Source of the DNA: an uncultured Candidatus Saccharibacteria bacterium | GTDB taxonomy: Bacteria; Patescibacteriota; Minisyncoccia; Minisyncoccales; UBA10102 | Length of the DNA stretch: 64,000 bases | Direction: 5' to 3' | Assembly (NCBI GenBank): GCA_964359655.1 | Contig: CAYHVI010000001.1 | Span: 3,164-67,163, forward strand | Shown here: positions 1 through 64,000 of the stretch, piece by piece | How positions within the stretch are numbered: position 1 is the stretch's first letter | Layout: every line of letters starts with the position of its first letter | Translations under genes and position numbers: made by a program | The notes under the pieces: model-generated | Databases searched by the model: none | The model's input: the letters and a program-made list of their open reading frames with translations, nothing else | What the model was told of the DNA's origin: nothing

Positions 1-26
1 GGATCCCCACTCCTGAATTCGACTAT

Positions 27-707
27 ATGTTTTCTGTTGAAGACAAAATCAACCCCGAGCTCGAATATCCTCTTATCGTAAAGCCCGCGAACACCGATGA
101 CAGCATTGGAATTACTCAAAAATCAGTAGTAACCAACGAACGGCAACTTTTGGCTCAAGCAAGAGAAATCATCACGGTGTATAAGAGACCGGTGCTTGTG
201 GAAGAATACATTGTGGGTTCAGAGCTTGATATAGGAGTAATTGGAAATCGCGGTAACATTCGCGTGCTCCCTATCGAACGAACTCTTTTCGATAAAGTTC
301 CCAAAGACAAATGGGGCATTTATTCGTATGAAGACAAGTGGGGCAAAGAAGACATCCACAAATACTTCACTATTGAATCGCCTGCGCGCATTCCCAAAAA
401 ACAAATGCAGCTTGCCTCTGAAATCGCCATAGATGTGTTCAACGCCTTAGGTTGCCATGACTATGCGAGAGTTGAAATGCGCATGGACAAAGACAACAAT
501 CTCTATGTCATCGAGTTGAATGCCCACCCAACGCTTGAAGAAGATAGTTATTTTGGAAGGGTAGGAAAAAAACTTGGCCTTTCTTTTGGAGATATGCTCC
601 AAGAAATTATCGAAGCTGCTGCCGAACGCTACACCAATAAACCTCCATTTTACCACCTCCAAGGAAGCATCGAAGTCCCTGCCGACCTCACCCCTCCGGC
701 AAAGTAA
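27..707 (+). CDS. ddl: D-alanine--D-alanine ligase, C-terminal ATP-grasp part (5' truncated by window edge)
   Basis: Translation contains ATP-grasp motifs typical of Ddl (…EYIVGSELDIGV…, …YARVEMRMDKDNNLYVIELNAHP…). The ORF is open to the window start. Confidence 0.75.
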   Translation: MFSVEDKINPELEYPLIVKPANTDDSIGITQKSVVTNERQLLAQAREIITVYKRPVLVEEYIVGSELDIGVIGNRGNIRVLPIERTLFDKVPKDKWGIYSYEDKWGKEDIHKYFTIESPARIPKKQMQLASEIAIDVFNALGCHDYARVEMRMDKDNNLYVIELNAHPTLEEDSYFGRVGKKLGLSFGDMLQEIIEAAAERYTNKPPFYHLQGSIEVPADLTPPAK

Positions 708-782
708 AGAGAGTGCAGGCGTTTTGGGTAGTTTGTTGGGCGACTTCCTAATGTTCTCTTGAGAAGTACGATTGCTCACGTC

Positions 783-833
783 CAAAAAAAATTCGGGGGC
801 AAGAATATGTAAATCTCACCCCCTATTCTACGT
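783..833 (-). terminator. Weak candidate intrinsic terminator between convergent ddl and trpE-like genes
   Basis: GGGGG(795-799)…CCCCC(829-833) form a 5-bp stem with a long loop. An A8 run at 783-791 gives a U-tract on the minus strand. The stem overlaps the trpE-like stop codon. Confidence 0.25.
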
Positions 834-2305
834 TACATCTCAAGAAGAATTCTCTCGAGCTTAAAGCTCATTTCGGCCACGTCTATGGCGCGCATGAGGG
901 CGGAGGCCTTGTGAAGCGTCTCCTGGTACTCGGCGTCGGGCTGGCTGTCGAAGACGATGCCCCCGCCCGCCTGCACGTAGGCCACGCCGTCCTTCATGAC
1001 GAGTGTGCGTATCGTTATTGCAGTGTCCATGTTGCCGAAGAAGTCGAAGTAGCCGACCGCACCCGCGTATGGGCCGCGCTTGTGCGGCTCCATCTCGGCG
1101 ATTATCTCCATGGCACGGATTTTGGGCGCGCCGGACACCGTGCCCGCAGGGAAGCACGCCCTCAGCGCGTCGAAGTTGGTGCAGCCGTCCTTCAGCTTGC
1201 CGGTGACGTGGGAGACGAGGTGCATCACGTGGGAGTAGCGTTCAACGTCCATAAGCTGCGTGACATTGACCGTGCCCGGCTGGCTGACGCGGCCAATGTC
1301 GTTGCGGCCAAGGTCAACCAGCATGATGTGCTCGGCGCGCTCCTTCTCCTCGGTGCGCAGCTCGCGCTCCAACTCCTCATCCTCCTGGGGGGTAGCCCCT
1401 CTGCGGCGCGTACCCGCAATCGGGTGCGCCGCCACGTTGCCGTTCTCGACCTGCACGAGCATCTCAGGGGAAGCGCCCACTATCTGAAAGTCGTCGAGGT
1501 TCAGGTAGTACATATAGGGAGAGGGGTTGACCGTCCGCAGCGCGCGGTATATCTGGAACGGGTGCGCGCTGGTGCGGCGGGCAATCCGCTGGGACACCAC
1601 CGCCTGGATAATGTCTCCTTCATAGACGTACTTCTTGACCCGCCCGACCATGTCTTTGTACTGGTCTTTGCTCATGTTGGACTCCGTGCGAGTGGGCGGA
1701 GCGTAGTCTGACGAGCCGCTTGGCCCAGGCAGGCGCAGGGGTGATTCCAGGCGGCGAACAAGCTCGGCGATGCGCTCGACGGCCTCGTTGTAGGCGCGCG
1801 GCACGTCGCCGTTGAGCCTGGCGTGGCTGACGACGCGAATCCTGTGGCGCAGGTGGTCGAATATCAGGAAGGTGGTGGTCATCATGAACAGCGACTCTGG
1901 AAGTCCAAGCGGGTCTGCCGCTGGCGAAGGAAGGCGCTCGAAGTAGTTGACCGCCTCGTATGACAGGTATCCGACCGCGCCGCCATTGAACCGCTGGAGA
2001 TAGGACACAGGGGCTAGCTTGTGCCTGGATAGCGCGTTCTGAATGGGAATCAGGGGGTCAACCGCGCCGTCCTGCTGACCCGGCCCGGTCTTTATCAGGC
2101 TGTCGGGCTGGGTGCCGAGGAAGCTGTAGCGGGCGATGCGCTCGCCGCCTTCGACGCTTTCGAACAGGAATGAATACGGCGGGCGGGCGATTTTCAGGTA
2201 GGCCGTTACGGGCGTTTCCAGGTCGGCGTTTATCTCGCGGTACACGGGTACTAGGTTATACATACCTTGCATTTTCTTGAATTCCTCAAATGTTGGCTGA
2301 TACAC
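833..2305 (-). CDS. trpE: Anthranilate synthase component I / chorismate-binding enzyme (TrpE/PabB-like), GC-rich
   Basis: 490 aa with an N-terminal …YSFLFESVEGGERIARYSFLG… motif and a C-terminal chorismate-binding core (…GTVSGAPKIRAMEII…, …GGGIVFDS…). Local GC is far above the window average. No trpG/D/C/F/A/B genes are adjacent. Confidence 0.8.
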   Translation of the reverse strand: MYQPTFEEFKKMQGMYNLVPVYREINADLETPVTAYLKIARPPYSFLFESVEGGERIARYSFLGTQPDSLIKTGPGQQDGAVDPLIPIQNALSRHKLAPVSYLQRFNGGAVGYLSYEAVNYFERLPSPAADPLGLPESLFMMTTTFLIFDHLRHRIRVVSHARLNGDVPRAYNEAVERIAELVRRLESPLRLPGPSGSSDYAPPTRTESNMSKDQYKDMVGRVKKYVYEGDIIQAVVSQRIARRTSAHPFQIYRALRTVNPSPYMYYLNLDDFQIVGASPEMLVQVENGNVAAHPIAGTRRRGATPQEDEELERELRTEEKERAEHIMLVDLGRNDIGRVSQPGTVNVTQLMDVERYSHVMHLVSHVTGKLKDGCTNFDALRACFPAGTVSGAPKIRAMEIIAEMEPHKRGPYAGAVGYFDFFGNMDTAITIRTLVMKDGVAYVQAGGGIVFDSQPDAEYQETLHKASALMRAIDVAEMSFKLERILLEM

Positions 2306-2411
2306 TTGTTTCTCCTCTCTTCTGCAAGCAGAGCCAGCACATGCTTGTTTTTTTGATAAAGAACTTATTTGTGCTGGTGCTTAGATTCCCGAGAAATCCA
2401 ATCATCAACAC

Positions 2412-2437
2412 AAATAAAAACCTGGGCAAAGCCCAGG
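2412..2437 (-). terminator. Rho-independent terminator downstream of tatD (minus strand)
   Basis: CCTGGGCaaaGCCCAGG is a perfect 7-bp stem with a 3-nt loop at 2421-2437. It is preceded on the plus strand by an A-run, which gives a U-tract on the minus strand. Confidence 0.6.
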
Positions 2438-2639
2438 AAATCTATGAGTATGTATTAAATTAAAATCCAAAACCGGGCTTTGCGTTTAAGTCTGCAAAAC
2501 CCACCACCAAGCTGTTTTATTTTTTAGTCGTATTGTAGCCATAAAATTATCTCTTACTGAATTCTTTCTTCAATATATATCGTACTAGTACACTATCACT
2601 ACCCAACAAGCTTGTCAATACCTTTCAAGAGCCAGTTAT

Positions 2640-3548
2640 TCACACTCCCCTAAGATTAAACAGAGTTTGCGCATTCTTTGTCGTTGCACAGGCGACTTCT
2701 TTAGAATTCACTTTTTTGATGCGCGCGATTTCTTGGGCAATATACTTTACAAAGATTGGTTCGTTTCGCTCTTTTTCCGCTTGCGCAGGCACTAAATAAG
2801 GCGAATCTGTTTCCAGAACAATGCGATCCAAGGGAATAGATGCGATTACTTCTTCTGGTTTTGGCAATGCAGGAACATTCTTGAAAATCAAACCGTTAAA
2901 CCCAAGATACAAACCAAGACCCATAAACTTTTGCGCCTGCTCTACGGTCCCGGTAAAACAATGTATAACGCCACGCAAGGGTGTAGTTTTTAGTTTATAG
3001 TTTGTAGTTAGTAGTTCAAGTAAGTCTTCGTGGGCAACTCGGCAATGGAGAATAACAGGAAGGTTTAATCCATCTGCCAAATCCATTTGCTTTTGCAAAG
3101 TTTCTTTTTGTTTTTGCTTAATTTCCTCTCGTTTTGCTTTGCTCTTTGGGAAATAATAATAATCGAGTCCGATCTCGCCTATCGCAACCACCTTTTTACT
3201 CTTTGCAAGTTCTTTGTATTTCTCGTAATCAAATTCTTCTGATCGAGTCTCAAATGTCATCCAATTCGCAGAATTGCCCTGAGCTTGTCGAAGGGCTTCC
3301 GAATCTTCGGATTGAACCTCCAGTACATCAACCTTTCGCTGTTCTCCAAGATGAATCGGGTGCAATCCAACTGCGCTATACACCCCCTCTTTATATTGTT
3401 CTGCAATTTCAACTGCGCGCTTGGACGTGGAGTACTGCGAGCCTGGCATTATCACCCAAATATCGTTTTCCAGCACGCGTTTCAGCACTTCATCTGAATC
3501 ATTTTTGAACGCATTAAAATTCAAATGACAATGAGTATCGATCAACAT
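2640..3548 (-). CDS. tatD: TatD-family metal-dependent hydrolase/DNase, with a low-complexity internal insertion
   Basis: MLIDTHCHLNF… N-terminus plus …GLHPIH… and …AIGEIGLDYYY… TatD motifs. I take the start as the internal Met at 3546-3548, to avoid overlap with metG. It carries an extra segment …ELLTTNYKLKTTPLRG… encoded by a GTAGTTTGTAGTT-type repeat. Confidence 0.8.
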   Translation of the reverse strand: MLIDTHCHLNFNAFKNDSDEVLKRVLENDIWVIMPGSQYSTSKRAVEIAEQYKEGVYSAVGLHPIHLGEQRKVDVLEVQSEDSEALRQAQGNSANWMTFETRSEEFDYEKYKELAKSKKVVAIGEIGLDYYYFPKSKAKREEIKQKQKETLQKQMDLADGLNLPVILHCRVAHEDLLELLTTNYKLKTTPLRGVIHCFTGTVEQAQKFMGLGLYLGFNGLIFKNVPALPKPEEVIASIPLDRIVLETDSPYLVPAQAEKERNEPIFVKYIAQEIARIKKVNSKEVACATTKNAQTLFNLRGV

Positions 3549-3552
3549 AAAA

Positions 3553-5043
3553 TTAAGTCTCGATTCGCGGGAAAAGAGGATGGGATTCATTCGATTGAAG
3601 TTGCTGGACAATGTTTTCTGCGGCTTGAGGAAGAAACGGTTCCAAAGCCACAGCTATACGCCAAAGTGCGGTCAAGTTATTAACGATATCTCGATCTCTA
3701 TCTACTGCTGAAGTTTTTGGATCGAACGGCCGATGCGCCTCCGTAGAATCACTAATCCCGCTCACGCTGTAAACGTCCCAGAAACCTTGAGGAACTATAG
3801 AACTTTCTTCAGGAAGTCCTTGCCATATTAGCTCGAGCGCCTTCGCAAACTCAAAATTCTCTAGGTGCCTCCAGAGACCTCGACCTTCCCATTCATTGAT
3901 TACTACCCGACGATCGAGAAGTTCTGGTTTTATTCCATGTCTAATTGCTAATGCCAAAACTCTACTTACTTGATTTCCTAATCCATTTGCTAAATCAGCA
4001 TTATACCTTGTCTTAAACTTCTCGTAGCTAAAGTCGCCGTCTTCTGTGGCAGGAATTTCGCGCAAGAGAAAATAGCGCACCGCGTCCGCGCCGTACTTTG
4101 CGACCAGCTCGCAGGGATCTACAACATTCCCAGTGCTCTTGGACATTTTCTGGCCGTTTACCGTTATATACCCGTGGACGAAAAGTGTTTTGGGTAAAAC
4201 CAAACCCGCAGACAAAAGAAACGCCGGCCAATACACCGCGTGAAAACGGGTGATCCCTTTGCCGATTACGTGAACGTCTGCCGGCCACCACTTTTTGTAT
4301 TTTTCTTCGTCTAAACCAAACCCTACGCCCGACTGATAAATGTTTAAAGCATCGAACCACACATACATTTTTTGGCTGTCATCTCCTGGGACAGAGACGC
4401 CCCAGTTTTTCGCACGCTCATTGGAGCGCGAAATGCTTATATCTTGCAAAGGTTGGCTTAAAAAGGCCAGTACTTCATTTTTCCTTGTGACAGGAAAAAT
4501 CTTTAACTCATCTTGTTCTATTATCTCAAGGAGCTTATCTTGGTATTTGGAAAGTTTGAAAAAATAGTTCTCTTCTGCAACCATCTCAAGTTTGCGTCCC
4601 GGATGCTCAAAACACTCTTTGTTTGCGTCAAGCTCTCCTTCTGTGTAAAATGTTTCACACCCCACGCAATAGAGACCCTCGTATGATTTTTTATAGATAT
4701 CTCCGGCTTTTGCGCACAGCTCCCACAATTTTTGGCTCGCTAGGTGATGGTCTTTGCTGCTTCCTTTCTGAAATACACCAAACTGCACGCCGAGTTTTTC
4801 TGCGAGCTCGGCAAAAAGTTTCGCGTTTTCATCGATAAATTGCTGCACAGGCACTCCTGCTTTTTCTGCTGCCTGCACATTTTTCAAAGCATTTTCATCT
4901 GCGCCAGAAAGCAGCAACATATCCTCTCCTTTCAAACGGTGATAACGCGCCACCACATCTGCCTGAACAAATTCCAATGCATGGCCAATATGGGGCTTTG
5001 CATTCACATAAGGAATCGCCGTTGTAATGTAAAACTTGTTCAC
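3553..5043 (-). CDS. metG: Methionine--tRNA ligase (short form, no C-terminal tRNA-binding extension)
   Basis: Class I aaRS HIGH motif (PHIGHA) near the N-terminus and a KMSKS motif. 496 aa. Confidence 0.9.
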   Translation of the reverse strand: MNKFYITTAIPYVNAKPHIGHALEFVQADVVARYHRLKGEDMLLLSGADENALKNVQAAEKAGVPVQQFIDENAKLFAELAEKLGVQFGVFQKGSSKDHHLASQKLWELCAKAGDIYKKSYEGLYCVGCETFYTEGELDANKECFEHPGRKLEMVAEENYFFKLSKYQDKLLEIIEQDELKIFPVTRKNEVLAFLSQPLQDISISRSNERAKNWGVSVPGDDSQKMYVWFDALNIYQSGVGFGLDEEKYKKWWPADVHVIGKGITRFHAVYWPAFLLSAGLVLPKTLFVHGYITVNGQKMSKSTGNVVDPCELVAKYGADAVRYFLLREIPATEDGDFSYEKFKTRYNADLANGLGNQVSRVLALAIRHGIKPELLDRRVVINEWEGRGLWRHLENFEFAKALELIWQGLPEESSIVPQGFWDVYSVSGISDSTEAHRPFDPKTSAVDRDRDIVNNLTALWRIAVALEPFLPQAAENIVQQLQSNESHPLFPRIET

Positions 5044-5117
5044 AGCTTTATTCTTATCATACTCTCTTTAAGATATAAAGAACTGCCCCGCAACATGCTG
5101 TGCTGCGGGGCAAAGAA

Positions 5118-5336
5118 CTAAGGTGTACACTCGGCAGGAAGGATTTGAATGTCGCCAGGATCTACTCGGCCAATGTATTCCTCCGTACCTCCCTCCTTTC
5201 TTCCCATGAACAAGAAGATGTTCTCTGGTTCTATCAAAGCTACGATATACCCACGGTAAAAGTGACTGTGCAACCAAATGCCAAACGGTCGGCCCTCTTC
5301 GATGGCTCTCAAAACCTTCTGTACTTGTTCCTCCAT
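5118..5336 (-). CDS. Small hypothetical protein (72 aa)
   Basis: ORF only. It lies immediately downstream of the 190-aa ORF in a different frame, so it may be a separate small gene or the 3' part of a frameshifted gene. Confidence 0.3.
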   Translation of the reverse strand: MEEQVQKVLRAIEEGRPFGIWLHSHFYRGYIVALIEPENIFLFMGRKEGGTEEYIGRVDPGDIQILPAECTP

Positions 5337-5357
5337 AAACCCTCCTCTGGAGAAAAC

Positions 5358-5930
5358 TTACTCGGAAACAATTAGCCAACGCCAGTATGGAAAAGCGAAT
5401 ACGAAGTTGGAGCAAACGAAATATGGGTCCCAACCATCATATGAATCTAGGGGCATGAGGTAGGGTACGCGCGCCTCGCCTTCTGGGTCCTTCCATTCAG
5501 AACCTCCGAAAATTATAGGGCGAGGTATCGGGTGAATTCTTTCATCAGGTTTTGGGAATTTTTTTATGAAAGACTTCAGTGCCTGCCCCTCAAGGAGTCG
5601 ATAACCCATCTTGACAACTTTTCTCTCTGCCTCTTTAACAGTTTCGACATACCCAAGGCTTACAAACTTTACTCGGCATATCTTCTTTCCCTCGAACTTT
5701 GGGCCGATATAACTCCATCTGCTTGCCGATCTGAGAATTTCTAACGCTGTGAGGTATTTTGGGTATTTTGAGCCATCAATCTCGTATTGAGGAAGGGTAA
5801 CTATCTCCAAGGGATCGATATCATTGTCCACTTCGAGTTCGAACCAAACCCCATCTGCGGGAATAGCATTTGCTCGATGACCGCTGCCGTTGAATTGATG
5901 AATGCTTGTCACGGGATATCTCCTCCCCAA
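5358..5930 (-). CDS. Hypothetical protein (190 aa)
   Basis: ORF with an upstream GGGGAGGAG RBS-like sequence. I recognise no motif. Confidence 0.4.
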   Translation of the reverse strand: MGRRYPVTSIHQFNGSGHRANAIPADGVWFELEVDNDIDPLEIVTLPQYEIDGSKYPKYLTALEILRSASRWSYIGPKFEGKKICRVKFVSLGYVETVKEAERKVVKMGYRLLEGQALKSFIKKFPKPDERIHPIPRPIIFGGSEWKDPEGEARVPYLMPLDSYDGWDPYFVCSNFVFAFPYWRWLIVSE

Positions 5931-6128
5931 ATAAAATTCCTCTTCCCAATGGAAGAGGTTTCTTGAGATACGAATCTTTTTGGGGGTTGAATACTGTGTT
6001 TATTCACAGCCCAACAAACCTCTTCCATAGCAAAGAGGTCGTTGTAGTTTTTGCAGCTTTATTATTTACAAATTTCCCCATAATAAAGTAGTGTAATTCA
6101 CGTAAACATATCCGTCAAGTCCGTTATT

Positions 6129-8087
6129 TCACACTCTGTTTTTGATGAGGGCATCCACAACTGAAGGGTCGGCCAAAGTGCTTGTATCACCGAGTTCCTC
6201 GAAATTACCTTCTGCTATTTTGCGCAAGATTCTTCTCATAATCTTGCCGGAACGAGTCTTGGGAAGCTGTTCTGCAAACTGAATTTTATCTGGCTGCGCA
6301 ATAGGCCCAATTTCTTTCCTCAACTGCTGCACTAAAGCTTCTACCAAACCTGCAGAGGGTTGATAACCTTGCTTTAACGTAACAAAACAATACATTCCCT
6401 GGCCCTTGATATCGTGAGGAAATCCCACCACTGCTGCCTCTGCCACGCTCTCATGGGCCACCAACGCGCTTTCGATTTCTGCGGTGCCAAACCTGCGGCC
6501 TGCAATATTTAATACGTCGTCTACTCTGCCCAAAAGCCAATAAAATCCGTCTTCGTCTTTTCGGCAGCCGTCTCCGGTAAAGTATTTACCATGAAATGCA
6601 GAAAAATACACGCTTTTCACGAGTTCATTTTTCGGGTCGCCGTATACGCCTCGAATCATTCCTGGCCATGGTTTGGTAATGACTAATTTTCCGCCCTCGT
6701 TAATATCCGCGAGCGTGCCGTCTTCCCGCAAGATTTCAGGAACAACTCCAAAGAATGGAAACGAAGCAGACCCTGGCTTTGTTGGACTAGCTCCTGGAAG
6801 CGGAGTTATCATGATTCCTCCAGTTTCTGTTTGCCACCAGGTATCTACGATGGGACAGCGCTCTTTGCCGATCACGCGATAATACCACATCCATGCTTCA
6901 GGATTGATTGGTTCTCCCACGGTGCCTAAGATCCGAAGACTGGAAAGATCATGCTTATTTGGCCATACTTCTCCCAAACGCATTAACGCGCGTATCGCGG
7001 TAGGCGCTGTATAGAAAATGGTTACTTTGTATTCCTCAATAATTTTCCAAAAGCGATCAGGTTCAGGATACGTTGGTGTGCCCTCAAACATAAATACGGT
7101 AGCTCCATTTGAAAGAGGTCCATACACCACATAGGAATGCCCAGTAATCCATCCGGCATCTGCCGTGCACCAATACACATCTTCGTCTTTCATATCAAAT
7201 ATGTATTTAAAAGTGCAGGTTGCATACAACAAATATCCTCCTGTAGTATGCAAAACGCCTTTTGGTTTACCCGTGCTTCCGCTTGTGTACAAAATGAATA
7301 AAGGATCTTCTGCGTCCATCTCTACGGGTTCGTGTATATCAGAAATGTCAGACGCTTCCATTTCTTCTATCCACCAAAAGTCACGTCCCGGCTTCATGTC
7401 GCAACTGGTATTCCCCCGGTTGTACACGATTACTTTTTCTACTTTTAGACATCCTTGGAGCGCCTCATCCACTTTCTTTTTGAGCTCAATCATTTTGCCT
7501 GCATGAAACCCCACGTCTGCAGTAACAACAACTTGCGACTTGCAATCCAATATTCTGTTCTTTAACGCTTCTGCTGAAAATGCAGAGAACACTACCGAGT
7601 GAATAGCTCCAATGCGGCTGCAGGCAAGCATGGCAATGGGAAGCTGTAGAATCATGGGAAGGAAAATGGTAACGATCGTACCCTTTTTCACTCCATGCTT
7701 TTCTAACACATTGGCTAACTTACACACCTGTTCATGCAGTTGTTGATACGTGAGCGTGCGCTTTTCTTTTTCATCCTCTCCCTGCCAAATGATCGCAGCC
7801 TTGTTTTTCCTCCAGGTAGCAAGGTGTCTGTCCAAACAGTTGAATGACACGTTTATCTTGCCTCCTTCAAAGAATTTAAGATAAGGCTGTTCTTGCTCTC
7901 CTATGCGAGAGAAATCATATTCCATAACCCGATCCCATTTTTTAAACCACGAAAGATGTTGTTCTGCCTGTTGCGCCCAAAATCCTTCGGGATTCTCAAC
8001 CGACTCTTTATACAGCCTTTGATACTCTTCCATATTTGGAATATGAGCCTTCTCGCTCAACTCTTTGGGAGGGTAAAAGATAGCCAT
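6129..8087 (-). CDS. acs: Acetyl-CoA synthetase (AMP-forming)
   Basis: 652 aa with an N-terminus typical of Acs (…PEGFWAQQA…), the AMP-binding motif [11 protein letters not shown], …TGDG… and …WQTETGG…. Confidence 0.92.
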
Positions 8088-8089
8088 GG

Positions 8090-10852
8090 CTAGGATTTAA
8101 CTTTTTTATAAGCTTCCATGATACAAAAATTCGTGACCATAGTGAGGCCGTAATCTTGCGCAAACCTTTCTGCTTCTGGGGTATTCACGCCTTCAGCCAG
8201 CCAAACAGTTTTAATATTTCCCCGCTCTACCACGTCTTTCATACATCCTACTACTGCTTCGGGTTTTCTAAAAATATCCACAATATCAATGTGTATAGTT
8301 TTAGGGATTGCCAAAAGGCTTGGATACGCCTTTTCTCCCAGCACCTCTTGAATATTGGGATTCACAGGAATAATGCGGTAGCCCTTTTCTTGGAAATACT
8401 TTGCCACGATATGGCTATGGCGTTCTGGCTTATCCGACAAACCAATAACCGCGATGGTTCTCGCATTTTTCAGAATATCTCCATGCTTGATATCTTGCGG
8501 TGTAACCGTAACAGGAGACACGCCTTCCCATTGCCAGTCCGTAAGTTCTGGAGGGTCTTCTCCAAACTTTATAATGTACGCGGTGTGTCCTTTGAGAATT
8601 TTGTGGTATGCCGCAACCAAAACGTTTTTCCTTTCTTCTGAAACCACGCCTTCTTTTGCGGCAGTCTCAACAATTTCAATGGCAAGGTGGTAACGATCCG
8701 CTTCATTCCGAACAAGCATGTCAAAAGGCGTAGTTGTCCCTCCCTTCTCTTGGTAACCATGCACTGAAAAACGCTGCGGATTTTTGACATTAAAAAGCAC
8801 TGCTTTCAAGACTTCTGGATAGCCGTGAAAATTTACAATCACTGGCTTGTCGAACGTAAAGTATTTTTCTGCATGGGGGATTTGCGCATGGAATGCGTTT
8901 TCGCAAGAACATGCCGCTTGCAACCGCATGATGTTGACAAAACGAAGACGGATTGATGGCTGATCCTTTTTTACCAGCGCAAGTGCAGCCAATGCTTCTT
9001 TGCTCACATAATCTCCCACGCCCGCAAGAACAATATGAGGATTTTTATCACTGGTAAAATCCCAAATTTGAATGCCGTCTTGGAGCGCTTTTTTTGCCTG
9101 CGAAAAGGTCAGCCAGCGCGGCTCGGGTGTTTTTCCAACCACGACAACATTCATCTGGTTCTTGGAGCTAAGCGTTTCTTCCATTACCGCAAGCATGCTG
9201 TTGTCGTCAACCGGAAAATAGACTTTGATAAAATCGTTGTGTTTTTCCAGCATACCCGAAATAAAACTGGGGTTCTGGTGAGAATATCCATTGCGTTCTT
9301 GTCTCCAGACTGTAGATGTTAGCAAATAGTTTAGAGATGGAATGTCCAGTCGCCAAGGCACAACCCGTGCATATTTTAAAAACTTTTGGTACATATGCGC
9401 CATGCTGGAGAAAATCTGGGCAAAAGCTTCGTAGGTTGTAACGACCGCATGTCTGCCGGAAAGAATATATCCTTGGGCAAGCCCATGCATATTGAGTTCA
9501 GAAAGCATCTCCATAACCCGTCCATCTCTCGCAATATCTTTGTCTGATGAAAAATACGGCCAAACAAATGCACGGGAAGTTACCTGAAAAACATCGTCAA
9601 GCCGGTTGGAGTAAGTCTCGTCGGGAGACATTAAGCGAAAATTCCTCTGCCTTTTATTCAGCACAAAGACTTTCTTCAAGTAAGATCCCGCCGTTCTCAT
9701 GGCATTTGATTGCATTTCTCCTGGCGCGACAATCTCCTTGGCGAACTTTTCAACCTTTGGCAAGACAAGGGGCTTTACGGTTTTACCGAACACATGGGGA
9801 TTATTCCCCATAAGAAGGCTCTCTTCCGGTATAACAGACAATGTGTCTTTGGCAAAACCTTTCTTCTTATCAAACAATTCTCCAAAATGATATGATTTCA
9901 TCCACCCCTCAAGCGCGTGTAATTCCTGTTCGTCGCCCCGCACCGTGGGCATAACAACTTGGTGCGCTAAAATCGTTCCTTCAATTTGTTGCCCGCGTAA
10001 TTCTTTGACCGTGGTCCACCCTTTAGGGGTTTGGAGAATAATCATTGGGAAACGCGGCCGAAACGGAGCATTCAGTTTTCTTGCGTTGCGCTGGATTTTC
10101 TTGATGCGCTGGTAACAAGTTTCGAGAGTTTTGAGCATTTTTTCATCGATTCTTGGAGCCGCTACAAACAATGGTTCATATCCGTATCCTGAAAAAAGTT
10201 CTTTTAATTCGCGATTGCTCATTCTGCCAAAAATTGATGGTCCGGAAATTTTATAGCCGTTGAGGTGCAGAATTGGTAAAACCGCGCCGTTGGTTGCAGG
10301 ATCAATCAATTTGTTAATATGCCAAGCAGTCGCTATGGCTCCTGTTTCTGCCTCGCCGTCACCTATTAAGCAGACTGCGAGTAAGTCCGGATTGTCTAAA
10401 ATTGCGCCATAAGCAGAAGCAAGCGAATATCCCAGCTCTCCGCCTTCCAGAATAAGTCCCGGGATTTCCGGACTGCAATGACTGGAAAAACCATAGGGCC
10501 AGGTAAACATCTTGGAAATATATGCAATTCCTTCGGCATTACGCGCCGCCTTCTTATAATACTTTCCGAGCGTGCCCTCCAAAAACAAGTTAGCCTGCAA
10601 TCCCGGCATACCATGTCCTGGCCCAAGGACAAAAATAGCTGATTGCTTGTGTTTTTTGACTAAATAATGTAAGTGTCCATACACAAAGTTAATGCCAGGG
10701 CAGGTCCCCCAGTGGCCAGAAAGTTTTGGCTTGATATCTTCCGCTCTCAATGGCCGCTCAAGGAGAAAATTGTCTTGCAAATAAATCTGCGCAACAGTTA
10801 CATAATTCGCTGCGCGTATGTATTTATTGATGTTATCTAAAATTTTATTCAT
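8090..10852 (-). CDS. xfp: Xylulose-5-P/fructose-6-P phosphoketolase fused to a C-terminal CoA-binding (YccU/CoA_binding_2-like) domain
   Basis: …KYIRAANY…IYLQDN… N-terminus, a GHWGTCPG motif and a TPP-binding GDGE motif. The C-terminal ~140 aa (…[36 protein letters not shown]…VDIFRK…) matches a CoA-binding Rossmann domain. I take the start at the internal Met (ATG at 10850-10852), which sits downstream of the rsmI terminator. Confidence 0.85.
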
Positions 10853-10863
10853 AATGTTGCAAA

Positions 10864-10897
10864 GAAAAAAACCGCCCTGGAGCTTGTCGAAGGGCGG
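10864..10897 (-). terminator. Rho-independent terminator after rsmI (minus strand)
   Basis: CCGCCCTggagcttgtcgaAGGGCGG hairpin preceded by an A8 run on the plus strand, giving a U-tract on the minus strand. Confidence 0.6.
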
Positions 10898-11153
10898 CGC
10901 GCTCATGTTACAAATAGTTCTTAAATTCAATAACAAGAAGCGAAGACGCACCACCCTTCAAAAGTGGTTTTTTTCGCTTTTTTACTCGCGAGTGACGAAA
11001 CCTGAATCTTCGGAACCGCAGAGACTAAACCTCGACAACAACAATAACTCCTCCCCCATCTGGAGAAGGATTTTTCAGAGCCAAGATTTTCTCTTGCGTT
11101 TACCATGATACTCAAATCATAGAGGAGTCAAAAAATAATGTCAACCCCTCCCT

Positions 11154-11828
11154 TCATGTAAAATTAATCACGATAACAAATTCGCCCTTTAGCTCACCTT
11201 TCTTGATTTCATCAATAACTTCAGAAATAGTTCCTCGATGCACTGTTTCGAATTTTTTGGTGAGCTCGCGGCCTACTACGGTTTGTAGTTGGTAGTTTGT
11301 AGTTTTTAGCTCGTGCAAAGTTTTCATAATACGATAGGGAGATTCGTAGAGAATAACAGGATATTTCGACTGCGCAATTTCTTCAAAAAACTTTTTGCGA
11401 CCTTTCTTTGCGGGCGGAAATCCAAGGAACAAAAAGCGATCCATCGGAAACCCTGCGATGCTTGCAATCGTCGTGAGTGCAGAGACGCCTGGAATTGGCA
11501 CAATCCTTACTGTTTGAAGCCCGGCTTCAAACACGCGGGAAACAAGCTCGTTGCCGGGGTCTGAAATTCCTGGAGTGCCGGCATCGCAAACCAACGCAAG
11601 GTTTTTCCCTTCTTTCAAGAGCTCAATAATGTGTTCAACTTTCTCAAGCCTGCTATGCTGATGATAACTTATCAACGGCTTGTCAATCTGATAATGCGAA
11701 AGGAGTTTTTTTGTTACCCTTGTGTCTTCGCACAAGATAAAATCAACCTCCTTGAGGATGCGGAGGGCGCGCAGAGTGATGTCTTTAAGATTGCCGATGG
11801 GAGTCGCGACAATATACAAAGTGCTCAT
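11154..11828 (-). CDS. rsmI: 16S rRNA (cytidine1402-2'-O)-methyltransferase
   Basis: …LYIVATPIGNLKDITLRALRILKEVDFILCEDTRVT… tetrapyrrole-methylase-fold N-terminus. It contains the in-frame repeat insert …LKTTNYQLQT…. Confidence 0.85.
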   Translation of the reverse strand: MSTLYIVATPIGNLKDITLRALRILKEVDFILCEDTRVTKKLLSHYQIDKPLISYHQHSRLEKVEHIIELLKEGKNLALVCDAGTPGISDPGNELVSRVFEAGLQTVRIVPIPGVSALTTIASIAGFPMDRFLFLGFPPAKKGRKKFFEEIAQSKYPVILYESPYRIMKTLHELKTTNYQLQTVVGRELTKKFETVHRGTISEVIDEIKKGELKGEFVIVINFT

Positions 11829-12865
11829 TATATAACTACTGTTTTTTCCTCTTTGCGTTTTTTGAGAAAGTCGCGCAAGAACTCATAGAGCACGCCGGCA
11901 AGAGGAATTGCCAAGATTGCTCCCATAATTCCCCAGAACTGAACTCCAATGGCGAAAGAAATGAGCACCAGCGCTGGCGGCAGGCCGACAAAACGCTTGG
12001 ATAAAAGAGGCTCTAACACGTTGCCGTCGATTTGCTGAATAAGCGTAAAGGCTAAAAGCACGAACAAAGCCTGCAAGGGCGATTCCAAAGCAACCAACAA
12101 CGCAATAAGAATACCTGCGATTACTGGACCCACTATGGGAATGAAGTTCAGCAAAGCGGCCAGCGTGCTTAAAGAAAAACGAGATTGTTCTACTCCAAAT
12201 ATTAAAAGGGTGACATACGTTGCAAAAAGTACAAATAAGGAGCTTATAACCCTCGAAAGGAACCAGCCCGAAACTTTTCTCTGGGATTTTTCCCAGATAT
12301 TGAGCGCTAAAGTTTCATACTTTGGAGGAAACAATAAACTGATTATTCGTTCGATGGGACGATCTTCGATCGACAGAAAAAGCGCCACGCTGATCACAAA
12401 GATCGTTGAGAAAATGCCGCCAAAAATCACAAAAAACGCCTTGAAAACGTTTCCCGTATTTTGCGCCGCATCTTGAGTAAGAGCGTCCAAAAAGCTCTGG
12501 AAATCCTGGAAAGTTGCCACTCCCAGTCCCTGCAAGGAAGGAGAAATGCGCTCTTCAAAATACTGCGGGAGTCGATTGGAAAACTCCTGAACTTCATGAA
12601 TAAATATGGGCGCTGTAGCAAAAACTATATACGCAAGAAAGCCAAAAATACAGAAGTATACGAGCATCGTGGAGACAACCCGGGGAATATGCCATTTGTG
12701 CAGAGCATCAATGACAGGATCAAACAATACCGATATAATCAAGCCGAAAAGCACCCACACCAAAATTTCTCGAATCAGAAAAATCACGTATACAAGAAAC
12801 CCTGCGAGCGCAAGTTTCACAATTGTGCCCCACGAAATATCCAAAAGTTGATGATACCCGTTCAT
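11828..12865 (-). CDS. AI-2E family transporter (PerM/YhhT-like permease)
   Basis: 345-aa polytopic membrane protein with an AI-2E-like helix pattern and a C-terminal …AIPLAGVLYEFLRDFL… segment. Confidence 0.6.
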   Translation of the reverse strand: MNGYHQLLDISWGTIVKLALAGFLVYVIFLIREILVWVLFGLIISVLFDPVIDALHKWHIPRVVSTMLVYFCIFGFLAYIVFATAPIFIHEVQEFSNRLPQYFEERISPSLQGLGVATFQDFQSFLDALTQDAAQNTGNVFKAFFVIFGGIFSTIFVISVALFLSIEDRPIERIISLLFPPKYETLALNIWEKSQRKVSGWFLSRVISSLFVLFATYVTLLIFGVEQSRFSLSTLAALLNFIPIVGPVIAGILIALLVALESPLQALFVLLAFTLIQQIDGNVLEPLLSKRFVGLPPALVLISFAIGVQFWGIMGAILAIPLAGVLYEFLRDFLKKRKEEKTVVI

Positions 12866-12869
12866 TGGT

Positions 12870-14135
12870 TTATACTTTCAAAAGTTTGAGAAATCGTGCG
12901 TTGTCTCTATGGGGGCCAAGCACCACGAGATTAAGCCTCTCTGGTTGGAAAATGTCTCTGGCAACGGCTTGAATATGTTTGGGCGTTACTTTATATATCT
13001 TATCATACAACTGCGCTGGAGTTAACATTTCGCCCCGCAAAAGCTCCTGCATGCCGTAAAAACTTGCTTTTGCGTTGGAAGACTCGAGTTCAAGCGCCAT
13101 TTTCCCTTTTTCGTATTCTTTTACCTTCGTGAGTTCTGTCTTCGATATTCCTGCGCTTTTGAGTTTTTTGTACTCTCTCAAGATAACATAAATCGCTTTT
13201 TCTACAGAATCATTTTTAACGCCTGCCGTTGTTACGAGATACCCGGTATCAGGATTGCTTTCGCTTGTCGTCGCAATATCGTATGCCAAACCGAGTTTCT
13301 CCCTCACCTCCACAAACAAACGGGAGCTCATCATTCCTCCCAAAGCAACGGTCAATAAATGCTGCGCAAAACGCTTAGGATCAGAGAGATTATACGCCCG
13401 CACGCCCAGTGCAATGTTTGTTTGATTCGTTTTTCTCCATTCTAATAATAGGTGCGGGGCATGCTGTTCGTCTCTCACCTGCACCCTTACCATAGAATTT
13501 GCAGTTGGGATTTGCGCAAACGCTTGCCGCGCTTTTTCAACTGCCCTTCTCTGTGTTACATTCCCGGCAATGCACACCACTGTGTTCAAAGCAATATACT
13601 GACGCTTGATATACGCTTGGAGATCCTGTCGGGAAAGCTGAAGAATACTTTCCTTTCTCCCAACAATATTCCATCCTGCAGGCTGATCGCCGTAGAGCAA
13701 CTGCATCCACAAATTGTCTAAGTGTCGGCTCGGCATATCATAATACATATGCAATTCTTCTAACACCACTCCTTTTTCTTTTTGAATTTCTTTGGGCGGC
13801 AGCTTTGAATGCAAAAAGATATCTGCCACCCAGTCTAACGCCAGATCAAAGTGTGTGGCATCCACTTTAGCATAATATCCTGTATAATCTTCTCCGGTAA
13901 AAGCATTATACAAGCCGCCTACCTGGTCGAGCGCTTCTGCCACCAAAAGAGGTGTGGATCTTCTTTGGGTGCCTTTGAAAAACATGTGCTCTAAAAAGTG
14001 GGAGATGCCGTTTTTGTCTCGGGTTTCGTATTTGGAGCCCGTTCCCACCAATACGAAAACGGTCACCGTTCTGGTGCTCCGTTGTGGAATTGTTACAATT
14101 CTCAACCCGTTTTTCAGCGTTGTTTTCTTAGGCAT
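12870..14135 (-). CDS. M16-family (insulinase/pitrilysin-like) zinc peptidase
   Basis: Inverted zinc motif HFLEH followed by …GGLYNAFT…E… glutamate near the N-terminus. I take the start at the internal Met. Confidence 0.75.
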   Translation of the reverse strand: MPKKTTLKNGLRIVTIPQRSTRTVTVFVLVGTGSKYETRDKNGISHFLEHMFFKGTQRRSTPLLVAEALDQVGGLYNAFTGEDYTGYYAKVDATHFDLALDWVADIFLHSKLPPKEIQKEKGVVLEELHMYYDMPSRHLDNLWMQLLYGDQPAGWNIVGRKESILQLSRQDLQAYIKRQYIALNTVVCIAGNVTQRRAVEKARQAFAQIPTANSMVRVQVRDEQHAPHLLLEWRKTNQTNIALGVRAYNLSDPKRFAQHLLTVALGGMMSSRLFVEVREKLGLAYDIATTSESNPDTGYLVTTAGVKNDSVEKAIYVILREYKKLKSAGISKTELTKVKEYEKGKMALELESSNAKASFYGMQELLRGEMLTPAQLYDKIYKVTPKHIQAVARDIFQPERLNLVVLGPHRDNARFLKLLKV

Positions 14136-15492
14136 AAAATTCTTTGTGCAACTTCTCTCGGAGCTTTTCAATTTGTATTCGTTCTCGCTCCATAGTATCG
14201 CGGTCGCGGAGAGTAACGGTATTGTCTTTTAAGGTATCGAAGTCGATGGTAACGCAATGCGGCGTGCCGATTTCGTCTTGCCTGCGGTAACGGCGCCCTA
14301 TGGCACCAACCTCGTCATACTGGCACATAAAATCTTTTTTGAGCAGATTGTGCACTTCCCTTGCCTTTGCCGCGAGCTCTTGCTTGTTCTTCAAAAGCGG
14401 GAATACCGCAACCTGCACAGGCGCTATGTGCTTGGCTAAGCCTAGCACAACTTCTGTTTCTTTTATTGATGTTGTCGTAGTGGTTCTCCCACCTTCGACT
14501 TCTTTGTAGGCATCTATCAGCAACGCAAGCATTGTCCGCTCAATTCCCAACGTAGGCTCAATTACGTACGGGATATATTTTTTACCGGTCTCCTCGTCGT
14601 GATAAAAAAGATTCTTACCAGAAAATTTTTCATGCTGCTTTAAATCAAAATCAGTGCGGTTTGCGATTCCTGCAAGTTCGCCCCATCCAAAAGGAAACTT
14701 ATACTCAATATCCACTGTGCGCTTGGAATAGTGCGCTAAACTTTCTTTGGGATGTTCGTATCGCCGCAGATTCTCTTTTTTTAATCCAAGGTCAATGAAA
14801 AATTGTTCCCATGCATCCACCCAAAAATCAAACCATTTCTCATCTTGCCCGGGCTTCACAAAGAATTCGATTTCTGCGATTTCAAACTCTCGTGATCGAA
14901 AAATAAAGTTGCCGGTTGTAATTTCATTGCGAAATGCTTTTCCTATCTGCGCAATACCAAACGGTATTTTCTGGCGCATGCTTTCCTGCACCAGCCTGAA
15001 ATTCGTGAACATTGATTGTGCTGTTTCCGGACGCAAATAGGTTATATGTGCCGCATCTTCCACTGGACCAAGAAACGTTTTGAACATCAAGTTAAACTGC
15101 TTTGCCTGTGTAAAATCCCTATCCCCGCAAGTGGGGCACTGATTTGGTTCTTTCGCCTCTCCTTGTCCAACAAAACGCCCGTCAATCATATGATCTGCGC
15201 GAAATCTGCTATTGCACGATTTGCACTCGATTAAAGGATCCGTAAAGTTTTCAATGTGACCCGATGACTTCCACACATCAGGATGCATTAAAATAGAAGC
15301 ATCAATCGCAACCACATTGTCCATTTGCTGCACAAAACGACGAAACCACTCTTTTTTGATATTCTGTTTCATTTGAGCGCCCAAAGGCCCAAAATCCCAC
15401 AAAGCTTCCACGCCGCCATAAATTTCAGATGAAGGAAATACAAATCCCCGCCTTTTGACAAGCGATACGATTTTTTTCATCTTGTCGTCCAT
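14128..15492 (-). CDS. glyQS: Glycine--tRNA ligase (dimeric alpha2 class II type)
   Basis: …GFVFPSSEIYGG… class II motifs and an anticodon-binding C-terminal domain. 454 aa. Confidence 0.88.
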   Translation of the reverse strand: MDDKMKKIVSLVKRRGFVFPSSEIYGGVEALWDFGPLGAQMKQNIKKEWFRRFVQQMDNVVAIDASILMHPDVWKSSGHIENFTDPLIECKSCNSRFRADHMIDGRFVGQGEAKEPNQCPTCGDRDFTQAKQFNLMFKTFLGPVEDAAHITYLRPETAQSMFTNFRLVQESMRQKIPFGIAQIGKAFRNEITTGNFIFRSREFEIAEIEFFVKPGQDEKWFDFWVDAWEQFFIDLGLKKENLRRYEHPKESLAHYSKRTVDIEYKFPFGWGELAGIANRTDFDLKQHEKFSGKNLFYHDEETGKKYIPYVIEPTLGIERTMLALLIDAYKEVEGGRTTTTTSIKETEVVLGLAKHIAPVQVAVFPLLKNKQELAAKAREVHNLLKKDFMCQYDEVGAIGRRYRRQDEIGTPHCVTIDFDTLKDNTVTLRDRDTMERERIQIEKLREKLHKEFYA

Positions 15493-15653
15493 ATCGTTAT
15501 TCTAACCACATTCTCTCAAAAAATAAAGAGGGGTTCCGAATAAGTATCGCTATGTCGCTTGTGAAGCCGATCGGCGTTTCAAGCGACACGCTTCAAAACA
15601 AAAAGAAAATCGCGAAAGCCCGTTGAGCAAACAAACCTCCGTCCTTGGAATGT

Positions 15654-16706
15654 TTACAGCTCTATGTCTTCCCATGGGAATCCTGGTCTTCCAAAATGTC
15701 CATAGGTTGCCGTAGGTTGATAAATGGGCTGTCGCAATCCAAGCCGTTCAATGATGGCAAGGGGTCGAAAATCAAATTGTTTTCTTATCACATCAGTAAT
15801 ATTTTCGCCTCTTTCATTCAAAATTTGAACCATCAAAGGTTCTGCCCGGCCAATGGCATACGCCACTGACACCAAGCACTCTTTCGCAAAACCTTGCGCC
15901 ACGAGATTCTTTGCGACAAAACGAGCCATATAAGCACCACTGCGATCAACCTTTGTTGCATCCTTTCCGGAAAAAGCTCCACCACCATGAGGAATAAACC
16001 CGCCATAGCTATCCACCATAATTTTTCTTCCTGTTAAACCAGTGTCGGCAGCAAAACCGCCAAGAACGAACTTTCCGCTAGGATTCACCAGAATCTCCAC
16101 CCCCTCTGCTATACTGCCCAACAAAGGCTGTATCAGTTTTTCCACAATGGTCTGACGTATCTCTTCTTGAGAAATACCCTTTTCGTGCTGGCAACTTACA
16201 AGAATTTTCACTACGCGTCCTTCTTCAACGGTTACCTGCGCCTTGCCATCAGGACCCAGCCAAGGAATCCCCCTTGACTTGCGCAAACTCTCAAGCCCTC
16301 TTGTGAGTTGATGAACCAGAACAACGCCTCTGGGCAAATACTCGGGTGTTTCACGCGTAGCAAACCCATACATAATGCCCTGATCTCCTGCGCCGCCCGT
16401 ATTAACTCCTTGGGCGATATCTGGTGATTGCTGCACGACACGCACCAAGATTTCAAGGTTATCTTCGTATCCAGTTTCTCGATATACGGTGCGGGCAACT
16501 TCCGAGTAATCAACTGCAGCTCTTGTTGTGATTTCTCCGCCGACAACAAAGTATCCATGGCTGCCAAACGATTCAACCGCAACACGACTCAAAGAATCCT
16601 GTCTTAAACATGCATCCAAAATAGCATCTGAAATCTGGTCGCACAGTTTATCTGGGTGTCCCGATGTGACACTTTCGACGGTATATACGTGAGGAATAAA
16701 TGACAT
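15654..16706 (-). CDS. metK: S-adenosylmethionine synthetase
   Basis: GHPDK, GAGDQG and …DTGLTGRKI… motifs. Confidence 0.9.
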   Translation of the reverse strand: MSFIPHVYTVESVTSGHPDKLCDQISDAILDACLRQDSLSRVAVESFGSHGYFVVGGEITTRAAVDYSEVARTVYRETGYEDNLEILVRVVQQSPDIAQGVNTGGAGDQGIMYGFATRETPEYLPRGVVLVHQLTRGLESLRKSRGIPWLGPDGKAQVTVEEGRVVKILVSCQHEKGISQEEIRQTIVEKLIQPLLGSIAEGVEILVNPSGKFVLGGFAADTGLTGRKIMVDSYGGFIPHGGGAFSGKDATKVDRSGAYMARFVAKNLVAQGFAKECLVSVAYAIGRAEPLMVQILNERGENITDVIRKQFDFRPLAIIERLGLRQPIYQPTATYGHFGRPGFPWEDIEL

Positions 16707-16772
16707 AGATTTTTTAGGTCTTCAAATCAAAAGACTCTCTTCTATGAAATTTCTAAATGGGGTTGACGGGCG

Positions 16773-18440
16773 TTATTGCACTTTGCCCATTTCTGGAGTA
16801 ACAGAATCGTCGTCGGCAAGCGCAGTGTCAATTGGACTATCCATTGAAGAAACCAATTGATCTGTGAACAAATCTTCTCCTGTGATACGAACTTCCCCCA
16901 CTAGCTCCGGAGTCTTCCCCTTATGAACAAGAGTTGGCGTAAATGCAATTTGGAATGCTACGGAGGGCGCAGGAACCTCTTGGAATACTCCGGCGCCCGC
17001 AACAAGGTCGCCAATCTCCCAAACAATTTCTCTTGAACCAGAATCAAAGGTGAGAGTACTGTTCTCCGGGAAAATCTTTCCTGTCAACTCCACGCCAGAG
17101 GGCAGTTTTGCTTTCACCCTTGCATTCTGCACGTCTGAATAGGTGTTTTTCGCCTGCCAAATAATAGTATAAGTATTCCGCTGGCCCACTACTGGAGGAT
17201 GCACTCCTTGGTTGCCAAACACATCGTCCTGGAAAAAACCTTTTTGATCAATAACAAGATCAGCATTGAGTTTTAGTTCAAACTCTGCGTTTACTTCAGA
17301 AAGCAAAACCCGATTTTTTAAAACCAGTTCTTTGTCTTGGGGGCTGAATATTTCAATCTCGTCTTGCACGTTAACCCAAAATTCAACCTTGCCTTCTTCT
17401 CCTCTTCCCAAAAAGCGGAGCTTTGGCACATCTTTTGCTTCCCAAATTATTGAATTGTCTCCACGAGAAAACTTTCCACCGTTTGGCTTAATACTTGTTA
17501 AATCAAAGGCGCGGCTGTCGAGCGTTACAACCAAAAAGAGGTTTTCCAAAATTCGATCAGTGGGGTTTTTAAAGAAGATTTCATAATGCAAGGCGTCGCC
17601 AGCAGAGGCCACATAGCTTGGCGAAGAATTCACCACCTGCGTTAAAAGCAGCTGGGGTTTGGTAATCTGCACCGCTTTTGTTACCTCCCGCATAACCGTA
17701 AACTTTCCATCTTTCCAGCTTCCGATCACCGCGCGAAATAATTTTACTTCCTGTACGCTTCCATCCAAAACACCTTGTATGACAATCCGTCCGCCTTCGG
17801 TGCGATTCAAAACTCCAACGCTCCACTCATTATCCCCAAGAGGAGCAGGAACAGCGCTTCGGAAGGAAAACCCCTCAGGGTAATCTATTTGAATACGGAG
17901 ATCTGACAATGGGTATTCAGAGTTTGAAAAATAATTCACCGTAATCCCGAATTGTTGGCCTGCCTCCATGCGCGAAGGGATGTCGAGGTCAAAATTCAGG
18001 GGAACAAAAGAAATCACAGACGTGGCGCTCGTTTCTGAACGGAAGGAAGCGTTGAGATTGCGTGGAGTGTAGCTTAAAGACGCTCTTGCCTCCTTAACTT
18101 CATTTTCCTTTCCAAATAATCTCGCTAAAAACCGCAGAGAAACCTCTTGCCCTGGATTAATGTCGTCAACCGTCTTTGTAATTCGTAATTCTTCCCCTGC
18201 GGAGGGCACAGAACCTTCGGGATACTCAAAAATCAAAGCTGCATTTTCAAGTTGTGTTTCCCCAATGTTTTTCCAGCGCACCACATACGTTGCTTCCTCG
18301 CCCATCGTTATTTTTTCCGGAGCTATAATCTCGAGTTTTATATCGCCTGTGGAGAAAACATTTTTTTGCCAAAACCAAAAACCGGCAACCGAGAGAATTG
18401 CAACCGCAAAAAGCGCCGCATACACAATTTTCAAACGCAT
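16773..18440 (-). CDS. Membrane-anchored, large extracytoplasmic hypothetical protein
   Basis: N-terminal signal anchor MRLKIVYAALFAVAILSVAGFWFW, followed by ~530 aa of beta-rich, repeat-like sequence. Confidence 0.4.
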   Translation of the reverse strand: MRLKIVYAALFAVAILSVAGFWFWQKNVFSTGDIKLEIIAPEKITMGEEATYVVRWKNIGETQLENAALIFEYPEGSVPSAGEELRITKTVDDINPGQEVSLRFLARLFGKENEVKEARASLSYTPRNLNASFRSETSATSVISFVPLNFDLDIPSRMEAGQQFGITVNYFSNSEYPLSDLRIQIDYPEGFSFRSAVPAPLGDNEWSVGVLNRTEGGRIVIQGVLDGSVQEVKLFRAVIGSWKDGKFTVMREVTKAVQITKPQLLLTQVVNSSPSYVASAGDALHYEIFFKNPTDRILENLFLVVTLDSRAFDLTSIKPNGGKFSRGDNSIIWEAKDVPKLRFLGRGEEGKVEFWVNVQDEIEIFSPQDKELVLKNRVLLSEVNAEFELKLNADLVIDQKGFFQDDVFGNQGVHPPVVGQRNTYTIIWQAKNTYSDVQNARVKAKLPSGVELTGKIFPENSTLTFDSGSREIVWEIGDLVAGAGVFQEVPAPSVAFQIAFTPTLVHKGKTPELVGEVRITGEDLFTDQLVSSMDSPIDTALADDDSVTPEMGKVQ

Positions 18441-18457
18441 AGATATCCTCTATTCTA

Positions 18458-19081
18458 TCAATTTTGCAGAACCTTTGAAAGATGCTCTTGCGATATGGTG
18501 CGCAAAAGAGTTTCATTTATACCTTGAGTATCAATATTTTGCAAGGATTCAATGTTGCTCTCCAAAAACATCCCAATGAATTCGGCAATTCTCGCGTCTT
18601 TGGCAGCAATCTGCTCTAAAGAAGGCGCATATCCTGCATAAGAAAGAAGGTTCCAAAGGAAATAATAAGCAAGGATCTTCAAATCGTGACTCTCTAGTCT
18701 CGAACGGTTCAGAAAAGAAAGTGTCCCTTTGAGCAAATTCCAAATCTTTTCGTCCCGCTCTTGGCCTTTGATGAGTTCATCGGTAACTTCTGCAAATCTT
18801 TGCATTGCGCGCATACGCTCAAAGCTATTGCGTAACAAAGGATACCGTTCTACAAGAGTGGCGTCGGTAATGGTTTTGCGCGCTTTCCCCTGAATAAATT
18901 CTAGCTCTGAAAGATAAAAAAGCTCCAAGCCTCCGCGAAGTTTGGAAGTAATCTTGCGCTCTGAAATTGCCTGCAATTTTAGTTTGCCAAAATCTTTTGT
19001 AAAAACCGTAAACAGCCGATCTGCCTCCCCTCTATCCTGCTTTTTTAAAATAATCCCTTGTGTCCTGTAATGCACCGTCAT
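18458..19081 (-). CDS. recO: DNA repair protein RecO (short form)
   Basis: OB-fold N-terminus (…GIILKKQDRGEADRLFTVFT…) followed by a helical domain. Confidence 0.65.
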   Translation of the reverse strand: MTVHYRTQGIILKKQDRGEADRLFTVFTKDFGKLKLQAISERKITSKLRGGLELFYLSELEFIQGKARKTITDATLVERYPLLRNSFERMRAMQRFAEVTDELIKGQERDEKIWNLLKGTLSFLNRSRLESHDLKILAYYFLWNLLSYAGYAPSLEQIAAKDARIAEFIGMFLESNIESLQNIDTQGINETLLRTISQEHLSKVLQN

Positions 19082-22000
19082 TATTTTCGGATGGCGAGAC
19101 GGAGAGTTTGGCCTTCTAATGAGAACTCTTCTTCTACATCAAACGTTTGCTCTGACCGATCGCCCTCGCGCATTTCTTTCAACCCAACTTGAGACATAAT
19201 TGCTTTTTCATTTTCTTGCAGAATTTCTTTCAGTTCTTCTGCGCCCGTGTAGCGCAAACGTATTCTGTCTTGCGGCTTGTACCCTGCCTGCTTTCTCATT
19301 TCCTGGATATGGCGCATTATCTCGCGCAATGTTCCTTCTCTTTGCAATACGGGAGTAATGGTGGTATCGAGTTCTACCCCTTCTTTCGCGTTCGGATCGA
19401 CCAGAACCTCTTTTACATTAAGTTCATCCTTTATCAAATCCAGCAATTCTTTCGTCATTTTTAATTTTTCACTTTTAATTTTGAATTTTTGGAGCGGCTG
19501 TCTCACTTTTATTCCGACCTTCGCCCGTTCTGCCAATCCTTCTGCAACCAGCTTGCGAACTTGCATCATTTTTTTCTCGAGCTCTGCGTCAATTTTTTTT
19601 GAATCTGCTTTGGGCCAATTTTGCCAATGTACACTTCCCCTGCCCCCAAGTTCACCATAGATATACTCGCTCAAAAACGGGATGAGTGGCGCGGTCAACT
19701 TGCTGACTTCCAAAAGTACGCATCTTAAAACGCCTCTGGCTTCCTGAAGCTCTTTTTTGCTCTTGGGGTTTTGGGAACGTTGTCGAGAACGTCGAATATA
19801 CCACAAAGAGAGATCGTCGATCACAAAACTTTCGAGCACGCGCGCAGTTCCTGTGATGTCGTATTCATCAAACCTTTTGGTTGCCTCTCTTGTTATGGAG
19901 TGGATTCTCGAAATAATCCACTTATCTAAGATATTTTTTGTTTTGAGGTTTTGGGTTTTAGGGTTTGCTTGAGCATTGAGTCTTGAGGTTTGGGATTTTT
20001 TATATGTTTGGTAGAACACAAAAGAGTTCCACAACGTCAAAATAAATTTGCGCATTGTTTGCTGCAAATCTTTTTCCGCAAATAGTTTGGAATCCCACGG
20101 CTGGTTCAATGTATAAAAATACCAGCGAAGCGTGTCCACTCCATACTTTGCAATCATATCCCAAGGATTTACCACATTTCCTTTGGACTTGGACATTTTC
20201 TCGCCTTTCTCATCAAGCAAATGCCCCAAAGAAATTACGTTTTTGTATGGCGCTTTCAAGCCCAACGCCGTAGCCACAGCCAAAAGCGTATAAAACCATC
20301 CGCGTGTTTGGTCGATTGCTTCGCAAATATAATCTGCGGGGTAACCTTCCACGCCAGAAGCAAACGGCATGGAGCCTGAATCAAACCATACATCCACGAC
20401 GTCTTTTACGCGTTTCATTTGCCCTTTGCCACATTTTCCGCACTGAAATTCGATCGCATCAATGTACGGCCTGTGCAAATCAAGTTCCATATCTTCGTTC
20501 ATGGGAAGCCTCGCGAAAGCTACACGTCTTAACTCTCCTGGTTCAACTGCTTTTTTTTCGCGGAACTGCACGAATTTTTCTCGCGACATTCCCTTCATCG
20601 TTTTCTCCAACAAAGAAAGAGGTATCTCATGACTTACCAAAACAATGCGTTTCCCTTGATACTTTTTTTCTATTGCGGCTAGCAAATCAAACACGCGCTT
20701 TTCAACATCGACCCAATTCTCTCCCTGCGGCGGCCGTTCCACAAATCTACGCAGATAATGCTCCTGGATCGTTTCTCCTTCTTTTCTAAAGTATGCTCCA
20801 AACTCACGAATGTGCTTTCCATTGAAAATGCCTACATTAAGTTCTCGTAGCCGCGCATCGTAGATAATTTGCGCGCCAAGTTTTTTCCCAATGATTTCGG
20901 CAGTTTGTTTCGTTCGCAAAAGATCGGATGAAAAAATCAAATCAATGTTTTTGCGCAACAGACCTTCTGCGATTTTTGTAATTTGTTTCACTCCCTTGGG
21001 CGTCAAAGGAAACGGATCCGCCTCAGGATACGAACCCAAAATCCCCGTTACTTGACGCATAGAATGGCCGTGCCGCAAAAGATAGTACGTGTTTCCCGAA
21101 GTTCTTTGTTTTTTGAGATCGTCCAGAGAACCTATGACTTCCAAATGATCGCACGAACTGCACTCCCACACAGGTAAAGGAGTACCCCAGTACCGTTCTC
21201 TCGAAAACGCCCAGTCTTTCACCTCGGCCAACCATTCACCCATCCTGCCTACTTTCATATGGCTCGGAATCCAATTAATCTGTTGGTTATTCGAAATGAG
21301 ATCTTTTTTAATCTTCTGCATATTCACAAACCAGCTTTCTTTTGCGTAATACAGCAAAGGAGTCGAACACCTCCAGCAAAAAGGATATTCGTGTTCATAC
21401 AACTCTTCTTTGAACAAAAGATTTCTTTGCTTTAAATCTTCAACAATCAGAGGTTCTGCTTCTTTCACGAATACTCCTTGCCATTGAGGCACTAATTCGT
21501 TGAACTTTCCTTCTTCGTCTACCGTATGCCTTTTGGGAAGATTTAGTTTTTGCCCGAGCTTGTAATCGTCTTCTCCGTACATCACCGCAGTGTGCACAAC
21601 TCCTGTTCCTTCCTGCGTAGAAACAAAATCCGCCAGTGCCACATAATGTTTTTTCTCTGGCTGGCTTTTGAGAGAATCAAAAAGCGGTTCATATTCTATA
21701 CCTTCAAGGTTTTTTCCTGAAACTTCTTTGAGAATTTCGTAATCTCCCTGAAGAATCTTTAGAAGATCTTTGGCAAGAATATATATTTCTTCTCCTTGTT
21801 TTACTGCGACATACGAGATATTTTCCCCTACCGCAAGAGCGACGTTCCCAGGCAGTGTCCACGGTGTTGTTGTCCACGCCAACAAAAACAATTTTGAATT
21901 TTGAATTTTGAATTTTGAAATTGTTTCGGATTTCGAATTTCGGATTTCGAATTTCACAAAGACGGTTCTGTCTTTGACCGTCTTGTACCCTTGCGCCAAT

Positions 22001-22596
22001 TCATGCGACGACAAAGGAGTCCCACAACGCGGACAATAAGGCACCACTTTGTAATCTTTATATAACAATCCTTTCTTCCAAAACTGCTGGATAATCCACC
22101 ATAGACTCTCCATATAATTCTTCTCATAGGTGATGTACGGATTATCGATGTCTAACCAAAAACCTATGCGCTCTGTAAGTTCATCCCATTCTCTTTTATA
22201 TTCCCATACCGACTGTTTGCATTCTTTATTGAATTTTGCGATCCCGTATTGCTCAATTTCTTTTTTGGACTTTAATCCAAGTTTTTTCTCAACCTGCAAC
22301 TCTACGGGCAGACCGTGAGTATCCCAGCCAGCTTTTCTGCCAACGTAAAATCCCCGCATTGTTTTGTAGCGGCATATTACGTCTTTAAAAACCCGCGAAA
22401 GAACATGATGAATTCCGGGACTTCCGTTTGCCGTGGGAGGGCCTTCAAAAAATACAAAACGAGGAGAGCGCTTTCTCCTCTCAAGAGATTTTTCAAACGT
22501 TTTCTGCTCTTTCCACCGCTTCAGTATCTGCTCTTCCAACTTCGAAAAATCAGCTTCCATGCTCTTTAGAATACTACGTTTTGCATACCTTTTCAA
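19081..22596 (-). CDS. ileS: Isoleucine--tRNA ligase with an inserted histidine-phosphatase (PGAM-like) domain and two in-frame repeat insertions
   Basis: HIGH-type signature (…PTANGSPGIHHV…), KMSKS (KMSKSKGN), and editing and anticodon-binding domains. Residues ~498-703 (nt ~20488-21105) form a histidine-phosphatase domain (…YYLLRHGHS… plus …VLVSHE…). It sits between the conserved …YWGTPLPVWEC… and …HRPYID…WFDSG… segments. Confidence 0.9.
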   Translation of the reverse strand: MKRYAKRSILKSMEADFSKLEEQILKRWKEQKTFEKSLERRKRSPRFVFFEGPPTANGSPGIHHVLSRVFKDVICRYKTMRGFYVGRKAGWDTHGLPVELQVEKKLGLKSKKEIEQYGIAKFNKECKQSVWEYKREWDELTERIGFWLDIDNPYITYEKNYMESLWWIIQQFWKKGLLYKDYKVVPYCPRCGTPLSSHELAQGYKTVKDRTVFVKFEIRNSKSETISKFKIQNSKLFLLAWTTTPWTLPGNVALAVGENISYVAVKQGEEIYILAKDLLKILQGDYEILKEVSGKNLEGIEYEPLFDSLKSQPEKKHYVALADFVSTQEGTGVVHTAVMYGEDDYKLGQKLNLPKRHTVDEEGKFNELVPQWQGVFVKEAEPLIVEDLKQRNLLFKEELYEHEYPFCWRCSTPLLYYAKESWFVNMQKIKKDLISNNQQINWIPSHMKVGRMGEWLAEVKDWAFSRERYWGTPLPVWECSSCDHLEVIGSLDDLKKQRTSGNTYYLLRHGHSMRQVTGILGSYPEADPFPLTPKGVKQITKIAEGLLRKNIDLIFSSDLLRTKQTAEIIGKKLGAQIIYDARLRELNVGIFNGKHIREFGAYFRKEGETIQEHYLRRFVERPPQGENWVDVEKRVFDLLAAIEKKYQGKRIVLVSHEIPLSLLEKTMKGMSREKFVQFREKKAVEPGELRRVAFARLPMNEDMELDLHRPYIDAIEFQCGKCGKGQMKRVKDVVDVWFDSGSMPFASGVEGYPADYICEAIDQTRGWFYTLLAVATALGLKAPYKNVISLGHLLDEKGEKMSKSKGNVVNPWDMIAKYGVDTLRWYFYTLNQPWDSKLFAEKDLQQTMRKFILTLWNSFVFYQTYKKSQTSRLNAQANPKTQNLKTKNILDKWIISRIHSITREATKRFDEYDITGTARVLESFVIDDLSLWYIRRSRQRSQNPKSKKELQEARGVLRCVLLEVSKLTAPLIPFLSEYIYGELGGRGSVHWQNWPKADSKKIDAELEKKMMQVRKLVAEGLAERAKVGIKVRQPLQKFKIKSEKLKMTKELLDLIKDELNVKEVLVDPNAKEGVELDTTITPVLQREGTLREIMRHIQEMRKQAGYKPQDRIRLRYTGAEELKEILQENEKAIMSQVGLKEMREGDRSEQTFDVEEEFSLEGQTLRLAIRK

Positions 22597-22615
22597 TTAC
22601 CAAATATCCTTTCAA

Positions 22616-22653
22616 ATACTACAAAGTATTGCCATGGCAAGAAGTTGTAGTAT
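22616..22653. promoter_or_regulatory. Nested palindrome ATACTACAA-agta-TTGCCATGGCAA-gaag-TTGTAGTAT (candidate operator between the PaaX-like gene and ileS)
   Basis: A perfect 9-bp inverted repeat flanks a perfect 12-bp palindrome. A near-copy lies on the other side of the PaaX-like gene at 23235-23273. Confidence 0.5.
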
Positions 22654-23231
22654 CAAAGTTTGAAGTATTTTCGAATCTCGCGATCAGCACCAATGTCTCT
22701 TGCCACAATCACTCTTAACTCTTTCTCGCTTAAAGCAAAGAATTCTCGTAAGAGCCCTATTTCGTCCTTACAGTTATATGGGTGAACCCAGACGCTTTTC
22801 TGAAGAGGATACAAGTTCAAACGCTTTAAAAATCCTCGCAAAGCCTCTCGCTTTATTCGCTGCGGCTGGACAATGTCGAAAATAATAATCCTCCAATTTC
22901 CATCCCACTGTTTTGGTTTCTTTATTTCCAGACTATTCACCTGAAACCTTCCTGCCTTCCTTCTTCCCTCTTCAGTGAGAGAAATATAAATCTGATGATT
23001 ATGCTTTTCCACCTTAATATATCCGTCCCGCCGTAATCGAGAGAACGTATCATATATCTTTTTTCTGCCGTATTTCTTCCTTCCAAGAAATGCTCTTAAG
23101 AGATTAGTGCCGAAATAGGGAGATGAGGAGGCGACCACCATTGCACCTCCCGCCGCAAGCCAAGTAAGAATATCTTTCGTAATCTCTGGCTTCGGTTTCT
23201 TTAGATAATATTTGTACTTACTCATATACAT
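22653..23231 (-). CDS. PaaX-family-like winged-helix transcriptional regulator, short form (paralog 1)
   Basis: N-terminal wHTH (…IYDTFSRLRRDGYIKVEKHNHQIYISLTEEGRR…) and the PaaX_C core motif (WDGNWRIIIFDI…LYPLQKSVWV), which resembles E. coli PaaX …WDGKWLLLL…. A 192-aa paralog is at 53769-54347. Confidence 0.55.
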   Translation of the reverse strand: MYMSKYKYYLKKPKPEITKDILTWLAAGGAMVVASSSPYFGTNLLRAFLGRKKYGRKKIYDTFSRLRRDGYIKVEKHNHQIYISLTEEGRRKAGRFQVNSLEIKKPKQWDGNWRIIIFDIVQPQRIKREALRGFLKRLNLYPLQKSVWVHPYNCKDEIGLLREFFALSEKELRVIVARDIGADREIRKYFKL

Positions 23232-23234
23232 AAT

Positions 23235-23273
23235 GGTACTACAATTTATTGCCTAGGCAAAACTTCGTAGTTT
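23235..23273. promoter_or_regulatory. Palindrome TACTACAA-ttta-TTGCCTAGGCAA-aact-TCGTAGT overlapping the start region of PaaX-like paralog 1
   Basis: Second copy of the site found at 22616-22653, located 4-10 nt upstream of the gene's start codon. Confidence 0.5.
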
Positions 23274-23418
23274 CTTAATAGTTCCTAACGAGTTCGTCAA
23301 CGACAGAAACTTTTCAATCGTTCCGCATTGCTCAAATCACCTTTTTAATGCTTTTTCAATTTGAAGTATAATGGCTTAGTATCTATTGTACCTTTTACGG
23401 AAAGGAGATTGAGTAACA

Positions 23419-23816
23419 TGACTCTCAAGGAATGGTGGGAAAAACTTTATGACACTGTGCGTCTAAACGACTCTGGGGAATCTATTAAGTTCTTGGGACG
23501 TGAACCATCTTCCTTACTCCGAAGAGCAATCATGGAAGCCGATAACCCCTTTCCCCTGTCTCTCGGAGAACAGCTGCTCAACATAATCGCACAAGAACTT
23601 TTGAATCGGAATGTAGACCGTGGGGAGCGCATCTCAAATTTATTTGCAATAATAGTAAGTCGCTGCACAAGGACACTACGCGAGAAAGCATTAGGAGAGC
23701 TCATTGTTCTTGATGCAAAAGAACAAGTGGAAGATAGCATTATGGCTGTCGCTCTCCAGCGTCTTCCCTCGTTCTGCCCTTGGGATCCGAGATATTCGAG
23801 TTTGCTCAATAAATGA
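23419..23816 (+). CDS. Hypothetical protein (~132 aa)
   Basis: ORF with an AAGGAGA RBS 8 nt upstream of the ATG at 23419. I recognise no motif. Confidence 0.4.
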
Positions 23817-23857
23817 GGGCGGCAAAACCTTTTACGGTTTTGTCGCCCTCTAACTTT

Positions 23858-24304
23858 TTAAATTCGGGGTCCGTAGTTTCGCTTCTTCATCCCGAAGTTT
23901 ATGAAGGCTTCCAACTTGTGCACGTGGGGAATCTTCCCCACCTTCTCGCGCAAGAACTTGCTGAGCTCCTCCTGCGAACACAAGGTAGCCCAGATGAAGA
24001 TATCAAAAGAACCCGTGGTCATCATCACCCAGTTGACCTCGCTCAACTCCGCAAGGGCGTTCTCTACGCAGTTCACCATCCCTGGCTTTGCCTGAATACC
24101 TACCAATACCTCTGAGGTGTAACCGAGTTTCGCAGGATCGGGCAGCGCCACCATTTTTATGTATCCTTCGCTGATTAACCGTTTCAGCCGACGCCTCACC
24201 ACTTGCTCACTCACTCTCAATAGTCTTGCGATGTAGGCTTTGGAGCGTACAGCGTTCTCTTGTACCATCTTGATGATTTGCAAATCGAGATTATCTAATT
24301 CCAT
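23858..24304 (-). CDS. lrp: Lrp/AsnC-family transcriptional regulator (GC-rich gene)
   Basis: HTH_AsnC (…LDLQIIKMVQENAVRSKAYIARLLRVSEQVVRRRLKRLISEGYIK…) plus a C-terminal RAM domain. GC is clearly above the local background. Confidence 0.8.
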   Translation of the reverse strand: MELDNLDLQIIKMVQENAVRSKAYIARLLRVSEQVVRRRLKRLISEGYIKMVALPDPAKLGYTSEVLVGIQAKPGMVNCVENALAELSEVNWVMMTTGSFDIFIWATLCSQEELSKFLREKVGKIPHVHKLEAFINFGMKKRNYGPRI

Positions 24305-24397
24305 GGAAACCTCCTGACTCGAGAGTTCAGCAAATTTTTGCTGTAAACAGGTTATACATCCTTTAAGGAGGATTTGTCAACGATCATTAGATTGTAT

Positions 24398-26137
24398 TCA
24401 CATCTTCTCAAGAGTTTGTATCCCAAGAAGATAAAGGCTGTTTTGGATGAGTTGGGCGACAGCAGAGGTAAGAAGCAAACGAAACTCTTTTTGCTGTTTG
24501 GTTTCTGCTTGAAGCACAGAATGCGCGTTATAAAAGGCATTGTATTTTTGCGCAAGATCAAACACAAAGTTGCAAATAAGATTCGGGGCATATTTTTCTG
24601 CCGCCTCATACACAATCTCTGGAAATTTGTATATCGTGCGCAGTATACCCAATTCCTCTGCCGATAAATTAGGTAAAACATTGCTACGTAGCAGTATACT
24701 TCTTGCCGCATTGGGCTTGTGTAGGATGCTCTGACAACGAGCGTATGTATAAAGCAAATAAGGGCCGGAGTTTCCATCGAGCGCTACTGAACGTGCCAAA
24801 TCAAACATAACGTTCGATTTCGTGTCGGTTTTGAGCACCGAATATTTTACTGCCGCGATTGTGCCTTTTTCCCGCACTTCCTCTTTTTCTTTCAAAGTAA
24901 GTTCTTGGCTTGTGATAAGGTTTGTCAAAAGATTTTTCACTTCGTTGAGCAACCCGTCCACTGTCACCACCACGCCTGTCCGAGACGAAATCTTCTTTCC
25001 AACCAACTGCACCATACCCATAGGCAAGTGATACTCACGAGTCTTAAATTTTTCATCAACCAGTTCCAAAGCCTTAAACACTACCTCAAAGTATCCTGAC
25101 TGCTCATTTGCCACCACGTGAACGTTCAAATCAAAAGGAAAATCTTTATATTGTAAAGGCGCCAAACCCATTTCCTTTGCTTCGTACGTAGGATTTCCTT
25201 CTTTGGTGACAAAGACTCTTTTGTGCAAACCATACTTTTCTCCGTCGAATATGATTGCGCCCTCGCTCTTTTCGAAAACCTTTCCGACGTTCTGCAATAC
25301 AATGTTCTTGCCTTGTTCCGCAACTTCACTTTCAAAGTAGAGTTTATCAAACGTGGTGCCAAAGCGAGGGTAAAAGTGTTTATAGTAATCTAAACTCCAC
25401 TTTCGGGTACGCTTGTATGCTGGCATGACGCTCCTGTCTTTGCGATATAACTTTGCATTAAGCTCATCAATGTTTTCTTTATGCGTTTCATACTCCTGAT
25501 TTCCCCTTACATAACCCTCACCCAAAAGATGAGCTTTTTCTTGCAAATGTAACTTTTCCGCATCGCTCCACGACATCCCTCGCTCTCCTAAAATCTTTTC
25601 TGTGCCCCATATAGCTTTTGCCACGTGCGGCCCAATATCTCCCTGATAGTTTGCGCGGAATACTTTCGTCCCATTCGCCTCAAAAATACGCGCCAAAGCT
25701 TCTCCGGTAATTAAAGTTCGCATATGGCCAATATGCATTTCTTTGTGCGTATTCGGATGCGCGTACTCCACCATTATCTTTTTGCCGCGAAGCAATGTGT
25801 TTTGCCCGAATTTTTCTTTTTCCCGAAGCACTGTTTGAAGCGTCGCTTCAAACAGTTTGCGCGCCAGGTAGAAGTTTATAAAGCCATTTACTGTTTCAAC
25901 TTTCTCGAGGATTTCTGATTGTTTACCGCTGATCGCTGAAGCGATTGTCTCGGCAAGCTCTTTTGGATTTTTCTTGAGCTGCTTTCCTAGAATCAGAGCA
26001 ATGTTCGTCGAATAATCTCCATGTTCTGGATTTTCTGGATGCTCCAATAAGATCTGCTCAATAGAAAAATCGCCCAATTCATTTTTGAGTTCCTTGAGCG
26101 CATTCCGAATGATTTTCTCAATTTCTTCTCGGATCAT
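24398..26137 (-). CDS. argS: Arginine--tRNA ligase
   Basis: 579 aa with an N-terminal Arg_tRNA_synt_N-like region, a HIGH-class signature (…AHPNTHKEMHIGHMR…) and a DALR anticodon-binding C-terminus. Confidence 0.88.
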   Translation of the reverse strand: MIREEIEKIIRNALKELKNELGDFSIEQILLEHPENPEHGDYSTNIALILGKQLKKNPKELAETIASAISGKQSEILEKVETVNGFINFYLARKLFEATLQTVLREKEKFGQNTLLRGKKIMVEYAHPNTHKEMHIGHMRTLITGEALARIFEANGTKVFRANYQGDIGPHVAKAIWGTEKILGERGMSWSDAEKLHLQEKAHLLGEGYVRGNQEYETHKENIDELNAKLYRKDRSVMPAYKRTRKWSLDYYKHFYPRFGTTFDKLYFESEVAEQGKNIVLQNVGKVFEKSEGAIIFDGEKYGLHKRVFVTKEGNPTYEAKEMGLAPLQYKDFPFDLNVHVVANEQSGYFEVVFKALELVDEKFKTREYHLPMGMVQLVGKKISSRTGVVVTVDGLLNEVKNLLTNLITSQELTLKEKEEVREKGTIAAVKYSVLKTDTKSNVMFDLARSVALDGNSGPYLLYTYARCQSILHKPNAARSILLRSNVLPNLSAEELGILRTIYKFPEIVYEAAEKYAPNLICNFVFDLAQKYNAFYNAHSVLQAETKQQKEFRLLLTSAVAQLIQNSLYLLGIQTLEKM

Positions 26138-26244
26138 AAGTTTAATCTAACCTTTTCTGTCGGTTTTGTCGAAAAAAAGAAAAACCCCTGACGTAAACGC
26201 CAAGGGCAGAAACTTCTGATGTGGTACACCACCAAACTTGCCCA

Positions 26245-26661
26245 TTACTTGTTTTCTTTTGGGACGCGGGTTTTGAAGAAATACCAAAGTCCAGCAAAAT
26301 TAGCTGCTATCAGAAGAAATGCAATAATCAATTGGATTGTTTCGCTATTCATAACATTAGTTAACTTTTTTGGTACTCAAAATCAACCAAATAATGGTTC
26401 CTAAAGCTAAAATATTCGCACCGATGTAAAAAGGAATGAGGCTTGTCATGATTTTGTTGTTGCCTTCTCCCGCATAATTGCCATGGAAACTGCGAGAAAG
26501 ATTCCTGTCGCGATAAACCCTACTAAGATCGCTCCTATTTTTGCGTTCAACGATCCTTCTGCGCTCGACAGGAATGTTCCTACGACTAATGATCCAAACA
26601 GAATCTTTGCTCCATCAAGAAAAAAATTCGAGAGAATGCGTGCCCGTTCTTCTGTTATCAC
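26245..26661 (-). CDS. Cluster of three small hydrophobic peptide ORFs (71, 30 and 35 aa), possibly translationally coupled
   Basis: 26449-26661 encodes a 71-aa two-TM peptide. 26358-26449 encodes MTSLIPFYIGANILALGTIIWLILSTKKVN, whose ATG overlaps the upstream TGA (ATGA overlap). 26245-26352 encodes MNSETIQLIIAFLLIAANFAGLWYFFKTRVPKENK. The last two fall below the ORF-track size cutoff. Confidence 0.3.
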
Positions 26662-26725
26662 AAGCTTATGTTACCAAACCAAACAATAATTTGTCAAGCA
26701 AAAGGACCGATGATACACTGACCAC

Positions 26726-27172
26726 ATGAAGGTATATGCCGAAAACAGAAAAGCGCATTTCAACTATGACATTTTGGAAACATTCCAGGCTGGTTTGGCA
26801 TTGCAGGGGCAAGAAGTAAAATCGGTGAGGTTGGGAAGAATAAGTCTTGCCGGGTCTTACGTGATTGTTCGAAGAGAAGAGCTTTTTTTGCGCGGGGCAA
26901 CCATTTCTCCCTACCAGCCAGCGAACGCTCCTACGAACTACCATGCAGAGCGCGACAGAAAGCTTCTGTTGCACAAGGAGGAAATCCAGTATCTTCTCGG
27001 TAAATCAAAGGAAAGGGGCTTGACTTTAGTACCCTTAAAGGCGTATAATGACAAGCGCAATATCAAGCTTGAGTTTGGCTTAGCTCGGGGCAAAAAGAAG
27101 GAAGACAAAAGAGAGAATATCAAAAAAAGAGAAGCCGAACGCGAGATTGAACGCGCCTTAAAATACGGGTAA
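26726..27172 (+). CDS. smpB: SsrA-binding protein
   Basis: …HFNYDILETFQAGLALQGQEVKS… matches SmpB. It is directly followed by tmRNA. Confidence 0.9.
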   Translation: MKVYAENRKAHFNYDILETFQAGLALQGQEVKSVRLGRISLAGSYVIVRREELFLRGATISPYQPANAPTNYHAERDRKLLLHKEEIQYLLGKSKERGLTLVPLKAYNDKRNIKLEFGLARGKKKEDKRENIKKREAEREIERALKYG

Positions 27173-27177
27173 TGCAT

Positions 27178-27546
27178 GGGGATGTCTGTTTTGACAGCGA
27201 GATCAAGAAGTTCTTTGCGATGAGAGTATGGTCTCTTTTAAAACCAAAGCCCAGTTTGACTGGGCAGGCATACAACTGCCAACTTATTTGCCCCACAGCG
27301 GGCACTTGCTTACGCTTAATAAGCGCTAGGCCATTCGCTCTTTGACTCTCGATAAAAGAAGCGGGTGTCAACCATCGAGATAGATAGCTTTTTTGAAGGT
27401 CCGGAAGCTATTGATTTTAAGGACCATCAAAGAGAGAATGGTTTTGTCCAGTTCTCACATCCTCTCTTCAAATTAACTGGACTATCATCGTAGATGGAAT
27501 TTCTTAATCTCGCTGGACGAGGGCTCACTGCCCTCCATCTCCACCC
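27178..27546 (+). ncRNA. ssrA: tmRNA (ssrA)
   Basis: Starts GGGGAUG… 5 nt after the smpB stop. The 3' end is GGACGAGGGCUCACUGCCCUCCAUCUCCACC, with a 5-bp T-stem, 7-nt loop and 7-nt acceptor strand complementary to the 5' GGGGAUG. An internal frame …GCC AAC UUA UUU GCC CCA CAG CGG GCA CUU GCU UAC GCU UAA UAA gives tag …ANLFAPQRALAYA with a double stop. Confidence 0.8.
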
Positions 27547-27577
27547 TTCGACTTCGCTCAGGGTAAACTAACCTATT

Positions 27578-28090
27578 TTGCAGAAACGAATCTTCGTAAA
27601 CAATCAAATACGCGCTTCCCAAGTAATGCTTATCGACGAAACAGGAAAGCAACTGGGAATAGTGCCTCTCGCAGAGGCGCTCAAGCTTGCCCAAGATCGA
27701 GGTTTTGACCTAATCCAAGTGACCGAGCGGGTCGAACCTCCTGTATGCCGGCTTGGGGATTACGGAAAATACCTTTACCAGCAGGGGAAAAAGGCAAAAG
27801 AAGCAAAGAAACGGGAAGGAGGAGAACTAAAGGAAGTTCGACTCACCTTCACTATTTCAGACCACGATTTGGAAACAAGAATGAGACAAGCAGAAAAGTT
27901 TTTACAAAAAGGAAACCGTGTTCGTATTACTCTTCGGCTCCGAGGCCGACAAAATGCTTTGGAAAGATACGCAAGGGACAAAATCGAAAAGTTTATGGAA
28001 ATTCTCGGCACTCAAACTCCTGTGAAGAGAGAGCGAGAATTAAAAAGGGAACCGCGAGGATTATCGATCATAGTGGCGAAAGCAAGTTAG
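27578..28090 (+). CDS. infC: Translation initiation factor IF-3 (TTG start)
   Basis: …VMLIDETGKQLGIV… N-domain and C-domain motifs. The first base triplet is TTG, an unusual start that is common for infC. Confidence 0.88.
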   Translation: MQKRIFVNNQIRASQVMLIDETGKQLGIVPLAEALKLAQDRGFDLIQVTERVEPPVCRLGDYGKYLYQQGKKAKEAKKREGGELKEVRLTFTISDHDLETRMRQAEKFLQKGNRVRITLRLRGRQNALERYARDKIEKFMEILGTQTPVKRERELKREPRGLSIIVAKAS

Positions 28091-28108
28091 AGGAGCTCAA
28101 ACAATACT

Positions 28109-28303
28109 ATGGCAAAGCAAAAAACCAGAAAAGCGATTACCAAACGATTTCGCATAACTAAAACAGGGAAGATTTTGCGCAGACGAACTGGCCAAGATCA
28201 CTATCTTGCCAAACGGTCATCAAAAAAACGCAGAAGCTTGCGCCAATGGATTGCGCTTGCTCCTTCGGAAGCAAAAGCAATCAGGAGGCTCTTGAACCAA
28301 TAA
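28109..28303 (+). CDS. rpmI: 50S ribosomal protein L35
   Basis: MAKQKTRKAITKRF… The infC-rpmI-rplT operon order is conserved. Confidence 0.9.
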   Translation: MAKQKTRKAITKRFRITKTGKILRRRTGQDHYLAKRSSKKRRSLRQWIALAPSEAKAIRRLLNQ

Positions 28304-28304
28304 T

Positions 28305-28658
28305 ATGTCCCGGGTAAAAGGAGGAGTCATTTCCCATAAACATAGAAGAAATGTCTTGGAAAAGACCAAGGGTTTTCGTTGGGGCAGAAAATCCAAGTTA
28401 AGAGCAGCAAAAGATGCTCTGCGCCACGCCTGGGAATATGCGTACCGTGATCGCAAAGCAAAAAAACGCTTATTCAGACAAGACTGGCAACGCACCATCA
28501 GCAGCGCCGCAGAATCTCAAAACATCAACTACAGCAAACTTATCAACGCGCTCAAAAGAAATAAAGTCGAGCTTGACCGAAAAGTTCTCGCCCAGCTTGC
28601 CAAAGAGCATCCTGAAGCATTCCAAAAAATCGTAGAAAAAGTAATCAAGGAAATTTAG
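28305..28658 (+). CDS. rplT: 50S ribosomal protein L20
   Basis: MSRVKGGVISHKHRRNVLEKTKGFRWGR…. Confidence 0.92.
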   Translation: MSRVKGGVISHKHRRNVLEKTKGFRWGRKSKLRAAKDALRHAWEYAYRDRKAKKRLFRQDWQRTISSAAESQNINYSKLINALKRNKVELDRKVLAQLAKEHPEAFQKIVEKVIKEI

Positions 28659-29098
28659 AGGATCCCTTCTTGAGAAAGGAGGTGATGTGCTTTTTTAAGT
28701 ATTTGTTTTGCATTTTTATACGTAAGTTTTTGTTGTGCTTCTGCAAACTCAAGCCACTGGAAACCTAAGTGCTCCGAAGAAATAACCACATTTTCTTGTC
28801 TCGTTTTTGCCAAGTAGAACACTACTGTTTTTGAAATTTTCTGTCCCCCAAATTGAAACCAATAGCGAATTTCTTCTCTAAATCCATCAAACAACTCAAT
28901 GTCTTTTAACCCTGTTTCTTCTTTAATTTCGCGGCGCACGGTGTCCTGTTCTTCTTCGCCTTTCTCGATGTGGCCCTTTGGCAAATCCCAATATTCTTTC
29001 TTAGCCTTTGCTGAAGAAGGATAATGTAAGAGCAAATATTGAGGATTTCCGTGTTCTATGCGAAATACGATAGCTCCAGCCGAATGTTCCTTTTTCAT
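28655..29098 (-). CDS. NUDIX hydrolase
   Basis: Nudix box GHIEKGEEEQDTVRREIKEETGL. I take the start at the internal Met, to avoid overlap with polX. Confidence 0.8.
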   Translation of the reverse strand: MKKEHSAGAIVFRIEHGNPQYLLLHYPSSAKAKKEYWDLPKGHIEKGEEEQDTVRREIKEETGLKDIELFDGFREEIRYWFQFGGQKISKTVVFYLAKTRQENVVISSEHLGFQWLEFAEAQQKLTYKNAKQILKKAHHLLSQEGIL

Positions 29099-29099
29099 A

Positions 29100-30824
29100 C
29101 TATGGAAGCATCGCAAGCATTTTCTCTGCAGAAAGAGTGTTAATAATATCTTTCTTTTCTGCCCAACCGCGCTTGGCTTGCGCAATACCGTACTTCAAAC
29201 ATCCAAAATGATCTTGAGCATGGGCGTCAGAATCAATAGTCATCTTGCACCCTGCCTCTACGGCCTTTTTAATATTGCTGTCTTTTAAATCTAAACGATC
29301 CGGAAACGCGTTAATCTCTAGAATTGTTCCTGTTTTCTTTACTTCCCTTATAATTTCGTCCATATCAACCTCATACGCCTCCCTCTTATGAATAAGACGG
29401 CCGGTTGGGTGGAACAAGATATCAACATTGGGATTTCGCATGGCTTTCACTATTCTTGCGGTCATATCTTTTTTCGTCATCTTAAAACTCGAGTGCACAG
29501 CAATTCCTACCACATCGAGCCTTGAAAGAACTTCGTCTGTAATATCGAGTGTCCCGTCTTTTCGAATATTCACTTCCGCTCCTTTCAGTATCTTAAATTT
29601 CGAATTTCGAAATTCGGATTTCGAATTTATTTTGTCGATCTCTCGCATCTGCGCCAGCAGTTTTTTCTCGTCCATGCCTCCAGTCATCGCAAGATCTCGT
29701 GTGTGATCAGTTATTGCAATATACTCCAATCCCTGTTTCTTTGCCTCTTTTGCCATAGCTTCTATCGAGTCTTTACCATCGGTCCAGTTTGTCTGCACTT
29801 GCAAGTCTCCTTTCAACGAATCATACGGAATAACGCTTGGAAGTTTTCCTTCAAGGGCACAATCTATTTCTCCTTGATCTTCCCGCAGCTCTGGCTCAAT
29901 ATATTCCATTCCTAATGCTTTGTACACATCTTGTTCGGTTTTGCAGGCAATGCGTTTTTCCCCCCGAAACAATCCATATTCTGAAAGCTTATATCCCTTA
30001 TTTGCAGCACGTGTTCGCAACCTCACATTGTGCTCTTTTGATCCTGTAAAATATTGAAGTCCTGCTCCAAACACCTCTTGCCGCAGAACGCGCATATCAA
30101 TGTCGAACCCTTCGGTAGTGCGCAAAGAAACCTTGGTTGATCCTTTCCCCCAAATTTTTTCATACGAAACCAAGGAAAGAAAATACTCGACTGCTTTTTC
30201 CGGCTTGCTCGTGGTAATCAAGATATCCACATCGCCGATCGTTTCTTTCATTCGCCTGATCGAGCCTGCTGCAACCGCCCGCGTAATCAATGGAGAATCC
30301 TCCAGCCGCGCAACCAAATCTTCTTGATAAGGATAGATGTTGCCGAGGAGCCATCTTCCCTTCGAGCGTTTTACAAAATCAATGCCCTGCAGAATATTTT
30401 GCTCTGTTTTTTCGCCAAAGTTGGGAAGCTTTCGCACCTTGCCTGCTTTGGCCGCTTTTTCCAAATCATCGAGGGTTTTGATTTTCAGATGCTTATACAA
30501 ATCGCGCACCATTTTAGGCCCTACTCCCTCAATAGAAGTAAGCTCTTGAATGTCAACCGGAAATTTCTTCCGGAGTTTTTCATGCTCTTGGATTTCTCCT
30601 GTTTTAATGTACTCTTCGGTTTTCTCTGCTATGCTCTTCCCAACTCCCGGAATCTGTTCTAATCCCCGCAACCCTTCTCTCTCGTATATTTTTTCTACGC
30701 CTTCTGACAGAGATTCTATGGCATTTGCTGCTCTGACATATGCCTGCGGCTTGAAAGGCACACTGTCGATCTCCAGATACAAAGCAATATTCGAAAAGAG
30801 AGAGGCTAATTTTTTATTGGTCAT
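29100..30824 (-). CDS. polX: Family X DNA polymerase with C-terminal PHP domain (PolX)
   Basis: Pol-beta-like N-terminal HhH/fingers/palm (…GVGKSIAEK…, …GSIRRMKETIGDVDILI…) and a C-terminal PHP domain (…HTRDL…, …DSDAHA…). It contains the in-frame repeat insert …INSKSEFRNSKFKI…. Confidence 0.85.
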   Translation of the reverse strand: MTNKKLASLFSNIALYLEIDSVPFKPQAYVRAANAIESLSEGVEKIYEREGLRGLEQIPGVGKSIAEKTEEYIKTGEIQEHEKLRKKFPVDIQELTSIEGVGPKMVRDLYKHLKIKTLDDLEKAAKAGKVRKLPNFGEKTEQNILQGIDFVKRSKGRWLLGNIYPYQEDLVARLEDSPLITRAVAAGSIRRMKETIGDVDILITTSKPEKAVEYFLSLVSYEKIWGKGSTKVSLRTTEGFDIDMRVLRQEVFGAGLQYFTGSKEHNVRLRTRAANKGYKLSEYGLFRGEKRIACKTEQDVYKALGMEYIEPELREDQGEIDCALEGKLPSVIPYDSLKGDLQVQTNWTDGKDSIEAMAKEAKKQGLEYIAITDHTRDLAMTGGMDEKKLLAQMREIDKINSKSEFRNSKFKILKGAEVNIRKDGTLDITDEVLSRLDVVGIAVHSSFKMTKKDMTARIVKAMRNPNVDILFHPTGRLIHKREAYEVDMDEIIREVKKTGTILEINAFPDRLDLKDSNIKKAVEAGCKMTIDSDAHAQDHFGCLKYGIAQAKRGWAEKKDIINTLSAEKMLAMLP

Positions 30825-31792
30825 GGGAAACGGAACATTGTATGTTTTAAAAAACGTAAGCTGAAATGAAAAAGCAATACCAACCCAGCGACAGCAAACA
30901 AAACTTCAGCCGTACGCACAAGGAGTGCAAACGCAGCTCCCGTGCCAGCTCCAAAACCAAAAGCCCCAAAAGCAACTGCCTGCAAAGCTTCATGAAATCC
31001 GAGTGCTCCAGGGATTGGCACAAGAGCTGCAAGATAATAAAACCCCTGGATTGTAATTGCGGGAAGAATGACAAAGCCTTTTCCAAAGAAAAGAATTACA
31101 ATCCAAGCGCGCACAATTCCCACAAAACTCTTTCCCAAAGAAAAACAAATACCCTGCCACAAAAAAGGACTCCGCGACTGAAAGAACCGAAACACCTCTT
31201 GTTCTGTTTCTTGCGTGCTTTCGTTACCCTTCCAGAATAGTCTGATAATGCTCTTTTTTTGAAAAATGCGTATATACAGGAAGAAAAGAAGTAAAAACCA
31301 GATTCCAATAAATCCGATCACTCCAAGCGTTCTTAACGAATAAGAGATGTGCTCCCCCAGAAGGAAAAAGATAATTCCTCCTGCTACTACTACGAAAAGG
31401 TTAGAGGTTACCTCCAAGATGCGATCAATGGTGACCGAAGCTATTCCCCTGGGAAGGTCAATTGCATGATGTTCTTTTAAATAAGAGGCTCGAAAAATTT
31501 CGCTTGCAAAAGGAAACACAGGCACAAAAAATAAAAGAGAGAAGCCTGCGAGATATGTTTTCCACGTTGCGGAAAACGACACTCTGCAATGTTGCTTTTG
31601 CAAAATAAAGTACCATCGAAAAGCGCCGATCAAAAGAGAGACTCCCGTCAGAAAGAAAACGATAAGCGCTCCAAAAAACGGAAACGCAGAGAGCGGCTTC
31701 CAGATCTCTTGCCAACCAAGACCTGAAATCAAACCACCAAAAAGCAGAAATCCTACCAGCAACGTAGCCAAAAAGAGGAACAGTCGTTTCAT
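30821..31792 (-). CDS. Integral membrane protein, UPF0104 / flippase-like (MprF transmembrane-domain-like)
   Basis: 323 aa with ~8 TM helices and a short cytoplasmic basic loop. I recognise the family only from its topology and length pattern. Confidence 0.4.
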   Translation of the reverse strand: MKRLFLFLATLLVGFLLFGGLISGLGWQEIWKPLSAFPFFGALIVFFLTGVSLLIGAFRWYFILQKQHCRVSFSATWKTYLAGFSLLFFVPVFPFASEIFRASYLKEHHAIDLPRGIASVTIDRILEVTSNLFVVVAGGIIFFLLGEHISYSLRTLGVIGFIGIWFLLLFFLYIRIFQKKSIIRLFWKGNESTQETEQEVFRFFQSRSPFLWQGICFSLGKSFVGIVRAWIVILFFGKGFVILPAITIQGFYYLAALVPIPGALGFHEALQAVAFGAFGFGAGTGAAFALLVRTAEVLFAVAGLVLLFHFSLRFLKHTMFRFP

Positions 31793-31973
31793 CCCGTACG
31801 AAATAGGAAACGCTTCAATCTTGACTTCATGTAGCGTTTACCTCTACCTGACTTAAGGTATTGCTCTCTCGACTTTGCGCCTTCTTCATTTTACCATCTT
31901 TCTTGCTCCTTAGGATATACGTGTAATACATATGAGGATTTCGTACGGGATCATAAAGAATCGTGTATTATAC

Positions 31974-32008
31974 CAAAAGAAAAGGTCTCTGTCGCGAACG
32001 ACAGAGAC
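31974..32008 (-). terminator. Rho-independent terminator after the asparaginase gene (minus strand)
   Basis: GGTCTCTGTCGcgaaCGACAGAGACC is a perfect 11-bp stem. A preceding A-run on the plus strand gives a U-tract on the minus strand. Confidence 0.7.
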
Positions 32009-32029
32009 CTTGATCTGGACGAGAGGATG

Positions 32030-32932
32030 TTACTCATCTTCCTCCAGTATTTTATGTGAGGGCATAGGATAGTTCGAGGCTATACCTATACCTCCCGTTG
32101 TGATGGCGAGGAATCCCACTGGCACGTCCCGCCGGAAAAGCGCGACGGCCTGTTCGCACGCCTGTTGAGGATGGGATTTCATCGCGATCCGCTGATACAC
32201 CTGATCACATCCTCGTAGGTCGATGATCGCCTCGCCGACTCCGGTGGCAACCACAGCACCCTCTGGTCCGATCTGGAACCCCGCTCCTCGAACGGGCACG
32301 TCTCCACCCCGTCCTCGCCGCATCATCCCACTTCCGCCGGTTGACGAAGCAAGCGCGAATACGCCTGCCCTGTCGAGCGCGACTGCACCAACAGTGTCGA
32401 CTGCAGAGAGGACACCAGCAGGATTATCACACTCAACAAGTCGCCGAAGCTCCTCTATTGTCCATCCAGGAGGAATCTCCTTTCTCGACACCATATCCTT
32501 TATCTCTTCTCTAAGTGCGCGCAACCTCTCCTGCACTTCTTTTGTAGGACCAGGATGAGGCTTCAGGCCTCTCTCCATTGCAAACTCGTAAGCACCCTGA
32601 CCTGAAATGCGTCTAAGGTCAGTACTCATGAGTTCTTTTGCAACAAGGACGGGATTTTGTACCCCACTCACGACCTCTACCGCCCTCATGATACCCTGTG
32701 AGGTAGCGATCACGGCCTCCATCTCAATTCTCCCATCAATCCGCTGGATGGAGCCGACGCCAGCGTTGTACAAACCAGAATCTTCCATCCATCGCACGGT
32801 TTCGATCGCTGCGTCCAACGCAGAGCCATCGGGAAGAATAATCTTCATCCCTCTTTGATTAGCGCGCCGGCAACCAACCTCCCTCTTAGGGGAGGTGCCG
32901 CCAGCGCCGCCATGTACAACTATCCCGTACAT
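32030..32932 (-). CDS. Isoaspartyl peptidase / L-asparaginase (Ntn-hydrolase, plant-type), GC-rich
   Basis: …VVHGGAGG… N-terminus, an autoproteolytic …DTVGAVALD… nucleophile region and a …GGSGMMRRGRGGD… glycine-rich loop. GC is ~60%. Confidence 0.8.
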   Translation of the reverse strand: MYGIVVHGGAGGTSPKREVGCRRANQRGMKIILPDGSALDAAIETVRWMEDSGLYNAGVGSIQRIDGRIEMEAVIATSQGIMRAVEVVSGVQNPVLVAKELMSTDLRRISGQGAYEFAMERGLKPHPGPTKEVQERLRALREEIKDMVSRKEIPPGWTIEELRRLVECDNPAGVLSAVDTVGAVALDRAGVFALASSTGGSGMMRRGRGGDVPVRGAGFQIGPEGAVVATGVGEAIIDLRGCDQVYQRIAMKSHPQQACEQAVALFRRDVPVGFLAITTGGIGIASNYPMPSHKILEEDE

Positions 32933-32974
32933 TGCGACACCTCCTTTCTTAAATGTCCCTTATAAAGAGCAACC

Positions 32975-34375
32975 CTATCTTACATTGTTTTTTGCCCTTG
33001 TCAATGAAGGCAATGTTTCTTTTGGAATTCCTTTCAGATAGGGGTCAAAAGGAGAGAAAATTTTGCGAAGCGAGAATTTCTTTAAAAACTCTTCTGCTTC
33101 TTGATGATTCCCAAGGGCGACATAGTATTCAACGATTGAGGTGAGTTGATTAAGCGCCATAAATGCGCGGTACGAATCCAAGGAAAAACCATCCACCTGC
33201 TTCCGCAGAGCTTTTCCCTTCACGAGAAAATCAATAATAAGCGCTCCTCCGAGTGCATAGGGATTTAAGTGAGGGCGTACAGGAATGGAAGTATAAAAAT
33301 ACAAGCTGTGGCAAATCGTCATAATGAGAATTGCCTCGAGTTCTCGTTCGGTTAACGCGTTTTTCAAAATGAGAGTGCCGCATCCCTTAACTCCAAGAAG
33401 ATCGGTAAAAAGTTCATCAAAGTACGGAGTCAGTTCTCGTAAACGCGCTTGCGCATCTTCGTAGCGCATTAAAGTGTGGCATGCCTCGTGCAAAACATTG
33501 GTTTGCAGAAAGGCGTGTTTTAACTCTTCTTCTGTGAATTTTCCTTTTATCTTTCTTGAAAAAATACGCTGAAAAATCGGGAAAAGCCAGTTGGAAAATC
33601 TCCAGTCAGTGGGTTGGTTAAACAGCGTAAAAAGAGTGCCGTATTTTTTAATTAAATAAAGATCTGCAGAAGAAGGAATATTATTCCCTACAAACAAAAA
33701 GTCAGCAATAAGTCCGGAAAAGACCAGGGTGTCTTCCACTCGGATTTTTACTTTGGCAATCTTTGCGCGTTTTGCTCCTGGAAGATAGTTCCGCTCACTC
33801 AAAAGAATCGTGTCCTTAAATCGACTCAATTCATCGGTCTGCAGCGGATCCAAAATTCCGATCCATGCCATATATGCGCGTTTGCGAAAAAAGAGTTTGT
33901 CAATATATCGATCAAAGGGCCCAATAACAAAACCGATTTTCGACTGTTCGGTATTCAACCAAAGGATATTGCTTTTATCGAATTTGTCTCGCAAAAGATC
34001 TTGCGCGCGTGTTACAAGATATGCCCTAAACTCTTTATCTTTACTTAGAGACGCAGCTTCCCTAAGTAATTTTGCAATCTGGACGAGCTCTTTTTTGAAC
34101 CGTTTGCTGTAGGGTACCGCAACCAACTTTCCAGCCTTATCTCTCTCTACGAATGTATAAGGACTTAAGATGCTGGGATTTTGTTTTGAAGCCCGTTCAA
34201 TTTCTTCTCGGGTAGCATCGTGCGGATAAAAATTCGCCCCTGGGTATCGAGGGTCTCTTTGTACCAAATAGAGAGTAGAGATTATTGTTGCAGCTTCAGA
34301 AAGCTTTTGGACAATTTTTTTTTCGGATGCAGAAAGATTCGGCTCTCCGTTCGAAAAGCGCAAAAATGCTTTCAT
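32975..34375 (-). CDS. Putative zinc metallopeptidase (HEXXH), family uncertain
   Basis: 466 aa with a single HEACH motif in …NVLHEACHTLM… and a downstream conserved E. No signal peptide. Confidence 0.35.
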   Translation of the reverse strand: MKAFLRFSNGEPNLSASEKKIVQKLSEAATIISTLYLVQRDPRYPGANFYPHDATREEIERASKQNPSILSPYTFVERDKAGKLVAVPYSKRFKKELVQIAKLLREAASLSKDKEFRAYLVTRAQDLLRDKFDKSNILWLNTEQSKIGFVIGPFDRYIDKLFFRKRAYMAWIGILDPLQTDELSRFKDTILLSERNYLPGAKRAKIAKVKIRVEDTLVFSGLIADFLFVGNNIPSSADLYLIKKYGTLFTLFNQPTDWRFSNWLFPIFQRIFSRKIKGKFTEEELKHAFLQTNVLHEACHTLMRYEDAQARLRELTPYFDELFTDLLGVKGCGTLILKNALTERELEAILIMTICHSLYFYTSIPVRPHLNPYALGGALIIDFLVKGKALRKQVDGFSLDSYRAFMALNQLTSIVEYYVALGNHQEAEEFLKKFSLRKIFSPFDPYLKGIPKETLPSLTRAKNNVR

Positions 34376-34381
34376 AGAAAC

Positions 34382-34867
34382 TCAGGAATACTGATAAACA
34401 ATCTTCAGAATCTTACAATCGTGATTCACTAACTCGGTTTTCACCTTAACGATATCCCCCACTTCTGCTCCAAGCAATCCCGAACCGAGTGGACACTCAT
34501 TAGAAATTTTTTTCTGAACCGGCTCTGCTTCCAACGTTCCCACAATAGTAAACTCATCTACTTCTCCACCAAGATCCACAGTCACCGTTGCTCCAAGTCC
34601 TACTCGGTGCTGTTCTTTTCCACGCGGAGGTTTTTGAATAAGCTCTGCGTTTTGGAGAATGTTTTCGTGCTCTGCAATTCTGGAGTCGAGCAAACTCATG
34701 TCTTCCTGAAACGCTAAATATTCTGGGTTTGGCTCTTCTGAATGCAGCAAATTCGGCGTTTCACCCATTGTTTTCTGTCGTTTGAAATCTCGCAGTCTTT
34801 CGTACTCTGCTTTTACTTTTTTTAATCCTTCTTTGGTTACGTAGAATTTGTTGAGTGTTGTGGTCAT
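34382..34867 (-). CDS. greA: Transcription elongation factor GreA
   Basis: N-terminal coiled-coil followed by an FKBP-like C-domain (…VGLGATVTVDLGGEVDEFTIVG…). Confidence 0.88.
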   Translation of the reverse strand: MTTTLNKFYVTKEGLKKVKAEYERLRDFKRQKTMGETPNLLHSEEPNPEYLAFQEDMSLLDSRIAEHENILQNAELIQKPPRGKEQHRVGLGATVTVDLGGEVDEFTIVGTLEAEPVQKKISNECPLGSGLLGAEVGDIVKVKTELVNHDCKILKIVYQYS

Positions 34868-34877
34868 CGTAATGTGA

Positions 34878-34910
34878 TTAAAAAATCTGGCTCTTTATTA
34901 TGCCAGATTT
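34878..34910 (-). terminator. Rho-independent terminator in the PRTase-Lrp / greA intergenic region (minus strand)
   Basis: AAATCTGGCtctttattatGCCAGATTT is a 9-bp stem. An A-run on the plus strand gives a U-tract on the minus strand. Confidence 0.5.
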
Positions 34911-35124
34911 ATTGATTCGTCTTTCGCAAACATTGCGTTGAGAAATCAATAAATCTAGCCACCATCTCCAGAGATGACTTTTGCCAATGGATTATCAACA
35001 GTCTGGAATAACATCTCTGCGCTTTTCATAAATGCACTATCTATTGTAGACGATCAAGAAGATTTGTCAATAGCATTTATTTTCTTAAGCTTTTTTATTT
35101 TTCTTCTTTAGATTCTAAAGATAC

Positions 35125-35985
35125 CTAGAGGATTTTTGGAGGAATAGTTTTGGGAGCAAGGGGCAAACCGCCGGTAATGATAAAGATTTTCCGCACTCCT
35201 TTTTCTGCCCGTATTTCTCGTTCAATAAACTCCTCGATCGCATGCCAGTTGTGCGCAAGAATTCCAATACCAAGATTATAGATTCCCGTCACTCGAACTA
35301 AATGATACACCTCTTGTCTCCGTTCACACTTTTCAATAAGCATATCGACCGTTGCGGCGTCTGCCTCCAAAAATATCTGCGCACACATCGTATAAAACTG
35401 GTCGGCCCGAAGTTGTGCTTCAATCGTAATGACTTTTTCCCGCAAAAGTTTGTCTACTCTATTCTTCACTGTTACCGCGCTCAAGTTGATATCTTTTCCC
35501 ATATTTGCAAAAGGTTCTCGCCCATTTTCTGCAAGCTGAGCAATAATTTTCAAATCGAGTACATTCATCTCATCGAAATGCCAGATGGATTCAGGAGAGT
35601 ATTTCCACACGAAAAAGTCAGCGAGGCCCACGCGGTCAATAAACGTGGCGAACTTCACATCTCTTATCTGGAGTTCTTTTTTGCGCAACCTCAAGCCTTC
35701 GGTTGATCGCTTGTATGCCTTTCCCGTAACAACATCTGTATCAACAATGAGTACTTTTCTGCCGCGCACTTTTTCTTCTTCCAATCCGCCCCCATCATCA
35801 TCCATGGTGGTAATTACCAGATTTTTCTTTTTCGGTAAAAACCATTGATACAAACCTTGAGCATAGAAAATTCCATCTGGACGCAGATAAACAATACAGG
35901 CATCGTCTTTGCCGAAATACTTTTCAATATCTTTCCCCAATGTATCGATAAATTTTTTGATGGGCTCGTATTCTAAAAGGTTCAT
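35125..35985 (-). CDS. Phosphoribosyltransferase-like domain fused to an Lrp/AsnC-type regulator (HTH + RAM)
   Basis: N-terminal PRTase signature (…VLIVDTDVVTGKAY…). C-terminal HTH_AsnC (…LDLKIIAQLAENGREPFANMGKDINLSAVTVKNRVDKLLREKVI…) plus a RAM-like domain. Confidence 0.6.
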   Translation of the reverse strand: MNLLEYEPIKKFIDTLGKDIEKYFGKDDACIVYLRPDGIFYAQGLYQWFLPKKKNLVITTMDDDGGGLEEEKVRGRKVLIVDTDVVTGKAYKRSTEGLRLRKKELQIRDVKFATFIDRVGLADFFVWKYSPESIWHFDEMNVLDLKIIAQLAENGREPFANMGKDINLSAVTVKNRVDKLLREKVITIEAQLRADQFYTMCAQIFLEADAATVDMLIEKCERRQEVYHLVRVTGIYNLGIGILAHNWHAIEEFIEREIRAEKGVRKIFIITGGLPLAPKTIPPKIL

Positions 35986-35989
35986 AGAA

Positions 35990-37237
35990 TTAAAATAGAC
36001 TTTTTTGAGTAGTTACGGTTTGTTGTTCTCCTTCTCCAAAGATTTTAATTTTGCCGTATTCTCCATCGTATCCCGGCTCAATGTTCACTTTCCCCTCTCT
36101 TACTCTCATAATACCTTCTGCAATTTCTGGCAAGGTGGCTTCTCTCAACGCACTGGGTTCTGCGTCAAGGAGCACAGCGAACTCATTTCCAAGTTTTTGA
36201 ATAAGTGCTTCGTATTCTTGTTGAACTTGTTTGCTTGCCACTCCCAGCCCTAAGGCGTCAGCAATGATCTCTTGGAGTGGAATGAGACTCTTGAAGGGTA
36301 CCGCTCCTGACGGAACAAAATCTTCTGGTCTATCGGCGAGCTCTGCGACGCGATTGAGAACTCCAATAGTAAGGGGTCTTCCGCATTTGGGGCACATATT
36401 ATTGAGTTTCTTTGATTCTTCAGGAGCCAAACTTATCCCGCAAAGCCGATGGCCATCGTAATGATACTTTCCTTCCTCGGGGAAAAACTCAACAGTAAAT
36501 AAAAACTTGGTTGGATCTTTTTTCTTGATTGCATCTGCTATCGCAAAATAACTTACCTCGGCATCAAACACATTCGCCTCCCTCCCTATTTTTGGGAGAC
36601 TATGGCTATCAGAGTTGCTGATAATGGCGACTTTATCCAGTGCCGAAAGTCGCCAGTTCATTGCGGGATCTGAACTCAATCCCGTTTCAATTGCATAAAT
36701 ATATTTTGTGTATTCATCAAAGCATTCTTCCAACGAGTTGAATCCAGACTTGGACCCAAATACAGAAAACCACGGTGTCCACGCATGTGCCGGAACCACC
36801 ATACAGTCAGATGAGGCGTCGAGCGCGATTTTTACCACTTCTTTTGCATCGATGCCAATGATGGGTCTTCCGTCTGCTTTTAAATTCCCCTGCCAACCCA
36901 ATCTCGTATTGATTTTCTCAACAGCTTCCAGTAAAGGAGCGAAAACCAAAAGATGAACTCTTCTCCCCCGCCCGCCTTTTGTATAAATGCAGCTCAATTC
37001 AGTGGTCAGCAAAAATCTCGTGTCCAGGTTGCTTCCCTTGAGTTTATACAAGCCCTGCTCTGCGGGCTCGAGTTTTTCTTGCAGCTCTTTGAACCACAAA
37101 GGATGCGTGAAATCGCCTGGGCTTATTACTTTGATCCCTTTGATTTTTGCCCACTTGTCCAAATTTTCCAAGTTCATATCCTGCGACGTCGCCCTCGCAT
37201 ATTTTGAATGAATGTGAAAGTCACCAACGAAACGCAT
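35990..37237 (-). CDS. PHP-domain protein with a Cys zinc-finger (endonuclease Q-like, TIGR00375 family)
   Basis: MRFVGDFHIHSKYAR… PHP N-terminus and …CPKCGRPLT… zinc-ribbon. 415 aa. Confidence 0.5.
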   Translation of the reverse strand: MRFVGDFHIHSKYARATSQDMNLENLDKWAKIKGIKVISPGDFTHPLWFKELQEKLEPAEQGLYKLKGSNLDTRFLLTTELSCIYTKGGRGRRVHLLVFAPLLEAVEKINTRLGWQGNLKADGRPIIGIDAKEVVKIALDASSDCMVVPAHAWTPWFSVFGSKSGFNSLEECFDEYTKYIYAIETGLSSDPAMNWRLSALDKVAIISNSDSHSLPKIGREANVFDAEVSYFAIADAIKKKDPTKFLFTVEFFPEEGKYHYDGHRLCGISLAPEESKKLNNMCPKCGRPLTIGVLNRVAELADRPEDFVPSGAVPFKSLIPLQEIIADALGLGVASKQVQQEYEALIQKLGNEFAVLLDAEPSALREATLPEIAEGIMRVREGKVNIEPGYDGEYGKIKIFGEGEQQTVTTQKSLF

Positions 37238-37299
37238 ATTCTTTTCTTACCAAAAATCATTCACTCTCGCAACTGTGATAAGTATATACGAGCAAACAA

Positions 37300-37360
37300 A
37301 AAAGATTAAGGAGGTTCAGGATATTGTTGACACGCTGAACGCTTAATCTTTTTTCTTTGT
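37300..37360 (-). terminator. Bidirectional hairpin terminator flanked by A6/T6
   Basis: AAAAAAGATTAAG…(nested GTTCAG…CTGAAC)…CTTAATCTTTTTT. Confidence 0.45.
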
Positions 37361-37366
37361 GGGATA

Positions 37367-38074
37367 TCAGGGAGGGTGCGATAGAAGTTGTATGAACTGA
37401 TTTGCCAAGCGTATAAGAGCTTCTCTTCGATGGTGTTGTTCGTACCACCTTCGAGAGAGTTGTAGCTCTCGAGCTATCTGTGCAGTACTCCTGCCTTCGA
37501 TGAATCTCTCTATGAGGAGCTGAAGAACTGCACTGTCTGGCAGCATCTTCAGTTCTCCTATTACCCGCTGTGCAGACTCCAAAAGGAGCTGTCTGAGCGC
37601 GGTCGCCTCACTGATTCCTGATCGCATCCGCAACTCCCTGATTATTGGTAGACGTGCTAACCTACAATGCTGAAGCCAGTTTGGATCCTGGAGATGTCGG
37701 TAGAGTTCTATGACTTGATCTGGTGCGGGAAGTCGCTGCCCAGTCCCTTTTTGTTTTTTGGTAGGGCGCTCGATAGAACTACTGATTGAGTTAAACGAGC
37801 CTTCTGGATCTTCAAGATCAACTTTCATAAACTGCACTAGGCCGCGTCCTTCTGGAGTAATACACTGCAAGATCTTTGTTCCTCGTGGTTTATCAGGATA
37901 AGCTGGAACGAGTTTAATCAGTTGCGCCTGGAGCAGTTGTGCTCTGATGTTTTGTGCCCTACGTCTTGTTAACTTGAGCGCTTCATCTCGCTGGTGCAAA
38001 GAAAGCAAAGGACTCATTAAAATATGCACGAGATATCTGATAAGCTCAGGGGTGATACGAATAGACGGTTTCAT
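37367..38074 (-). CDS. Putative DNA-binding regulator of the GC-rich island
   Basis: wHTH-like segment (…LQAQLIKLV…KILQCITPEGRGL…) and a C-terminal sigma70-r4/LuxR-like HTH (…STAQIARELQLSRRWYEQ…). It is divergent from the B-C operon. Confidence 0.4.
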   Translation of the reverse strand: MKPSIRITPELIRYLVHILMSPLLSLHQRDEALKLTRRRAQNIRAQLLQAQLIKLVPAYPDKPRGTKILQCITPEGRGLVQFMKVDLEDPEGSFNSISSSIERPTKKQKGTGQRLPAPDQVIELYRHLQDPNWLQHCRLARLPIIRELRMRSGISEATALRQLLLESAQRVIGELKMLPDSAVLQLLIERFIEGRSTAQIARELQLSRRWYEQHHRREALIRLANQFIQLLSHPP

Positions 38075-38112
38075 GCTACACCTCGATTCTTGGCCGAATT
38101 GCGTGCTATTAA

Positions 38113-38150
38113 TATTCTAGAATAAAATAATAATCTTGTCAACATTGACA
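38113..38150. promoter_or_regulatory. Divergent promoter region with two perfect palindromes (TATTCTAGAATA; TGTCAAcaTTGACA)
   Basis: A 12-bp perfect palindrome at 38113-38124 and a 6+6 inverted repeat at 38137-38150. The latter also resembles paired -35 hexamers. Confidence 0.4.
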
Positions 38151-38232
38151 TAGCGAGTCATATATGCTACTAATGTCATAGTCCCCAGCACTTTAACAAT
38201 GTGCCATAACGCTGTTTTTAGGAGATAAACAG

Positions 38233-38988
38233 ATGCCAACACGCCAATTGTCGCCAACAGAGCGAGAGAACGTTAACAAGAACAGAGTGCAGTGGGCAGA
38301 GAAACTTGCTGCAGTTCTTCGAGAATGGTGCACAATTAATCAGTACATGCCTCGGAAACTACTGGCGCAAGAGCTGGGAATCCTCGACAACAACTGGAAA
38401 CATATTGTCGTTGGCGATGGTCTGACCGACGATATTTCGATCTACGCCCGCCTGCACGTCAGGACCGAGCTTGCTGAAGCTGATCCTCGAACAGTTCCTC
38501 CAAAGGCTCTGTATGCGCCCAGAGGGCTGTATTATTACGAAAGAGCATACGCGTGGACTGAACATGAATACACTTTATGGCTAAACCGTCATGGTTATTC
38601 GCTTCCCAGAGAGGTACAGACTTCTGTTCCGGTAACGGACGAACTCCCAGACATTAGGACGCTCTTCGAACAACTGCTACTCGACCCATTAGCGCAACGG
38701 ATTGTTCGGGCACTCGAACCTCGTCTTCTGAAAGCAATGGGATCTGCGATTGGTGACAAGCACCCTACTGCGCAGTCCGATGATGTCGGCGTTCTTGCCG
38801 ACAAGCTGTACAATGCTCTTGTGGCGTATGTCGAGGGAACCCCGGAAGAAAGGGATCAACTGATGGCAAAATATGGGAAAACCCATCTTGCAAGGGTGTA
38901 CTCACTTTTGCGGGATCTTAGTCTCCCGCCCGATGATCGAGAACAGGCGTTAAAAGTGAACCAAACCATTTCTGAAAGGAGTAGATAA
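38233..38988 (+). CDS. Hypothetical protein (251 aa), first gene of the island operon
   Basis: ORF only. Its stop is 2 nt before the GHKL-ATPase start. Confidence 0.4.
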   Translation: MPTRQLSPTERENVNKNRVQWAEKLAAVLREWCTINQYMPRKLLAQELGILDNNWKHIVVGDGLTDDISIYARLHVRTELAEADPRTVPPKALYAPRGLYYYERAYAWTEHEYTLWLNRHGYSLPREVQTSVPVTDELPDIRTLFEQLLLDPLAQRIVRALEPRLLKAMGSAIGDKHPTAQSDDVGVLADKLYNALVAYVEGTPEERDQLMAKYGKTHLARVYSLLRDLSLPPDDREQALKVNQTISERSR

Positions 38989-38989
38989 C

Positions 38990-40972
38990 ATGGTCACGCG
39001 AGATAGGATAGATTTCAACGGCGTATCCAGAATCAACACAGCCAAGGCCATTCTGCTGTTGGCCAGGGTGTATGCGCGGAATCCTGTTGAGATTCTCGCG
39101 CAATACATCGAGAACTCCATTGACGCCCGTGCAACCCAAGTGATCGTTGAGATGACACGAGATCGAATCGTCATCGCTGACAACGGGTCTGGTATGACCC
39201 CTTTCATTCTGCCAGACGATTTGACTGTCTTGCAGATGTACGCAGACGATGCCGCGCAAGGGAGACTTGATCCAGACTTCGACTTTCGCACTCTGATGAA
39301 CCCAGTCTCACTTCATAGTCTCCAGTGGATGAGAGAATGCATTGCCTTCTCTCCTAAGATTCCCGAGACGGGCACAATTGCAGGACAGCCACAACGCGGA
39401 ATGTTGGGTATCGGTATTGCGGCATTCCACCAGATCGCAAATCAAGCAGTCTGGCTTACGAGGCCGAACCTTGAGCTCGCACGGATGTATTGGGGCCCTC
39501 GCATAAACGCAGAGGACATCCCAGTCTTAAGGCTTGAGCCTCCTACGACCAAAATGCTCGACGGGATGAACTCGTCTTACCATATCGGCGAGACAGAAAA
39601 TCCCTTTGCTGATCCGTATGGTCGGAAACTTCAGTCAGGGACAATCATAGAGATTACATCTCTCACCCCTGGGCTGGACAAGGTTTTTCGGCCAGCTCTT
39701 CTTCAGCATCACTTCGCCAACCGCTTTGGTGAGGATACCAGAAGAGGAGTGAGCATTATCATCAGGGGGAGTCTCACGACTGACCCCACCCGAACTCCAC
39801 GCTTGCGCGAGGTAAGAGTGCAGCCCGTGATCCACCGAGGGATACCAGTGGTGGTAAAAACCACGATGTTTCTCGAGAATGGACAGTATCCTTTTGGGGT
39901 TGAGATCTACTACACCCCCTCTGGCCGTGGAGCAACAGGACTCAAACTACGGAGACTCGGGAGTGACGTCGCCCCGTTGACCGATCTTCCCCCGTTTCAA
40001 ACCCCTCCGTGGACCTTGCCATTATCAGGCTACGTGGAGTTTCCCAACACTCCGGAGGCTCCGTGGAATCCAGATAAAACCCTTCCAGTGGCCTCCAGGA
40101 TACTTCAGCAGTGGGAGGAAGTGATCCTGGCTCTTGCTCCTCAAATCGAGGACGTGGTTGAGCGAACCCAAAAGAGTGCAGAGGATGTACGTCTAAAGGA
40201 ATTTGCGAAGGAAGCAGAGGCTGCTACCGTAGAGGCAATCAGAAACCTCCCCATTTTCCAGAACTCATTGGGAGGCTTCCTGGCAGGCAAGAGAAGACAG
40301 GGAAAGGGTACTACCCCTCGTGTCGAAGATCGAGTAATCGTTTCTGTACGAGGAGAGTATAACCAAGGGATTCCTGGAATCTCCATTGAACTGTGCTCTG
40401 GAGTAAAGAATCCTCAACCCCTGGAGACACGCAAGACCGGCAAGAGTGGAGCAATCTCTTTTGGTCGGTTTGCTCCAGGAACCTACCTAGTTCGAGTAGT
40501 GGACTTACCAGAACACATGACCCTCCAGGATCCTGTAGACTTCAAGTTCAGACTCACTTCGGCAGAACCTGGAATTCGTGTAACATTCCGCGTGACCACT
40601 GGCGAGCAACCGCCAGAACAGACCAAGATACCCCCGGTAAGGATTGAGTTTGTCCCAGGTGATGATCCGGGTTTGTTATATAGAACTGACCGACTCCAGA
40701 CTTTTGGGGTAATTGAGGTCAACTCTACGGCCGACGGTGTTCGAGAGGCCTTAGCAGAAATGCTCGAGAGCAATGATTACGCTCGCCTCAATGCCATTAC
40801 TGCACAGATTGAGGCAGCGGCACTAACCGCTACTGTACTCAAGGGCGAGGTATCAGAACTCTTCCAGCAGGCGTGTCAGTTTGCTGTTCGACTCTACACC
40901 GAACTACTAAAAGCTGATACCCAAAGACAGCAAAAACTCCAGCAGCAACGCAGAAGGGCAAGACAGAGCTAA
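38990..40972 (+). CDS. GHKL-superfamily ATPase (HATPase_c, MORC/MutL-like Bergerat fold) with C-terminal carboxypeptidase-regulatory-like beta-sandwich
   Basis: N-box and G1 box in …ILAQYIENSIDARATQVIVEMTRDRIVIADNGSGMT…. The C-terminal segment …ISIELCSGVKNPQPLETRKTGKSGAISFGRFAPGTYLVRVV… fits the CarbopepD_reg-type pattern. Confidence 0.6.
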   Translation: MVTRDRIDFNGVSRINTAKAILLLARVYARNPVEILAQYIENSIDARATQVIVEMTRDRIVIADNGSGMTPFILPDDLTVLQMYADDAAQGRLDPDFDFRTLMNPVSLHSLQWMRECIAFSPKIPETGTIAGQPQRGMLGIGIAAFHQIANQAVWLTRPNLELARMYWGPRINAEDIPVLRLEPPTTKMLDGMNSSYHIGETENPFADPYGRKLQSGTIIEITSLTPGLDKVFRPALLQHHFANRFGEDTRRGVSIIIRGSLTTDPTRTPRLREVRVQPVIHRGIPVVVKTTMFLENGQYPFGVEIYYTPSGRGATGLKLRRLGSDVAPLTDLPPFQTPPWTLPLSGYVEFPNTPEAPWNPDKTLPVASRILQQWEEVILALAPQIEDVVERTQKSAEDVRLKEFAKEAEAATVEAIRNLPIFQNSLGGFLAGKRRQGKGTTPRVEDRVIVSVRGEYNQGIPGISIELCSGVKNPQPLETRKTGKSGAISFGRFAPGTYLVRVVDLPEHMTLQDPVDFKFRLTSAEPGIRVTFRVTTGEQPPEQTKIPPVRIEFVPGDDPGLLYRTDRLQTFGVIEVNSTADGVREALAEMLESNDYARLNAITAQIEAAALTATVLKGEVSELFQQACQFAVRLYTELLKADTQRQQKLQQQRRRARQS

Positions 40973-41009
40973 GGAATTCAACAACCCTTTGGACTCTGCA
41001 ACGCTAAGT

Positions 41010-41044
41010 AAGGATAGGGAGCTTCTCCCTATCCTTTTTTCTTT
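41010..41044 (+). terminator. Strong rho-independent terminator after the GHKL-ATPase gene
   Basis: AAGGATAGGGAG-ctt-CTCCCTATCCTT is a perfect 12-bp stem followed by TTTTTTCTTT. Confidence 0.75.
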
Positions 41045-41078
41045 GGATCTGTTGTACAATGTAAACTTCTAACGGGAT

Positions 41079-41861
41079 TCATAGAAAACTATATTGTCGA
41101 ATATTTTTTTCGTAATTGGGAATTTTGCAGAGCCACTCCTCGTTCGTCCATTCCCAGCGTTCTTTCAAGTCAAAGAAATGTTCCAAGTCGCGCTCATACC
41201 CCTTGAGCTCGCAAAACTCAATCTCCCCTTTCATGCCGCTCCATTGATGATTGCATACCTCGTTTCCTCCAACGATCCTTGCTCTTCCATATTTCTCTCG
41301 CATTCTTGCCAAACATCCTAAACATTCCTTGTATTGATCCACTCGCAAAATCCAGCGTTTCTTGCATACCCGTTCCCCCATTTGATTGTATGCATTCATA
41401 TAGGCAGCAGTTTGCAATCCATATTCTTTGGTCAAGGTTGTGCTCGTTTTCAAATCGATAATGCTTAACACTCCTTCAACCTCTGCGACAATATCAACAG
41501 TTCCTGCATACCCCCGTTCTAAATCCACAACTCTTCGCTCAATATCTTGAGCGGGATTGCTTACTCGGAAAGGATACTGCTCTCGCCACTTGCAGAATGT
41601 TTCAATACTCACTGCAATGCGCGCGTCAAACTGCGCCCTTTCGCCCTTGAGAATTTTCTCTACGGCTTCGTGGATCATTGTGCCCCACAAAGCTGCCTGT
41701 TGGAATCCAAACCGCCTTCCCAAAGGATCTGACTTTTTCAAAAAAGAAGACCCGCCTGCTAAAGCAGTAATGGATGTTACGCGAGGAAACCACACTCCAT
41801 CAATCTCATACCCAAATTTTTCTCTGAACAAATCTGCTGTCATTTTACACTGCAATTCCAA
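41079..41861 (-). CDS. Cas4/RecB-like PD-(D/E)xK nuclease with putative Fe-S cysteine cluster
   Basis: Nuclease motifs …[11 protein letters not shown]… (D, E), …IIDLKTS… (DxK) and …[10 protein letters not shown]… (QxxxY). One N-terminal Cys and a C-terminal Cys cluster (…VCKK…ECLGC…VCNH…) follow the Cas4/AddB arrangement. Confidence 0.55.
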
Positions 41862-42372
41862 AAAGTGTTTTTACTGCCCAACCCACTCCGTACGACACCA
41901 AAGCCGCTATCCCTCCTATGAGCAGTATTTCGAGTCCGCCCTCCAGAAAACTCCCTTTGGTAACGAGCCTGCGTGCCGCACCCACAGCGAAAAAAGAAAG
42001 TCCTGCCAACAGGCTGGATACAAAAAACTGTTGAGCGCCAAAAAAATTAAGCAAGTAGGGAACCAATGGAATAATCCCAGCCCCCACAAAGGCTATAAAT
42101 GTTACCAGTCCGTGCTCAAAAGGTTCTGTAAAGCCGGTCTCTTTCTTTGCCAAATCATGCTCTGTTCTGACGGCGAGGAAATTTGATGCTCCCATAGAAA
42201 ATCCATCAGCAAGCAGGTTTGCCAAGCCTAAAATAATAACCACTCCCGGAGAAAGGAGTGCGCCAGTGGCTCCTGCCACTACGGCAAAAGTTGTTACAAT
42301 GCCATCGTTCGCTCCATACACAAAATTTCCAATATACGTGCCGTCTCGAAACCTTCTCAAAAACGCGTTCAT
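41845..42372 (-). CDS. VIT1/CCC1-family (DUF125) iron/manganese transporter
   Basis: …[20 protein letters not shown]… signature and 4-5 TM helices. Confidence 0.65.
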
Positions 42373-42403
42373 AAGAATTCTTTATTGTATCCATTCAGCC
42401 TGC

Positions 42404-42682
42404 TCAAGGCAAGGTTGAAAAATTCTCCAATTCTCCACTCGGCTTCTCGTAGTTCACTTCGCATCGGTCTACCTTTGCTCCAGGTGGTCCTTGTTTGCAC
42501 CATTCCGCAAACTGCTCTACTGCTTCTTTCTCCCCTTCACACACAAGCTCAACTCTTCCGTCTGCAAGATTGCGTACCCACCCTCCAAGCCCGAATTCCT
42601 GCGCTCTTTGCTGCGCGCCAGCTCGAAAAAAGACCCCCTGCACTCTTCCTGAAACTACAATATGTATTCTTGCCTTTTCCAT
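42404..42682 (-). CDS. acyP: Acylphosphatase
   Basis: …IVSGRVQGVFFRAGAQQRAQEFGLGGWVRNLADGRVE… matches the acylphosphatase signatures. Confidence 0.8.
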   Translation of the reverse strand: MEKARIHIVVSGRVQGVFFRAGAQQRAQEFGLGGWVRNLADGRVELVCEGEKEAVEQFAEWCKQGPPGAKVDRCEVNYEKPSGELENFSTLP

Positions 42683-42685
42683 TCT

Positions 42686-43867
42686 TTATTGCGCAACAAT
42701 CTCCAAAATCGCTCCCAGAATAAGCATGATTACAAGCAAAAGTATGAGAAATCTTGGAACCTGCACCCTATATTCGGGTTCCCTCATGCTTTTTTGCCTT
42801 GCCTTCTGGTAGATCAAAACAATCACCACTCCTTCGAATACTCCAATAAAAGCACCAACCACGCCCATCACGGCAATGAATTCTCGAAACCCAACCAAAA
42901 AAAGAAGTAAAGGAGTGCCCAAGGCAATTCCTGCAGCAACAGCATCGGAAACCTTATGATCATATCGAAGGGAATTTTTGAGATAGTTTCCGAGCACCAA
43001 AAAAGAAGTTGCGAGGGCAATCATCCCAAACAAGGCACCGAGGATAACAACGTGATTCCCTAAAAAGGGAGTTAAACCCGAGAGCGCGTCTTGCGAAGTT
43101 TGGGGCCCTGAAACTCCGATCACAAAAAATGTAAACAATGCATATAAAGCTCCGCAAGGCACGAAGGCCCACCAGATGAGATTGTCGAGATTCCCTTTTT
43201 CTTTACGATTTTTAAACAACTCTGCAACTTCTGGAATCGCAGCCCATCCTGCAAACGCAAAAAGTACGACTCCGTACGGTAAAAAGATATGAGCGGCATC
43301 AAAAAGAACGAAATTCTCAAGGTGCACCTTAGGAATTGCAAAGAGGAAAACTCCAAAGATTACAAGAAAGAGTGCAAGACTCAACAAAAATTCCATCTTT
43401 GCAATGGTTTGAATTCCCCGAAGGATAAACAAAGAAAAAAATGCCCAAAATAAAAGCGAGTACACAAAACTGGAAAAAGGGAGAAACGATGAAAAAATAA
43501 TCTCCAAAAAATCGCCAGCAATAATAATATATGCCAAAAGTGCTCCTACCATTCCCACAATCGTAGAAACAGTTACAAGTTTTTTTGCCCACTTTCCAAG
43601 ATACAAAGAGGCATATCCTATTAAGCGATGTTTCTCTTTGGTACGCAAAGCAATCTCGCCAAACATTAAATGCAACAACAAGACCACTCCTCCAAGTACC
43701 ACGAAATAAAAAATGCCGGGGATAATCCCGCTTTTGGAAATCACATAGGGCAATCCAAAAATTCCTGCGCCCACAATCGTCCCCACCAATGTTGAGAATG
43801 CCAAAACAAATCTGCTGTTCATGCTCTTCATTATACGAAAAAGGGAGAGGGAAAGAAATGAGCTCAA
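42686..43867 (-). CDS. Amino-acid permease (APC/HAAAP-type, ~11 TM)
   Basis: …GAGIFGLPYV… N-terminal motif. 393-aa polytopic membrane protein. Confidence 0.55.
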   Translation of the reverse strand: MSSFLSLSLFRIMKSMNSRFVLAFSTLVGTIVGAGIFGLPYVISKSGIIPGIFYFVVLGGVVLLLHLMFGEIALRTKEKHRLIGYASLYLGKWAKKLVTVSTIVGMVGALLAYIIIAGDFLEIIFSSFLPFSSFVYSLLFWAFFSLFILRGIQTIAKMEFLLSLALFLVIFGVFLFAIPKVHLENFVLFDAAHIFLPYGVVLFAFAGWAAIPEVAELFKNRKEKGNLDNLIWWAFVPCGALYALFTFFVIGVSGPQTSQDALSGLTPFLGNHVVILGALFGMIALATSFLVLGNYLKNSLRYDHKVSDAVAAGIALGTPLLLFLVGFREFIAVMGVVGAFIGVFEGVVIVLIYQKARQKSMREPEYRVQVPRFLILLLVIMLILGAILEIVAQ

Positions 43868-43930
43868 GATTGCAGAGGTTTTATACTTATTATTTAAAGA
43901 GTATGCCGATTATTTGAATGCCTCAAGGAC

Positions 43931-43959
43931 AAAAAATTGACCAGGATTCTTCATCCTGG
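43931..43959 (-). terminator. Rho-independent terminator after the 608-aa gene (minus strand)
   Basis: CCAGGATtcttcATCCTGG stem. A preceding A6 on the plus strand gives a U-tract on the minus strand. Confidence 0.6.
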
Positions 43960-43994
43960 CCAATCTCTCAACTCCATTGAGCTCTACTGCGCTC

Positions 43995-45821
43995 TCATTG
44001 CGGAAAGAGAGTTGAAACCTCCTTTTCAGTAAATCCTGCTCTCGTGAGATCTCGAGCAAGGGAGTATCGGCTGTAGCCTCCAGCAGAAGCGGAGAGCATC
44101 AACGTCCGCCCACCTTTCTCGAAAATTTGGTGAGAAGATGCCTTTGCTCTAACTCTACGCCATCCCTGCTTCCGAACACTGCGTTCTAGCTCTTTATATC
44201 GAGGACTAGCCGGCAACCAGGAAACAGGAACCCGAGACTTGAATGCACCATCTCTGGATTGCTGGATCACTCTCGCTGTCTCTTCTTCAACTAACGGAAG
44301 GCCTGCATCTATACGCTTCCTCTTTCGAGGAACCGTTTGATGGGGTTTGGCTTTCGAAAGAGTTTCCTCCTGCTTCCCATCTTGGAGAATGAGCTTCGCA
44401 TGCTTAAGTGTTGATGCACGCTGAATTACAGTTCCGATTTCCTGTGGAGTTTTATCGGGAAACTGCCCCCAGAGGTGTATCCCGGTCCTTAGATATTCGG
44501 GCGCTAAACCACCACAGAGGAGCGCGTATATCTTTTCTGGATCGTTAGCCTGACATTGTTCGTGGATATACGCAATGAGATCGGTCCTGAGCGGCAACAG
44601 GCTTGCGGCCTGCAATTCCTCTAAAAGTTCAGGCAGCACTCCTTTTTGCGCCAGACTTCTTGCCTGGGCAAATGTTTCGGTGTATGGCATCAAAGCAACA
44701 CACGGCGCCATATCGCGAACTGGAACATTGTGGTGATACAGCCACGCTGCCTTACGGATACCATCCTGCTTCATTCCTTCCTCTCCCACTACCCTACTAA
44801 GCTCTAGGTGGTCTTGTGGAATCAGAAAGATTCCATACTTGATGCAAGAGAGCACAAACCCTTTCTGAAGTCGGTGTTCTTGTATCATTTGAGTCAGCTC
44901 TCCAAGCATCTCTAGGGTATAGAAACAGGTAGTAAACCCGCGTCCGAGATTGTAGGTAGCTTGATATCTCTCTCCCAAGTAAGCAAAGGGGTGGCCTATA
45001 TCTCCCGTGATGGTTGTTGATTCTCCCAATACTCGGCCGTCTCGATCCACCCAGCGATTTCTGATTGACTTGCAGTGCAGTTGATGAACTGCAAGCATGA
45101 TAGAATCTCGAAGCGCCATTACTGCATCTGCAATAACATTCCATTCTTTTTCGATCCGTTCTTCAGACCAAGAAATCCAACAGCAGCGTCCACGCTCAAG
45201 ACCGGCGATATACAGCATTGCATCGGCTGTTTTCTTTTTGGGAAGGATGCTGAAAGGCTGGGTGAAAGTGATGACATTTAATATCCTCACTATCACGCCG
45301 ATTCCTTGAGGAGATAATCCCTTAACCTTGAAACCACGGATAGCAGGATACCACAGGATTCTTTCGATCAGCAAACCCATGCGCGACATCCCGGTAGCCT
45401 CTCGAACATAGGCCAGTTGTTTTTCCAGGAGATTTGTCTGGATTCGCATCATCCCTATCCGCGCCGCTACTTGCCGATCCCACTGAAAGACAGGAATACC
45501 ACGTTTTCTTGGAGCTCTCTGCGGTTTCCTGTGCATTCGTCTCGTTCTGCCGCCAAGCGTCATAGTGAAGTCTGTGATACCTAGTTGTTCCATCTCATTT
45601 TGCGCATCCTGCCAAAATCCCTCAAGCGCCATCTGATAGGTTGCTGCGGTGATCCTGTGCTGACCGCAGATGACAGCCAGAGACAGGGGGAGGTTGAAAG
45701 AACCTTGCAGGCCAAGATTCTTATTCCAACCGCACCACACGAGGGACACCATGATGTATGCTTTCACGTAGTACCAGACAATTTTTATACGTGCTATGGA
45801 AAGAGCAGAACCTACCTTCAT
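43995..45821 (-). CDS. Large hypothetical protein (608 aa) with C-terminal HicA/YcfA-like domain, GC-rich, adjacent to tRNA-Arg
   Basis: The C-terminal ~60 aa (…KELERSVRKQGWRRVRAKASSHQIFEKGGRTLMLSASAGGYSRYSLARDLTRAGFTEKE…) fits the HicA pattern (Gw..vr.kGSHh.f…l..l.raG). I see no motifs in the remainder. GC is ~50%. Confidence 0.4.
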   Translation of the reverse strand: MKVGSALSIARIKIVWYYVKAYIMVSLVWCGWNKNLGLQGSFNLPLSLAVICGQHRITAATYQMALEGFWQDAQNEMEQLGITDFTMTLGGRTRRMHRKPQRAPRKRGIPVFQWDRQVAARIGMMRIQTNLLEKQLAYVREATGMSRMGLLIERILWYPAIRGFKVKGLSPQGIGVIVRILNVITFTQPFSILPKKKTADAMLYIAGLERGRCCWISWSEERIEKEWNVIADAVMALRDSIMLAVHQLHCKSIRNRWVDRDGRVLGESTTITGDIGHPFAYLGERYQATYNLGRGFTTCFYTLEMLGELTQMIQEHRLQKGFVLSCIKYGIFLIPQDHLELSRVVGEEGMKQDGIRKAAWLYHHNVPVRDMAPCVALMPYTETFAQARSLAQKGVLPELLEELQAASLLPLRTDLIAYIHEQCQANDPEKIYALLCGGLAPEYLRTGIHLWGQFPDKTPQEIGTVIQRASTLKHAKLILQDGKQEETLSKAKPHQTVPRKRKRIDAGLPLVEEETARVIQQSRDGAFKSRVPVSWLPASPRYKELERSVRKQGWRRVRAKASSHQIFEKGGRTLMLSASAGGYSRYSLARDLTRAGFTEKEVSTLFPQ

Positions 45822-45918
45822 CTTCCTCCTCCTTTAGTTTTCCAAGTATTTTGGTAGGAATAGCTATCTTTTTTATATAATATCCTAGAAATAATACAAA
45901 TCTCGTGCTCCTTTTATG

Positions 45919-45992
45919 TGTCCCCGGCGCGACTCGAACGCGCAATCTTTGGCTCCGGAGGCCAACGCTCTATCCAATTGAGCTACGGAGAC
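45919..45992 (-). tRNA. tRNA-Arg (anticodon CCG)
   Basis: Cloverleaf GTCTCCG-TAGCTCAATTGGATAGAGC-GTTGGCCTCCGGAGCCAAAG-ATTGC-GCGTTCGAGTCGCGC-CGGGGAC-A. The 7-bp acceptor stem has one G-U pair. The anticodon loop is CTCCGGA and the T-loop is TTCGAGT. CCA is not encoded. Confidence 0.85.
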
Positions 45993-46446
45993 GATATTTG
46001 TTTATTTCGTATCCCGCGATTCCGAATGCAACGGCGACATTCAGCGATTCTTTCTGCCCCAGCATTGGTATTTCGATTATAACATCTGCACGTTCCAAGA
46101 CCGAGGGAGACACGCCTTTGAGTTCATGGCCAATGACTAAAGCTAAAGGAAATTTGGGTTTGAATTTCGCCAAAGAAATACTTTTCTTGGTTTGTTCGAG
46201 CGCTGCCACAAAAACTCCCTGCGCCTTCAATTGCTCTACCAAGCGCCAAGTTTGTTTGTGATATTTCCATGGCACAATTTTTTCTGCGCCCAACGCGGTT
46301 TTTGATATTTTTTCTGAAGGCGGGTTCCCGGAAATACCACACAGAAAAACTTTATCCACTGCCAGCGCGTCTGCCGTGCGAAAAATCGAGCCAACATTTT
46401 CCAAGCTTCGGATGTTGTCGCAAATAACAAAGAATTGATTACGCAT
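45970..46446 (-). CDS. SpoU/TrmH-family RNA 2'-O-methyltransferase
   Basis: …ICDNIRSLENVGSIFRTADALAVDKVFLCG… and …LVIGHELKGVS… SPOUT motifs. Its reading frame runs ~8 codons into the tRNA-Arg gene before the first stop. Confidence 0.7.
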   Translation of the reverse strand: MRNQFFVICDNIRSLENVGSIFRTADALAVDKVFLCGISGNPPSEKISKTALGAEKIVPWKYHKQTWRLVEQLKAQGVFVAALEQTKKSISLAKFKPKFPLALVIGHELKGVSPSVLERADVIIEIPMLGQKESLNVAVAFGIAGYEINKYRLRSSIG

Positions 46447-47395
46447 TGCCTTCTCGAAGGCGAGAGAATCGAATAAGCCCGGAGCAAGGGATAATCTCGA
46501 TTCCCTGCCTTTCAAGCTCGTCCAAAATAAGATTCATTCCAAGAGAATCAGAAGACATATGGCCCGTTACCACAATATTCATATTGGCAGCTTCGGCTTC
46601 TTTTTTACTGTCTTCGGTAATATGCATATCAACAATCGTGCCAATTCCGGCTTGCGCCATTTTTTCATACAGCTTTGGCGGAGGTTCGGTGCCACCCGTC
46701 ATTCCCACGTAAATGGTGCCGCAACGGTTCTCCGGTTTCCCTGAAAAAATCTTTGGCCCCATGCCCATTTCTGTCGCTTTTTCATACTCTTCAATCGTGT
46801 GCAAAAAGTGCAGTAAATCTTCGACTCGCTCTGGGCTTTCTGCTTCAATTTTCTCACGCAAAAACTTTGACACTTGATTATCCGCAACCGTATGCATGCA
46901 CATAAAGTTTACCCCAAGCAGTTTTGCAGCGTCGACTGCTCTCCAATTATTTCGTGGATTCCACATACGGAATACTTCAGAACTCCGTTCTCGCAAAAGA
47001 CTTTCTGCAACATTGATGGGCACGCCATACGAGTATAAGATGTCAGCTTGCATCTCCATTACCTCGTGCATATCTACCGTAGCTCTTCCTGAAGGATGAT
47101 GCGAGATTACCAAATCGATATCGTCAAGCTCCTTGGCAAGTAAGATTTCTGCAGCCTCAATGTCAATGCCCACCAGCGCCTTTTTGATTTCCCTGTCGTC
47201 TGCAACGTAAAGCACGCGCGTATCAGAATAAGGATTTTGTAAGGACTCTTGATCAAACTCTTTCTTCTCGTGCTCTGAAAGTTTTTCAAATTTCATTCGC
47301 TTTCTTTCGAGCAGTTTTTCCACGCGCTCTCTGCCTCGAGAATCTGCCTCAATGCCTTTCTCTATGGATAACTTATAGATGTCGCCGATCTTCAT
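46439..47395 (-). CDS. Nif3-like dinuclear-metal-centre protein (YqfO/YbgI family)
   Basis: …DLVISHHP… and C-terminal …VVTGHMSSDS… metal-ligand motifs. I take the start at the internal Met. Confidence 0.55.
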   Translation of the reverse strand: MKIGDIYKLSIEKGIEADSRGRERVEKLLERKRMKFEKLSEHEKKEFDQESLQNPYSDTRVLYVADDREIKKALVGIDIEAAEILLAKELDDIDLVISHHPSGRATVDMHEVMEMQADILYSYGVPINVAESLLRERSSEVFRMWNPRNNWRAVDAAKLLGVNFMCMHTVADNQVSKFLREKIEAESPERVEDLLHFLHTIEEYEKATEMGMGPKIFSGKPENRCGTIYVGMTGGTEPPPKLYEKMAQAGIGTIVDMHITEDSKKEAEAANMNIVVTGHMSSDSLGMNLILDELERQGIEIIPCSGLIRFSRLREGNA

Positions 47396-47545
47396 TGGGA
47401 TAAAGTTTCTCAATTTGTTTCTTTTGCTCTTCAACATTAGCAGTACTGCGCCGAATTCGCGCCTTTTCTTTTCGTATGTATTTTCGCATACCATGGGGAA
47501 TTTTCATGATTGGTTTGGGCATAGCTCTTCATCCATAGCACATTC

Positions 47546-48865
47546 TCAAATTTTTGTAAATTCTTCCTCAACTACTTTGCGTTCATCCCATGGAATTTTT
47601 TTACCTCCAGCTATTGCAATTGCGTCTTCCGAACCCTTGCCGCTTATCACCACCACGTCGCCTTCTCGCGCCAAAGACAATGCTCTACGAATCGCCTCTC
47701 GTCTATCAATAATTTTCAATAAATCTTGAGCTTTGAGCTTTGAGCTTTGAGCTTGAGAAACTCCAGAAGCAATTTGCTCGATGATTGCTTCTGGGTTTTC
47801 GTCATAGGGATCTTCATTGGTCAAAACAATAGTGTCGCAATACGAGGAAGCGATTTTGCCCAATAGAGGACGCTTCCATTTGTCGCGGCCGCCTCCGCAC
47901 GCTCCAAATACGCAAATAAGCTTTTTTGGCTCGAACAAACGTCGCACCCCAGCGTATAAATTTTCCAGCGCCTTTGGAGTAACCGCGTAATCAATCAATA
48001 CGCAAAACGGTTGGGTAATCACGGGCTCGGTTCTGCCCGGCATCCTCGGCATTTTCGCCAAAGCAGATTGGCACACTTCCATAGAAATTCCATGCGCCAA
48101 TCCCACGCATGTTGCAGCTAATGCATTGTACGCGTTAAATTGCCCAATAAGATTCAAGTGAAAAGCTACTCCATTGATGAAAAAATTCGTGCCCTCTTTT
48201 GTTTCTCGCACGTCGCTTCCGACAAATGTTTGGGTTTTAGGATTTGGGATTTGATTGAGATTTGAGGTTTGGGGTTTTGGATTTACTCCATACATGTATG
48301 TTTCGTTTGCGGGAATCTGAAAAAAATATGCCGCGTTTTCGTCATCCCCATTGACTACATGGAGTTTTTTGGCAGTAAAAAACAGCTTTTGTTTTTCTGC
48401 CCGATATTTTTCAAAAGAGCCATGCCGCTCAATATGCTCGGGCGACAAATTGGTGATTACTGCAGTGTGGAAATTCAAAAATCGGTGGCGATGCTGCAAA
48501 ATTCCTTCAGAGCTCACCTCGATGATTGCATGCGTACATCCCTCGAGCAGAGCTTGTGCCAAGAATTTTTGCAAAAACATTCTACCTGGCATTCCCATTT
48601 TCAACGTGTTTTTCCACTTTTTTTCTCCTATTTGAAACCACACCGAAGAAGTCGAACAAGTCTTATGCCCTGCTTCTTTGAAAATCCGTGTAATCATTTC
48701 CGTAGTGGTGGACTTGCCATCTGTACCAGTTATGCCAACTACAGTGAGTTTCCTCGCGGGAAACCCGTACATCACAGCGCCCGAAAACGCCCACAAAAAA
48801 TGATACCAGCTCAAGGCAAATCTCGGGACAGACCTCTGCAAAAGATTCTTTGCTCTTGCCATCAT
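47546..48865 (-). CDS. murE: Mur ligase family protein (MurE/MurF-like), with two in-frame repeat insertions
   Basis: Mur-ligase P-loop GITGTDGKSTT, a central domain and a C-terminal domain (…DYAVTP…). It carries …NPKPQTSNLNQIPNPKTQT… and …QAQSSKLKAQ… low-complexity inserts. Confidence 0.7.
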   Translation of the reverse strand: MMARAKNLLQRSVPRFALSWYHFLWAFSGAVMYGFPARKLTVVGITGTDGKSTTTEMITRIFKEAGHKTCSTSSVWFQIGEKKWKNTLKMGMPGRMFLQKFLAQALLEGCTHAIIEVSSEGILQHRHRFLNFHTAVITNLSPEHIERHGSFEKYRAEKQKLFFTAKKLHVVNGDDENAAYFFQIPANETYMYGVNPKPQTSNLNQIPNPKTQTFVGSDVRETKEGTNFFINGVAFHLNLIGQFNAYNALAATCVGLAHGISMEVCQSALAKMPRMPGRTEPVITQPFCVLIDYAVTPKALENLYAGVRRLFEPKKLICVFGACGGGRDKWKRPLLGKIASSYCDTIVLTNEDPYDENPEAIIEQIASGVSQAQSSKLKAQDLLKIIDRREAIRRALSLAREGDVVVISGKGSEDAIAIAGGKKIPWDERKVVEEEFTKI

Positions 48866-48892
48866 CCTTTTAATCTAGCACGTTTCTCGCCC

Positions 48893-48931
48893 AAAATTAA
48901 AGGGCGCTGCTGATTCGTTGTCATAGCGCCC
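48893..48931 (-). terminator. Rho-independent terminator after the 179-aa gene (minus strand)
   Basis: GGGCGCT…AGCGCCC stem. A preceding A-rich run on the plus strand gives a U-tract on the minus strand. Confidence 0.5.
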
Positions 48932-48944
48932 TCCATCTCCATTA

Positions 48945-49484
48945 TTATTTTGGAGGTAGCGTACCCTTCCTTGTAAGCACCTCCTCCGTTTGCGCATCGA
49001 TAGAAGGCGGCAACTCCTGTCCTGCTGCAAGGCGCGCTTGTGCTTCCTTTTGGATCTGACTGCTCGTCTTCTGTACTCTGTATACCTGTTGCATGAAAGC
49101 CAAGCTTGCTGGGGTGCCGGCAATCCTTGAGAATTCCGGTGCTTTTCTCCCCCGGAATCGGTTTTTCTCGATAAGAAAATCTGCGTCCAGCTCCTCGAGG
49201 TACTTAGTCGCTAGCTCAAGAGTGAGCGGGCGTTTGTCTGGATATTCATCGTCATCCCAGCTTGGATCGGGGCCTAAACGAAATGCTTCGCCGGTTTCCA
49301 TCTTATCGAACCATTGTTGATACAGTTCGAAAACGTCATACTTGTTGACGGCATCTACCCAAGCACACGCTCTTGCTAGAGGATCGTCTCGATCCCCCCA
49401 CTCACTTATACACGAGTTGAACAGTGCATGCGGAGTAACTTCGTAGTACGCCATGCCAACTCCTTTCTTTAAACATTCGGCCAT
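48945..49484 (-). CDS. Hypothetical protein (179 aa), tandem paralog A, GC-rich
   Basis: ORF. It shares …AC/MACA-V…W…Q… and a C-terminal …ELPP… pattern with the adjacent 158-aa ORF. Confidence 0.4.
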   Translation of the reverse strand: MAECLKKGVGMAYYEVTPHALFNSCISEWGDRDDPLARACAWVDAVNKYDVFELYQQWFDKMETGEAFRLGPDPSWDDDEYPDKRPLTLELATKYLEELDADFLIEKNRFRGRKAPEFSRIAGTPASLAFMQQVYRVQKTSSQIQKEAQARLAAGQELPPSIDAQTEEVLTRKGTLPPK

Positions 49485-49945
49485 GGTGGCAATTCAATAC
49501 CCTCATCCAATAGTGCTTGAGCCTTTCTTCGCACCTCCTCTGAAGTTTGTATGACTGCACACCCTTCTTGATAAAAAGCTTGTCTGGCTGCAAGTGGCAT
49601 TTCTTTGAGTTTTGGCAAAAGCACCTTTTCATCTACGGTTGGGCCGTAGAACTCTCCAACTGCAGCATCGATAAATTCAATGGTTTTGTCGTTATCTGGT
49701 AGTTTCCTTGTCGGATCCAATCTCCGTTCATCAACTTTCCCCTGATCAATCAATTGAAGCCAGGTACGTACAAACCAAAGAAAGTCCCAAACGCCCTGTG
49801 CTTCTACTACCGCGCATGCCATCGTGAAGGGATGATCCTTTGATTGTCCGCTTATTTCTGTGATATCGCCTCCATCATTTGCAGAGAGAAGCCGATTATA
49901 GATAATCCGAAGAGTCTTTGGCGAGGGTCGTGGTTCTCTTGGCAT
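49469..49945 (-). CDS. Hypothetical protein (158 aa), tandem paralog B, GC-rich
   Basis: ORF. It is a paralog of 48945-49484. Confidence 0.4.
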   Translation of the reverse strand: MPREPRPSPKTLRIIYNRLLSANDGGDITEISGQSKDHPFTMACAVVEAQGVWDFLWFVRTWLQLIDQGKVDERRLDPTRKLPDNDKTIEFIDAAVGEFYGPTVDEKVLLPKLKEMPLAARQAFYQEGCAVIQTSEEVRRKAQALLDEGIELPPWPNV

Positions 49946-50030
49946 GTCTTAACCTCCTTTCCTTGCTTTATTTTTATAGTAAGAACAGATGATCAATCTT
50001 ATCACAATATCATCGAATGTACAGAACAAA

Positions 50031-50066
50031 AGAGGCGTCACGAGTTGTGACGCCTCTTCAATATTT
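50031..50066 (-). terminator. Rho-independent terminator (minus strand) downstream of the 161-aa gene
   Basis: AGAGGCGTCAC-gagtt-GTGACGCCTCT is a perfect 11-bp stem. ACAAAA on the plus strand gives a U-tract on the minus strand. Confidence 0.7.
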
Positions 50067-50204
50067 GACATGCATGCATAGAGCTATGGCTCTATCACAC
50101 GCCGTACTCTTCGCACTGTCCTGCTCCTTTGCCCAGGGCAATGATCAGGATCTGGCGCGTACCGACGCGCAGGATCTGGTTGCGGTCCAGGGCTAGTCGT
50201 CGGA

Positions 50205-50690
50205 CTAGTCCTCGTCGGCACTTCTGTCGGCTGAACTCCCTTTGCTATTTTTATTCTTGCCACCGAACTTACCTCCTTTTCTTTTCAGATCTTCAAACCG
50301 ATCCGAATAATCTTCCTTCCCGGGTTCGTTGCTGATCACCTCCCCAAACTCATCCACTGTTGTTTGTATCGCTGACTCGGCTGCAAGCGCCCGAATGCCC
50401 GCGTACACTTTCAGCAGCAGGCTTAGTCCCACACGCTCACTTCCGATCACAACGGATGATCTAGTAACCTCTCTGATTACCCAAAGCTCAGGAAGGCTGA
50501 AATAAACAGTCACTTGACTGCTTTGCTGGTCGGTTTCGAGCACAGCGCCGCCTATCTTCAGGAGCAGCGTCGGGTATGGCGACGCCTGGCCTTGCAGTCC
50601 GTCAGGCGGCCCCTGCATGAACATCGAGATCGAATCGGAGAGGTAGAGGCTCTCCAGGTGGGTCAGTTGGACCGGATAAGCGTTGGCCAC
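50205..50690 (-). CDS. Hypothetical protein (161 aa), GC-rich, Gly/Lys-rich tail
   Basis: ORF. The C-terminus is …KRKGGKFGGKNKNSKGSSADRSADED. Confidence 0.35.
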   Translation of the reverse strand: MANAYPVQLTHLESLYLSDSISMFMQGPPDGLQGQASPYPTLLLKIGGAVLETDQQSSQVTVYFSLPELWVIREVTRSSVVIGSERVGLSLLLKVYAGIRALAAESAIQTTVDEFGEVISNEPGKEDYSDRFEDLKRKGGKFGGKNKNSKGSSADRSADED

Positions 50691-50775
50691 GGTATCACCC
50701 CCTTTCTAAAATGAGCTGTTTTTGAAATCACCTCCTTCTTTAGATATACCTTCTCGATGAAGTAAGTCAATACTC

Positions 50776-51336
50776 CTATCGCTTTACGATCTTGAGCGCC
50801 TCCTTGATTTTTTGTTCAGGATCGGTCACTTCTGCCGGGATGCGAGACAAGGCGTCGCGGGCTTCTGCCTTGGAAAAACCAAGATTCACGAGCGAATCAA
50901 CAACCTCATCTCCCGATGATCGCTTGCTCTCAAAACTCCCGAGTTTACCCGTAAGCTCTAAAATTATTTTCTGGATTTTCTTCTCTCCGATCCCCTTAAT
51001 GCGGAAAAAGGCGGTGTTGCGCTGGTCAATTGCTTTCTTAATATCTTCTGGCTTTCCGAGCGAAGTTAAAATCATTGCGGCTTTTGGCCCTATCCCAGAA
51101 ACATTGCGGAAAACTTCAAAAAGCTTTAATGCTTCAAAAGACGGCAATCCGTAAAGTTCCAGAGTTGCTTCCTTTCTCACTTGGAGCGCGCAAAACATTT
51201 CAACCTGTTCTTGCCCTTGTTTCAACTGCATATGCAATCCCTCTGGCACAAACACCTTATACCCTACTCCGCCGGTTTCGAGTATGATATAATCAGAGTC
51301 TTTCAATAAGATTTTCCCCTTGAGATATGCAATCAT
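50776..51336 (-). CDS. ruvA: Holliday junction branch-migration complex subunit RuvA
   Basis: MIAYLKGKI… OB-fold, HhH pairs (…VSGIGPKAAMIL…, …IKGIGEKKIQKI…) and a C-terminal domain III. I take the start at the internal Met. Confidence 0.88.
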   Translation of the reverse strand: MIAYLKGKILLKDSDYIILETGGVGYKVFVPEGLHMQLKQGQEQVEMFCALQVRKEATLELYGLPSFEALKLFEVFRNVSGIGPKAAMILTSLGKPEDIKKAIDQRNTAFFRIKGIGEKKIQKIILELTGKLGSFESKRSSGDEVVDSLVNLGFSKAEARDALSRIPAEVTDPEQKIKEALKIVKR

Positions 51337-51349
51337 ATCTTTATAGTAA

Positions 51350-53293
51350 ATGAAATTCAGCTTAGTATCAAAATTCCGTCCGACTGGCGACCAACCGCAG
51401 GCAATTGCAAAACTAGTCTCCAATATCGAAGCTGGTGCAAAACACCAGGTGCTTTTGGGCGTTACGGGCAGCGGCAAAACATTCACCATGGCGAACGTAA
51501 TTGAAAAAACTCAAAAACCCACCCTCGTGATTTCGCCAAACAAAACTTTAGCCGCCCAACTCTACCAAGAATTCAGAGAGTTTTTCCCTAAAAATGGCGT
51601 GCACTACTTTGTTTCTTACTATGACTATTACCAGCCAGAGGCCTATATTCCCCAGTCTGACACGTACATCGAAAAAGATTCAAAGATCAATGATACCATA
51701 GATCGCCTGCGACACGAGGCAGTTCAAGACGTGCTCTCTAAAAAAGATGTCCTCGTGGTGGCTTCAGTTTCTTGCATTTACAACATTGGATCTCCTGAAG
51801 ATTACCAGAATATTGCTTTGGATGTAAAACTTGGCCAAAAAATTGAGCGGAAAAGCTTTCTTGCCCACATTACCGCGCTCCAGTACCAAAGGAATGATAT
51901 TGATTTTAAACCCGGAACCTTCCGAATCCGTGGAGAAGTAACGGAGATATTTGCAGTTACCGGAAAAGAACTTATCCGTATTGAATTTTCCGGCGACCAT
52001 ATTGAAGGACTCGCGCTTTCCCGCGATATCGTCAATCCTGCGTACAGCGCCACGGAAACCTACCGATTTTTCCCTGCGAAATTTTGGGTAACACCACAAA
52101 ACAAACTCTCGCTCGCAATGGAAAACATTCGTTCGGAGCTCTCTTGGCGCCTCCAAGAACTGCGCAAGCAAAACAAGGTGCTCCAAGCCCAACGTTTGGA
52201 ACAACGCACCAATTATGATTTGGAGTTAATACAAGAATCAGGATATTGTCACGGAATTGAAAATTATTCGCGGCATCTCGAATTTCGAAACGCGGGAGAT
52301 CCTCCGTATACGCTTTTGGAATACTTTGGCAAAGATTTTCTCTTTCTTGTTGACGAAAGCCATCTTACCCTTTCCCAATTGAAAGCTATGGCAGTGCAAG
52401 ATCGGGCGCGCAAACAAGCGCTGGTCGAACACGGATTCCGCCTACCCTCCGCGCTTGACAATCGCCCCTTAACCTTCAAAGAAACGTTCGAACGCGTTCC
52501 TCAAACCATATACATATCTGCTACGCCTGCCGTATTCGAACTCTCAACATCAAAACCTCATATCGCAGAACAACTCATTCGACCTACGGGATTGCTGGAG
52601 CCTGAAATTGAAATTCGGCCAACTACAAATCAGATCCAAGACATAATTAAAGAAATTGAAAAGCGCAAAGCAAAAAACCAAAGAGTACTCGTGCTTACTC
52701 TCACCAAACGTTTGGCAGAAGACATTGCAGATTATTTGGCGCAAAGAAACATTGCAGTCCAATGGCTCCATTCTGAAGTAAAAACACTGGAGCGGCCCGG
52801 AATTTTAGAGGATTTCAGAAGGGGCAAATATGATGTGATTGTGGGTATTAACCTTTTGCGGGAAGGTCTTGATTTACCCGAGGTCAGCCTCGTTGCCATT
52901 CTTGATGCAGACAAAGAAGGATTTTTGCGAAACGAAACCACCTTAATCCAAACCATGGGAAGAGCGGCGCGACATCCTGAAGGAAAAGCGATTTTGTATG
53001 CAGACGTCATGACTTTTTCAATAAAAAACGCTGTTGCAGAAATTGCGCGCCGGAAAAAAATACAGCAAGAATATAATAAAAAACATCACATTGTCCCGCA
53101 GCCAATAGTAAAAGAAATCAGAAAATGGGGGTTTGCCGACGCAAAAGAAATAGCAAAGGCAGAGTTTGGCCCAATTCAGGATGTAAAACTTCTTGAAAAA
53201 GAAATGAAGGAAGCTGCCAGCAATCTCAACTTTGAACGCGCCGCCCAAATCCGCGACCTCATCAAAAAGTTAAAAACGAAAAGTGCCAAGTGA
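51350..53293 (+). CDS. uvrB: Excinuclease ABC subunit B
   Basis: …F.LVSKFRPTGDQPQAI… N-terminus, Walker A GVTGSGKT, a beta-hairpin, helicase motifs and a C-terminal UVR domain. Confidence 0.93.
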   Translation: MKFSLVSKFRPTGDQPQAIAKLVSNIEAGAKHQVLLGVTGSGKTFTMANVIEKTQKPTLVISPNKTLAAQLYQEFREFFPKNGVHYFVSYYDYYQPEAYIPQSDTYIEKDSKINDTIDRLRHEAVQDVLSKKDVLVVASVSCIYNIGSPEDYQNIALDVKLGQKIERKSFLAHITALQYQRNDIDFKPGTFRIRGEVTEIFAVTGKELIRIEFSGDHIEGLALSRDIVNPAYSATETYRFFPAKFWVTPQNKLSLAMENIRSELSWRLQELRKQNKVLQAQRLEQRTNYDLELIQESGYCHGIENYSRHLEFRNAGDPPYTLLEYFGKDFLFLVDESHLTLSQLKAMAVQDRARKQALVEHGFRLPSALDNRPLTFKETFERVPQTIYISATPAVFELSTSKPHIAEQLIRPTGLLEPEIEIRPTTNQIQDIIKEIEKRKAKNQRVLVLTLTKRLAEDIADYLAQRNIAVQWLHSEVKTLERPGILEDFRRGKYDVIVGINLLREGLDLPEVSLVAILDADKEGFLRNETTLIQTMGRAARHPEGKAILYADVMTFSIKNAVAEIARRKKIQQEYNKKHHIVPQPIVKEIRKWGFADAKEIAKAEFGPIQDVKLLEKEMKEAASNLNFERAAQIRDLIKKLKTKSAK

Positions 53294-53320
53294 AAAATTC
53301 CCCAGAAAAAGTTGACAAAA

Positions 53321-53356
53321 GTAATGTTGGTGCTATTATTATATAAGCACTCAGTA
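53321..53356 (+). promoter_or_regulatory. Strong sigma70-like promoter (TTGACA-17-TATTAT) with a downstream AAGGAGGA but no adjacent start codon
   Basis: ttgacaaaagtaatgttggtgctattattatataag, followed by cagtaaggaggaac. Confidence 0.45.
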
Positions 53357-53724
53357 AGGAGGAACAGAACAGCTTAAGGCTGTTCAACGAGCCTCTGAGA
53401 AAAGCTCTTGGAAGGAACTCGCGCAACTAGCACCTACTACTCTCGGGAAGGAAAGCCTAGAATTAACGGCTCTGTTGAGTCAGGAGTTCGGGATCTCCAT
53501 CTGCATACTTGTAGACTTTTCGTCTGGGAACACGGGAGGTCACGACGACCCAGTTTTTCAAGCCAGCATTGATCACTACGTTGGAGAGCTCAAAGAATTG
53601 AGTGAGCGCAATGCTCGTTCGAAAACACCCACAACCGAATAGCTGGGAGTTTTATTTTATTCTCATAAACCCTTTTATCATAATCTTCTAACCTTAATTT
53701 CCTGATCTCATCCGGTCAAATATA

Positions 53725-53764
53725 TTACTTTGTTAATTCAACCATGGTATTATTAATAAAGTAA
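53725..53764. promoter_or_regulatory. 40-bp palindrome TTACTTTgTTAATtcaaCCATGGtattATTAAtAAAGTAA immediately upstream of PaaX-like paralog 2
   Basis: Near-perfect dyad centred on CCATGG. It ends 5 nt before the ATG at 53769. Confidence 0.5.
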
Positions 53765-53768
53765 GCTT

Positions 53769-54347
53769 ATGAAGTATACATATTATTTTCGGAAGCCAAA
53801 ATCGGAAGTGGCGAAAGATATTTTCCAATGGCTTCTGATAGGAGGGATGATAACCGTTGCAGCAACATCACCTTCCTTTGGCATTCATGCATGGCGAGCG
53901 TTTCAAAAGTGGCAGCAGAAAAAGCAATATCAAAAACGCAATTTTTCCGATATCTTTACGCACCTGCACCGAAAGGGACTGATTGACATAGAGCAACATG
54001 GACACAATCTTCATATTGCTCTTACTCCAAAGGGACGACAACTCGCAGGTTATCTTCAAATCGACTTCCTTAAAATCCAGCGACCAAAAATTTGGGATAA
54101 AAAGTGGAGACTTGTAATGTTTGATATTTCTCAACCAAAACGCAGGCATCGAAACGCTCTACGGGGCAAACTCGAAGAATTAGGATTTGTTCTGTATCAA
54201 AAAAGTGTGTGGCTGCACGCATTTGATTGCCGCAGTGAAATCGCAATACTCAAAGATTTCTTTGGACTCAAAGAAAATGAGATCTCCCTCATAGTGGCAC
54301 AGAAAATTGATCGAGAGGGCTATTTTAAAAAGCGCTTTCGAATATAA
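53769..54347 (+). CDS. PaaX-family-like winged-helix transcriptional regulator, short form (paralog 2)
   Basis: Same architecture as 22653-23231: a wHTH (…FTHLHRKGLIDIEQHGHNLHIALTPKGRQ…) plus the WDKKWRLVMFDI…LYQKSVWL core. Confidence 0.55.
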   Translation: MKYTYYFRKPKSEVAKDIFQWLLIGGMITVAATSPSFGIHAWRAFQKWQQKKQYQKRNFSDIFTHLHRKGLIDIEQHGHNLHIALTPKGRQLAGYLQIDFLKIQRPKIWDKKWRLVMFDISQPKRRHRNALRGKLEELGFVLYQKSVWLHAFDCRSEIAILKDFFGLKENEISLIVAQKIDREGYFKKRFRI

Positions 54348-54375
54348 CCCTCTCCTTAACTTTCTCACAAGGTAT

Positions 54376-54414
54376 ACTTCATTAAGAGTACCATGGTATT
54401 TTTAATCAAGTAAC
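54376..54414. promoter_or_regulatory. Palindrome ACTTcATTAAgagtaCCATGGtatttTTAATcAAGT downstream of PaaX-like paralog 2 (second copy of its cognate site)
   Basis: Dyad centred on CCATGG. It shares ACCATGGTATT(A/T)TTAAT(A/C)AAGTAA with the upstream copy. Confidence 0.5.
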
Positions 54415-54499
54415 ATTACCGATCTCCCTTACACGAAGAGAAAAGCGAAAAACGCGCCGTTCTTTACATTTTTCTCTTTTCGTTTTACACTTGCTCCAT

Positions 54500-54775
54500 A
54501 TGGCAATTACAAAATCAGCGAAAAAGGCTCTACGGCAAAACGCCACAGGAAAAGCAAGAAATCTCAAGAGAAAAAACACCTTTAAGACTCTGATTAAGCA
54601 GGAAAAGAAACTCGTTGAGCAAAAGAATTGGGAAGAAGCGCAAAAGCTTTTGCCCAAACTCTACAAGGCTTTGGACAAAGCTGCACAGCGCGGGGTTCTG
54701 AAGAAAAATACCGCGGCAAGAAAAAAATCGCGGCTTACCAAATTCTTCCGAGCAAACCTTAAAGTTGGGCAATAA
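54500..54775 (+). CDS. rpsT: 30S ribosomal protein S20
   Basis: MAITKSAKKALRQN…. Confidence 0.88.
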   Translation: MAITKSAKKALRQNATGKARNLKRKNTFKTLIKQEKKLVEQKNWEEAQKLLPKLYKALDKAAQRGVLKKNTAARKKSRLTKFFRANLKVGQ

Positions 54776-55712
54776 GAAGGTCGAACACTCCTTCTGGTGC
54801 TATTTTGCCTGTTTTAAGGTTTTTATCGAGGAGAAACAGTTTTTCGTACAGAGCCTTGAGCTCTTGCAAAGAGAAGTTCTGCGCGACTCGCAATCCTTTC
54901 TTGAGTATGTAGGGATGCAGTTTTGTTTTCTGCAGCATTGCCGCCAAGGAAAGTTTTCTCTCTACTAAATCTTGAATCTGCAGAATGGTTCTGAATTGAT
55001 AGACAAACATACTAAACAAATAGTAAGGCGAATCGCCCTTTTGCAAATGATCATAGAGTAAACGAAAGGCCTGCTTTTTGTTTTTTTGGGCAGCAGCTTC
55101 AATGGTCGAGAACACGTCGGCCTCTGCGCGTGAGGGTACGAGAAGCGCAATATCCGACTCTAACACCTGCGAATCTGTCGAGGACCCCTTCCATGCTGCA
55201 ATTTTTTTAATTTCGCAAGAAAGCTGCCAAAGATTGTTGCCCACTGCCCGGGCCAACATCTCTCGGACGCGCGAAGTTGCCTTGAGATGATAACGCAAAA
55301 ACTCCTGCTCGATCCACGCCTTTAATTGCGCAGGAGGAAGGAGCACAAATTCCTGATGCTTGGCGTTCTTGCAAAGCCACTGATAAAATTTGTTTGTGCC
55401 CTTTGCCTTGATCTCTTCTCGCTCAAACAAAACAACAATGTGGCGTGCGCTTTCTGCCAATTGTTTTCTTCTTTCAAACAGAAATTCCTCAAACTCCTTT
55501 TTTACAAACACATTTTGGAAAATCAGCAACTTTTTGGATTCAAACAGCGAAATGGTCTCTAAAGCATTTTTTGCGTCTTCTACATTTGCCTCCGCGCAAT
55601 CAAACTCTGTAATATGAACCGCACCAAAGTATGTTGTCTGATACTTTGCTTGAATCTCTTTGAGTTTTTGTCGCGCCCGATAGGTATCTGCACCGTGAAG
55701 AAATAAGATCAT
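54759..55712 (-). CDS. holA: DNA polymerase III delta subunit
   Basis: MILFLHGADTYRARQKL… with the typical delta N-terminus and AAA+-like fold. 317 aa. Confidence 0.7.
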   Translation of the reverse strand: MILFLHGADTYRARQKLKEIQAKYQTTYFGAVHITEFDCAEANVEDAKNALETISLFESKKLLIFQNVFVKKEFEEFLFERRKQLAESARHIVVLFEREEIKAKGTNKFYQWLCKNAKHQEFVLLPPAQLKAWIEQEFLRYHLKATSRVREMLARAVGNNLWQLSCEIKKIAAWKGSSTDSQVLESDIALLVPSRAEADVFSTIEAAAQKNKKQAFRLLYDHLQKGDSPYYLFSMFVYQFRTILQIQDLVERKLSLAAMLQKTKLHPYILKKGLRVAQNFSLQELKALYEKLFLLDKNLKTGKIAPEGVFDLLIAQL

Positions 55713-56101
55713 TGAGCTTCTTTGCTCTTTTTTGACATCTCTAAAGCAGCTTTGATCCTGTCTACAATCTCCCCTGGCGTGAAATGCGCCTTAATGAGAT
55801 AATCTTCTGCCCCCAAATCCATTCCTTTTTGCACATCGTCTCTTTGACCGAGGTTAGAGAGAATAATAACAGGTATGGATGCCAAGTTCGGATCTTTCTT
55901 CATGCGACTCAAAACCTCAAATCCATCAATGCCTGGCAAGATAAGATCGAGCAACACGAGATCTGGCTTTTCTTTTTTCATTTTTAAAAGCCCTTCTTCT
56001 CCTTCCGGAGCCTCTGTAACCTCGTACCCTTCCTTTCCTAACTTCTGGATAATGAGCTCTCGCAGAAACTTATCGTCTTCGATGAGTAAAATTTTGTACA
56101 T
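55709..56101 (-). CDS. Stand-alone response-regulator receiver domain protein
   Basis: …ILLIEDD… with the phospho-acceptor Asp in …LVLLDLILPGIDG… and a conserved Lys. There is no output domain. Confidence 0.8.
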   Translation of the reverse strand: MYKILLIEDDKFLRELIIQKLGKEGYEVTEAPEGEEGLLKMKKEKPDLVLLDLILPGIDGFEVLSRMKKDPNLASIPVIILSNLGQRDDVQKGMDLGAEDYLIKAHFTPGEIVDRIKAALEMSKKSKEAQ

Positions 56102-56113
56102 ACACGTGAAATA

Positions 56114-56488
56114 TTATTGTGCTTGACCAATCTGCCGCCGTACTTTTTCTAACACTTCTTGAGGATCAAACTCTGTTTTAATCAACCAGTCGCGAACTCC
56201 CGCTTCCTTTGCTTTTTCAATCTCCGTGGGCTGGCCCGAGTTTGAAATAATAATCACCGGGATTTTTCTCAACTCCTCGTCTTTCCTGATCTCTGACAAT
56301 ACTTCAAAGCCATTCAATCGCGGAAGCACAATGTCTAAAAGCACTAAGTCGGGCTGTTCCTCCCTCATTTGTTTTAAGGCCGCTTCCCCATCCTTTGCCA
56401 CAAACGCATAATAGCCGTCTCCCCTTAGCTTCTTTTGCAGCAAGTCGCCGATCAACTGCTCGTCTTCCACAATGAGAACCTTCTTCAT
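56114..56488 (-). CDS. Stand-alone response-regulator receiver domain protein (tandem paralog)
   Basis: …VLIVEDE… and …LVLLDIVLPRLNG…. Confidence 0.8.
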   Translation of the reverse strand: MKKVLIVEDEQLIGDLLQKKLRGDGYYAFVAKDGEAALKQMREEQPDLVLLDIVLPRLNGFEVLSEIRKDEELRKIPVIIISNSGQPTEIEKAKEAGVRDWLIKTEFDPQEVLEKVRRQIGQAQ

Positions 56489-56531
56489 GCCCTTATTCTA
56501 TCCTATCTCGTTTCTTCCAGCAAGAGAAGGC

Positions 56532-58769
56532 TCAAAAGAGAACTTTTTCCACACCATCCCAGTTTTTTCCTTTTTTCACATCCACTTGTAAGGGTACTTT
56601 GAGCACCAAGATTTTTTCCATGAGCAGCTTGATGGGGCGACTCCTTGCCTCCACTATACCATCTGCAATTTCAAACAACAACTCGTCATGAATCTGCAAG
56701 AGCATGCGTACTTCCTCTTTTGGCGGAGCGAGCTCTTGTTGGATTTTCACCATTGCCATTTTCACTAGGTCTGCAAGACTCCCTTGAATGGGGTGATTCT
56801 GCGCCATGCGTTCTGCCGCGGCGCGCAACTGGGGCGTGCTTGAGTTCACTTCCGGAAGGTATCTCCGCCTTCCAAACATGGTTTCCACATAGCTATGAGT
56901 TCTCGCAAACTCCTTGGTTTTTTCCATATACTCATAGATTTTCGGGAAACGAACAAAGTACTGTTCAATAAAGTCGCGGGCTTTGTCTATAGGAATTCCG
57001 GCAGACTTGGCAAACCCTTGAGCGCCCATGCCGTAGAGCACTCCAAAGTTTAGCGCCTTTGCGGAAAATCGCATCTCGTCAGTCACTTCTTTACTTAAAA
57101 CTCCGAACACCGAGGCAGCCGTCATCTTATGAATATCCTCGCCTGCCTGAAAAAATGAGCGCATCTGCTCATCGCCCGACAAATGGGCAGCAATACGCAG
57201 CTCCATTTGAGAGTAATCAAAAGAAACCAAGGAAAACCCTTTTTCTGCAATAAATCCCCGCCGAATGCGCCTTCCCCATTCCCCCTGTTTGGGAATATTC
57301 TGCAGATTGGGTTGGACAGAAGAGATGCGGCCTGTTGCAGTCCCCAACTGGTCAAAATGGGTATGCACTCTGTCTTTCTCGTCAGCAAGCAAAGGAAGCG
57401 GCCTTGCATACGTGGTGAGAAGCTTTTGAATTTCACGATACTTGAAAAGTTCTTCCACCACTGGATGGCTTTCTCGAAGTTTTTCTAATTCAGGCGAGGC
57501 AGTAGAAATTACGCCTTTTGGAGTTTTTTTCAATCCTTTCACCGGAAGCGCCAAATCTCCAAATAATACTTCAGACAGCTGCTGGGTTGAATTGATATTA
57601 AACTCTTTGCCTGCGTGCTCGTGGATCTTTTCTTTCAAAACATTCAGCGCCCCTTCCATCTCTCGAGAAAGTTTTCCAAAGTATGGTCTGTCGATTTTAA
57701 TCCCGATTTCTTCCATAGTACGCAATATGGGTACCAACTGCTTCTCTAATTTGTAGATTTCCTCTGAAAATACCTGCTCTGCATACAGTTGTTCAATTTT
57801 TTCGAGGGTCATATCGCGTGCGTTTTGTCCTTCAACAATCACAAGCTGCCCCTTTTCTCGAACTTGAACTTTCTTTCTGTCCAATCGCCCCAAGAGCGAC
57901 TGAAATCCAAAACGTTCCAGAACTTCTGTTATTTTTGAAAAATCCTCTTGCCACTCCAAATCTGGCAACCGAAAATCAATGGGCGTGTTTTTTTCAATTG
58001 TTGCCAATTGTTGACTTAAAAATGCTTGATCTTTGTAGTCTTTGAGCAGCTGGAGAATTCGTGGCTTTATTTTCTTTTCTGCCTCTCCACTCTCGAGCGC
58101 AGCATACAGAACCTCCAGAGAATCAAACATATTGAGCAACTCGATCGCGGTTTTCTCGCCAATTCCGGTAACTCCCGGAATATTATCTGAAGGATCTCCG
58201 CGCAACGCTTTGTAATCAATAATTTGTGCAGGCTTTAAACCTCCAAACTTTTTCTCCACTGCTTTCTCGTCATACAGCACTGTGTCTTGAATACCCTTGC
58301 GCATAGTGTACACCCTTGTTTTTTCGTTGATCAATTGAAACGCGTCCTGGTCTCCAGAAACAATAATAATTTCCATTGGAGGATGAACTTGTCTCTGTCC
58401 AGCTAATTTTGCAACAGTTCCTATACAGTCGTCAGCCTCAAATCCTTGCTTTTCATAGGTTGGGATACCGAGCTCTGCGAGCGCTTCTTTCACCAAAGGA
58501 ATTTGCGCATACAATTCATCGGGCGCTTTTGCCCTTTTTGCTTTGTATGCCGCGAATTTCTTTTCTCTCTCGGTTGGTCCTGGCGTATCAAAGGCAGCTG
58601 CGATGTAGTCTGGTTTGAATTCTTTTAACACCTTAAAAAACACCAGAAAAAATCCGTATACCGCATTCACCATTTCTCCTTTGGCCGTGCTCAAAGGCGG
58701 CAAAGCATGATACGCTCTGTGAATCAAAGAATTTGCGTCAATAATCAAAAGTGTTTTCTTCTCTGGCAT
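56532..58769 (-). CDS. polA: DNA polymerase I (5'-3' exonuclease + polymerase domains; 3'-5' exo region reduced)
   Basis: N-terminal 5' nuclease (…LLIIDANSLIHRAYHAL…, …GFEADD…) and C-terminal polymerase motifs A (…DYSQMELRI…), B (…RRxAKxxNFGxxYG…) and C (…QIHDELLFE…). 745 aa. Confidence 0.9.
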   Translation of the reverse strand: MPEKKTLLIIDANSLIHRAYHALPPLSTAKGEMVNAVYGFFLVFFKVLKEFKPDYIAAAFDTPGPTEREKKFAAYKAKRAKAPDELYAQIPLVKEALAELGIPTYEKQGFEADDCIGTVAKLAGQRQVHPPMEIIIVSGDQDAFQLINEKTRVYTMRKGIQDTVLYDEKAVEKKFGGLKPAQIIDYKALRGDPSDNIPGVTGIGEKTAIELLNMFDSLEVLYAALESGEAEKKIKPRILQLLKDYKDQAFLSQQLATIEKNTPIDFRLPDLEWQEDFSKITEVLERFGFQSLLGRLDRKKVQVREKGQLVIVEGQNARDMTLEKIEQLYAEQVFSEEIYKLEKQLVPILRTMEEIGIKIDRPYFGKLSREMEGALNVLKEKIHEHAGKEFNINSTQQLSEVLFGDLALPVKGLKKTPKGVISTASPELEKLRESHPVVEELFKYREIQKLLTTYARPLPLLADEKDRVHTHFDQLGTATGRISSVQPNLQNIPKQGEWGRRIRRGFIAEKGFSLVSFDYSQMELRIAAHLSGDEQMRSFFQAGEDIHKMTAASVFGVLSKEVTDEMRFSAKALNFGVLYGMGAQGFAKSAGIPIDKARDFIEQYFVRFPKIYEYMEKTKEFARTHSYVETMFGRRRYLPEVNSSTPQLRAAAERMAQNHPIQGSLADLVKMAMVKIQQELAPPKEEVRMLLQIHDELLFEIADGIVEARSRPIKLLMEKILVLKVPLQVDVKKGKNWDGVEKVLF

Positions 58770-58789
58770 AGTTTATTAATAGTAACACA

Positions 58790-59215
58790 CTACCCGTTTT
58801 CGATATTTACCATGTAGGTTTCGAGAAATTTCTGGATTGCCTGAATGGTTGCATCTTTCACTTTTGGATTACTTTGAGCAACCCAAACTGCAAAATTGTA
58901 CAGTTCTTGGTTATCCAGCTTGATCCATTTTTTGTTTTTATACAAAAGAAAGAGAAGTGTTGTAACAGCAATGCGTTTGTTCCCATTTTGAAAAGGGTGA
59001 TTTTTAATCATCAAGTAAAAAAGAACAGAGGCTTTTGCTACAAGCCCTTTATACGCCGCTTTCCCACTAAACGATTGAAATGGGGCGCCAAGACAACTTT
59101 CAAGAACATTTGGAAATCGAGTAGAAAAATCGGGAATGGGTTCATCCCATGCCATCGATTCTTGTGCCAATCGGTGAGCAACATATTCAACCTCTTGAAC
59201 CATCAATTGCTTCAT
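58790..59215 (-). CDS. doc: Doc-family (Fic-fold) toxin
   Basis: Doc motif HPFQNGNKR (H-x-F-x-N-G-N-K-R). 141 aa. Its start overlaps the upstream HTH gene by 4 nt. Confidence 0.75.
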   Translation of the reverse strand: MKQLMVQEVEYVAHRLAQESMAWDEPIPDFSTRFPNVLESCLGAPFQSFSGKAAYKGLVAKASVLFYLMIKNHPFQNGNKRIAVTTLLFLLYKNKKWIKLDNQELYNFAVWVAQSNPKVKDATIQAIQKFLETYMVNIENG

Positions 59216-59466
59216 TCTCTTCCCAAAAGTCGGAGTGCTTCCCCATATTCATGCACCGTCTTCTCTACCGCTTCGGCAATAACCCTTTTCCCGTCTTTGG
59301 TAAGCTGTCCACTTATTTCAACGGGGAGATCGGCTTTTCTAATAATATAATTACGCCCAATTTTTTGAGCTTTAATCTCTCCCGACTTAATCTTCTTGAA
59401 AATCGCTATACGGCTAACCCTAAGGAGCTTTGCAACTTCGCTTGTAGTGAAAATATCCTTTCCCAT
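59212..59466 (-). CDS. HTH (MerR/excisionase-like) DNA-binding protein, putative antitoxin for Doc
   Basis: …FTTSEVAKLLRVSRIAIFKKIKSGEIKAQKIGRNYIIRKADL… 84 aa with an ATGA overlap to doc. Confidence 0.6.
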   Translation of the reverse strand: MGKDIFTTSEVAKLLRVSRIAIFKKIKSGEIKAQKIGRNYIIRKADLPVEISGQLTKDGKRVIAEAVEKTVHEYGEALRLLGRE

Positions 59467-59479
59467 TACCTTAGCATAT

Positions 59480-59530
59480 CGCTTGTTAACCCACTTGTCA
59501 ACGGTTAACCTATGTTAACTGCGGTGGGAT
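59480..59530. promoter_or_regulatory. TA promoter/operator region with three GTTAAC palindromic hexamers nested in a CCCAC…GTGGG inverted repeat
   Basis: cttGTTAACccacttgtcaacgGTTAACctatGTTAACtgcggtggg. Confidence 0.4.
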
Positions 59531-59538
59531 TTGTACCT

Positions 59539-60042
59539 CTACAAAAAAGAAATTCTACGTTCGTTTTCTTTTGTGATTTCAAAAGAGATGGAAACTGTGT
59601 CTTTTGGAAGGATTTTTTGTATTCGCTCTGGCCATTCAATGAGGATTAAATTTTGAGGGTCGGACACAATCTTGTCCCATCCGAGCGAAAGAAGATCTTG
59701 TTCGTCTTTGATTCGGTAGCAATCAATGTGATACAAACACCCAAAATCCGAATATCGAATATCGAAATTCGAAACGTGTTTGGCTTTTCGTTTTGTTTCG
59801 GATTTCGTGCTTCGGATTTCGTATTTTTTGATAATAACAAATGTGGGAGAAAGAATTTTTTCTTGAATACCCAAACCTCGAGCAAATCCTTGTACAAAGG
59901 TAGTTTTTCCGCTACCTAAATTGCCCTTTAACCCAACGACAAGTGCATCTTTACACTTTCTATGATGCTCAAGTATATCGCAAGCAAACTTTCCTGCAAA
60001 ATGTTGTGTTTCTTTCGCAGAGGAACTTAAAAGAGTCTTCAT
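59539..60042 (-). CDS. tsaE: tRNA threonylcarbamoyladenosine biosynthesis protein TsaE, with in-frame repeat insertion
   Basis: P-loop GNLGSGKTTF and a …LYHIDCYRI… motif. The ~25-aa insert …EIRSTKSETKRKAKHVSNFDIRYSDFG… is encoded by TCGGATTTCG-type repeats. Confidence 0.8.
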   Translation of the reverse strand: MKTLLSSSAKETQHFAGKFACDILEHHRKCKDALVVGLKGNLGSGKTTFVQGFARGLGIQEKILSPTFVIIKKYEIRSTKSETKRKAKHVSNFDIRYSDFGCLYHIDCYRIKDEQDLLSLGWDKIVSDPQNLILIEWPERIQKILPKDTVSISFEITKENERRISFL

Positions 60043-60093
60043 ATCCCAGAATACATCTTTGACTTTTCTCTATAGATTAGCTACGGTGAAACC

Positions 60094-60891
60094 ATGAATG
60101 TAGCGCAGCTTCTTGAAAAATCAAAAACTATTTCTCTTGTTCTTCCTTTTGGAGCTCAACAAAGCGACACGCAAACAGCATTTTTGCTTGCGTGTGGTTT
60201 GAAGAAACTCGGCAAGCAGGTTTCTATTGAACATATCCAAACACCTCTCTTGGCCTCCTCTTTGAAAGAAAAAACTTTTGTTGTTTCTCTCAAGGGGCTT
60301 GCTCCCTGGATTGCGAGAGTGCGCTATGAAAAGGATGCCCAGGATCTTAAGCTTTATTTTACCTTAAACCAAGGAGAAGTTTCTCCAGAAGCTCTTTCTT
60401 TTCAAATGCAGGACCAAGCAGATCTTACTATTATTGTAGGAGATAAAGCTCTCCAAAACAATAACAGCCAACCCTTATCTGCGACCGTGCTTTCAGCAAG
60501 TGAAACGAAAGAACCGTTGCTCAACCTTCTTTGCTCTCAAGAAAACCCGCAGACAAAACTTTTGGGAGCAATCTTATCAAACCTCGAATACATTTCTCAT
60601 TTAGATACCCACCTTACTATTCTCCGTCAGGAAAATCTCCGGAACATACGCGTAGAATCGAAAAACCTTCCTCTTTTAGTCCCTGAATTACGAGAAAGTT
60701 TTGGTGATCAATGCTCATATCTTTTCCTTCTTGGCTCTCTTTTGGGGGCACAGGGCGTTCTATGGAGTCCTTCACCACAACTTAGAGCAAAGGTTCGCGA
60801 TATTGCCGGAGGGCAACAAAAAGGACCTTGGGTTCTCCTCCATCCCACTCCTTTATCAAGTGAACAACTTAAATATGCCTTCCTCTCCTAA
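60094..60891 (+). CDS. Hypothetical protein (265 aa), possibly degenerate DHH-like
   Basis: ORF. The N-terminal pattern loosely recalls NrnA-like proteins but lacks the DHH motif. Confidence 0.3.
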   Translation: MNVAQLLEKSKTISLVLPFGAQQSDTQTAFLLACGLKKLGKQVSIEHIQTPLLASSLKEKTFVVSLKGLAPWIARVRYEKDAQDLKLYFTLNQGEVSPEALSFQMQDQADLTIIVGDKALQNNNSQPLSATVLSASETKEPLLNLLCSQENPQTKLLGAILSNLEYISHLDTHLTILRQENLRNIRVESKNLPLLVPELRESFGDQCSYLFLLGSLLGAQGVLWSPSPQLRAKVRDIAGGQQKGPWVLLHPTPLSSEQLKYAFLS

Positions 60892-62224
60892 CTCCATCTT
60901 CCAAGCAACTGAAGAAAAAGGGCGAGAACAGCTTACCGGGCAAATCCAAATTCCTTCTTCTTTGGTCAAAGAAGTGCGTGCCGCCGTGCAGAACCTTGCC
61001 CAACTCAAGGAAAAACTTACGGGAGTGGCGCCAGAGGGAGTTACGAATTTCTTGCATATCTTATTGATTGCGAGTCTATCTCTTCAAGCCTCTGACGCGC
61101 ATATTGAACCAGAAGAAGACGAAGCAAAAATTAGACTTCGCATTGACGGACTCCTTCACGATTTAATCAACCTTTCTCTTCCTGTCTACGAAGCTCTACT
61201 TTCGCGCATTAAGCTTACATCTCGGATCAAGCTCAATATTTCAGATAAGCCGCAAGATGGAAGGTTTTCTTTTATTCTTGGAGAGGACCTCGTGGAGGCG
61301 CGCGTTGCCACACTTCCCGCAGAATACGGAGAAGCTGTGGTGCTCCGCGTGCTCAACCCTAAAAACTTAATTGAATTGGGCGCATTAGGCTTGCGGCCAG
61401 AAATTCTCCAGACCATAAGAAAAGAGCTCCAGAGGCCCAATGGCATGATAGCTGCGACCGGCCCCACAGGCTCTGGAAAAACCACAACGTTGTATGCTTT
61501 TTTAAAAGAAATTCAGAAACCGGAAATTAAAATTATCACCATTGAAGATCCTATCGAGTATCACTTGGAGGGAATTTCTCAAACCCAGGTTCATCCAGAA
61601 AAGGGATACGACTTTGCCTCGGGGCTCTCCGCAATTGTCCGCCAAGACCCTGACGCTATCTTGGTAGGAGAAATTCGCGACAAAGCAACTGCCCAAATCG
61701 CGCTTCAGGCAGCGCTCACTGGACACCTTGTACTTTCTACCCTTCATACCAACGATGCTCCAGGCACTATCTCCCGCCTCACCAGCTTGGGAGCTGAACC
61801 CCTGAATATTGGGGCAGCTTCAAACATGATTATTGGACAGCGTTTGGTTAGAAAAGTCTGCGCTCGTTGTACCATATTTACCAAAGCCACTGTCGCAGAG
61901 CTCGCGCAAATCAAAAAAGACCTTCAAAAATTAAAAGAGGCCCAGTTTTCTGCCCCTCCCCAAACCCTTAAGCTTGCGAGGCCGCAAGGTTGCGAGGAGT
62001 GCAATGCAACCGGCTACAGAGGACGGATTGGGGTGTTTGAGGTTATTATTGTGGACAGCGCCATGGAAGAATTTATTCTCCAAAAACCTTCAGCTTCTGC
62101 ACTGCGTAAGTTTGCGATAAAACAAGGAATGACTCCTATGTACCAAGATGGGCTTTTAAAAGTGATCCAGGGACTGACCACTTTAGAGGAGTTGATTCGG
62201 ATCATAGGAAAAGAAAAAACATAA
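60875..62224 (+). CDS. pilB: Type II/IV secretion-system ATPase (PilB/GspE-like)
   Basis: Walker A GPTGSGKTTT, Asp box, Walker B and His box, plus a C-terminal tetracysteine (…CARC…CEEC…). I take the start at the internal Met (ATG at 60875). Confidence 0.8.
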   Translation: MPSSPNSIFQATEEKGREQLTGQIQIPSSLVKEVRAAVQNLAQLKEKLTGVAPEGVTNFLHILLIASLSLQASDAHIEPEEDEAKIRLRIDGLLHDLINLSLPVYEALLSRIKLTSRIKLNISDKPQDGRFSFILGEDLVEARVATLPAEYGEAVVLRVLNPKNLIELGALGLRPEILQTIRKELQRPNGMIAATGPTGSGKTTTLYAFLKEIQKPEIKIITIEDPIEYHLEGISQTQVHPEKGYDFASGLSAIVRQDPDAILVGEIRDKATAQIALQAALTGHLVLSTLHTNDAPGTISRLTSLGAEPLNIGAASNMIIGQRLVRKVCARCTIFTKATVAELAQIKKDLQKLKEAQFSAPPQTLKLARPQGCEECNATGYRGRIGVFEVIIVDSAMEEFILQKPSASALRKFAIKQGMTPMYQDGLLKVIQGLTTLEELIRIIGKEKT

Positions 62225-62228
62225 TAAC

Positions 62229-62352
62229 CCCTCCAAGCTGGGGATCATTTGGTGTTCGGAACGCAAATGTGGAGTTATCTTGAGAAATAGCTCAGCATTA
62301 CCCGTGCTACCCTTCAAATGATAATTCCAGATCCCCAGCTTGGAGGGGTTAT
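62229..62352. repeat. MITE-like element / long hairpin: 22-bp perfect terminal inverted repeats TAACCCCTCCAAGCTGGGGATC … GATCCCCAGCTTGGAGGGGTTA flanking ~80 bp
   Basis: Direct sequence comparison. Each arm also contains the palindrome CCAGCTGG. The element lies between pilB and ruvB. Confidence 0.55.
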
Positions 62353-62402
62353 TACCAAAGATAGGACATGTCCTATTGTTTCTTATTATAAACCACAACA
62401 AA

Positions 62403-63395
62403 ATGTTTGTCAAGAGTCTCCGAGAGGAAATATTAGACAGGAGTCTTCGTCCCCGTAGATGGGACGAGTATCTAGGACAAGAAAGGGTGAAGAGTAACCT
62501 CAAAGTTATTATTGAGGCTGCAAAAAAACGTTCAGAACCACTTGAGCACCTTCTTTTTTACGGAAGTCCAGGGCTCGGGAAAACAACCCTTGCTTATGTT
62601 ATTGCGCATGAGTTGGGCGCGCAGATAAAAACTTGCACTGGCCCGACACTGGAAAAAGCAGGCGATCTTGCCTCTCTTCTCACCAATCTGGAAGACGGAG
62701 ACATTCTCTTTTTAGATGAGTGCCATAGGATGGGAAAGTCAGTCATGGAAATGCTGTATTCGGCTTTAGAGGAGTTCCAGCTCCATCTTATCATGGGAAA
62801 GGGGCCTATGGCTCGCACCATGGATCTTGACCTTCCCCGCTTCACCCTTATTGCCGCCACCACGCGCATGGCCTTGTTGCCATCCCCTTTTCGAAATCGA
62901 TTTGGGGCAATTTTCCAACTTCAGTTCTACGCTCAAAAAGAAATTGAACAAATCCTTCGACGTTCCTCCTCGCTCTTGCAAATTCCCGTTGACGAAGATG
63001 CGCTTTCCCTCATCTCCGTACGATCACGTTACACTCCACGCATTGCAAACCGAATTCTAAAAAGAGTGCGGGACTTTGCAACGATCGAAGGATCAAGTAC
63101 AATTACAAGAGAAATCGCGCAAAAAGCTTTTGCGTTTTTGGAAATTGATGAGCTGGGGTTGGAACCTGCAGATCGGAAGATTCTCGAAACCCTTATCGTT
63201 AAGTTCCTAGGAGGACCCGTTGGAATTCAAACGTTGGCGGCAGCGGTATCAGAAGAAGAAGACACGATCTTAGACTTGTATGAACCTTACCTCCTGCAAC
63301 TCGGGCTTTTGGAAAGAACTCCGCGTGGCAGGGTTGCAACTCCCTTAGCCTGGCGCCATCTTCACTTATCTTCTTCTCAAACAGAATTACTCTAA
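62403..63395 (+). CDS. ruvB: Holliday junction ATP-dependent DNA helicase RuvB
   Basis: …LRPRRWDEYLGQERVK…, Walker A GSPGLGKTTLA, Walker B …ILFLDECHRM… and a winged-helix C-terminus. Confidence 0.92.
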   Translation: MFVKSLREEILDRSLRPRRWDEYLGQERVKSNLKVIIEAAKKRSEPLEHLLFYGSPGLGKTTLAYVIAHELGAQIKTCTGPTLEKAGDLASLLTNLEDGDILFLDECHRMGKSVMEMLYSALEEFQLHLIMGKGPMARTMDLDLPRFTLIAATTRMALLPSPFRNRFGAIFQLQFYAQKEIEQILRRSSSLLQIPVDEDALSLISVRSRYTPRIANRILKRVRDFATIEGSSTITREIAQKAFAFLEIDELGLEPADRKILETLIVKFLGGPVGIQTLAAAVSEEEDTILDLYEPYLLQLGLLERTPRGRVATPLAWRHLHLSSSQTELL

Positions 63396-63406
63396 TCTTA
63401 AATCTT

Positions 63407-64000
63407 ATGTCAGGGCATAGTCACTGGGCAGGCATTAAACATAAAAAAGGTTTAGCTGACGCCAAACGAAGTCAGATTTTTTCAAAATTGGCAAAAGAAC
63501 TCACCATTGCTGCGAGAGAAAGTGGGGGCGGCAATCCCATGGCTCATCCAAGGGTCAGAACCGTTATGGAGAAGGCAAAAGAAGTAAATATGCCTTCAGA
63601 AAATGTAGAAAGGGCAATAAAAAAGGGTACCGGGGAAGATACCGTGCAGCTTGAGGAAATGTTTATTGAAGCATACGGACCCGGAGGAATTGCGCTTTTA
63701 ATCTCTGCGATTACCGATAACCGCAATCGCACCATAGGTGAAATTAAGCAGGTATTGCAAAGAAATCAAGGGAAAATGGTGGAGGGAGGCGCAGTAAGAT
63801 GGCTTTTTGAACGCAAAGGAGTGGCAACCGTAGATCAAAGCGAAACAAATCTTGCTCTTCAAAAAGAAGCGTTCGAGCTTCTCGCAATTGAGGCTGGCGC
63901 AGAAGACCTTTATTGGCACAACCGCAACCTTGATATGTATGCCAATCCTGCGAACCTAGCTTCTCTCAAGGAAAAACTCCAGGAAAAGGGGCTACAGGTC
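63407..64000 (+). CDS. yebC: YebC/PmpR-family transcriptional regulator (3' truncated by window edge)
   Basis: MSGHSHWAGIKHKKG… signature. The ORF is open to the window end and so is missing from the ORF track. Confidence 0.8.
   Translation, partial: MSGHSHWAGIKHKKGLADAKRSQIFSKLAKELTIAARESGGGNPMAHPRVRTVMEKAKEVNMPSENVERAIKKGTGEDTVQLEEMFIEAYGPGGIALLISAITDNRNRTIGEIKQVLQRNQGKMVEGGAVRWLFERKGVATVDQSETNLALQKEAFELLAIEAGAEDLYWHNRNLDMYANPANLASLKEKLQEKGLQV

Follow-up and report, generated by a model that had tools for sequence, protein, structure and literature searches.

Heptanucleotide arrays inside housekeeping genes of a CPR bacterium, and the probable origin of a repeat shared by tatD and rsmI

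The tatD and rsmI genes of a CPR bacterium (a MAG of CPR/Patescibacteria, Paceibacterota near Ca. Wildermuthbacteria) each contain a short heptanucleotide array, which reads (GTAGTTT)n on the plus strand and (AAACTAC)n on the coding strand at both sites (positions 2982-3016 in tatD and 11281-11309 in rsmI of the window, i.e. the whole 64-kb stretch of DNA that was analysed). The lineage has a strong excess of short tandem arrays that is specific to period 7. We propose, with a probability of about 0.68, that the two sites are heptanucleotide simple-sequence repeats (SSRs) which arose by slippage and were kept at permissive sites, and not copies of an inserted element. They are two independent members of a repeat class, which replaces the "shared inserted element" put forward in a preliminary description of this DNA.

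The tatD host gene (2640..3611, minus strand) encodes a TatD-family hydrolase, as judged from Pfam (PF01026 TatD_DNase, E 2e-73), homologues and near-identical cluster members; database gene calls give either 302 aa, from an ATG at 3548, or 316 aa, from a start farther upstream. Its array (2982..3016, minus strand) consists of about five (AAACTAC) units, is supported by Tandem Repeats Finder (TRF; period 7, 5.0 copies, unit TGTAGTT, 85% matches), orthologues and an AF2 model, and encodes LLTTNYKLKTT (T181-L191 in the 302-aa numbering) within the ORF translation ...LLELLTTNYKLKTTPLRG.... The rsmI host gene (11154..11828, minus strand) belongs to the 16S rRNA C1402 2'-O-methyltransferase family (Pfam PF00590 TP_methylase, E 1e-34; PDB 5HW4 RsmI, E 1e-51). 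Its array of about four (AAACTAC) units (11281..11309, minus strand; TRF period 7, 4.1 copies, unit GTTTGTA, 86% matches) is interrupted by CCAACTAC and encodes residues K175-T183 within the ORF translation ...LHELKTTNYQLQTVVGRE.... A 7-base unit read in triplets runs through all three frames, and the array therefore gives a peptide with a periodicity of seven residues (N-Y-K-L-Q/K-T-T), the frame being kept solely by changes of three units (21 nt, 7 aa).

The near-identical nucleotide repeat reported earlier was recovered as quoted, with TRF period 7 at both sites, and translation of the minus-strand ORFs indeed yields the same peptide from both (TTNYKLKTT in tatD, KTTNYQLQT in rsmI). With up to two mismatches, GTAGTTTGTAGTT matched the window at seven overlapping positions, all within the tatD and rsmI sites (1.13 expected), and none of 100 shuffles gave seven or more matches; a 21-mer of three units matched at five positions of the window with up to three mismatches, against 0 expected. 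The tatD array can be aligned to the rsmI array with p<0.0005, and leucine in both arrays is encoded by CTA, which accounts for just 4% of the Leu codons in the window genes. The alignment and the rare codon uphold the earlier claim that the sharing is at the DNA level and not a matter of protein convergence.

Orthologous tatD arrays are found in related loci L024 and L026, and an allele in L154 equals that of L024 minus exactly 21 nt (3 units). No array is present in the tatD genes of L152, L001, L002 and L007; the L152 gene is shorter than the window allele by exactly 21 nt, corresponding to 7 aa or three units. The tatD site thus is an indel hotspot. The units in register at this site are CTACAAA in the window, L024 and L026, ATACAAA in L030, ATACAAG in L028 and AGACAAG in L014, a series with one base changed per unit in register across lineages, which shows concerted change of one orthologous array. 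Other units occupy the same TatD loop in L008, L014 and L016. In the AF2 model the array peptide forms a helix end followed by a low-confidence loop (mean pLDDT 62), and the array segment is just 3 aa longer than in the TatD-related DNase of PDB 2GZX. The loop connects a helix to a strand, and from general knowledge of TIM barrels we take it to lie apart from the conserved metal-binding residues. The extended internal TatD segment mentioned in the preliminary description does exist, at query residues 67-108 (about +33 aa relative to PDB 2GZX); it is kept throughout the clade and is unrelated to the heptamer array. The TatD segment 'LRQAQG' was considered as a second recurring element and rejected, its 17-mer being unique in the window.

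The rsmI array is present in L002 with 35 of 39 nt conserved, including the interruption CCAACTAC, in a genome whose tatD is array-less; conversely, L028 and L030 have only the tatD array, so that presence and absence of the two arrays are independent across genomes. Both arrays are orthologous across species and older than the divergence of those species, and they have been gained and lost independently. The rsmI array segment has the same length as in array-less orthologues, is one residue shorter than in E. coli RsmI (5HW4), and is confidently modelled as a helix end, a turn and the start of a strand. The unchanged length and the confident model rule out insertion in both proteins as far as rsmI is concerned, and imply replacement of the segment and not simple expansion. 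Between the window and L002 the rsmI array shares 90% nucleotide identity, against 63% for the gene, and identical codons occur in 9 of 12 array residues versus 51 of 139 identical residues in the rest of the gene, a comparison that is biased because only recognisable arrays can be compared. The shared array is thus better conserved than the remainder of the gene, even at synonymous sites, which may point to constraint on the nucleotides or to a more recent spread.

The idea of a common inserted element was examined by comparing the 60-nt flanks on either side of the tatD and rsmI arrays and by seeking a target-site duplication. The downstream flanks were unrelated (p=0.99), and no target-site duplication was found at either array. 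The sole upstream match was an exact 13-mer, TCCTGTTATTCTC, which was rejected as an element end, as it encodes a PVIL beta-strand that is ancestral in both families and for which other genomes use other codons. Relative to array-less sites, tatD is 21 nt longer (against L152) and rsmI is unchanged. One part of the earlier proposal therefore stands, in that tatD with its array has additional sequence when set against the closest orthologues lacking one, while the other falls, since rsmI has no insertion and no discrete element is seen. A MITE-like or other discrete element was accordingly rejected: there are no defined ends, no shared sequence beyond the repeat and no target-site duplication. 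The target of a diversity-generating retroelement was also rejected, as no further copy of the array sequence is present in the window and variation among orthologues consists of whole-unit indels and concerted unit changes, not of A-specific substitutions. Two large ORFs between tatD and rsmI, considered as MutS/MutL, proved to be a phosphoketolase with a CoA-binding domain and an acetyl-CoA synthetase. A literature search on lack of mismatch repair as a cause gave nothing decisive. The PolA of this lineage lacks a 3'-5' exonuclease domain.

At least ten period-7 tandem arrays with differing units are present in the 64-kb window, all of them in-frame inside housekeeping genes, which according to Pfam encode TatD, RsmI, IleRS, PolX, a Mur ligase and TsaE; their units include AAACTAC, AAATTCG, AAATCCG, AAAATTC, AAAGCTC and AAAACCC. 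All lie on the minus strand. In IleRS, (AAATTCG/AAATCCG) followed by (AAAATTC) at 21890..21955 encodes VKFEIRNSKSETISKFKIQNSKL immediately before the WTTTPWTLP motif (TRF, own scan, Pfam), an (AAAACCC-like) array at 19940..19967 precedes LDKWII (TRF, translation), and a weaker A-rich period-7 array in the C-terminal region at 19457..19490 encodes QKFKIKSEKLKM (TRF, translation). The PHP domain of PolX contains an (AAATTCG) array at 29596..29628 encoding INSKSEFRNSKF (TRF, own scan, Pfam). The Mur ligase has a perfect (AAAGCTC) x4 array at 47726..47754 encoding QAQSSKLKAQ (TRF, own scan, Pfam) and a second array of about eight (AAATCCC/AAAACCC) units at 48229..48284 encoding VNPKPQTSNLNQIPNPKTQT (TRF, Pfam). 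In TsaE, two arrays (AAATCCG-type and CGAATAT-type, 59743..59826) account for an insert of about 26 aa, and this hotspot varies among members of the family.

The same sites may hold another unit in a relative: (AAACTAC)n is found in the L065 IleRS at the site of the 19940..19967 array and in the L092 TsaE homologue at the site of the window's TsaE arrays. At the TsaE hotspot, the largest insert class is +7 aa (21 sequences), beside a base form of 20 residues (20 sequences). A mod-7 quantisation of the TsaE insert lengths gave p=0.002 and was nevertheless rejected, because the relatedness of the sequences and the dominance of a few length classes make other moduli significant too; the +7 aa peak is descriptive only.

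Seven arrays in the window scored 10 or more at period 7, against none at other periods of 4-13 and 15, and a shuffled window contained about 0 period-7 arrays. In 177 kb from Wildermuthbacteria-like relatives there were 11 period-7 arrays versus at most 2 at any other period, the period-14 harmonic aside, and a 50-kb sample of E. coli had none at period 7. Among 1.17 Mb of loci we counted 248 period-7 arrays versus 10-39 for other periods; with the ascertained unit removed, about 121 remained. These loci contain some 85 different units, and a few recur among the approximately 121 non-ascertained arrays (AAAATTC eight times, AAATTCG four times). The units are rich in A and poor in G on the coding strand (45% A and 8% G, against a background of 30% A and 25% G). 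Avoidance of stop codons was rejected as the reason for the restricted units, being a weak filter (1608 of 2340 heptamer necklaces are stop-free). Metagenomic stretches with a 19-nt (AAACTAC) pattern numbered at least 120. The pattern lies in-frame in some 20 enzyme families unrelated to one another, its flanks are likewise unrelated, and no common seed was seen in the flanks of these metagenomic (AAACTAC)n arrays. The preliminary description had allowed for the repeat being without other copies, or for relatives having the peptide without the nucleotide repeat; the repeat type turned out to be widespread, and relatives carry the nucleotide repeat itself. Cluster members at 99-100% identity have identical arrays, and the arrays are therefore not hypervariable at the strain level.

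The arrays have the features of heptanucleotide SSRs, namely tandem 7-nt copies, a period-specific excess and whole-unit length steps between relatives. As summarised in PMC4679880 and PMC4692102, the study of Mrazek, Guo and Shah (2007) found heptamers to be the most abundant class of long SSRs (units of 5-11 nt) in most prokaryotic genomes and proposed polymerase slippage; according to the same summaries, repeats in coding regions are expected to have units in multiples of three, and the heptamer cases studied so far were intergenic. Compared with the prokaryotic long SSRs as these summaries present them, the arrays described here share the head-to-tail 7-nt units, the low copy number, the heptamer excess and the length differences between relatives, but they lie in-frame within housekeeping enzymes, pass through all three frames and turn up repeatedly at the same loops across the CPR clade. 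Our own literature search returned no report of heptamer repeats or of any SSRs in CPR/Patescibacteria, which is not proof that no such report exists.

Other repeat systems resemble the present arrays in part. The cyanobacterial STRR of Calothrix/Nostoc and the GGGGA(T/C)T and GGGAATC repeats of Nostoc and Xanthomonas have G-rich or fixed units, are over-represented intergenically and may form G-quadruplexes (PMC4692102). They share 7-nt tandem units, lineage-specific abundance and several unit families per genome with the arrays found here, which, compared with that description, are A-rich and G-poor (8% G), coding and composed of many units. The TAACTGA direct repeats of marine Beggiatoaceae, cyanobacteria and Bacteroidetes occur mainly upstream of start codons, where a regulatory role was suggested, and the consequences of reading a heptamer in three frames have been worked out for them (PMC4679880). 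They too are heptamer direct repeats (2-6 copies) common to distant genes and taxa, with no evident mechanism of mobility; however, a single unit with stop codons in the forward sense is favoured there, whereas our units are stop-free in the coding sense, diverse and intragenic. Borg aaTRs are likewise A-biased tandem repeats that arise locally in ORFs, form in a genome-specific manner and create new, often disordered peptide segments, but all their ORF repeat units are divisible by three, near-perfect and rapidly evolving (PMC9879509), while the arrays here, in core housekeeping genes, have a 7-nt unit and are short, often degenerate and conserved from species to species.

Phase-variable contingency loci of Haemophilus and Neisseria are coding SSRs in surface and host-interaction genes that vary between close strains. 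The resemblance is that of a coding SSR with a unit that is not a multiple of three, so that a single-unit slip would switch the gene off; in contrast, the arrays here lie in housekeeping enzymes (IleRS, TsaE, Mur ligase, RsmI) and do not vary among near-identical strains.

The preferred reading may be spelled out as follows. Arrays would arise and change by slipped-strand mispairing in replication or repair, probably with a mechanistic preference of slippage for 7-base steps, in agreement with the excess of heptamers that has been reported generally among long SSRs of prokaryotes. Selection would remove arrays that shift the frame or encode unsuitable peptides; those remaining would be hydrophilic, K/N/S/T/Q-rich and located at permissive sites, which is why the same sites would recur. 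In tatD the array would lengthen a surface loop after a helix, while in rsmI the array sequence would have replaced a segment of native length, the encoded NYxL peptide fitting the conserved N..L pattern of the family. The shared AAACTAC would then be a popular and tolerated unit. A possible seed in both genes is the pair of Glu-Leu codons (GAA/GAG CTA) that end the preceding helix and make up the first unit of each array; this idea fits tatD and rsmI, but not the metagenomic (AAACTAC)n arrays, whose flanks have no common seed. The most likely effect of the arrays on the proteins is neutral or nearly neutral variation of loop sequence. Several observations go against slippage. Single-unit slips cause frameshifts, and steps of three units alone poorly explain the homogeneity of arrays of 4-5 units. 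One unit is spread over many unrelated genes while a single site may hold different units, the reverse of the pattern expected from simple local-seed slippage. The high conservation of shared arrays, their constant length among near-identical strains and the structured rsmI segment of unchanged length also tell against it.

Alternatively, pre-formed arrays, not grown out of the local sequence, may have been copied between loci by template switching or ectopic gene conversion, or added at breaks by a repeat-synthesising activity, with tatD and rsmI as recipients of one sequence family. This is the strongest version of the earlier common-element idea. It would account for the 19-nt (AAACTAC) pattern in its many unrelated metagenomic contexts, for the different units occupying one hotspot in TatD, IleRS and TsaE, for the replacement of the rsmI segment at unchanged length and its conservation above that of the host gene in L002, and for the recurrence of a few units. 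We nevertheless regard it as unlikely: flanks, termini or target-site duplications in common are lacking, each of the two arrays is orthologous across species, with gains and losses independent of the other, the in-register one-base series points to local array evolution, the roughly 85 units are a poor fit to a single template, and the window yielded no candidate enzyme or template.

Conservation at synonymous sites in shared arrays is also what would be expected if the arrays were functional and selected, either as A-rich, G-poor mRNA or DNA bound by one protein per heptamer (e.g. cold-shock-type OB-fold proteins) or as surface modules of 7-residue periodic peptides. The strong strand asymmetry with depletion of G and the constant length among strains agree with such a role, and CspB reportedly binds direct repeats of heptamers, with one protein on each heptamer (PMC4679880). 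However, the great diversity of units does not suit one sequence-specific binder; orthologues repeatedly lack or have lost the array without other visible change, the peptides at one site are wholly different between lineages, the TatD peptide is predicted to be a low-confidence loop on a helix-to-strand connection, and the conservation comparison is subject to the ascertainment bias given above. Selection for function is thus unlikely in our view. Chance or compositional convergence of two A-rich, Lys/Asn/Thr-rich loops is far less probable still. A helix with Glu-Leu at its end does precede both sites, and K/N/T-rich loops are general in CPR; yet the shuffles and the array alignment, the strict 7-nt periodicity with its rare Leu codon and the confinement of the enrichment to period 7 effectively refute this explanation.

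One further proposal is tentative and rather improbable. A lineage-specific mutational process working in 7-base steps, whether a replicative or repair polymerase prone to slippage or an activity that copies arrays or adds repeats from a template, might continually place A-rich heptamer arrays, drawn from a limited set of units, in the coding DNA of Paceibacterota/Wildermuthbacteria-like CPR, where the arrays would be long-lived, partly through nucleotide-level constraint. If this were true, heptamer arrays would be a general and hitherto undescribed means by which reduced genomes remodel loops of their essential proteins, and could explain many of the low-complexity K/N/S/T/Q-rich segments of CPR proteins.

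Tandem repeats with a unit that is not a multiple of three would normally not be expected in essential genes, since each slip by one unit changes the reading frame. An ultra-small CPR clade nevertheless carries heptamer arrays in IleRS, TsaE, a Mur ligase, PolX, RsmI and TatD, and the protein sites concerned recur from species to species. Should the pattern extend to whole genomes, many odd low-complexity inserts of CPR proteins would have a simple origin at the DNA level, and the arrays would be natural markers of permissive loops in conserved enzymes. Annotation and alignment would benefit, because array segments should not pass as homologous protein motifs. The clade would also lend itself to the old question of why a 7-base unit is preferred among prokaryotic long SSRs, because the frame constraint makes one-unit and three-unit events distinguishable.

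The repeats in tatD and rsmI are tandem arrays of a 7-nucleotide unit, identified with Tandem Repeats Finder at positions 2982–3016 (+ strand; 5.0 copies of TGTAGTT, 85% matches) and 11281–11309 (+ strand; 4.1 copies of GTTTGTA, 86% matches); on the coding strand the unit of both is AAACTAC. The host ORFs, both on the minus strand, encode a TatD-family hydrolase (2640–3611; PF01026, E 2e-73) and an RsmI-type methyltransferase (11154–11828; PF00590; top PDB match E. coli RsmI 5HW4, E 1e-51), in which the arrays are translated as LLTTNYKLKTT and KTTNYQLQT, respectively. With at most two mismatches, GTAGTTTGTAGTT has seven overlapping matches in the window (1.13 expected), all confined to these two arrays, a number reached in none of 100 shuffles; a 21-mer of three units has five matches, against zero expected. 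Since the Leu codon of both arrays is CTA, which makes up only 4% of Leu codons in the genes of the window, the arrays are alike at the DNA level. The sequence is present as given in the preliminary description.

The further proposal that both genes had received a common inserted element is only partly supported, as the DNA-level repeat lacks the hallmarks of a discrete mobile element. The downstream flanks of the two arrays are not related (p=0.99), and a search for target-site duplications at these arrays found none. Upstream of each array lies one exact copy of a 13-mer, TCCTGTTATTCTC (~3047–3059 and ~11350–11362, + strand coordinates), that is found nowhere else in the window, but it was rejected as a shared flank. 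This 13-mer codes for the conserved PVIL beta-strand in TatD and RsmI; both families have inherited the strand, whether or not an array is present, and different codons are used for it in other genomes, which makes the match a coincidence. Each array starts with, and has as its first unit, the Glu-Leu codons (GAA/GAG CTA) closing the preceding helix; these codons could possibly have been a common local seed.

The TatD segment from HCRxAH to G(V/I)xHC(F/Y)TG is variable in length among 120 homologues. In loci from related genomes or metagenomes (numbered L), the tatD array is absent from L001, L002, L007 and L152 (TatD homologue P0031); the last, which reads GAA CTT CTT GAT TCG CCA CTC, has exactly 21 nt less than the window allele. 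Likewise, the L154 allele (homologue P0028) equals that of L024 minus exactly 21 nt, i.e. three units. Where present, tatD arrays are in register, with units one base apart between lineages: CTACAAA in the window, L024 and L026 (four perfect units in the latter), ATACAAA in L030, ATACAAG in L028 and AGACAAG in L014. A series of this kind would be expected if a single orthologous array had undergone concerted evolution. More distant genomes of the candidate phyla radiation (CPR) carry quite different heptamers in the same loop, AAATTCT (L008) and AATTTCC (L016). In an AlphaFold2 model of TatD (mean pLDDT 85.6), the array peptide forms the end of helix 173–183 and a loop (mean pLDDT 62) into strand 193–196; the segment is only three residues longer than in the TatD-related DNase 2GZX.

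TatD (2640–3548, minus strand) also contains, at residues ~67–108, an insertion of ~33 aa that solved TatD structures lack; it is kept across the clade (consensus EQRKVDVLEVQS...W..FETR.EEFDYEKYKEL) and modelled with low confidence (pLDDT 57–61); it is a lineage-specific elaboration, unrelated to the heptamer array. A second kind of insert, GC-rich and in frame, is found at the array hotspots of tatD and rsmI. The rsmI array of L024 (gene at L024:2643–3335) is split by the 15-nt CTGGCTGGGCAGGCT ('LAGQA'), and the tatD array of L005 has in its interior a ~60-nt GC-rich, partly palindromic stretch. Peptides related to these inserts in homologues include SGQA, SAQGR, RQDSGQ and GDLPKGD; at ~3266–3300 of the window (TatD 'EALRQAQGNS'), the 17-mer CGACAAGCTCAGGGCAA is single-copy in the window.

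At the rsmI site, the array segment is equal in length to that of array-less orthologues (45-nt core) and has one residue fewer than its E. coli RsmI counterpart. In the structural model it maps, with confidence, to a helix end, a tight turn and a strand start (block pLDDT 85–91), and the N-Y-x-L of its peptide fits the family consensus ELxxxNxxLxxVV. The rsmI array is old: L002 belongs to another species, and its RsmI gene has 63% nucleotide identity to that of the window outside the array, but its array is identical to the window at 35 of 39 bases, including the CCAACTAC interruption. The tatD and rsmI arrays have independent histories, as L002 has the rsmI array and lacks the tatD array, whereas the opposite holds for L028 and L030.

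In total, at least ten period-7 arrays with differing units were identified in the window by Tandem Repeats Finder, all in frame within long minus-strand ORFs for housekeeping proteins (Pfam). IleRS contains arrays at 21890–21955 (AAATTCG/AAATCCG, then AAAATTC; peptide VKFEIRNSKSETISKFKIQNSKL) and 19940–19967 (AAAACCC-like; ANPKTQNLKT), and a weaker one at 19457–19490 (A-rich unit; QKFKIKSEKLKM). Others are found in PolX (29596–29628; AAATTCG; INSKSEFRNSKF), in Mur ligase sequence at 47726–47754 (four perfect copies of AAAGCTC; QAQSSKLKAQ) and 48229–48284 (AAATCCC/AAAACCC; VNPKPQTSNLNQIPNPKTQT), and in TsaE, where two arrays (59743–59826; AAATCCG-type and CGAATAT-type) constitute an insert of ~26 aa. 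The + strand GC skew is negative in every 4-kb bin (1–64000), long ORFs lie almost exclusively on the minus strand, and the window seems to lie within one replichore with co-oriented genes; array orientation with respect to replication is therefore inseparable from that with respect to transcription.

The IleRS ORF (19081–22596, minus strand; 1171 aa) also includes a complete His_Phos_1 domain (PF00300, E 2e-33, residues 505–679) between the two halves of the class-I catalytic domain match, which is absent from the 993-aa IleRS homologue of L065; a histidine-phosphatase domain inserted in an aminoacyl-tRNA synthetase is unusual. The phosphoketolase (8090–10954, minus strand; XFP N, middle and C domains) carries a fused C-terminal CoA_binding_2 domain (residues 832–946), and an acetyl-CoA synthetase gene (6129–8087) lies directly downstream.

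A uniform self-similarity search at lags 4–15 (score ≥10 for counts) found seven period-7 arrays in the 64-kb window, with the harmonic 14 as the sole other period, and ~0 arrays in shuffled window sequence. The closest homologues are in CPR metagenome-assembled genomes (Candidatus Paceibacterota, Ca. Wildermuthbacteria), and in TatD-anchored loci of related genomes period 7 was again the commonest: 11 arrays in 177 kb of Wildermuthbacteria-like relatives (nine of period 14, at most two of each other period) and 11 in 261 kb of other CPR, where its dominance is weaker (other periods up to 7). A 50-kb sample of E. coli K-12 gave no arrays of any period. Pooling 1.17 Mb of loci gave 248 period-7 arrays versus 10–39 for any other period, of which ~121 are left when the unit selected for by the metagenome scan is removed. 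In 69 arrays within ORFs, not chosen by unit, coding-strand units are 45% A and 8% G (gene background 30% A, 25% G), and the encoded residues are mainly K, N, S, I, Q, F, L and T.

The AAACTAC unit is widespread, as AACTACAAACTACAAACTA was found in at least 120 metagenomic stretches. The 80 metagenomic loci examined contain 88 arrays, about half of them within long open frames and read as NYKLQTT. Hosts assigned by Pfam include (non-exhaustively) asparagine synthase, AnmK, DapF, a 6-phosphogluconolactonase/glucosamine-6-phosphate isomerase family protein, MnmA (2), RsmB/F, TsaD (4), Fmt, IleRS, NAD-dependent DNA ligase LigA (2), Mur ligases (2), group-1 glycosyltransferases (2), PfkB kinase, amidase, SCO1 and nucleotidyl transferase. 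In L065 IleRS an AAACTAC array precedes LDKWII, at the site of the AAAACCC-type array of the window IleRS, and in the TsaE homologue of L092 one occupies the site of the AAATCCG-type arrays. Among 120 TsaE homologues this hotspot has a 20-residue base form (n=20) and longer forms (+7 aa, n=21; +9, n=13; longest +31) with peptides of many heptamer types (YKIQNTR, YKLQTKN, FEIRNSK, KIQNSKF, PKSQTN and others). Residue identity peaks at lag 7; a mod-7 test on insert lengths was significant, yet is not relied on because this significance is non-specific.

Coding regions of this CPR clade thus contain a period-7-specific class of tandem arrays that are kept in frame, recur at permissive protein sites and are without mobile-element features; alleles are three units apart and units within an array change in concert. 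We argue that selection alone is insufficient to account for the period, because units of 4, 5 or 8 bases are equally frame-constrained yet not enriched; the source of the preference for 7 must then be the mutational process. This agrees with the heptamer excess of prokaryotic long simple sequence repeats (SSRs) and the polymerase slippage proposed by Mrazek et al. 2007, as summarised in PMC4679880 and PMC4692102. Slipped-strand mispairing would generate the arrays, of which selection would then retain those that keep the frame and encode hydrophilic, tolerated peptides.

Two alternatives, that arrays are copied or templated from one locus to another and that they function at the nucleotide level, are kept alive by four points that slippage does not explain. 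The same small set of units recurs in unrelated genes, whereas a single site can hold different units; arrays of 4–5 units are homogeneous, although single-unit slips are frameshifts; shared arrays seem better conserved than the host genes, synonymous sites included, a comparison to which ascertainment bias applies; and the rsmI segment was converted with its length unchanged.

PolA (56532–58769, minus strand) has only 745 aa, with ~87 residues between its 5'-3' exonuclease and family-A polymerase domains (Pfam), and appears to lack the 3'-5' proofreading domain; speculatively, this may be relevant to slippage-prone gap filling.

Among known systems, the heptanucleotide long SSRs of prokaryotes are the nearest in kind. 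The heptamers studied to date (STRR, GGGGATT/GGGAATC and TAACTGA), however, are intergenic or intergenic-enriched with one or few units (PMC4692102, PMC4679880), whereas those of this clade are coding and have many units. Repeats in coding regions are expected to have multiple-of-three units (PMC4679880), as is strictly the case in Borg tandem repeats (PMC9879509), in contrast to the 7 nt of the CPR arrays. Contingency loci, which likewise carry within a gene a unit not divisible by three, differ in being hypervariable and in residing in adaptive genes, whereas near-identical strains carry identical CPR arrays and the hosts are core enzymes. Our literature searches turned up no account of in-frame heptamer SSRs in CPR. 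The finding, in-frame heptanucleotide SSRs at recurrent loop hotspots of CPR housekeeping genes, is no new molecular machine, but a feature of genome evolution that is under-described and somewhat counter-intuitive, and it opens a clear way to test why 7-base units are favoured among prokaryotic SSRs.

What the first reader, a model, noticed from the sequence alone, without database searches (positions are those of the whole stretch)
20488..21105. Isoleucyl-tRNA synthetase with a ~200-aa histidine-phosphatase (phosphoglycerate-mutase-like, RHG) domain inserted into the catalytic core
In IleRS the zinc-knuckle region normally spans only ~15 aa between …WxCxxC…IGS… and …HRPY(I/V)D…WFDSG…. Here ~205 aa are inserted (aa ~498-703). 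The insert begins …TYYLLRHGHSMRQV…, the RHG catalytic signature of histidine phosphatase branch 1. It continues with …LTPKGVKQ… and …RIVLVSHEIPLSLL…, the second catalytic His context. The reading frame is intact on both sides, which argues for a genuine domain insertion rather than a gene fusion or assembly artefact. I am not aware of a described PGAM-domain insertion in IleRS. Such a phosphatase or phosphodiesterase next to the aminoacylation site could act on an adenylate or nucleotide, for example in editing, Ap4A metabolism or regulation.
Basis: partly seen in the sequence, partly recalled or inferred. Interest (0 to 1): 0.8.

Follow-up and report, generated by a model that had tools for sequence, protein, structure and literature searches.

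The report
Phosphatase domain nested inside isoleucyl-tRNA synthetase
The gene for the enzyme that loads isoleucine onto tRNA carries, in a loop of its catalytic core, a complete and apparently active phosphatase that sister lineages encode as the separate gene just upstream; hundreds of candidate-phyla bacteria share this fusion, and I found no paper that describes it.

Summary
Confirmed. The ORF 19081-22560(-) is a type-2 IleRS (TIGR00392 898 bits). A full histidine-phosphatase domain (Pfam His_Phos_1, E=1.8e-33, aa 505-679) sits between the two CxxC halves of the CP3 zinc knuckle. The catalytic residues R508, H509, R561, E585 and H656 are intact.

It is not an artefact. All 120 closest database IleRS clusters and 39 of 80 GTDB species loci have the same in-frame insertion. 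In 35 other loci the same ~198-aa phosphatase is a free gene upstream of ileS (argS-HP-ileS-recO). In most insertion-bearing loci that slot is empty, which suggests the neighbour gene was captured.

More distant Patescibacteria (hits named Gracilibacteria, Peregrinibacteria and Peribacteria) carry 1-3 phosphatase domains per IleRS, at four or more sites. ValRS carries them too, with at least four in one fragment. The catalytic pentad is intact in 249 of 254 domain copies. Some of these IleRS also host GNAT, P-loop kinase or HAD domains.

The nearest solved relatives are small-molecule phosphatases (PhoE, PspA, CobC, GpgP), not mutases. The substrate and the coupling to aminoacylation are unknown. 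Recurrent internal nesting points to a functional link with the synthetase core. Ten literature searches found no description.

The parts
19081..22560 (-). ileS::His_Phos_1 gene. This is a type-2 IleRS with a nested phosphatase, 1159 aa from ATG 22560; the mechanical ORF starts at TTG 22596, and the stop is TAA at 19081-19083.
21106..22560 (-). N-terminal part of IleRS: first half of the Rossmann fold, CP core, CP1 editing domain (TTTPWT at 21856-21873), CP2 and the first half of CP3.
22405..22416 (-). Class I signature motif in its non-canonical GXHH form (GIHH, aa 61-64).
   Evidence: for the sequence; the motif is nearly invariant in alignment A2. The GXHH variant of IleRS2 is described in PMC10485003.
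21151..21162 (-). First CxxC of the CP3 zinc knuckle (C479, C482).
   Evidence: the cysteines are invariant in A2. The Zn-binding CP3 of T. thermophilus IleRS is described in PMC7191050.
20521..21096 (-). Histidine phosphatase domain (aa 501-692), colinear from end to end with the free-standing ~198-aa phosphatases.
21067..21075 (-). RHG motif: R508, the H509 nucleophile and G510.
20914..20916 (-). R561, the second phosphate-binding Arg (LLRTKQT).
20842..20844 (-). E585, the acid/base Glu (RLRE).
20629..20631 (-). H656, the second catalytic His (VSHE).
20476..20520 (-). C-terminal linker of the insert (AFARLPMNEDMELDL; family consensus FKxLPYNExMELD), predicted to be ordered.
20431..20442 (-). 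Second CxxC of the CP3 zinc knuckle (C719, C722).
19084..20475 (-). C-terminal part of IleRS: HRPYID, WFDSG (20374-20388), KMSKS (20185-20199), the anticodon-binding domain and DUF5915.
24398..26137 (-). argS, the upstream synteny anchor. In sister lineages the free phosphatase gene lies between argS and ileS.
22597..24397 (.). The argS-ileS interval, which is the slot the free phosphatase gene occupies elsewhere. Here it holds a PaaX-like gene (22653-23231 -), an unassigned ORF (23361-23816 +) and an AsnC/Lrp regulator (23858-24304 -). No phosphatase remnant is present.
18458..19081 (-). recO, the downstream synteny anchor.

Best explanation
This is a bifunctional enzyme. It is a working type-2 IleRS whose CP3 zinc-knuckle loop hosts a complete, catalytically competent histidine phosphatase of the short PhoE/PspA/CobC kind.

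Shown: the domain's identity, its intact catalytic pentad, its fold, its exact insertion point, its wide conservation, and its kinship with a free ~198-aa phosphatase that sister lineages encode upstream of ileS, directly adjacent in most.

Inferred origin: the neighbour gene (argS-HP-ileS) was captured into ileS and the upstream slot was then vacated.

Inferred mechanism: IleRS charges tRNA-Ile as usual. The nested domain hydrolyses a phosphomonoester through a phospho-His509 intermediate; R508 and R561 bind the phosphate, E585 acts as acid/base, and H656 assists. The fusion fixes at 1:1 stoichiometry, and at the synthetase's catalytic core, a partnership that already existed between operon neighbours.

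The substrate is unknown. My preferred guess is a nucleotide-type phosphomonoester handled at or near the synthetase: AMP or a related adenosine phosphate, or a phosphorylated tRNA 3' end. The same phosphatase is nested at four or more different loops around the second half of the Rossmann fold of IleRS and ValRS in other Patescibacteria. So proximity to the core seems to matter, rather than one exact geometry.
For: Identity. Pfam His_Phos_1 scores E=1.8e-33 and ileS TIGR00392 scores 898 bits. The full-length AF2 model has pLDDT 87.6 and pTM 0.82, with block pLDDT of 89-97 (mostly 92-97) across the insert, and matches IleRS2 structures 8C8V and 1ILE. The domain model (pLDDT 90.5) best matches PspA 4IJ5, GpgP 4PZ9/6S2Q, PhoE 1H2E and CobC 6E4B; a sequence search of the PDB agrees.

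Catalytic competence. R, H, R and H are present in 98-100% of 41 inserted and 43 free copies, and the acid/base position is always E or D. The full pentad is present in 249 of 254 domain instances across lineages and sites. The insert evolves about as slowly as the anticodon-binding region: mean pairwise identity is 0.50 against 0.54.

Not an artefact. All 120 best full-length hits carry PF00133 plus PF00300. In 39 of 80 GTDB species loci the domain lies inside ileS, within one ORF (up to 1196 aa, some cut by contig ends), and 33 full-length examples show the same junction.

Link to ileS. In 35 of 80 loci the free gene lies upstream of ileS, 25 of them within 80 nt, sometimes overlapping it. 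In 23 insertion-bearing loci argS and ileS are only 4-171 nt apart, so the slot is empty.

Recurrence. Sites A1, A2, B and C occur singly and in the combinations BC, AC, ABC, AA and AB. Copies cluster by site and are never most similar to the co-resident copy, so these are old, separate insertions. ValRS also carries the domain at the homologous CP3 position. One IleRS has a HAD phosphatase and no histidine phosphatase. No simple N-terminal HP-IleRS fusion appears among the top 150 representatives, although stop-codon loss would create one easily.
Against: No biochemical data exist and no substrate can be read from the sequence. The nearest characterised relatives are generic small-molecule phosphatases with unrelated substrates.

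I could not obtain model coordinates. The position of the phosphatase active site relative to the aminoacylation site, the editing site and the tRNA path is therefore unknown.

Gene adjacency in tiny, vertically inherited genomes could give both the mutational opportunity for capture and conserved synteny without any biochemical coupling.

The variety of other domains nested in the IleRS of related CPR lineages (GNAT, kinase, DUF559, an IS200-like transposase domain) suggests this protein is simply very tolerant of insertions.

The polarity of the event (capture versus fission) rests on an NJ tree with only 52% bootstrap support, and one Azambacteria sequence (L055) falls outside the insertion clade. 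The phosphatase-domain tree is unresolved.
Confidence: 0.55

Rival explanations
1. Piggy-back fusion without biochemical coupling. The phosphatase is an independent housekeeping or metabolic enzyme, for example a sugar-phosphate, phosphoserine or phosphoglycerate phosphatase. It happened to lie next to ileS and was captured into a permissive surface loop. The fusion only guarantees co-expression in a streamlined genome.
For: The closest solved relatives are ordinary small-molecule phosphatases. The domain also functions as a free protein. It tolerates four or more positions and 1-4 copies. The IleRS of related lineages also hosts unrelated domains, including DUF559 and an IS200-like transposase domain, which suggests high tolerance to insertion. 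A few free copies are not next to ileS (L035, L076, L085).
Against: The linkage to ileS holds in 74 of 80 species loci, although those loci were selected only by a phosphatase motif. Old, independent insertions hit only IleRS and its closest paralogue ValRS. The domain is always nested near the catalytic core and is never found as the mutationally easier terminal fusion. A non-homologous HAD phosphatase occurs in one IleRS that lacks the histidine phosphatase.
Confidence: 0.28
2. tRNA end-healing module. The phosphatase removes a 3'- or 2'-phosphate (or pyrophosphate) from the acceptor end of tRNA-Ile or tRNA-Val bound to the synthetase, restoring a chargeable end after nuclease or toxin damage. 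This is a specific sub-case of the coupled model.
For: The domain is strongly basic: net charge is +13.4 on average in inserted copies, about twice the per-residue value of the IleRS core. Some related IleRS also carry a P-loop kinase of the AAA_33 type whose only PDB sequence hit is the RNA-repair kinase-phosphatase Pnkp1, although the hit is weak (E=8e-4). One IleRS carries a HAD phosphatase instead. Kinase plus phosphatase is the logic of polynucleotide end healing (established knowledge of T4 Pnkp and Pnkp1-Rnl-Hen1; PMC4411300 is listed).
Against: I know of no histidine-phosphatase-superfamily member that acts on RNA ends, and a search found none. The HAD domain in P0461 is of the capped HAD_2 small-molecule type. 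Repairing only tRNA-Ile and tRNA-Val would not rescue a damaged tRNA pool. CPR proteins are generally basic.
Confidence: 0.1
3. Self-protecting protein phosphatase. The domain removes inhibitory phosphates placed on the synthetase by kinase toxins, by analogy with HipA-type kinases that phosphorylate GltX or TrpS.
For: All insertion sites flank the nucleotide-binding half of the catalytic fold. The superfamily includes protein phosphatases such as SixA, PGAM5 and Sts-1 (established knowledge). JGI labels a related insert 'phosphohistidine phosphatase SixA'.
Against: The sequence and fold neighbours are small-molecule phosphatases, not SixA or PGAM5. No kinase that targets IleRS is known. The deep, lineage-wide conservation looks like a housekeeping role and not a conflict-driven one.
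Confidence: 0.04
4. Non-catalytic module. The domain has become a structural or ligand-sensing appendage of IleRS and no longer turns over substrate.
For: The window copy has lost three residues that are nearly invariant in the family (W to Y and K to A in the CWPEK motif, and N to Q after RHG).
Against: The catalytic pentad is intact here and in 249 of 254 copies after deep divergence.
Confidence: 0.03

Closest known systems
Short broad-specificity histidine phosphatases (branch 1): PhoE/YhfR of Geobacillus stearothermophilus (1EBB, 1H2E), phosphoserine phosphatase PspA (4IJ5), alpha-ribazole phosphatase CobC (6NRU, 6E4B) and glucosyl-3-phosphoglycerate phosphatase Rv2419c (4PZ9)
   Same: It shares their ~200-aa alpha/beta fold, the RHG nucleophile motif, the R-H-R-E-H pentad and the lack of the long mutase C-terminal tail. 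These are the best sequence and fold matches.
   Different: It is nested inside an aminoacyl-tRNA synthetase, or encoded upstream of one. It falls below every NCBIfam equivalog cutoff. It has its own conserved CWPEK and SDLLRTKQT motifs. Its substrate is unknown.
Type-2 IleRS (IleRS2): Priestia megaterium 8C8V and Thermus thermophilus 1ILE, the latter with a Zn-binding CP3 subdomain
   Same: The domain order, the GXHH/KMSKS motifs, the CP1 editing domain, the four-Cys CP3 knuckle and the C-terminal DUF5915 region all correspond. TM-scores normalised to target length are 0.82-0.90 (CP3 nomenclature from PMC7191050).
   Different: About 197 extra residues, forming an autonomous enzyme domain, lie between the two CxxC halves of the CP3 knuckle.
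NCBIfam NF040702 'isoleucine--tRNA ligase, N-acetyltransferase domain-containing' (ileS_w_GNAT)
   Same: It is the one catalogued case I found of an IleRS that carries an additional enzyme domain. GNAT domains co-occur with the phosphatase in IleRS from hits named Gracilibacteria and Peregrinibacteria.
   Different: The window protein has no GNAT domain and scores 344 bits against the 1999-bit cutoff. No curated model or paper covers the phosphatase-bearing form.
CP1 editing domain of class Ia synthetases (IleRS, ValRS, LeuRS)
   Same: It is a precedent for a hydrolytic domain nested within the Rossmann fold of the same enzymes.
   Different: CP1 is universal, ancient and of a different fold, and it hydrolyses aminoacyl esters. 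The phosphatase is lineage-specific, still exists as a free gene, and belongs to a phosphomonoesterase family.
Bifunctional RNase H/acid phosphatase (Rv2228c type, NF005567)
   Same: It is a branch-1 histidine phosphatase fused to an enzyme that acts on nucleic acids. It is among the NCBIfam hits to the insert (78 bits).
   Different: It is a terminal fusion and not a nested insertion. The partner is RNase H. The score is below the cutoff of 326.

Membership tests
Isoleucyl-tRNA synthetase (TIGR00392, type 2) | Whole-protein score above the curated equivalog cutoff. | tested here: met
   897.9 bits against 621.4; the match is split into two stretches by the insert.
Isoleucyl-tRNA synthetase (TIGR00392, type 2) | Class I signature motifs HXGH (or the IleRS2 variant GXHH) and KMSKS. 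| tested here: met
   GIHH at aa 61-64 and KMSKS at aa 800-804. GXHH is a documented functional IleRS2 variant (PMC10485003).
Isoleucyl-tRNA synthetase (TIGR00392, type 2) | CP1 editing domain with its conserved Thr-rich motif, and overall fold of solved IleRS2. | tested here: met
   TTTPWT at aa 242-247 is invariant in A2. Foldseek TM-scores normalised to target are 0.82 for 8C8V and 0.90 for 1ILE.
Isoleucyl-tRNA synthetase (TIGR00392, type 2) | Aminoacylation of tRNA-Ile. | not testable with these tools
   Only inferred, from intact motifs and from the gene occupying the conserved argS-ileS-recO position of the ordinary ileS.
Histidine phosphatase superfamily, branch 1 (PF00300) | Profile score above the gathering threshold. 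| tested here: met
   116.3 bits against 21.7, E=1.8e-33, covering profile positions 2-170 of 194.
Histidine phosphatase superfamily, branch 1 (PF00300) | Catalytic core: RHG nucleophile His, second Arg, Glu acid/base and second His. | tested here: met
   R508, H509, G510, R561, E585 and H656 are present.
Histidine phosphatase superfamily, branch 1 (PF00300) | Characteristic alpha/beta fold. | tested here: met
   The AF2 domain model has pLDDT 90.5. Foldseek probability is 1.00 to PspA, GpgP, PhoE and CobC, with TM 0.70-0.77.
Histidine phosphatase superfamily, branch 1 (PF00300) | Phosphomonoesterase activity through a phospho-His intermediate. | not testable with these tools
   This needs an enzyme assay.
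Cofactor-dependent phosphoglycerate mutase (dPGM; NF038349, NF002901, NF002339) | Equivalog score above cutoff, plus mutase-specific features (HGN after the second His, C-terminal tail). | tested here: not met
   Scores are 89.3 against 225, 80.2 against 261 and 25.2 against 316. The sequence reads SHE and not HGN. The best structural matches are phosphatases, not mutases. 'PGAM-like' describes the fold only.
Alpha-ribazole phosphatase CobC (TIGR03162) and phosphoserine phosphatase PspA (NF045917) | Equivalog score above cutoff. | tested here: not met
   84.5 against 162.9 and 69.5 against 350.
ileS_w_GNAT (NF040702) and MupA/MupB (NF000257/8) | Exception-model score above cutoff; a GNAT domain for the former. 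| tested here: not met
   343.8 against 1999, 835.8 against 1900 and 832.1 against 1900. No GNAT hit is found in Pfam.

The most novel reading that the evidence does not exclude
Class Ia synthetases of Patescibacteria (IleRS and ValRS) have repeatedly recruited phosphatase modules, and in some lineages kinase and GNAT modules, because an extra and so far undescribed chemical step is coupled to aminoacylation in these organisms. Possible steps are removal of a phosphate from the tRNA acceptor end, from an adenosine nucleotide at the active site, or from the enzyme itself. That would be a new kind of synthetase-linked repair, quality-control or detoxification activity.
Probability: 0.25. Interest if true: 0.9.

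Novelty: new variant of a known kind. Interest (0 to 1): 0.72.

Why it matters
Aminoacyl-tRNA synthetases are among the best-studied enzymes, yet the catalogues and papers I consulted list no phosphatase domain. These were the AARS Online paper's text and domain tables and a 2026 IleRS survey of about 96,000 sequences.

Here a catalytically intact phosphatase is tied to IleRS or ValRS across a very large bacterial radiation. It occurs as an operon neighbour, as a nested domain at four or more sites, and in up to four copies.

Gene-neighbourhood and fusion evidence of this strength usually marks a real functional partnership. The finding therefore gives a concrete, testable handle on unknown biology of translation in CPR bacteria, which are hard to culture. 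It also gives a clean natural example of how a neighbouring gene becomes a nested domain of an essential enzyme.

If the phosphatase acts on tRNA ends, on adenylates or on the enzyme itself, that would add a new accessory activity to the synthetase repertoire. If it does not, the case remains a striking example of domain hitch-hiking in streamlined genomes.

Tried and rejected
1. Assembly or frameshift artefact: rejected. The ORF is intact, the same junction is seen in 33 full-length GTDB examples, and the same architecture appears in 120 database clusters.

2. A second, free phosphatase copy or a decayed remnant in the window or in the argS-ileS gaps of insertion-bearing loci: none found. tblastn hits at 23535-23720 and 15-308 have E of about 0.02-0.03; the 15-308 stretch, translated in that frame, contains stop codons. 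A relaxed HMM search of the gaps finds nothing better than E=0.46.

3. True dPGM, CobC or PspA orthologue: rejected by the curated cutoffs.

4. Single versus multiple insertion events within Paceibacteria: only partly resolved. In an IleRS-core NJ tree all insertion forms except L055 fall in one clade, with 52/100 bootstrap support. The phosphatase-domain tree (180 columns) is unresolved.

5. Geometry of the phosphatase pocket relative to the synthetic site, the editing site and the tRNA path: not obtainable. The prediction tool returns no coordinates and no file appears in /data.

6. Literature: ten searches and targeted reading of four aaRS papers found no description of the insertion. The PMC7191050 and PMC11685878 reads covered CP2/CP3 and zinc nomenclature only (all search/reading calls: 20, 21, 34, 41, 43, 48-50, 66, 68, 76, 95, 96, 99).

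7. Recent intragenic duplication as the source of multi-copy proteins: rejected for the A/B/C combinations, because copies cluster by site and never with the co-resident copy.

8. Net charge as evidence for RNA binding: suggestive only.

9. The Pnkp1 hit of the kinase insert is weak (E=8e-4, P-loop region only) and is not relied on.
Full report
OBSERVATION. The window has one uninterrupted ORF on the minus strand, 19081..22596 (1171 codons from a TTG). The ATG at 22560 gives a 1159-aa product identical to public protein P0121. NCBIfam identifies it as isoleucine--tRNA ligase (TIGR00392, 897.9 bits, cutoff 621.4), with the match split into two stretches. Pfam breaks tRNA-synt_1 at aa 502 (profile position 271 of 414) and places His_Phos_1 at aa 505-679 (E=1.8e-33, 116 bits, cutoff 21.7). 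Anticodon_1 and DUF5915 follow. GC content is continuous across the insert.

ANATOMY. The insert lies between the two CxxC halves of a four-cysteine knuckle: C479/C482, then the insert, then HRPYID 708-713, then C719/C722, then WFDSG 737-741. In the IleRS literature this is the Zn-binding CP3 subdomain, which joins CP2 to the second half of the catalytic fold (PMC7191050). Alignment with free-standing relatives shows that aa 501-692 are colinear with a whole ~198-aa phosphatase, from its first beta-strand to its C-terminus. A 15-aa ordered linker follows. In relatives without the insert, IGS and HRP are 16-20 aa apart, and the CxxC-to-CxxC distance has a median of 42 aa against 239 aa with the insert. 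The synthetase parts look functional. The signature motif is GIHH, a GXHH variant known to work in IleRS2 (PMC10485003). KMSKS, the editing-site TTTPWT and all four Zn cysteines are present, and the Thr-rich editing motif, the core of KMSKS and the four cysteines are invariant in 114 orthologues. An AlphaFold2 model of the full protein (pLDDT 87.6, pTM 0.82; block pLDDT 89-97, mostly 92-97, across the insert) superposes on P. megaterium IleRS2 (8C8V, TM 0.82 normalised to target) and T. thermophilus IleRS (1ILE, 0.90).

NOT AN ARTEFACT. A search with the full protein returned 120 best clusters (53-100% identity; most are 1110-1240 aa, with two shorter fragments). All of them carry PF00133 plus PF00300. 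Their sources name them Wildermuthbacteria, Yanofskybacteria, Nealsonbacteria, Paceibacterota and Parcubacteria. Some have been in GenBank and UniRef since the 2015 CPR genomes, annotated only as IleRS or 'class I tRNA ligase family protein'. A scan of one genome per GTDB species with a phosphatase-only motif (SD[LI]LRTKQT) gave 80 loci. In 39 of them the domain sits inside ileS, within one ORF (up to 1196 aa, some cut by contig ends), and the 33 full-length examples share the same junction: IGSxxDLxxQKFSxN|xYFxLRHG ... ELRKxxFKxLPYNExMELD|FHRPYID.

ORIGIN. When I searched with the insert plus its junctions, almost all hits were free ~198-aa His_Phos_1 proteins of the same bacteria, at about 50% identity. 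Their genes lie immediately upstream of ileS in a conserved block: smpB / argS - HP - ileS - small ORF - recO - DUF7619 - class II aaRS. Of the 80 GTDB loci, 35 have the free gene upstream of ileS. In 25 of these the gap is 80 nt or less, sometimes with overlap; in 10 there is room for one extra gene. Only 6 loci show no ileS nearby, and three of those are cut by contig ends. Loci with the free gene have about 570-620 nt between argS and ileS, which is the size of the phosphatase gene. In 23 insertion-bearing loci the two genes are only 4-171 nt apart, so the slot is empty. The window keeps the same synteny (smpB 26726-27172, argS 24398-26137, ileS::HP, recO 18458-19081). Its 1.8-kb argS-ileS interval holds a PaaX-like gene, an unassigned ORF and an AsnC/Lrp gene, with no phosphatase remnant. 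In an NJ tree of the IleRS core (939 columns), all insertion-bearing sequences except one Azambacteria protein (L055) form a single clade nested among lineages with the free gene. Bootstrap support is only 52/100, and the 180-column phosphatase tree is unresolved. Inserted and free copies belong to one subfamily: 45% identity between the two groups, against 46-50% within each. I therefore infer that the neighbouring gene was captured into the CP3 loop and the upstream copy was lost. The reverse process (fission) is not excluded.

THE WIDER PATTERN. A profile search of 1.84 billion representatives found 228 members at E<=1e-30. They were a mix of free proteins and IleRS-sized hosts, plus some proteins with several copies. 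Following one of these (P0377) led to IleRS whose sources name them Gracilibacteria, Peregrinibacteria and Peribacteria. Using the WFDSG, DQxRGW and KMSKS motifs as anchors and reading the junctions, I found four insertion points:
- A1, as in the window.
- A2, after the second CxxC and before RVPEVxDCWF.
- B, after WFESG...YPF and before FPADFIAEGxDQTRGWF.
- C, in the loop between the first two helices of the anticodon-binding bundle.

These sites occur singly and in the combinations BC, AC, ABC, AA and AB. Copies resemble other copies at the same site (C to C in 56 of 57 cases, A to A in 47 of 49, B to B in 14 of 17). They never most resemble the co-resident copy, so these are old, separate insertions and not recent internal duplications. 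The domain also occurs in ValRS. A 1337-aa ValRS (L090:17319-21332, with Val_tRNA-synt_C) has His_Phos_1 at 511-663, at the homologous point of the tRNA-synt_1 profile (about 275 of 414). It comes from a genome whose IleRS lacks the domain. A truncated ValRS-like protein (P0257) has at least four tandem copies. Some of these IleRS additionally host GNAT, AAA_33/Zeta-toxin-like P-loop kinase, DUF559 or IS200-like transposase domains. One (P0461) has a HAD_2 phosphatase and no histidine phosphatase. NCBIfam already has an exception model for a GNAT-bearing IleRS, NF040702.

IS THE PHOSPHATASE ACTIVE, AND OF WHAT KIND? The residues R508, H509, R561 and H656 are conserved in 98-100% of 41 inserted and 43 free copies, G510 in 98-100%, and position 585 is always E or D. 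The R-H-R-E/D-H pentad is present in 249 of 254 domain instances across all lineages and sites. Among 114 orthologues the insert has a mean pairwise identity of 0.50, close to the anticodon-binding and C-terminal region (0.54) and below the catalytic halves (0.67-0.73). It is therefore under purifying selection. The domain model (pLDDT 90.5) and the PDB sequence search agree on the nearest relatives: PspA phosphoserine phosphatase, Rv2419c glucosyl-3-phosphoglycerate phosphatase, PhoE, CobC and a riboflavin-pathway phosphatase. All are short small-molecule phosphatases. It fails every curated equivalog cutoff (dPGM, GpmB, CobC, PspA) and has SHE where mutases have HGN. 'Phosphoglycerate-mutase-like' therefore describes the fold and not the function.

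MECHANISM. Shown: a complete, conserved phosphatase catalytic apparatus nested in an apparently functional IleRS, and a tight, ancient and recurrent genomic association of this phosphatase with IleRS and ValRS. Inferred: the domain hydrolyses a phosphomonoester through a phospho-His509 intermediate, and its function is tied to the synthetase.

The arguments for coupling are:
- The linkage to ileS holds in 74 of 80 species loci that were chosen without reference to ileS.
- There are several independent insertions, and all of them are into IleRS or its closest paralogue.
- One IleRS carries a non-homologous phosphatase (HAD) in place of the histidine phosphatase.
- Although stop-codon loss in the HP-ileS gene pair would readily give an N-terminal fusion, none is seen among the top 150 representatives. 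Every fusion is nested around the second half of the Rossmann fold.

The arguments against are:
- The nearest relatives are generic metabolic phosphatases.
- The domain also works as a free protein and in several positions.
- CPR IleRS tolerates many unrelated inserts.
- Adjacency itself provides the mutational opportunity for capture.

I give 0.55 to the coupled model. The preferred but unproven substrate is a nucleotide-type phosphomonoester or a phosphorylated tRNA 3' end. I give 0.28 to pure piggy-backing, and the rest to narrower or non-catalytic readings. The basic charge of the domain (+13 on average) and a weak Pnkp1 hit of the co-occurring kinase hint at RNA, but both are soft evidence. 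I could not measure where the phosphatase pocket points, because model coordinates are not exposed.

WHAT IS KNOWN. Ten full-text searches found no description of a histidine-phosphatase domain in any aminoacyl-tRNA synthetase. Targeted reading added the same result for a 2026 survey of about 96,000 IleRS sequences, the AARS Online paper and its domain tables, and the IleRS2 signature-motif paper (read only for the motif and CP3); two IleRS structure papers were read for CP2/CP3 nomenclature only. The sequences themselves are public and are machine-annotated.

VERDICT. I class it as a new variant of a known kind (a synthetase with an accessory enzyme domain). The function is unknown but readily testable. 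Interest 0.72.

Noticed in passing
window 22405-22416 (-), aa 61-64: The class I signature motif is GIHH, the non-canonical GXHH form that in IleRS2 confers mupirocin hyper-resistance (PMC10485003). It is nearly invariant in the 114 insertion-bearing orthologues (consensus KPGIHHVLSR).
   Followed up: partly
P0268, P0377, P0402, P0405, P0311, P0301 (loci L086, L087): Divergent IleRS (their relatives are named Gracilibacteria, Peregrinibacteria or Peribacteria) carry two or three histidine-phosphatase domains at up to three of four distinct sites (A1/A2 in CP3, B after WFESG, C at the start of the anticodon-binding bundle). Copies cluster by site, so the insertions are old and separate.
   Followed up: yes
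L090:17319-21332 (+); P0257: A ValRS (1337 aa) has the same phosphatase family nested at the homologous CP3 position, in a genome whose IleRS (P0467) has no insert. About 235 further residues between the phosphatase and WFSSA are unassigned. The ValRS-like fragment P0257 has at least four tandem copies.
   Followed up: partly
P0400, P0478, P0484, P0461, P0462, P0413: IleRS of related CPR lineages also host nested GNAT acetyltransferase, AAA_33/Zeta-toxin-like P-loop kinase, DUF559 endonuclease-like, IS200-like transposase (Y1_Tnp) and HAD_2 phosphatase domains, reaching 1400-1860 aa. The kinase insert's only PDB sequence hit is the RNA-repair protein Pnkp1, and it is weak (E=8e-4).
   Followed up: partly
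window 22653-24304: The argS-ileS interval, which holds the free phosphatase gene in sister lineages, here holds a PaaX-like (Cas2-like middle domain) gene, an unassigned 151-aa ORF on the opposite strand and an AsnC/Lrp regulator. This looks like a secondary insertion into the vacated slot.
   Followed up: partly
window 8090-10954 (-): A 954-aa phosphoketolase (NCBIfam PRK05261 subfamily, 934 bits over aa 35-811) has a ~140-aa C-terminal extension that weakly matches part of an archaeal ADP-forming acetate--CoA ligase (aa 827-922, E=8e-12).
   Followed up: no
window 26726-27546 (+): smpB (26726-27172) is immediately followed by the tmRNA gene (27178-27546, Rfam 96 bits), divergent from argS. 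smpB lies next to argS in the related loci too.
   Followed up: no
L001:11396-11710, L003:11442-11768, L005:2107-2484: A small conserved ORF (104-125 aa, no Pfam hit) lies between ileS and recO in many related loci. It is absent from the window, where recO starts at the ileS stop codon.
   Followed up: no
L055 (Azambacteria MEYT01000020.1), ileS ORF 1276-4863: This is the only insertion-bearing IleRS that falls outside the main insertion clade in the IleRS-core tree. It may be a second capture at the same site, gene transfer, or a tree artefact.
   Followed up: partly
window 21028-21045 (-), aa 518-523, and aa 515: The window's phosphatase deviates from the family at three nearly invariant positions: CWPEK is SYPEA here, and the Asn after RHG is Gln. 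All catalytic residues are kept.
   Followed up: no

Follow-up and report, generated by a model that had tools for sequence, protein, structure and literature searches.

Our analysis indicates that the heptamer arrays inside the ileS, polX and tsaE genes of an uncultured groundwater bacterium, a Patescibacteria MAG, are more than simple microsatellites: judged from their sequences, they are copies of a dispersed palindromic repeat family with 7-nt-phased arms, here called family B. We give an even chance to the reading that family B is a dispersed, non-coding, palindromic family, a hairpin relative of the heptanucleotide repeats of cyanobacteria and Beggiatoaceae, which these genes carry as neutral loops. 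So far, heptanucleotide repeats have been known chiefly as curiosities of the intergenic DNA of cyanobacteria and giant sulfur bacteria. New for such repeats are a defined hairpin architecture with conserved unit order, hosts in at least two distant phyla, and an in-frame presence in core translation and repair enzymes of ultra-small Patescibacteria. A kind of repeat that usually lies between genes can persist in essential proteins as a floppy surface loop.

Heptamer arrays in three housekeeping genes

The window (the whole stretch of 64,000 nt that was analysed) contains the following host genes and repeat copies.

19081..22596, minus strand: ileS, host gene for isoleucyl-tRNA synthetase; an ATG start at 22560 gives a 1159-aa form
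21886..21963, minus strand: ileS copy, 5' arm only, encoding KFEIRNSKSETISKFKIQNSKL (IleS aa about 213-237)
21928..21955, minus strand: ileS sub-array of four GAAATYC units, exact GAAATYCGAAATYC matches
21893..21920, minus strand: ileS sub-array of four AAAATTC units, the unit being a rotation of TTCAAAA
29100..30824, minus strand: polX, host gene for a family X DNA polymerase with a PHP domain
29589..29628, minus strand: polX copy, short fragment within the PHP domain, where it encodes NSKSEFRNSKFKI (aa 400-412, 29589-29627)
59539..60042, minus strand: tsaE, host gene; insert at aa 76-101, between strands 71-75 and 102-107
59795..59829, minus strand: 5' arm (gene sense) of the tsaE copy, encoding (K)KYEIRSTKSET
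59776..59794, minus strand: 19-nt loop of the tsaE copy
59743..59775, minus strand: 3' arm (gene sense) of the tsaE copy, encoding VSNFDIRYSDF

The initial annotation had located heptamer arrays in these three genes, and they are present where it placed them: GAAATYC/AAAATTC heptamers occupy 21886-21963 in ileS, 29589-29628 in polX and 59743-59829 in tsaE. As it had also claimed, all three keep the reading frame, and the peptides that it quoted are correct letter for letter, namely FEIRNSKSETISKFKIQNSKL in IleS (aa 216-236, 21889-21951), NSKSEFRNSKFKI in PolX and YEIRSTKSETKRKAKHVSNFDIRYSDF in TsaE (aa 74-100, 59743-59823). The extent given for the ileS array, 21886-21956, does contain the array, but its end position needs correction, as the family-B match reaches 21963. 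Pfam and PDB matches back the identities of IleS, PolX and TsaE. An assembly artefact was ruled out, since six independent assemblies agree.

On the sense strand, the ileS copy reads (GAAATTC GAAATCC)x2 - GAAAC - AATTTC - (AAAATTC)x4, and the polX copy reads AAATTC GAAATCC GAATTTC GAAATTC GAAATTT. The tsaE site had been taken for a single direct array; it proved to be an inverted pair of arrays around the 19-nt loop, and thus, by its sequence, a complete mini-hairpin. The 5' arm reads AAAAAATAC GAAATCC GAAGCAC GAAATCC GAAAC and the 3' arm reads GTTTC GAATTTC GATATTC GATATTC GGATTTT. The predicted folding energy of this copy is -22.8 kcal/mol in the sense orientation (z -1.6) and -26.2 kcal/mol in the antisense orientation (z -2.3), the latter being the best of the hairpin z-scores of the window copies, which are modest.

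Tandem Repeats Finder reported period 7 throughout, with 9.9 copies in ileS (21890-21955), 4.7 copies in polX (29596-29628) and two arrays of 4.4 copies each in tsaE (59743-59774 and 59796-59826), so that every array holds the three or more head-to-tail 7-nt units of a heptanucleotide repeat. When up to two mismatches were allowed, GAAATYCGAAATYC matched the window 20 times, compared with 4.9 +/- 2.3 times in shuffled sequence; none of 100 shuffles reached 20, and the array pattern is therefore not due to chance. A period scan of the window detected seven arrays of period 7 and none of any other period within 4-12. Period 7 is the sole over-represented repeat period in the window and 80 related Patescibacteria loci: 81 sequences (1.33 Mb) yielded 67 arrays of period 7, 15 of period 14 and at most 10 of any other, while shuffles yielded 0-1.

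An HMM of the left arm, built from metagenome copies alone, matched the window at exactly these three sites, with no other match below E 0.1, in agreement with the earlier proposal that they belong to one family. The matches lie at 21896-21963 in ileS (E 3.8e-14, model positions 7-74 of 87), at 29597-29626 in polX (E 5.9e-6) and, in tsaE, at 59796-59822 on the minus strand for the 5' arm (E 4.6e-5) and at 59743-59774 on the plus strand for the 3' arm (E 2.8e-3). In a sliding fold scan of the window, the only hairpins were ordinary, GC-rich and terminator-like, and no full intergenic copy of family B appeared.

Architecture and distribution of family B

The family has the layout AAATCC - GAAGCAC or GAATATC - (GAAATYC)n - GAAAC - AAATTC - AAAATTC, followed by a loop and then by GTTTC - (GRATTTC)n - GTGCTTC or GATATTC - GGATTT. 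Metagenome copies were collected through an exact 19-mer anchor, which inflates apparent sequence conservation; among the 117 anchored copies listed, 57 have a complementary arm at most 300 nt downstream (none has one upstream, and shuffles gave none), with the outer 33 nt conserved and complementary as in the terminal inverted repeats of MITEs. The strict full hairpins among the metagenome copies listed measure 79-289 nt (median 148).

The window sites share with unrelated copies both the junction GAAAC-AA(A)TTC-AAAATTC and the units GAAGCAC and GATATTC. GAAGCAC, the variant unit of the tsaE 5' arm, is the commonest at its position (29 of 122 metagenome copies among the matches listed), and GATATTC, in the 3' arm, reads on the opposite strand as GAATATC, which ranks fourth in frequency among the variant units of the metagenome matches listed. 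Independent local expansion would not yield such shared irregular units together with the junction.

Contigs carrying family-B copies range in GC from 0.30 to 0.68, and the named hosts include Patescibacteria and "Deltaproteobacteria bacterium SM23_61" (a MAG). In AT-rich contigs, many copies lie in frame inside other housekeeping genes, and in-frame copies elsewhere were found in ValRS, LeuRS, IleS, a ProRS-like enzyme, GatA, MiaA, TsaD, SecA, ATP-dependent DNA ligase and NRPS A-domains. Two ValRS proteins, only 44% identical to each other, both carry SEIRNPKSET at the same position, a coincidence that is hard to square with neutral random insertion and may point to targeting or function.

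When the 2,342 ORFs lying no further than 2.5 kb from 120 copies were clustered, even the largest family occurred at only 6 loci; since no neighbour protein occurs at more than 6 of the 120 loci, the element appears to be non-autonomous. An Rfam search with nine full copies returned only sub-threshold generic hairpin matches to miRNA precursor models. A blastn search of 72,556 plasmids with a full copy gave no match, although the low-complexity filter may mask matches, and just 20 matches were obtained in 2.9 million viral contigs, with no sign of a phage vehicle. Searches of the literature on heptamer repeats in Patescibacteria/Parcubacteria and for the exact DNA and peptide strings returned nothing relevant and no description of the family; the GAAATYC unit was not found there either.

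Heptanucleotide repeats of cyanobacteria (STRR) were reportedly described by Mazel et al. in 1990. Arrays of (TTCAAAA)3-4 occur in Nostoc PCC 7120 (bioRxiv 10.1101/2022.06.06.494920), and TAACTGA repeats occur in Beggiatoaceae, Cyanobacteria and Bacteroidetes (PMC4679880). Family B resembles STRR, the Nostoc arrays and TAACTGA in its tandem 7-nt units, the favoured period of 7 and the many arrays per genome. The known repeats lie mostly between genes, often just upstream of start codons, with occasional ORF copies in the stop-free orientation; heptamer arrays are likewise enriched outside ORFs in the relatives, whereas those found in the window all lie in ORFs. The distribution of the known repeats is, like that of family B, patchy across phyla, which has been taken to suggest horizontal spread. 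The unit itself is shared as well, AAAATTC of ileS being a rotation of the Nostoc (TTCAAAA)n. In contrast to the known repeats, the arrays of family B are phased and make up the arms of a long hairpin, in which the irregular order of units is conserved, and the host phylum is Patescibacteria. Moreover, family-B copies lie deep in essential enzymes at internal loops, whereas TAACTGA repeats are found at protein ends or in hypothetical ORFs.

The palindromic elements of Rickettsia (RPE; Ogata et al., 2000) are said to be 100-150 bp long and limited to a single genus, and not to consist of tandem heptamers. The initial annotation had set the present arrays apart from RPE as tandem direct repeats; that distinction does not hold, because the units also form palindromic arms, and the comparison fits better than was claimed, as the family is palindromic and the tsaE copy is a whole hairpin. 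Like RPE, family B is palindromic, is present in frame in housekeeping genes as well as in non-coding DNA, is tolerated at the protein surface and encodes a peptide without evident function. An in-frame hairpin at a tolerated position, as in RPE, is seen in tsaE, while ileS has a single arm and polX a fragment. Unlike RPE, family B has a Patescibacteria MAG as host, spans phyla and often has one arm in genes; it is by description that the two are set apart, and a relation in sequence is not to be expected.

Small dispersed repeats of Nostoc were reportedly described by Elhai et al. in 2008. Family B shares with them, with REPINs/REP-RAYT (PMC3116915) and with MITEs a short, non-autonomous, hairpin-forming structure, conserved outer arms and no gene of its own nearby. 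Unlike for REPINs and MITEs, neither a RAYT or other transposase nor a target duplication or doublet structure was identified for family B in the 64 kb and the short contigs. REPs are species-specific, whereas family B keeps its sequence across distant hosts. Tandem repeats in the ORFs of Borgs are reportedly perfect, recent and local, with units whose length is a multiple of three. In both cases DNA-level repeats give low-complexity, disordered peptide segments in ORFs, but family B has a 7-nt unit and imperfect arrays and is dispersed.

Placement relative to genes and protein loops

The arrays had been described as colonisers of coding regions that preserve the frame. This view is contradicted by the 80 related loci, where 48 of 114 heptamer arrays (42%) lie outside or straddle ORFs although non-ORF bases make up 12%. 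The initial annotation had itself named an equal frequency in intergenic DNA as evidence against its view, and the arrays are in fact enriched there. In the window, every array found falls in an ORF; full family-B copies are mostly hairpins outside long ORFs. Because array density in the relatives is about five-fold higher outside ORFs than within, we read frame preservation as most likely a filter imposed by purifying selection rather than a property of the element.

In-gene copies are also biased in orientation and form. The sense strand of the coding arrays in relatives is A-rich in a ratio of 48:17, and an inverted partner accompanies 6 of 66 coding arrays versus 21 of 48 non-coding arrays. 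In low-GC contigs, 14 of the 16 in-gene copies listed are down to one arm.

The three inserts lie in frame at permissive loops between conserved segments, as had been proposed. That of ileS is flanked by the conserved segments ...VFVKF and LLAWTTTPWT. The net gain is small in PolX (only +4 aa), moderate in IleS (+7 to +12 aa) and large in TsaE (+22-24 aa vs PDB TsaE). In the AlphaFold2 model of TsaE (mean pLDDT 88), the insert has a pLDDT of 53-58 and lies between two adjacent strands, and the loop is predicted to be disordered. At their shortest, orthologous TsaE, IleS and PolX loops are a minimal turn; at their longest, they are repeat inserts of 30 aa made of other units. Since these loops are hypervariable in relatives and bear other repeat units, the inserts are not ancient conserved peptides, an alternative raised at the outset. 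Family B provides a DNA-level account for part of the low-complexity loop insertions that make Patescibacteria proteins look unusual. Such loops are to be expected in annotation and structure prediction, and should be masked when phylogenies are based on these proteins.

Origin of the in-gene copies

The repeats had been called mobile or expansion-prone. From the shared irregular units and the scattered distribution we infer mobility, while expansion was not borne out: six replicate assemblies, 99.6-100% identical, contain no gap and no copy-number variation, although they were fetched by identical proteins and are hence biased to sameness. Two are less biased, one retrieved via IleS that also spans polX (L225) and one retrieved via PolX that reaches the ileS array (L223). 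Arrays of one locus share 11-mers three times as often as arrays of different loci (7.5% vs 2.7%), a result reached in 14 of 5000 permutations; shared 11-mers were used in place of a consensus-unit distance test, which was weak and noisy (12.9% vs 8.4%, p about 0.03). In the 64-kb window and the short metagenome contigs we found neither a transposase nor a target-site duplication, nor a filled site with an empty counterpart, and inspection of the flanks of copies by eye showed no consistent duplication; movement is therefore putative.

Under the reading of a neutral dispersed hairpin family, new sites would be reached by copying, for instance through trans-acting transposition, through ectopic template switching or through recombination of one array with another. 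The copies would then drift by point mutation and 7-nt slippage, with arm complementarity kept by template switching between the arms. In-gene survivors would be a filtered subset: the added length must be a multiple of three bases, the copy must land in a length-tolerant loop between two beta-strands or helices, and it would usually be the A-rich, stop-free arm, giving K/N/S/E/I/R-rich peptides such as EIRNSKF and KIQNSKF. Such a copy would be borne as a neutral, disordered surface loop while the enzyme still works. Family B offers a concrete sequence set for testing the spread of heptamer repeats.

An alternative that we consider unlikely does away with mobility and lets the arrays grow in place. 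Where a genome is AT-rich and poor in repair, K-F-K-I/N codons (AAA TTC AAA ATT) would act as 7-nt proto-microsatellites that slippage expands and to which template switching adds inverted arms, and the units would be convergent, few heptamers being stop-free in three frames. At all three sites the native sequence codes for K-F-K-I (AAATTCAAAATT), in itself a 7-nt proto-repeat from which part of each array, above all that of polX, could have grown in place. The PolX base state ...NKKLSGIKILKG and repeat state ...NSKFKIQNSKFKILKG have the KILKG end in common and are 4 aa apart. In relatives, the TsaE and IleS loops bear many different units at the same site, and about half of the long TsaE loops are palindromes, unrelated and even GC-rich, as expected from local template switching. 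Heptanucleotides are also the commonest long 5-11-nt repeats in most prokaryotes, for which slippage was proposed, as far as PMC4679880 relays Mrazek et al. (2007). However, growth in place leaves unexplained the occurrence of GAAGCAC, GATATTC, the GAAAC-AAATTC junction and the sub-array order across unrelated genes and phyla, the three-fold within-locus unit sharing, and the presence of identical AT-rich copies on contigs with a GC content of 60-68%.

It is also conceivable, though improbable, that family B is an undescribed cross-phylum heptamer-phased hairpin serving either as a site-preferring mobile element or, with one protein bound to every 7 nt of the G-U-pairing strand, as a conserved binding platform used by cells both in genes and between them. 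The in-frame copies in the aaRS, TsaE/TsaD, SecA and ligase genes of Patescibacteria would then be targeted or functional instead of accidental. A site preference is suggested by the filling of the same ValRS position in two 44%-identical lineages.

More doubtful is a functional nucleic-acid element, in which the heptamer-phased hairpin would act as a binding platform or structure and in-gene copies would be kept for that role. For example, it might bind one OB-fold/cold-shock protein per heptamer, or act as a bidirectional intrinsic terminator or as an mRNA-stability or translation-pausing signal. CspB is reported to bind heptamer repeats with one protein per heptamer, and a post-transcriptional role has been proposed for TAACTGA (PMC4679880). 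The outer stem is conserved across contigs of very different GC in at least two phyla; the inner stems are about 55% identical between copies yet paired (51% of bases paired left to right vs 18% in shuffles), although template switching in quasi-palindromes can maintain complementarity mechanically. Many copies lie between an A-run and a T-run, like bidirectional terminators, while copies have no consistent position relative to any gene family and match no Rfam family. Left GAAATCC and right GAATTTC pair perfectly only via G-U wobbles on one strand, but in both tsaE and ileS it is the antisense strand of the gene that pairs better. Two distant lineages have the same ValRS site filled; reduction to one arm in genes, as in the low-GC contigs, destroys the hairpin.

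Selection at the protein level is very unlikely. It would make K/N/S/E-rich heptad-periodic loops useful, for example as interaction or RNA-binding arms on tRNA enzymes, with the DNA period as a by-product. The loops are lysine-rich, an enlarged loop is present in about 100 of 120 TsaE homologues, and tRNA and translation enzymes are over-represented among the hosts (IleS, ValRS, LeuRS, ProRS-like, TsaE, TsaD, MiaA, GatA), a bias that may reflect only the recognition of essential, conserved genes by the pattern search. However, selection on a peptide cannot give rise to a DNA period of 7 nt, which runs through all three frames, the same DNA is common between genes, and the loop is disordered by prediction and hypervariable in sequence among close relatives. 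Phase-variable contingency repeats, in which copy-number slippage toggles genes on and off, are hardly credible: each single-unit change of a 7-nt unit would shift the frame, but IleS, PolX and TsaE are encoded by single-copy essential genes, no indel or copy-number polymorphism occurs in six replicate assemblies with up to 0.4% divergence, and the arrays are imperfect.

A coiled-coil reading of the 7-aa period was considered and rejected, as the hydrophobic positions of EIRNSKF and KIQNSKF are not a/d-spaced.

Heptamer arrays in three housekeeping genes

The arrays of 7-nt units that the initial annotation had reported in ileS, polX and tsaE lie where it placed them, and the peptides it quoted match the window translation exactly. 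The host genes, and the arrays as delimited by Tandem Repeats Finder, are as follows.

19081-22596, minus strand, isoleucyl-tRNA synthetase ORF (ileS)
21890-21955, ileS array, period 7, 9.9 copies
29100-30824, minus strand, family X DNA polymerase ORF with PHP domain (polX)
29596-29628, polX array, period 7, 4.7 copies
59539-60042, minus strand, TsaE ORF
59743-59774 and 59796-59826, two tsaE arrays, period 7

A scan of periods 4 to 12 found arrays in the window at period 7 alone, and GAAATYCGAAATYC with up to 2 mismatches had 20 window matches, as against 4.9 +/- 2.3 in shuffles. A left-arm HMM derived from metagenome copies of the repeat (family B) matched the window at four places only: in ileS (E 3.8e-14, 68 of 87 model positions covered), in polX (E 5.9e-6) and in each arm of the tsaE copy (E 4.6e-5 and 2.8e-3). 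The ileS copy contains the family-B junction GAAAC-AA(A)TTC-AAAATTC. Of the two arms in tsaE, one has GAAGCAC and the other GATATTC; these correspond to the most frequent and the fourth most frequent variant units found there among the metagenome matches listed. The A-rich arms lie on the minus strand, which is probably the leading strand, because the cumulative GC skew of the plus strand falls steadily to -2827 across the 64 kb and nearly all genes are on the minus strand.

Aligned with solved TsaE structures, the window protein forms two blocks separated by about 22-24 unmatched residues (aa 75-98), where the PDB chains have 1-2. AlphaFold2 modelling with 30 homologues (mean pLDDT 88) gives aa 76-101 a pLDDT of 53-58 and puts them between strands 71-75 and 102-107; the insert is thus modelled as a floppy loop, with the rest of the fold confident. 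The IleS array sits between ...VFVKF and LLAWTTTPWT; it lengthens the protein by 7-12 residues over solved IleS structures, and by about 12 over the 25-26 residues that this segment commonly has. The PolX array mostly substitutes for an existing loop, the segment having 32 residues in the window versus 28 commonly. The catalytic core region of IleS also contains an inserted, complete histidine-phosphatase domain (PGAM-type, His_Phos_1, E 1.8e-33; aa 505-679, window 20560-21084), unrelated to the heptamer repeats.

The TsaE loop is enlarged at the insert position in 100 of the 120 closest homologues, and its range extends from a minimal KKYGTLYHID to low-complexity inserts of 30 residues (examples are KIQNSKF, YKIQNTRYKIQ, EIRNTKSETNSKFKIQNSKF and EVRSTKKRRKKTSELQTSDFRLY). 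Loops of IleS (for instance KFKIQNSKFKN) and PolX (for instance NSKFKIQNSKFKILKG) in Patescibacteria relatives vary in a similar way. Since the three loops vary so much among relatives, the inserts are not ancient conserved peptides, the alternative named in the initial annotation. In 61 genome loci, the DNA of the TsaE loop comprises heptamer arrays with many different units, replaced in several genomes by GC-rich perfect palindromes. Eleven of 21 long TsaE loops fold at z <= -2 on at least one strand, versus 0 of 21 controls drawn from these genes. It looks as though hairpins of any sequence repeatedly land, or are created, in the TsaE loop. The GC-rich palindromes, such as GAAGGCGACATTCGCGAATGTCGCCTTC and TCCGCCAGCTGGCGGA, are located at about 10190-10290 in each of four loci of relatives (L038, L056, L018 and L054).

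Family B as a dispersed hairpin

Listing every GAAATYC pair in 80 related loci with its flanks revealed a single architecture in unrelated places, (GAAATYC)n-GAAAC, loop, GTTTC-(GRATTTC)n: it is intergenic in two Staskawiczbacteria MAGs, and lies within TsaE of another MAG and within ileS and tsaE of the window. A metagenome scan for the exact 19-mer GAAATYCGAAATYCGAAAC returned at least 120 contigs, those listed ranging in GC from 0.30 to 0.68. Full copies among the matches listed are typically near-perfect hairpins with a conserved outer stem, which reads AAATCC GAAGCAC GAAATCC GAAATYC GAAAC AAATTC AAAT GACCAAAA on the left and, after a variable interior, TTTGTTTC GGATTTC GTGCTTC GGATTT on the right. 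In these matches, 57 of 117 copies have a complementary arm no more than 300 nt downstream, with none upstream and none in shuffles, and strict hairpins measure 79-289 nt (median 148). Inner stems in the same matches are about 55% identical between copies; 51% of their bases form left-right pairs versus 18% when shuffled, with a periodicity peak at 7 nt.

Few contigs carry taxonomy. The named hosts are Portnoybacteria (ValRS), Staskawiczbacteria and others within Patescibacteria, and 'Deltaproteobacteria bacterium SM23_61' beyond them; one more contig encodes a protein that clusters with a Thermodesulfobacteriota protein. Rfam contained no family matching family B, a plasmid search gave no match, only 20 predicted viral contigs had the pattern, and no neighbouring protein family recurred in more than 6 of the 120 loci listed.

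Among the matches listed, 14 of 16 copies on low-GC contigs consist of a left arm alone, and longest-ORF calls place 8 of the 16 within a sense ORF of 150 aa or more. In-frame hosts in these matches, confirmed by Pfam or direct reading, include ValRS, LeuRS, IleS and a class II (ProRS-like) synthetase; GatA, MiaA, TsaD, SecA and ATP-dependent DNA ligase; and a 6PGD-like dehydrogenase, a glycosyltransferase and NRPS adenylation domains, the last with the whole hairpin. Two contigs of GC 0.42 (L088 and L101) carry this complete in-frame hairpin between VLL and a 16-residue motif, which shows that translation of both arms is possible. Two ValRS proteins with only 44% identity (L194, Portnoybacteria, and L099; contig GC 0.38 and 0.58, respectively) have the family-B peptide SEIRNPKSET at one shared alignment position within the anticodon-binding region. 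One permissive site may have been hit independently, or the shared position may stem from targeting or gene transfer. Judged by eye, the LeuRS of another contig (L183, 294-3323) contains two inserts of family B, two more of heptamer type and a stretch bearing a NUDIX-like motif (GGIEKGESPAEAARREVFEETGY), the last a candidate whole extra domain in an aminoacyl-tRNA synthetase.

Distribution and stability of heptamer arrays

The window derives from a Patescibacteria MAG from Hainich groundwater, and the nearest named relative of its TsaE belongs to a Wildermuthbacteria MAG (56% identity). Our survey covered 1.33 Mb, made up of the window and 80 related loci. When every period was compared over the same number of positions, 67 arrays had period 7, 15 had period 14 and at most 10 had any other period; shuffles gave 0-1. 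Heptamer repeats are widespread across the lineage. Other heptamer families are also found in frame.

AAACTAC (peptide TTNYKLQ): TatD DNase, also a TP_methylase-family protein
AGCTCAA and CCCAAAT-like arrays: Mur ligase in the window
TCAAAAC and TAAAAAT arrays: C-terminal part of IleS
Window positions of non-B arrays: 2981-3018, 11280-11312, 47720-47758, 48229-48284, 19940-19967, 19457-19490

A 28-nt criterion gave 114 arrays, with 66 within called ORFs, 26 wholly outside and 22 across ORF ends. Because called ORFs cover 88% of surveyed bases, the density is about five times higher outside than inside, where ORFs were called by a simple longest-ORF heuristic that is unreliable for GC-rich contigs. 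The proposal that the repeats specifically colonise coding regions was therefore not borne out. Coding arrays favor an A-rich sense strand (48:17), and 21 of 48 non-coding arrays, versus only 6 of 66 coding ones, have an inverted partner array no more than 150 nt away. An exact 11-mer was common to 7.5% of same-locus array pairs versus 2.7% of different-locus pairs, a level that just 14 of 5000 label permutations reached.

Replicate samples of one well yielded six independent assemblies, found by design through identical proteins. They are 99.6-100% identical to the window, and these consensus sequences of one population show no gap anywhere, arrays included. Nothing here favors a hypermutable copy number.

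Origin of the repeats and known systems

On the best-supported explanation, ileS, polX and tsaE each contain a copy of a dispersed palindromic repeat that is phased in heptamers. The preserved frame, the A-rich orientation and the location in loops would be the residue of purifying selection. Because a tandem 7-mer passes through all three reading frames, only units that are stop-free in that orientation can persist. The A-rich arm yields hydrophilic peptides; the T-rich arm yields F/I/L-rich ones and is usually absent from genes. Quasi-palindrome template switching and slippage are both established in general. The former may maintain arm complementarity, and the latter, in 7-nt steps, may lengthen arrays; Mrazek et al. 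2007 put it forward for heptanucleotide repeats, in the summary given in PMC4679880. Neither process was seen in the family-B data.

In the chief rival explanation the arrays grew entirely in place from native K-F-K-I codons, AAATTCAAAATT already being a 7-nt proto-repeat. Such growth probably contributes, especially in polX, but leaves the shared irregular units and their order without explanation. A functional reading of family B, as a protein-binding platform or a terminator, stays in play on three counts: its outer stem is conserved between phyla, its arms pair through G-U wobbles on just one of the two strands, and two distant lineages both carry a copy at the ValRS site.

Cyanobacteria have heptanucleotide tandem repeats called STRR, and Rickettsia has in-frame palindromic elements in housekeeping genes. 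Family B joins these two phenomena and extends both to Patescibacteria, where our literature search, incomplete in coverage, found no mention of its sequences or of the phenomenon. Nostoc heptamer repeats include (TTCAAAA)n and GAC(C/T)AAT (bioRxiv 10.1101/2022.06.06.494920). The TAACTGA repeats of Beggiatoaceae, Cyanobacteria and Bacteroidetes are mostly intergenic, and rare and peripheral in ORFs; their distribution suggested horizontal spread by an unexplained mechanism (PMC4679880).

Three other features of the window were observed. The anthranilate synthase component I gene (833-2305) is probably of foreign origin, because its GC is 0.615 against 0.448 for the window. Immediately downstream of tsaE is an HTH_17 and Fic gene pair (58790-59466); upstream of tsaE, on the opposite strand, is a 265-aa ORF without a Pfam match (60094-60891).
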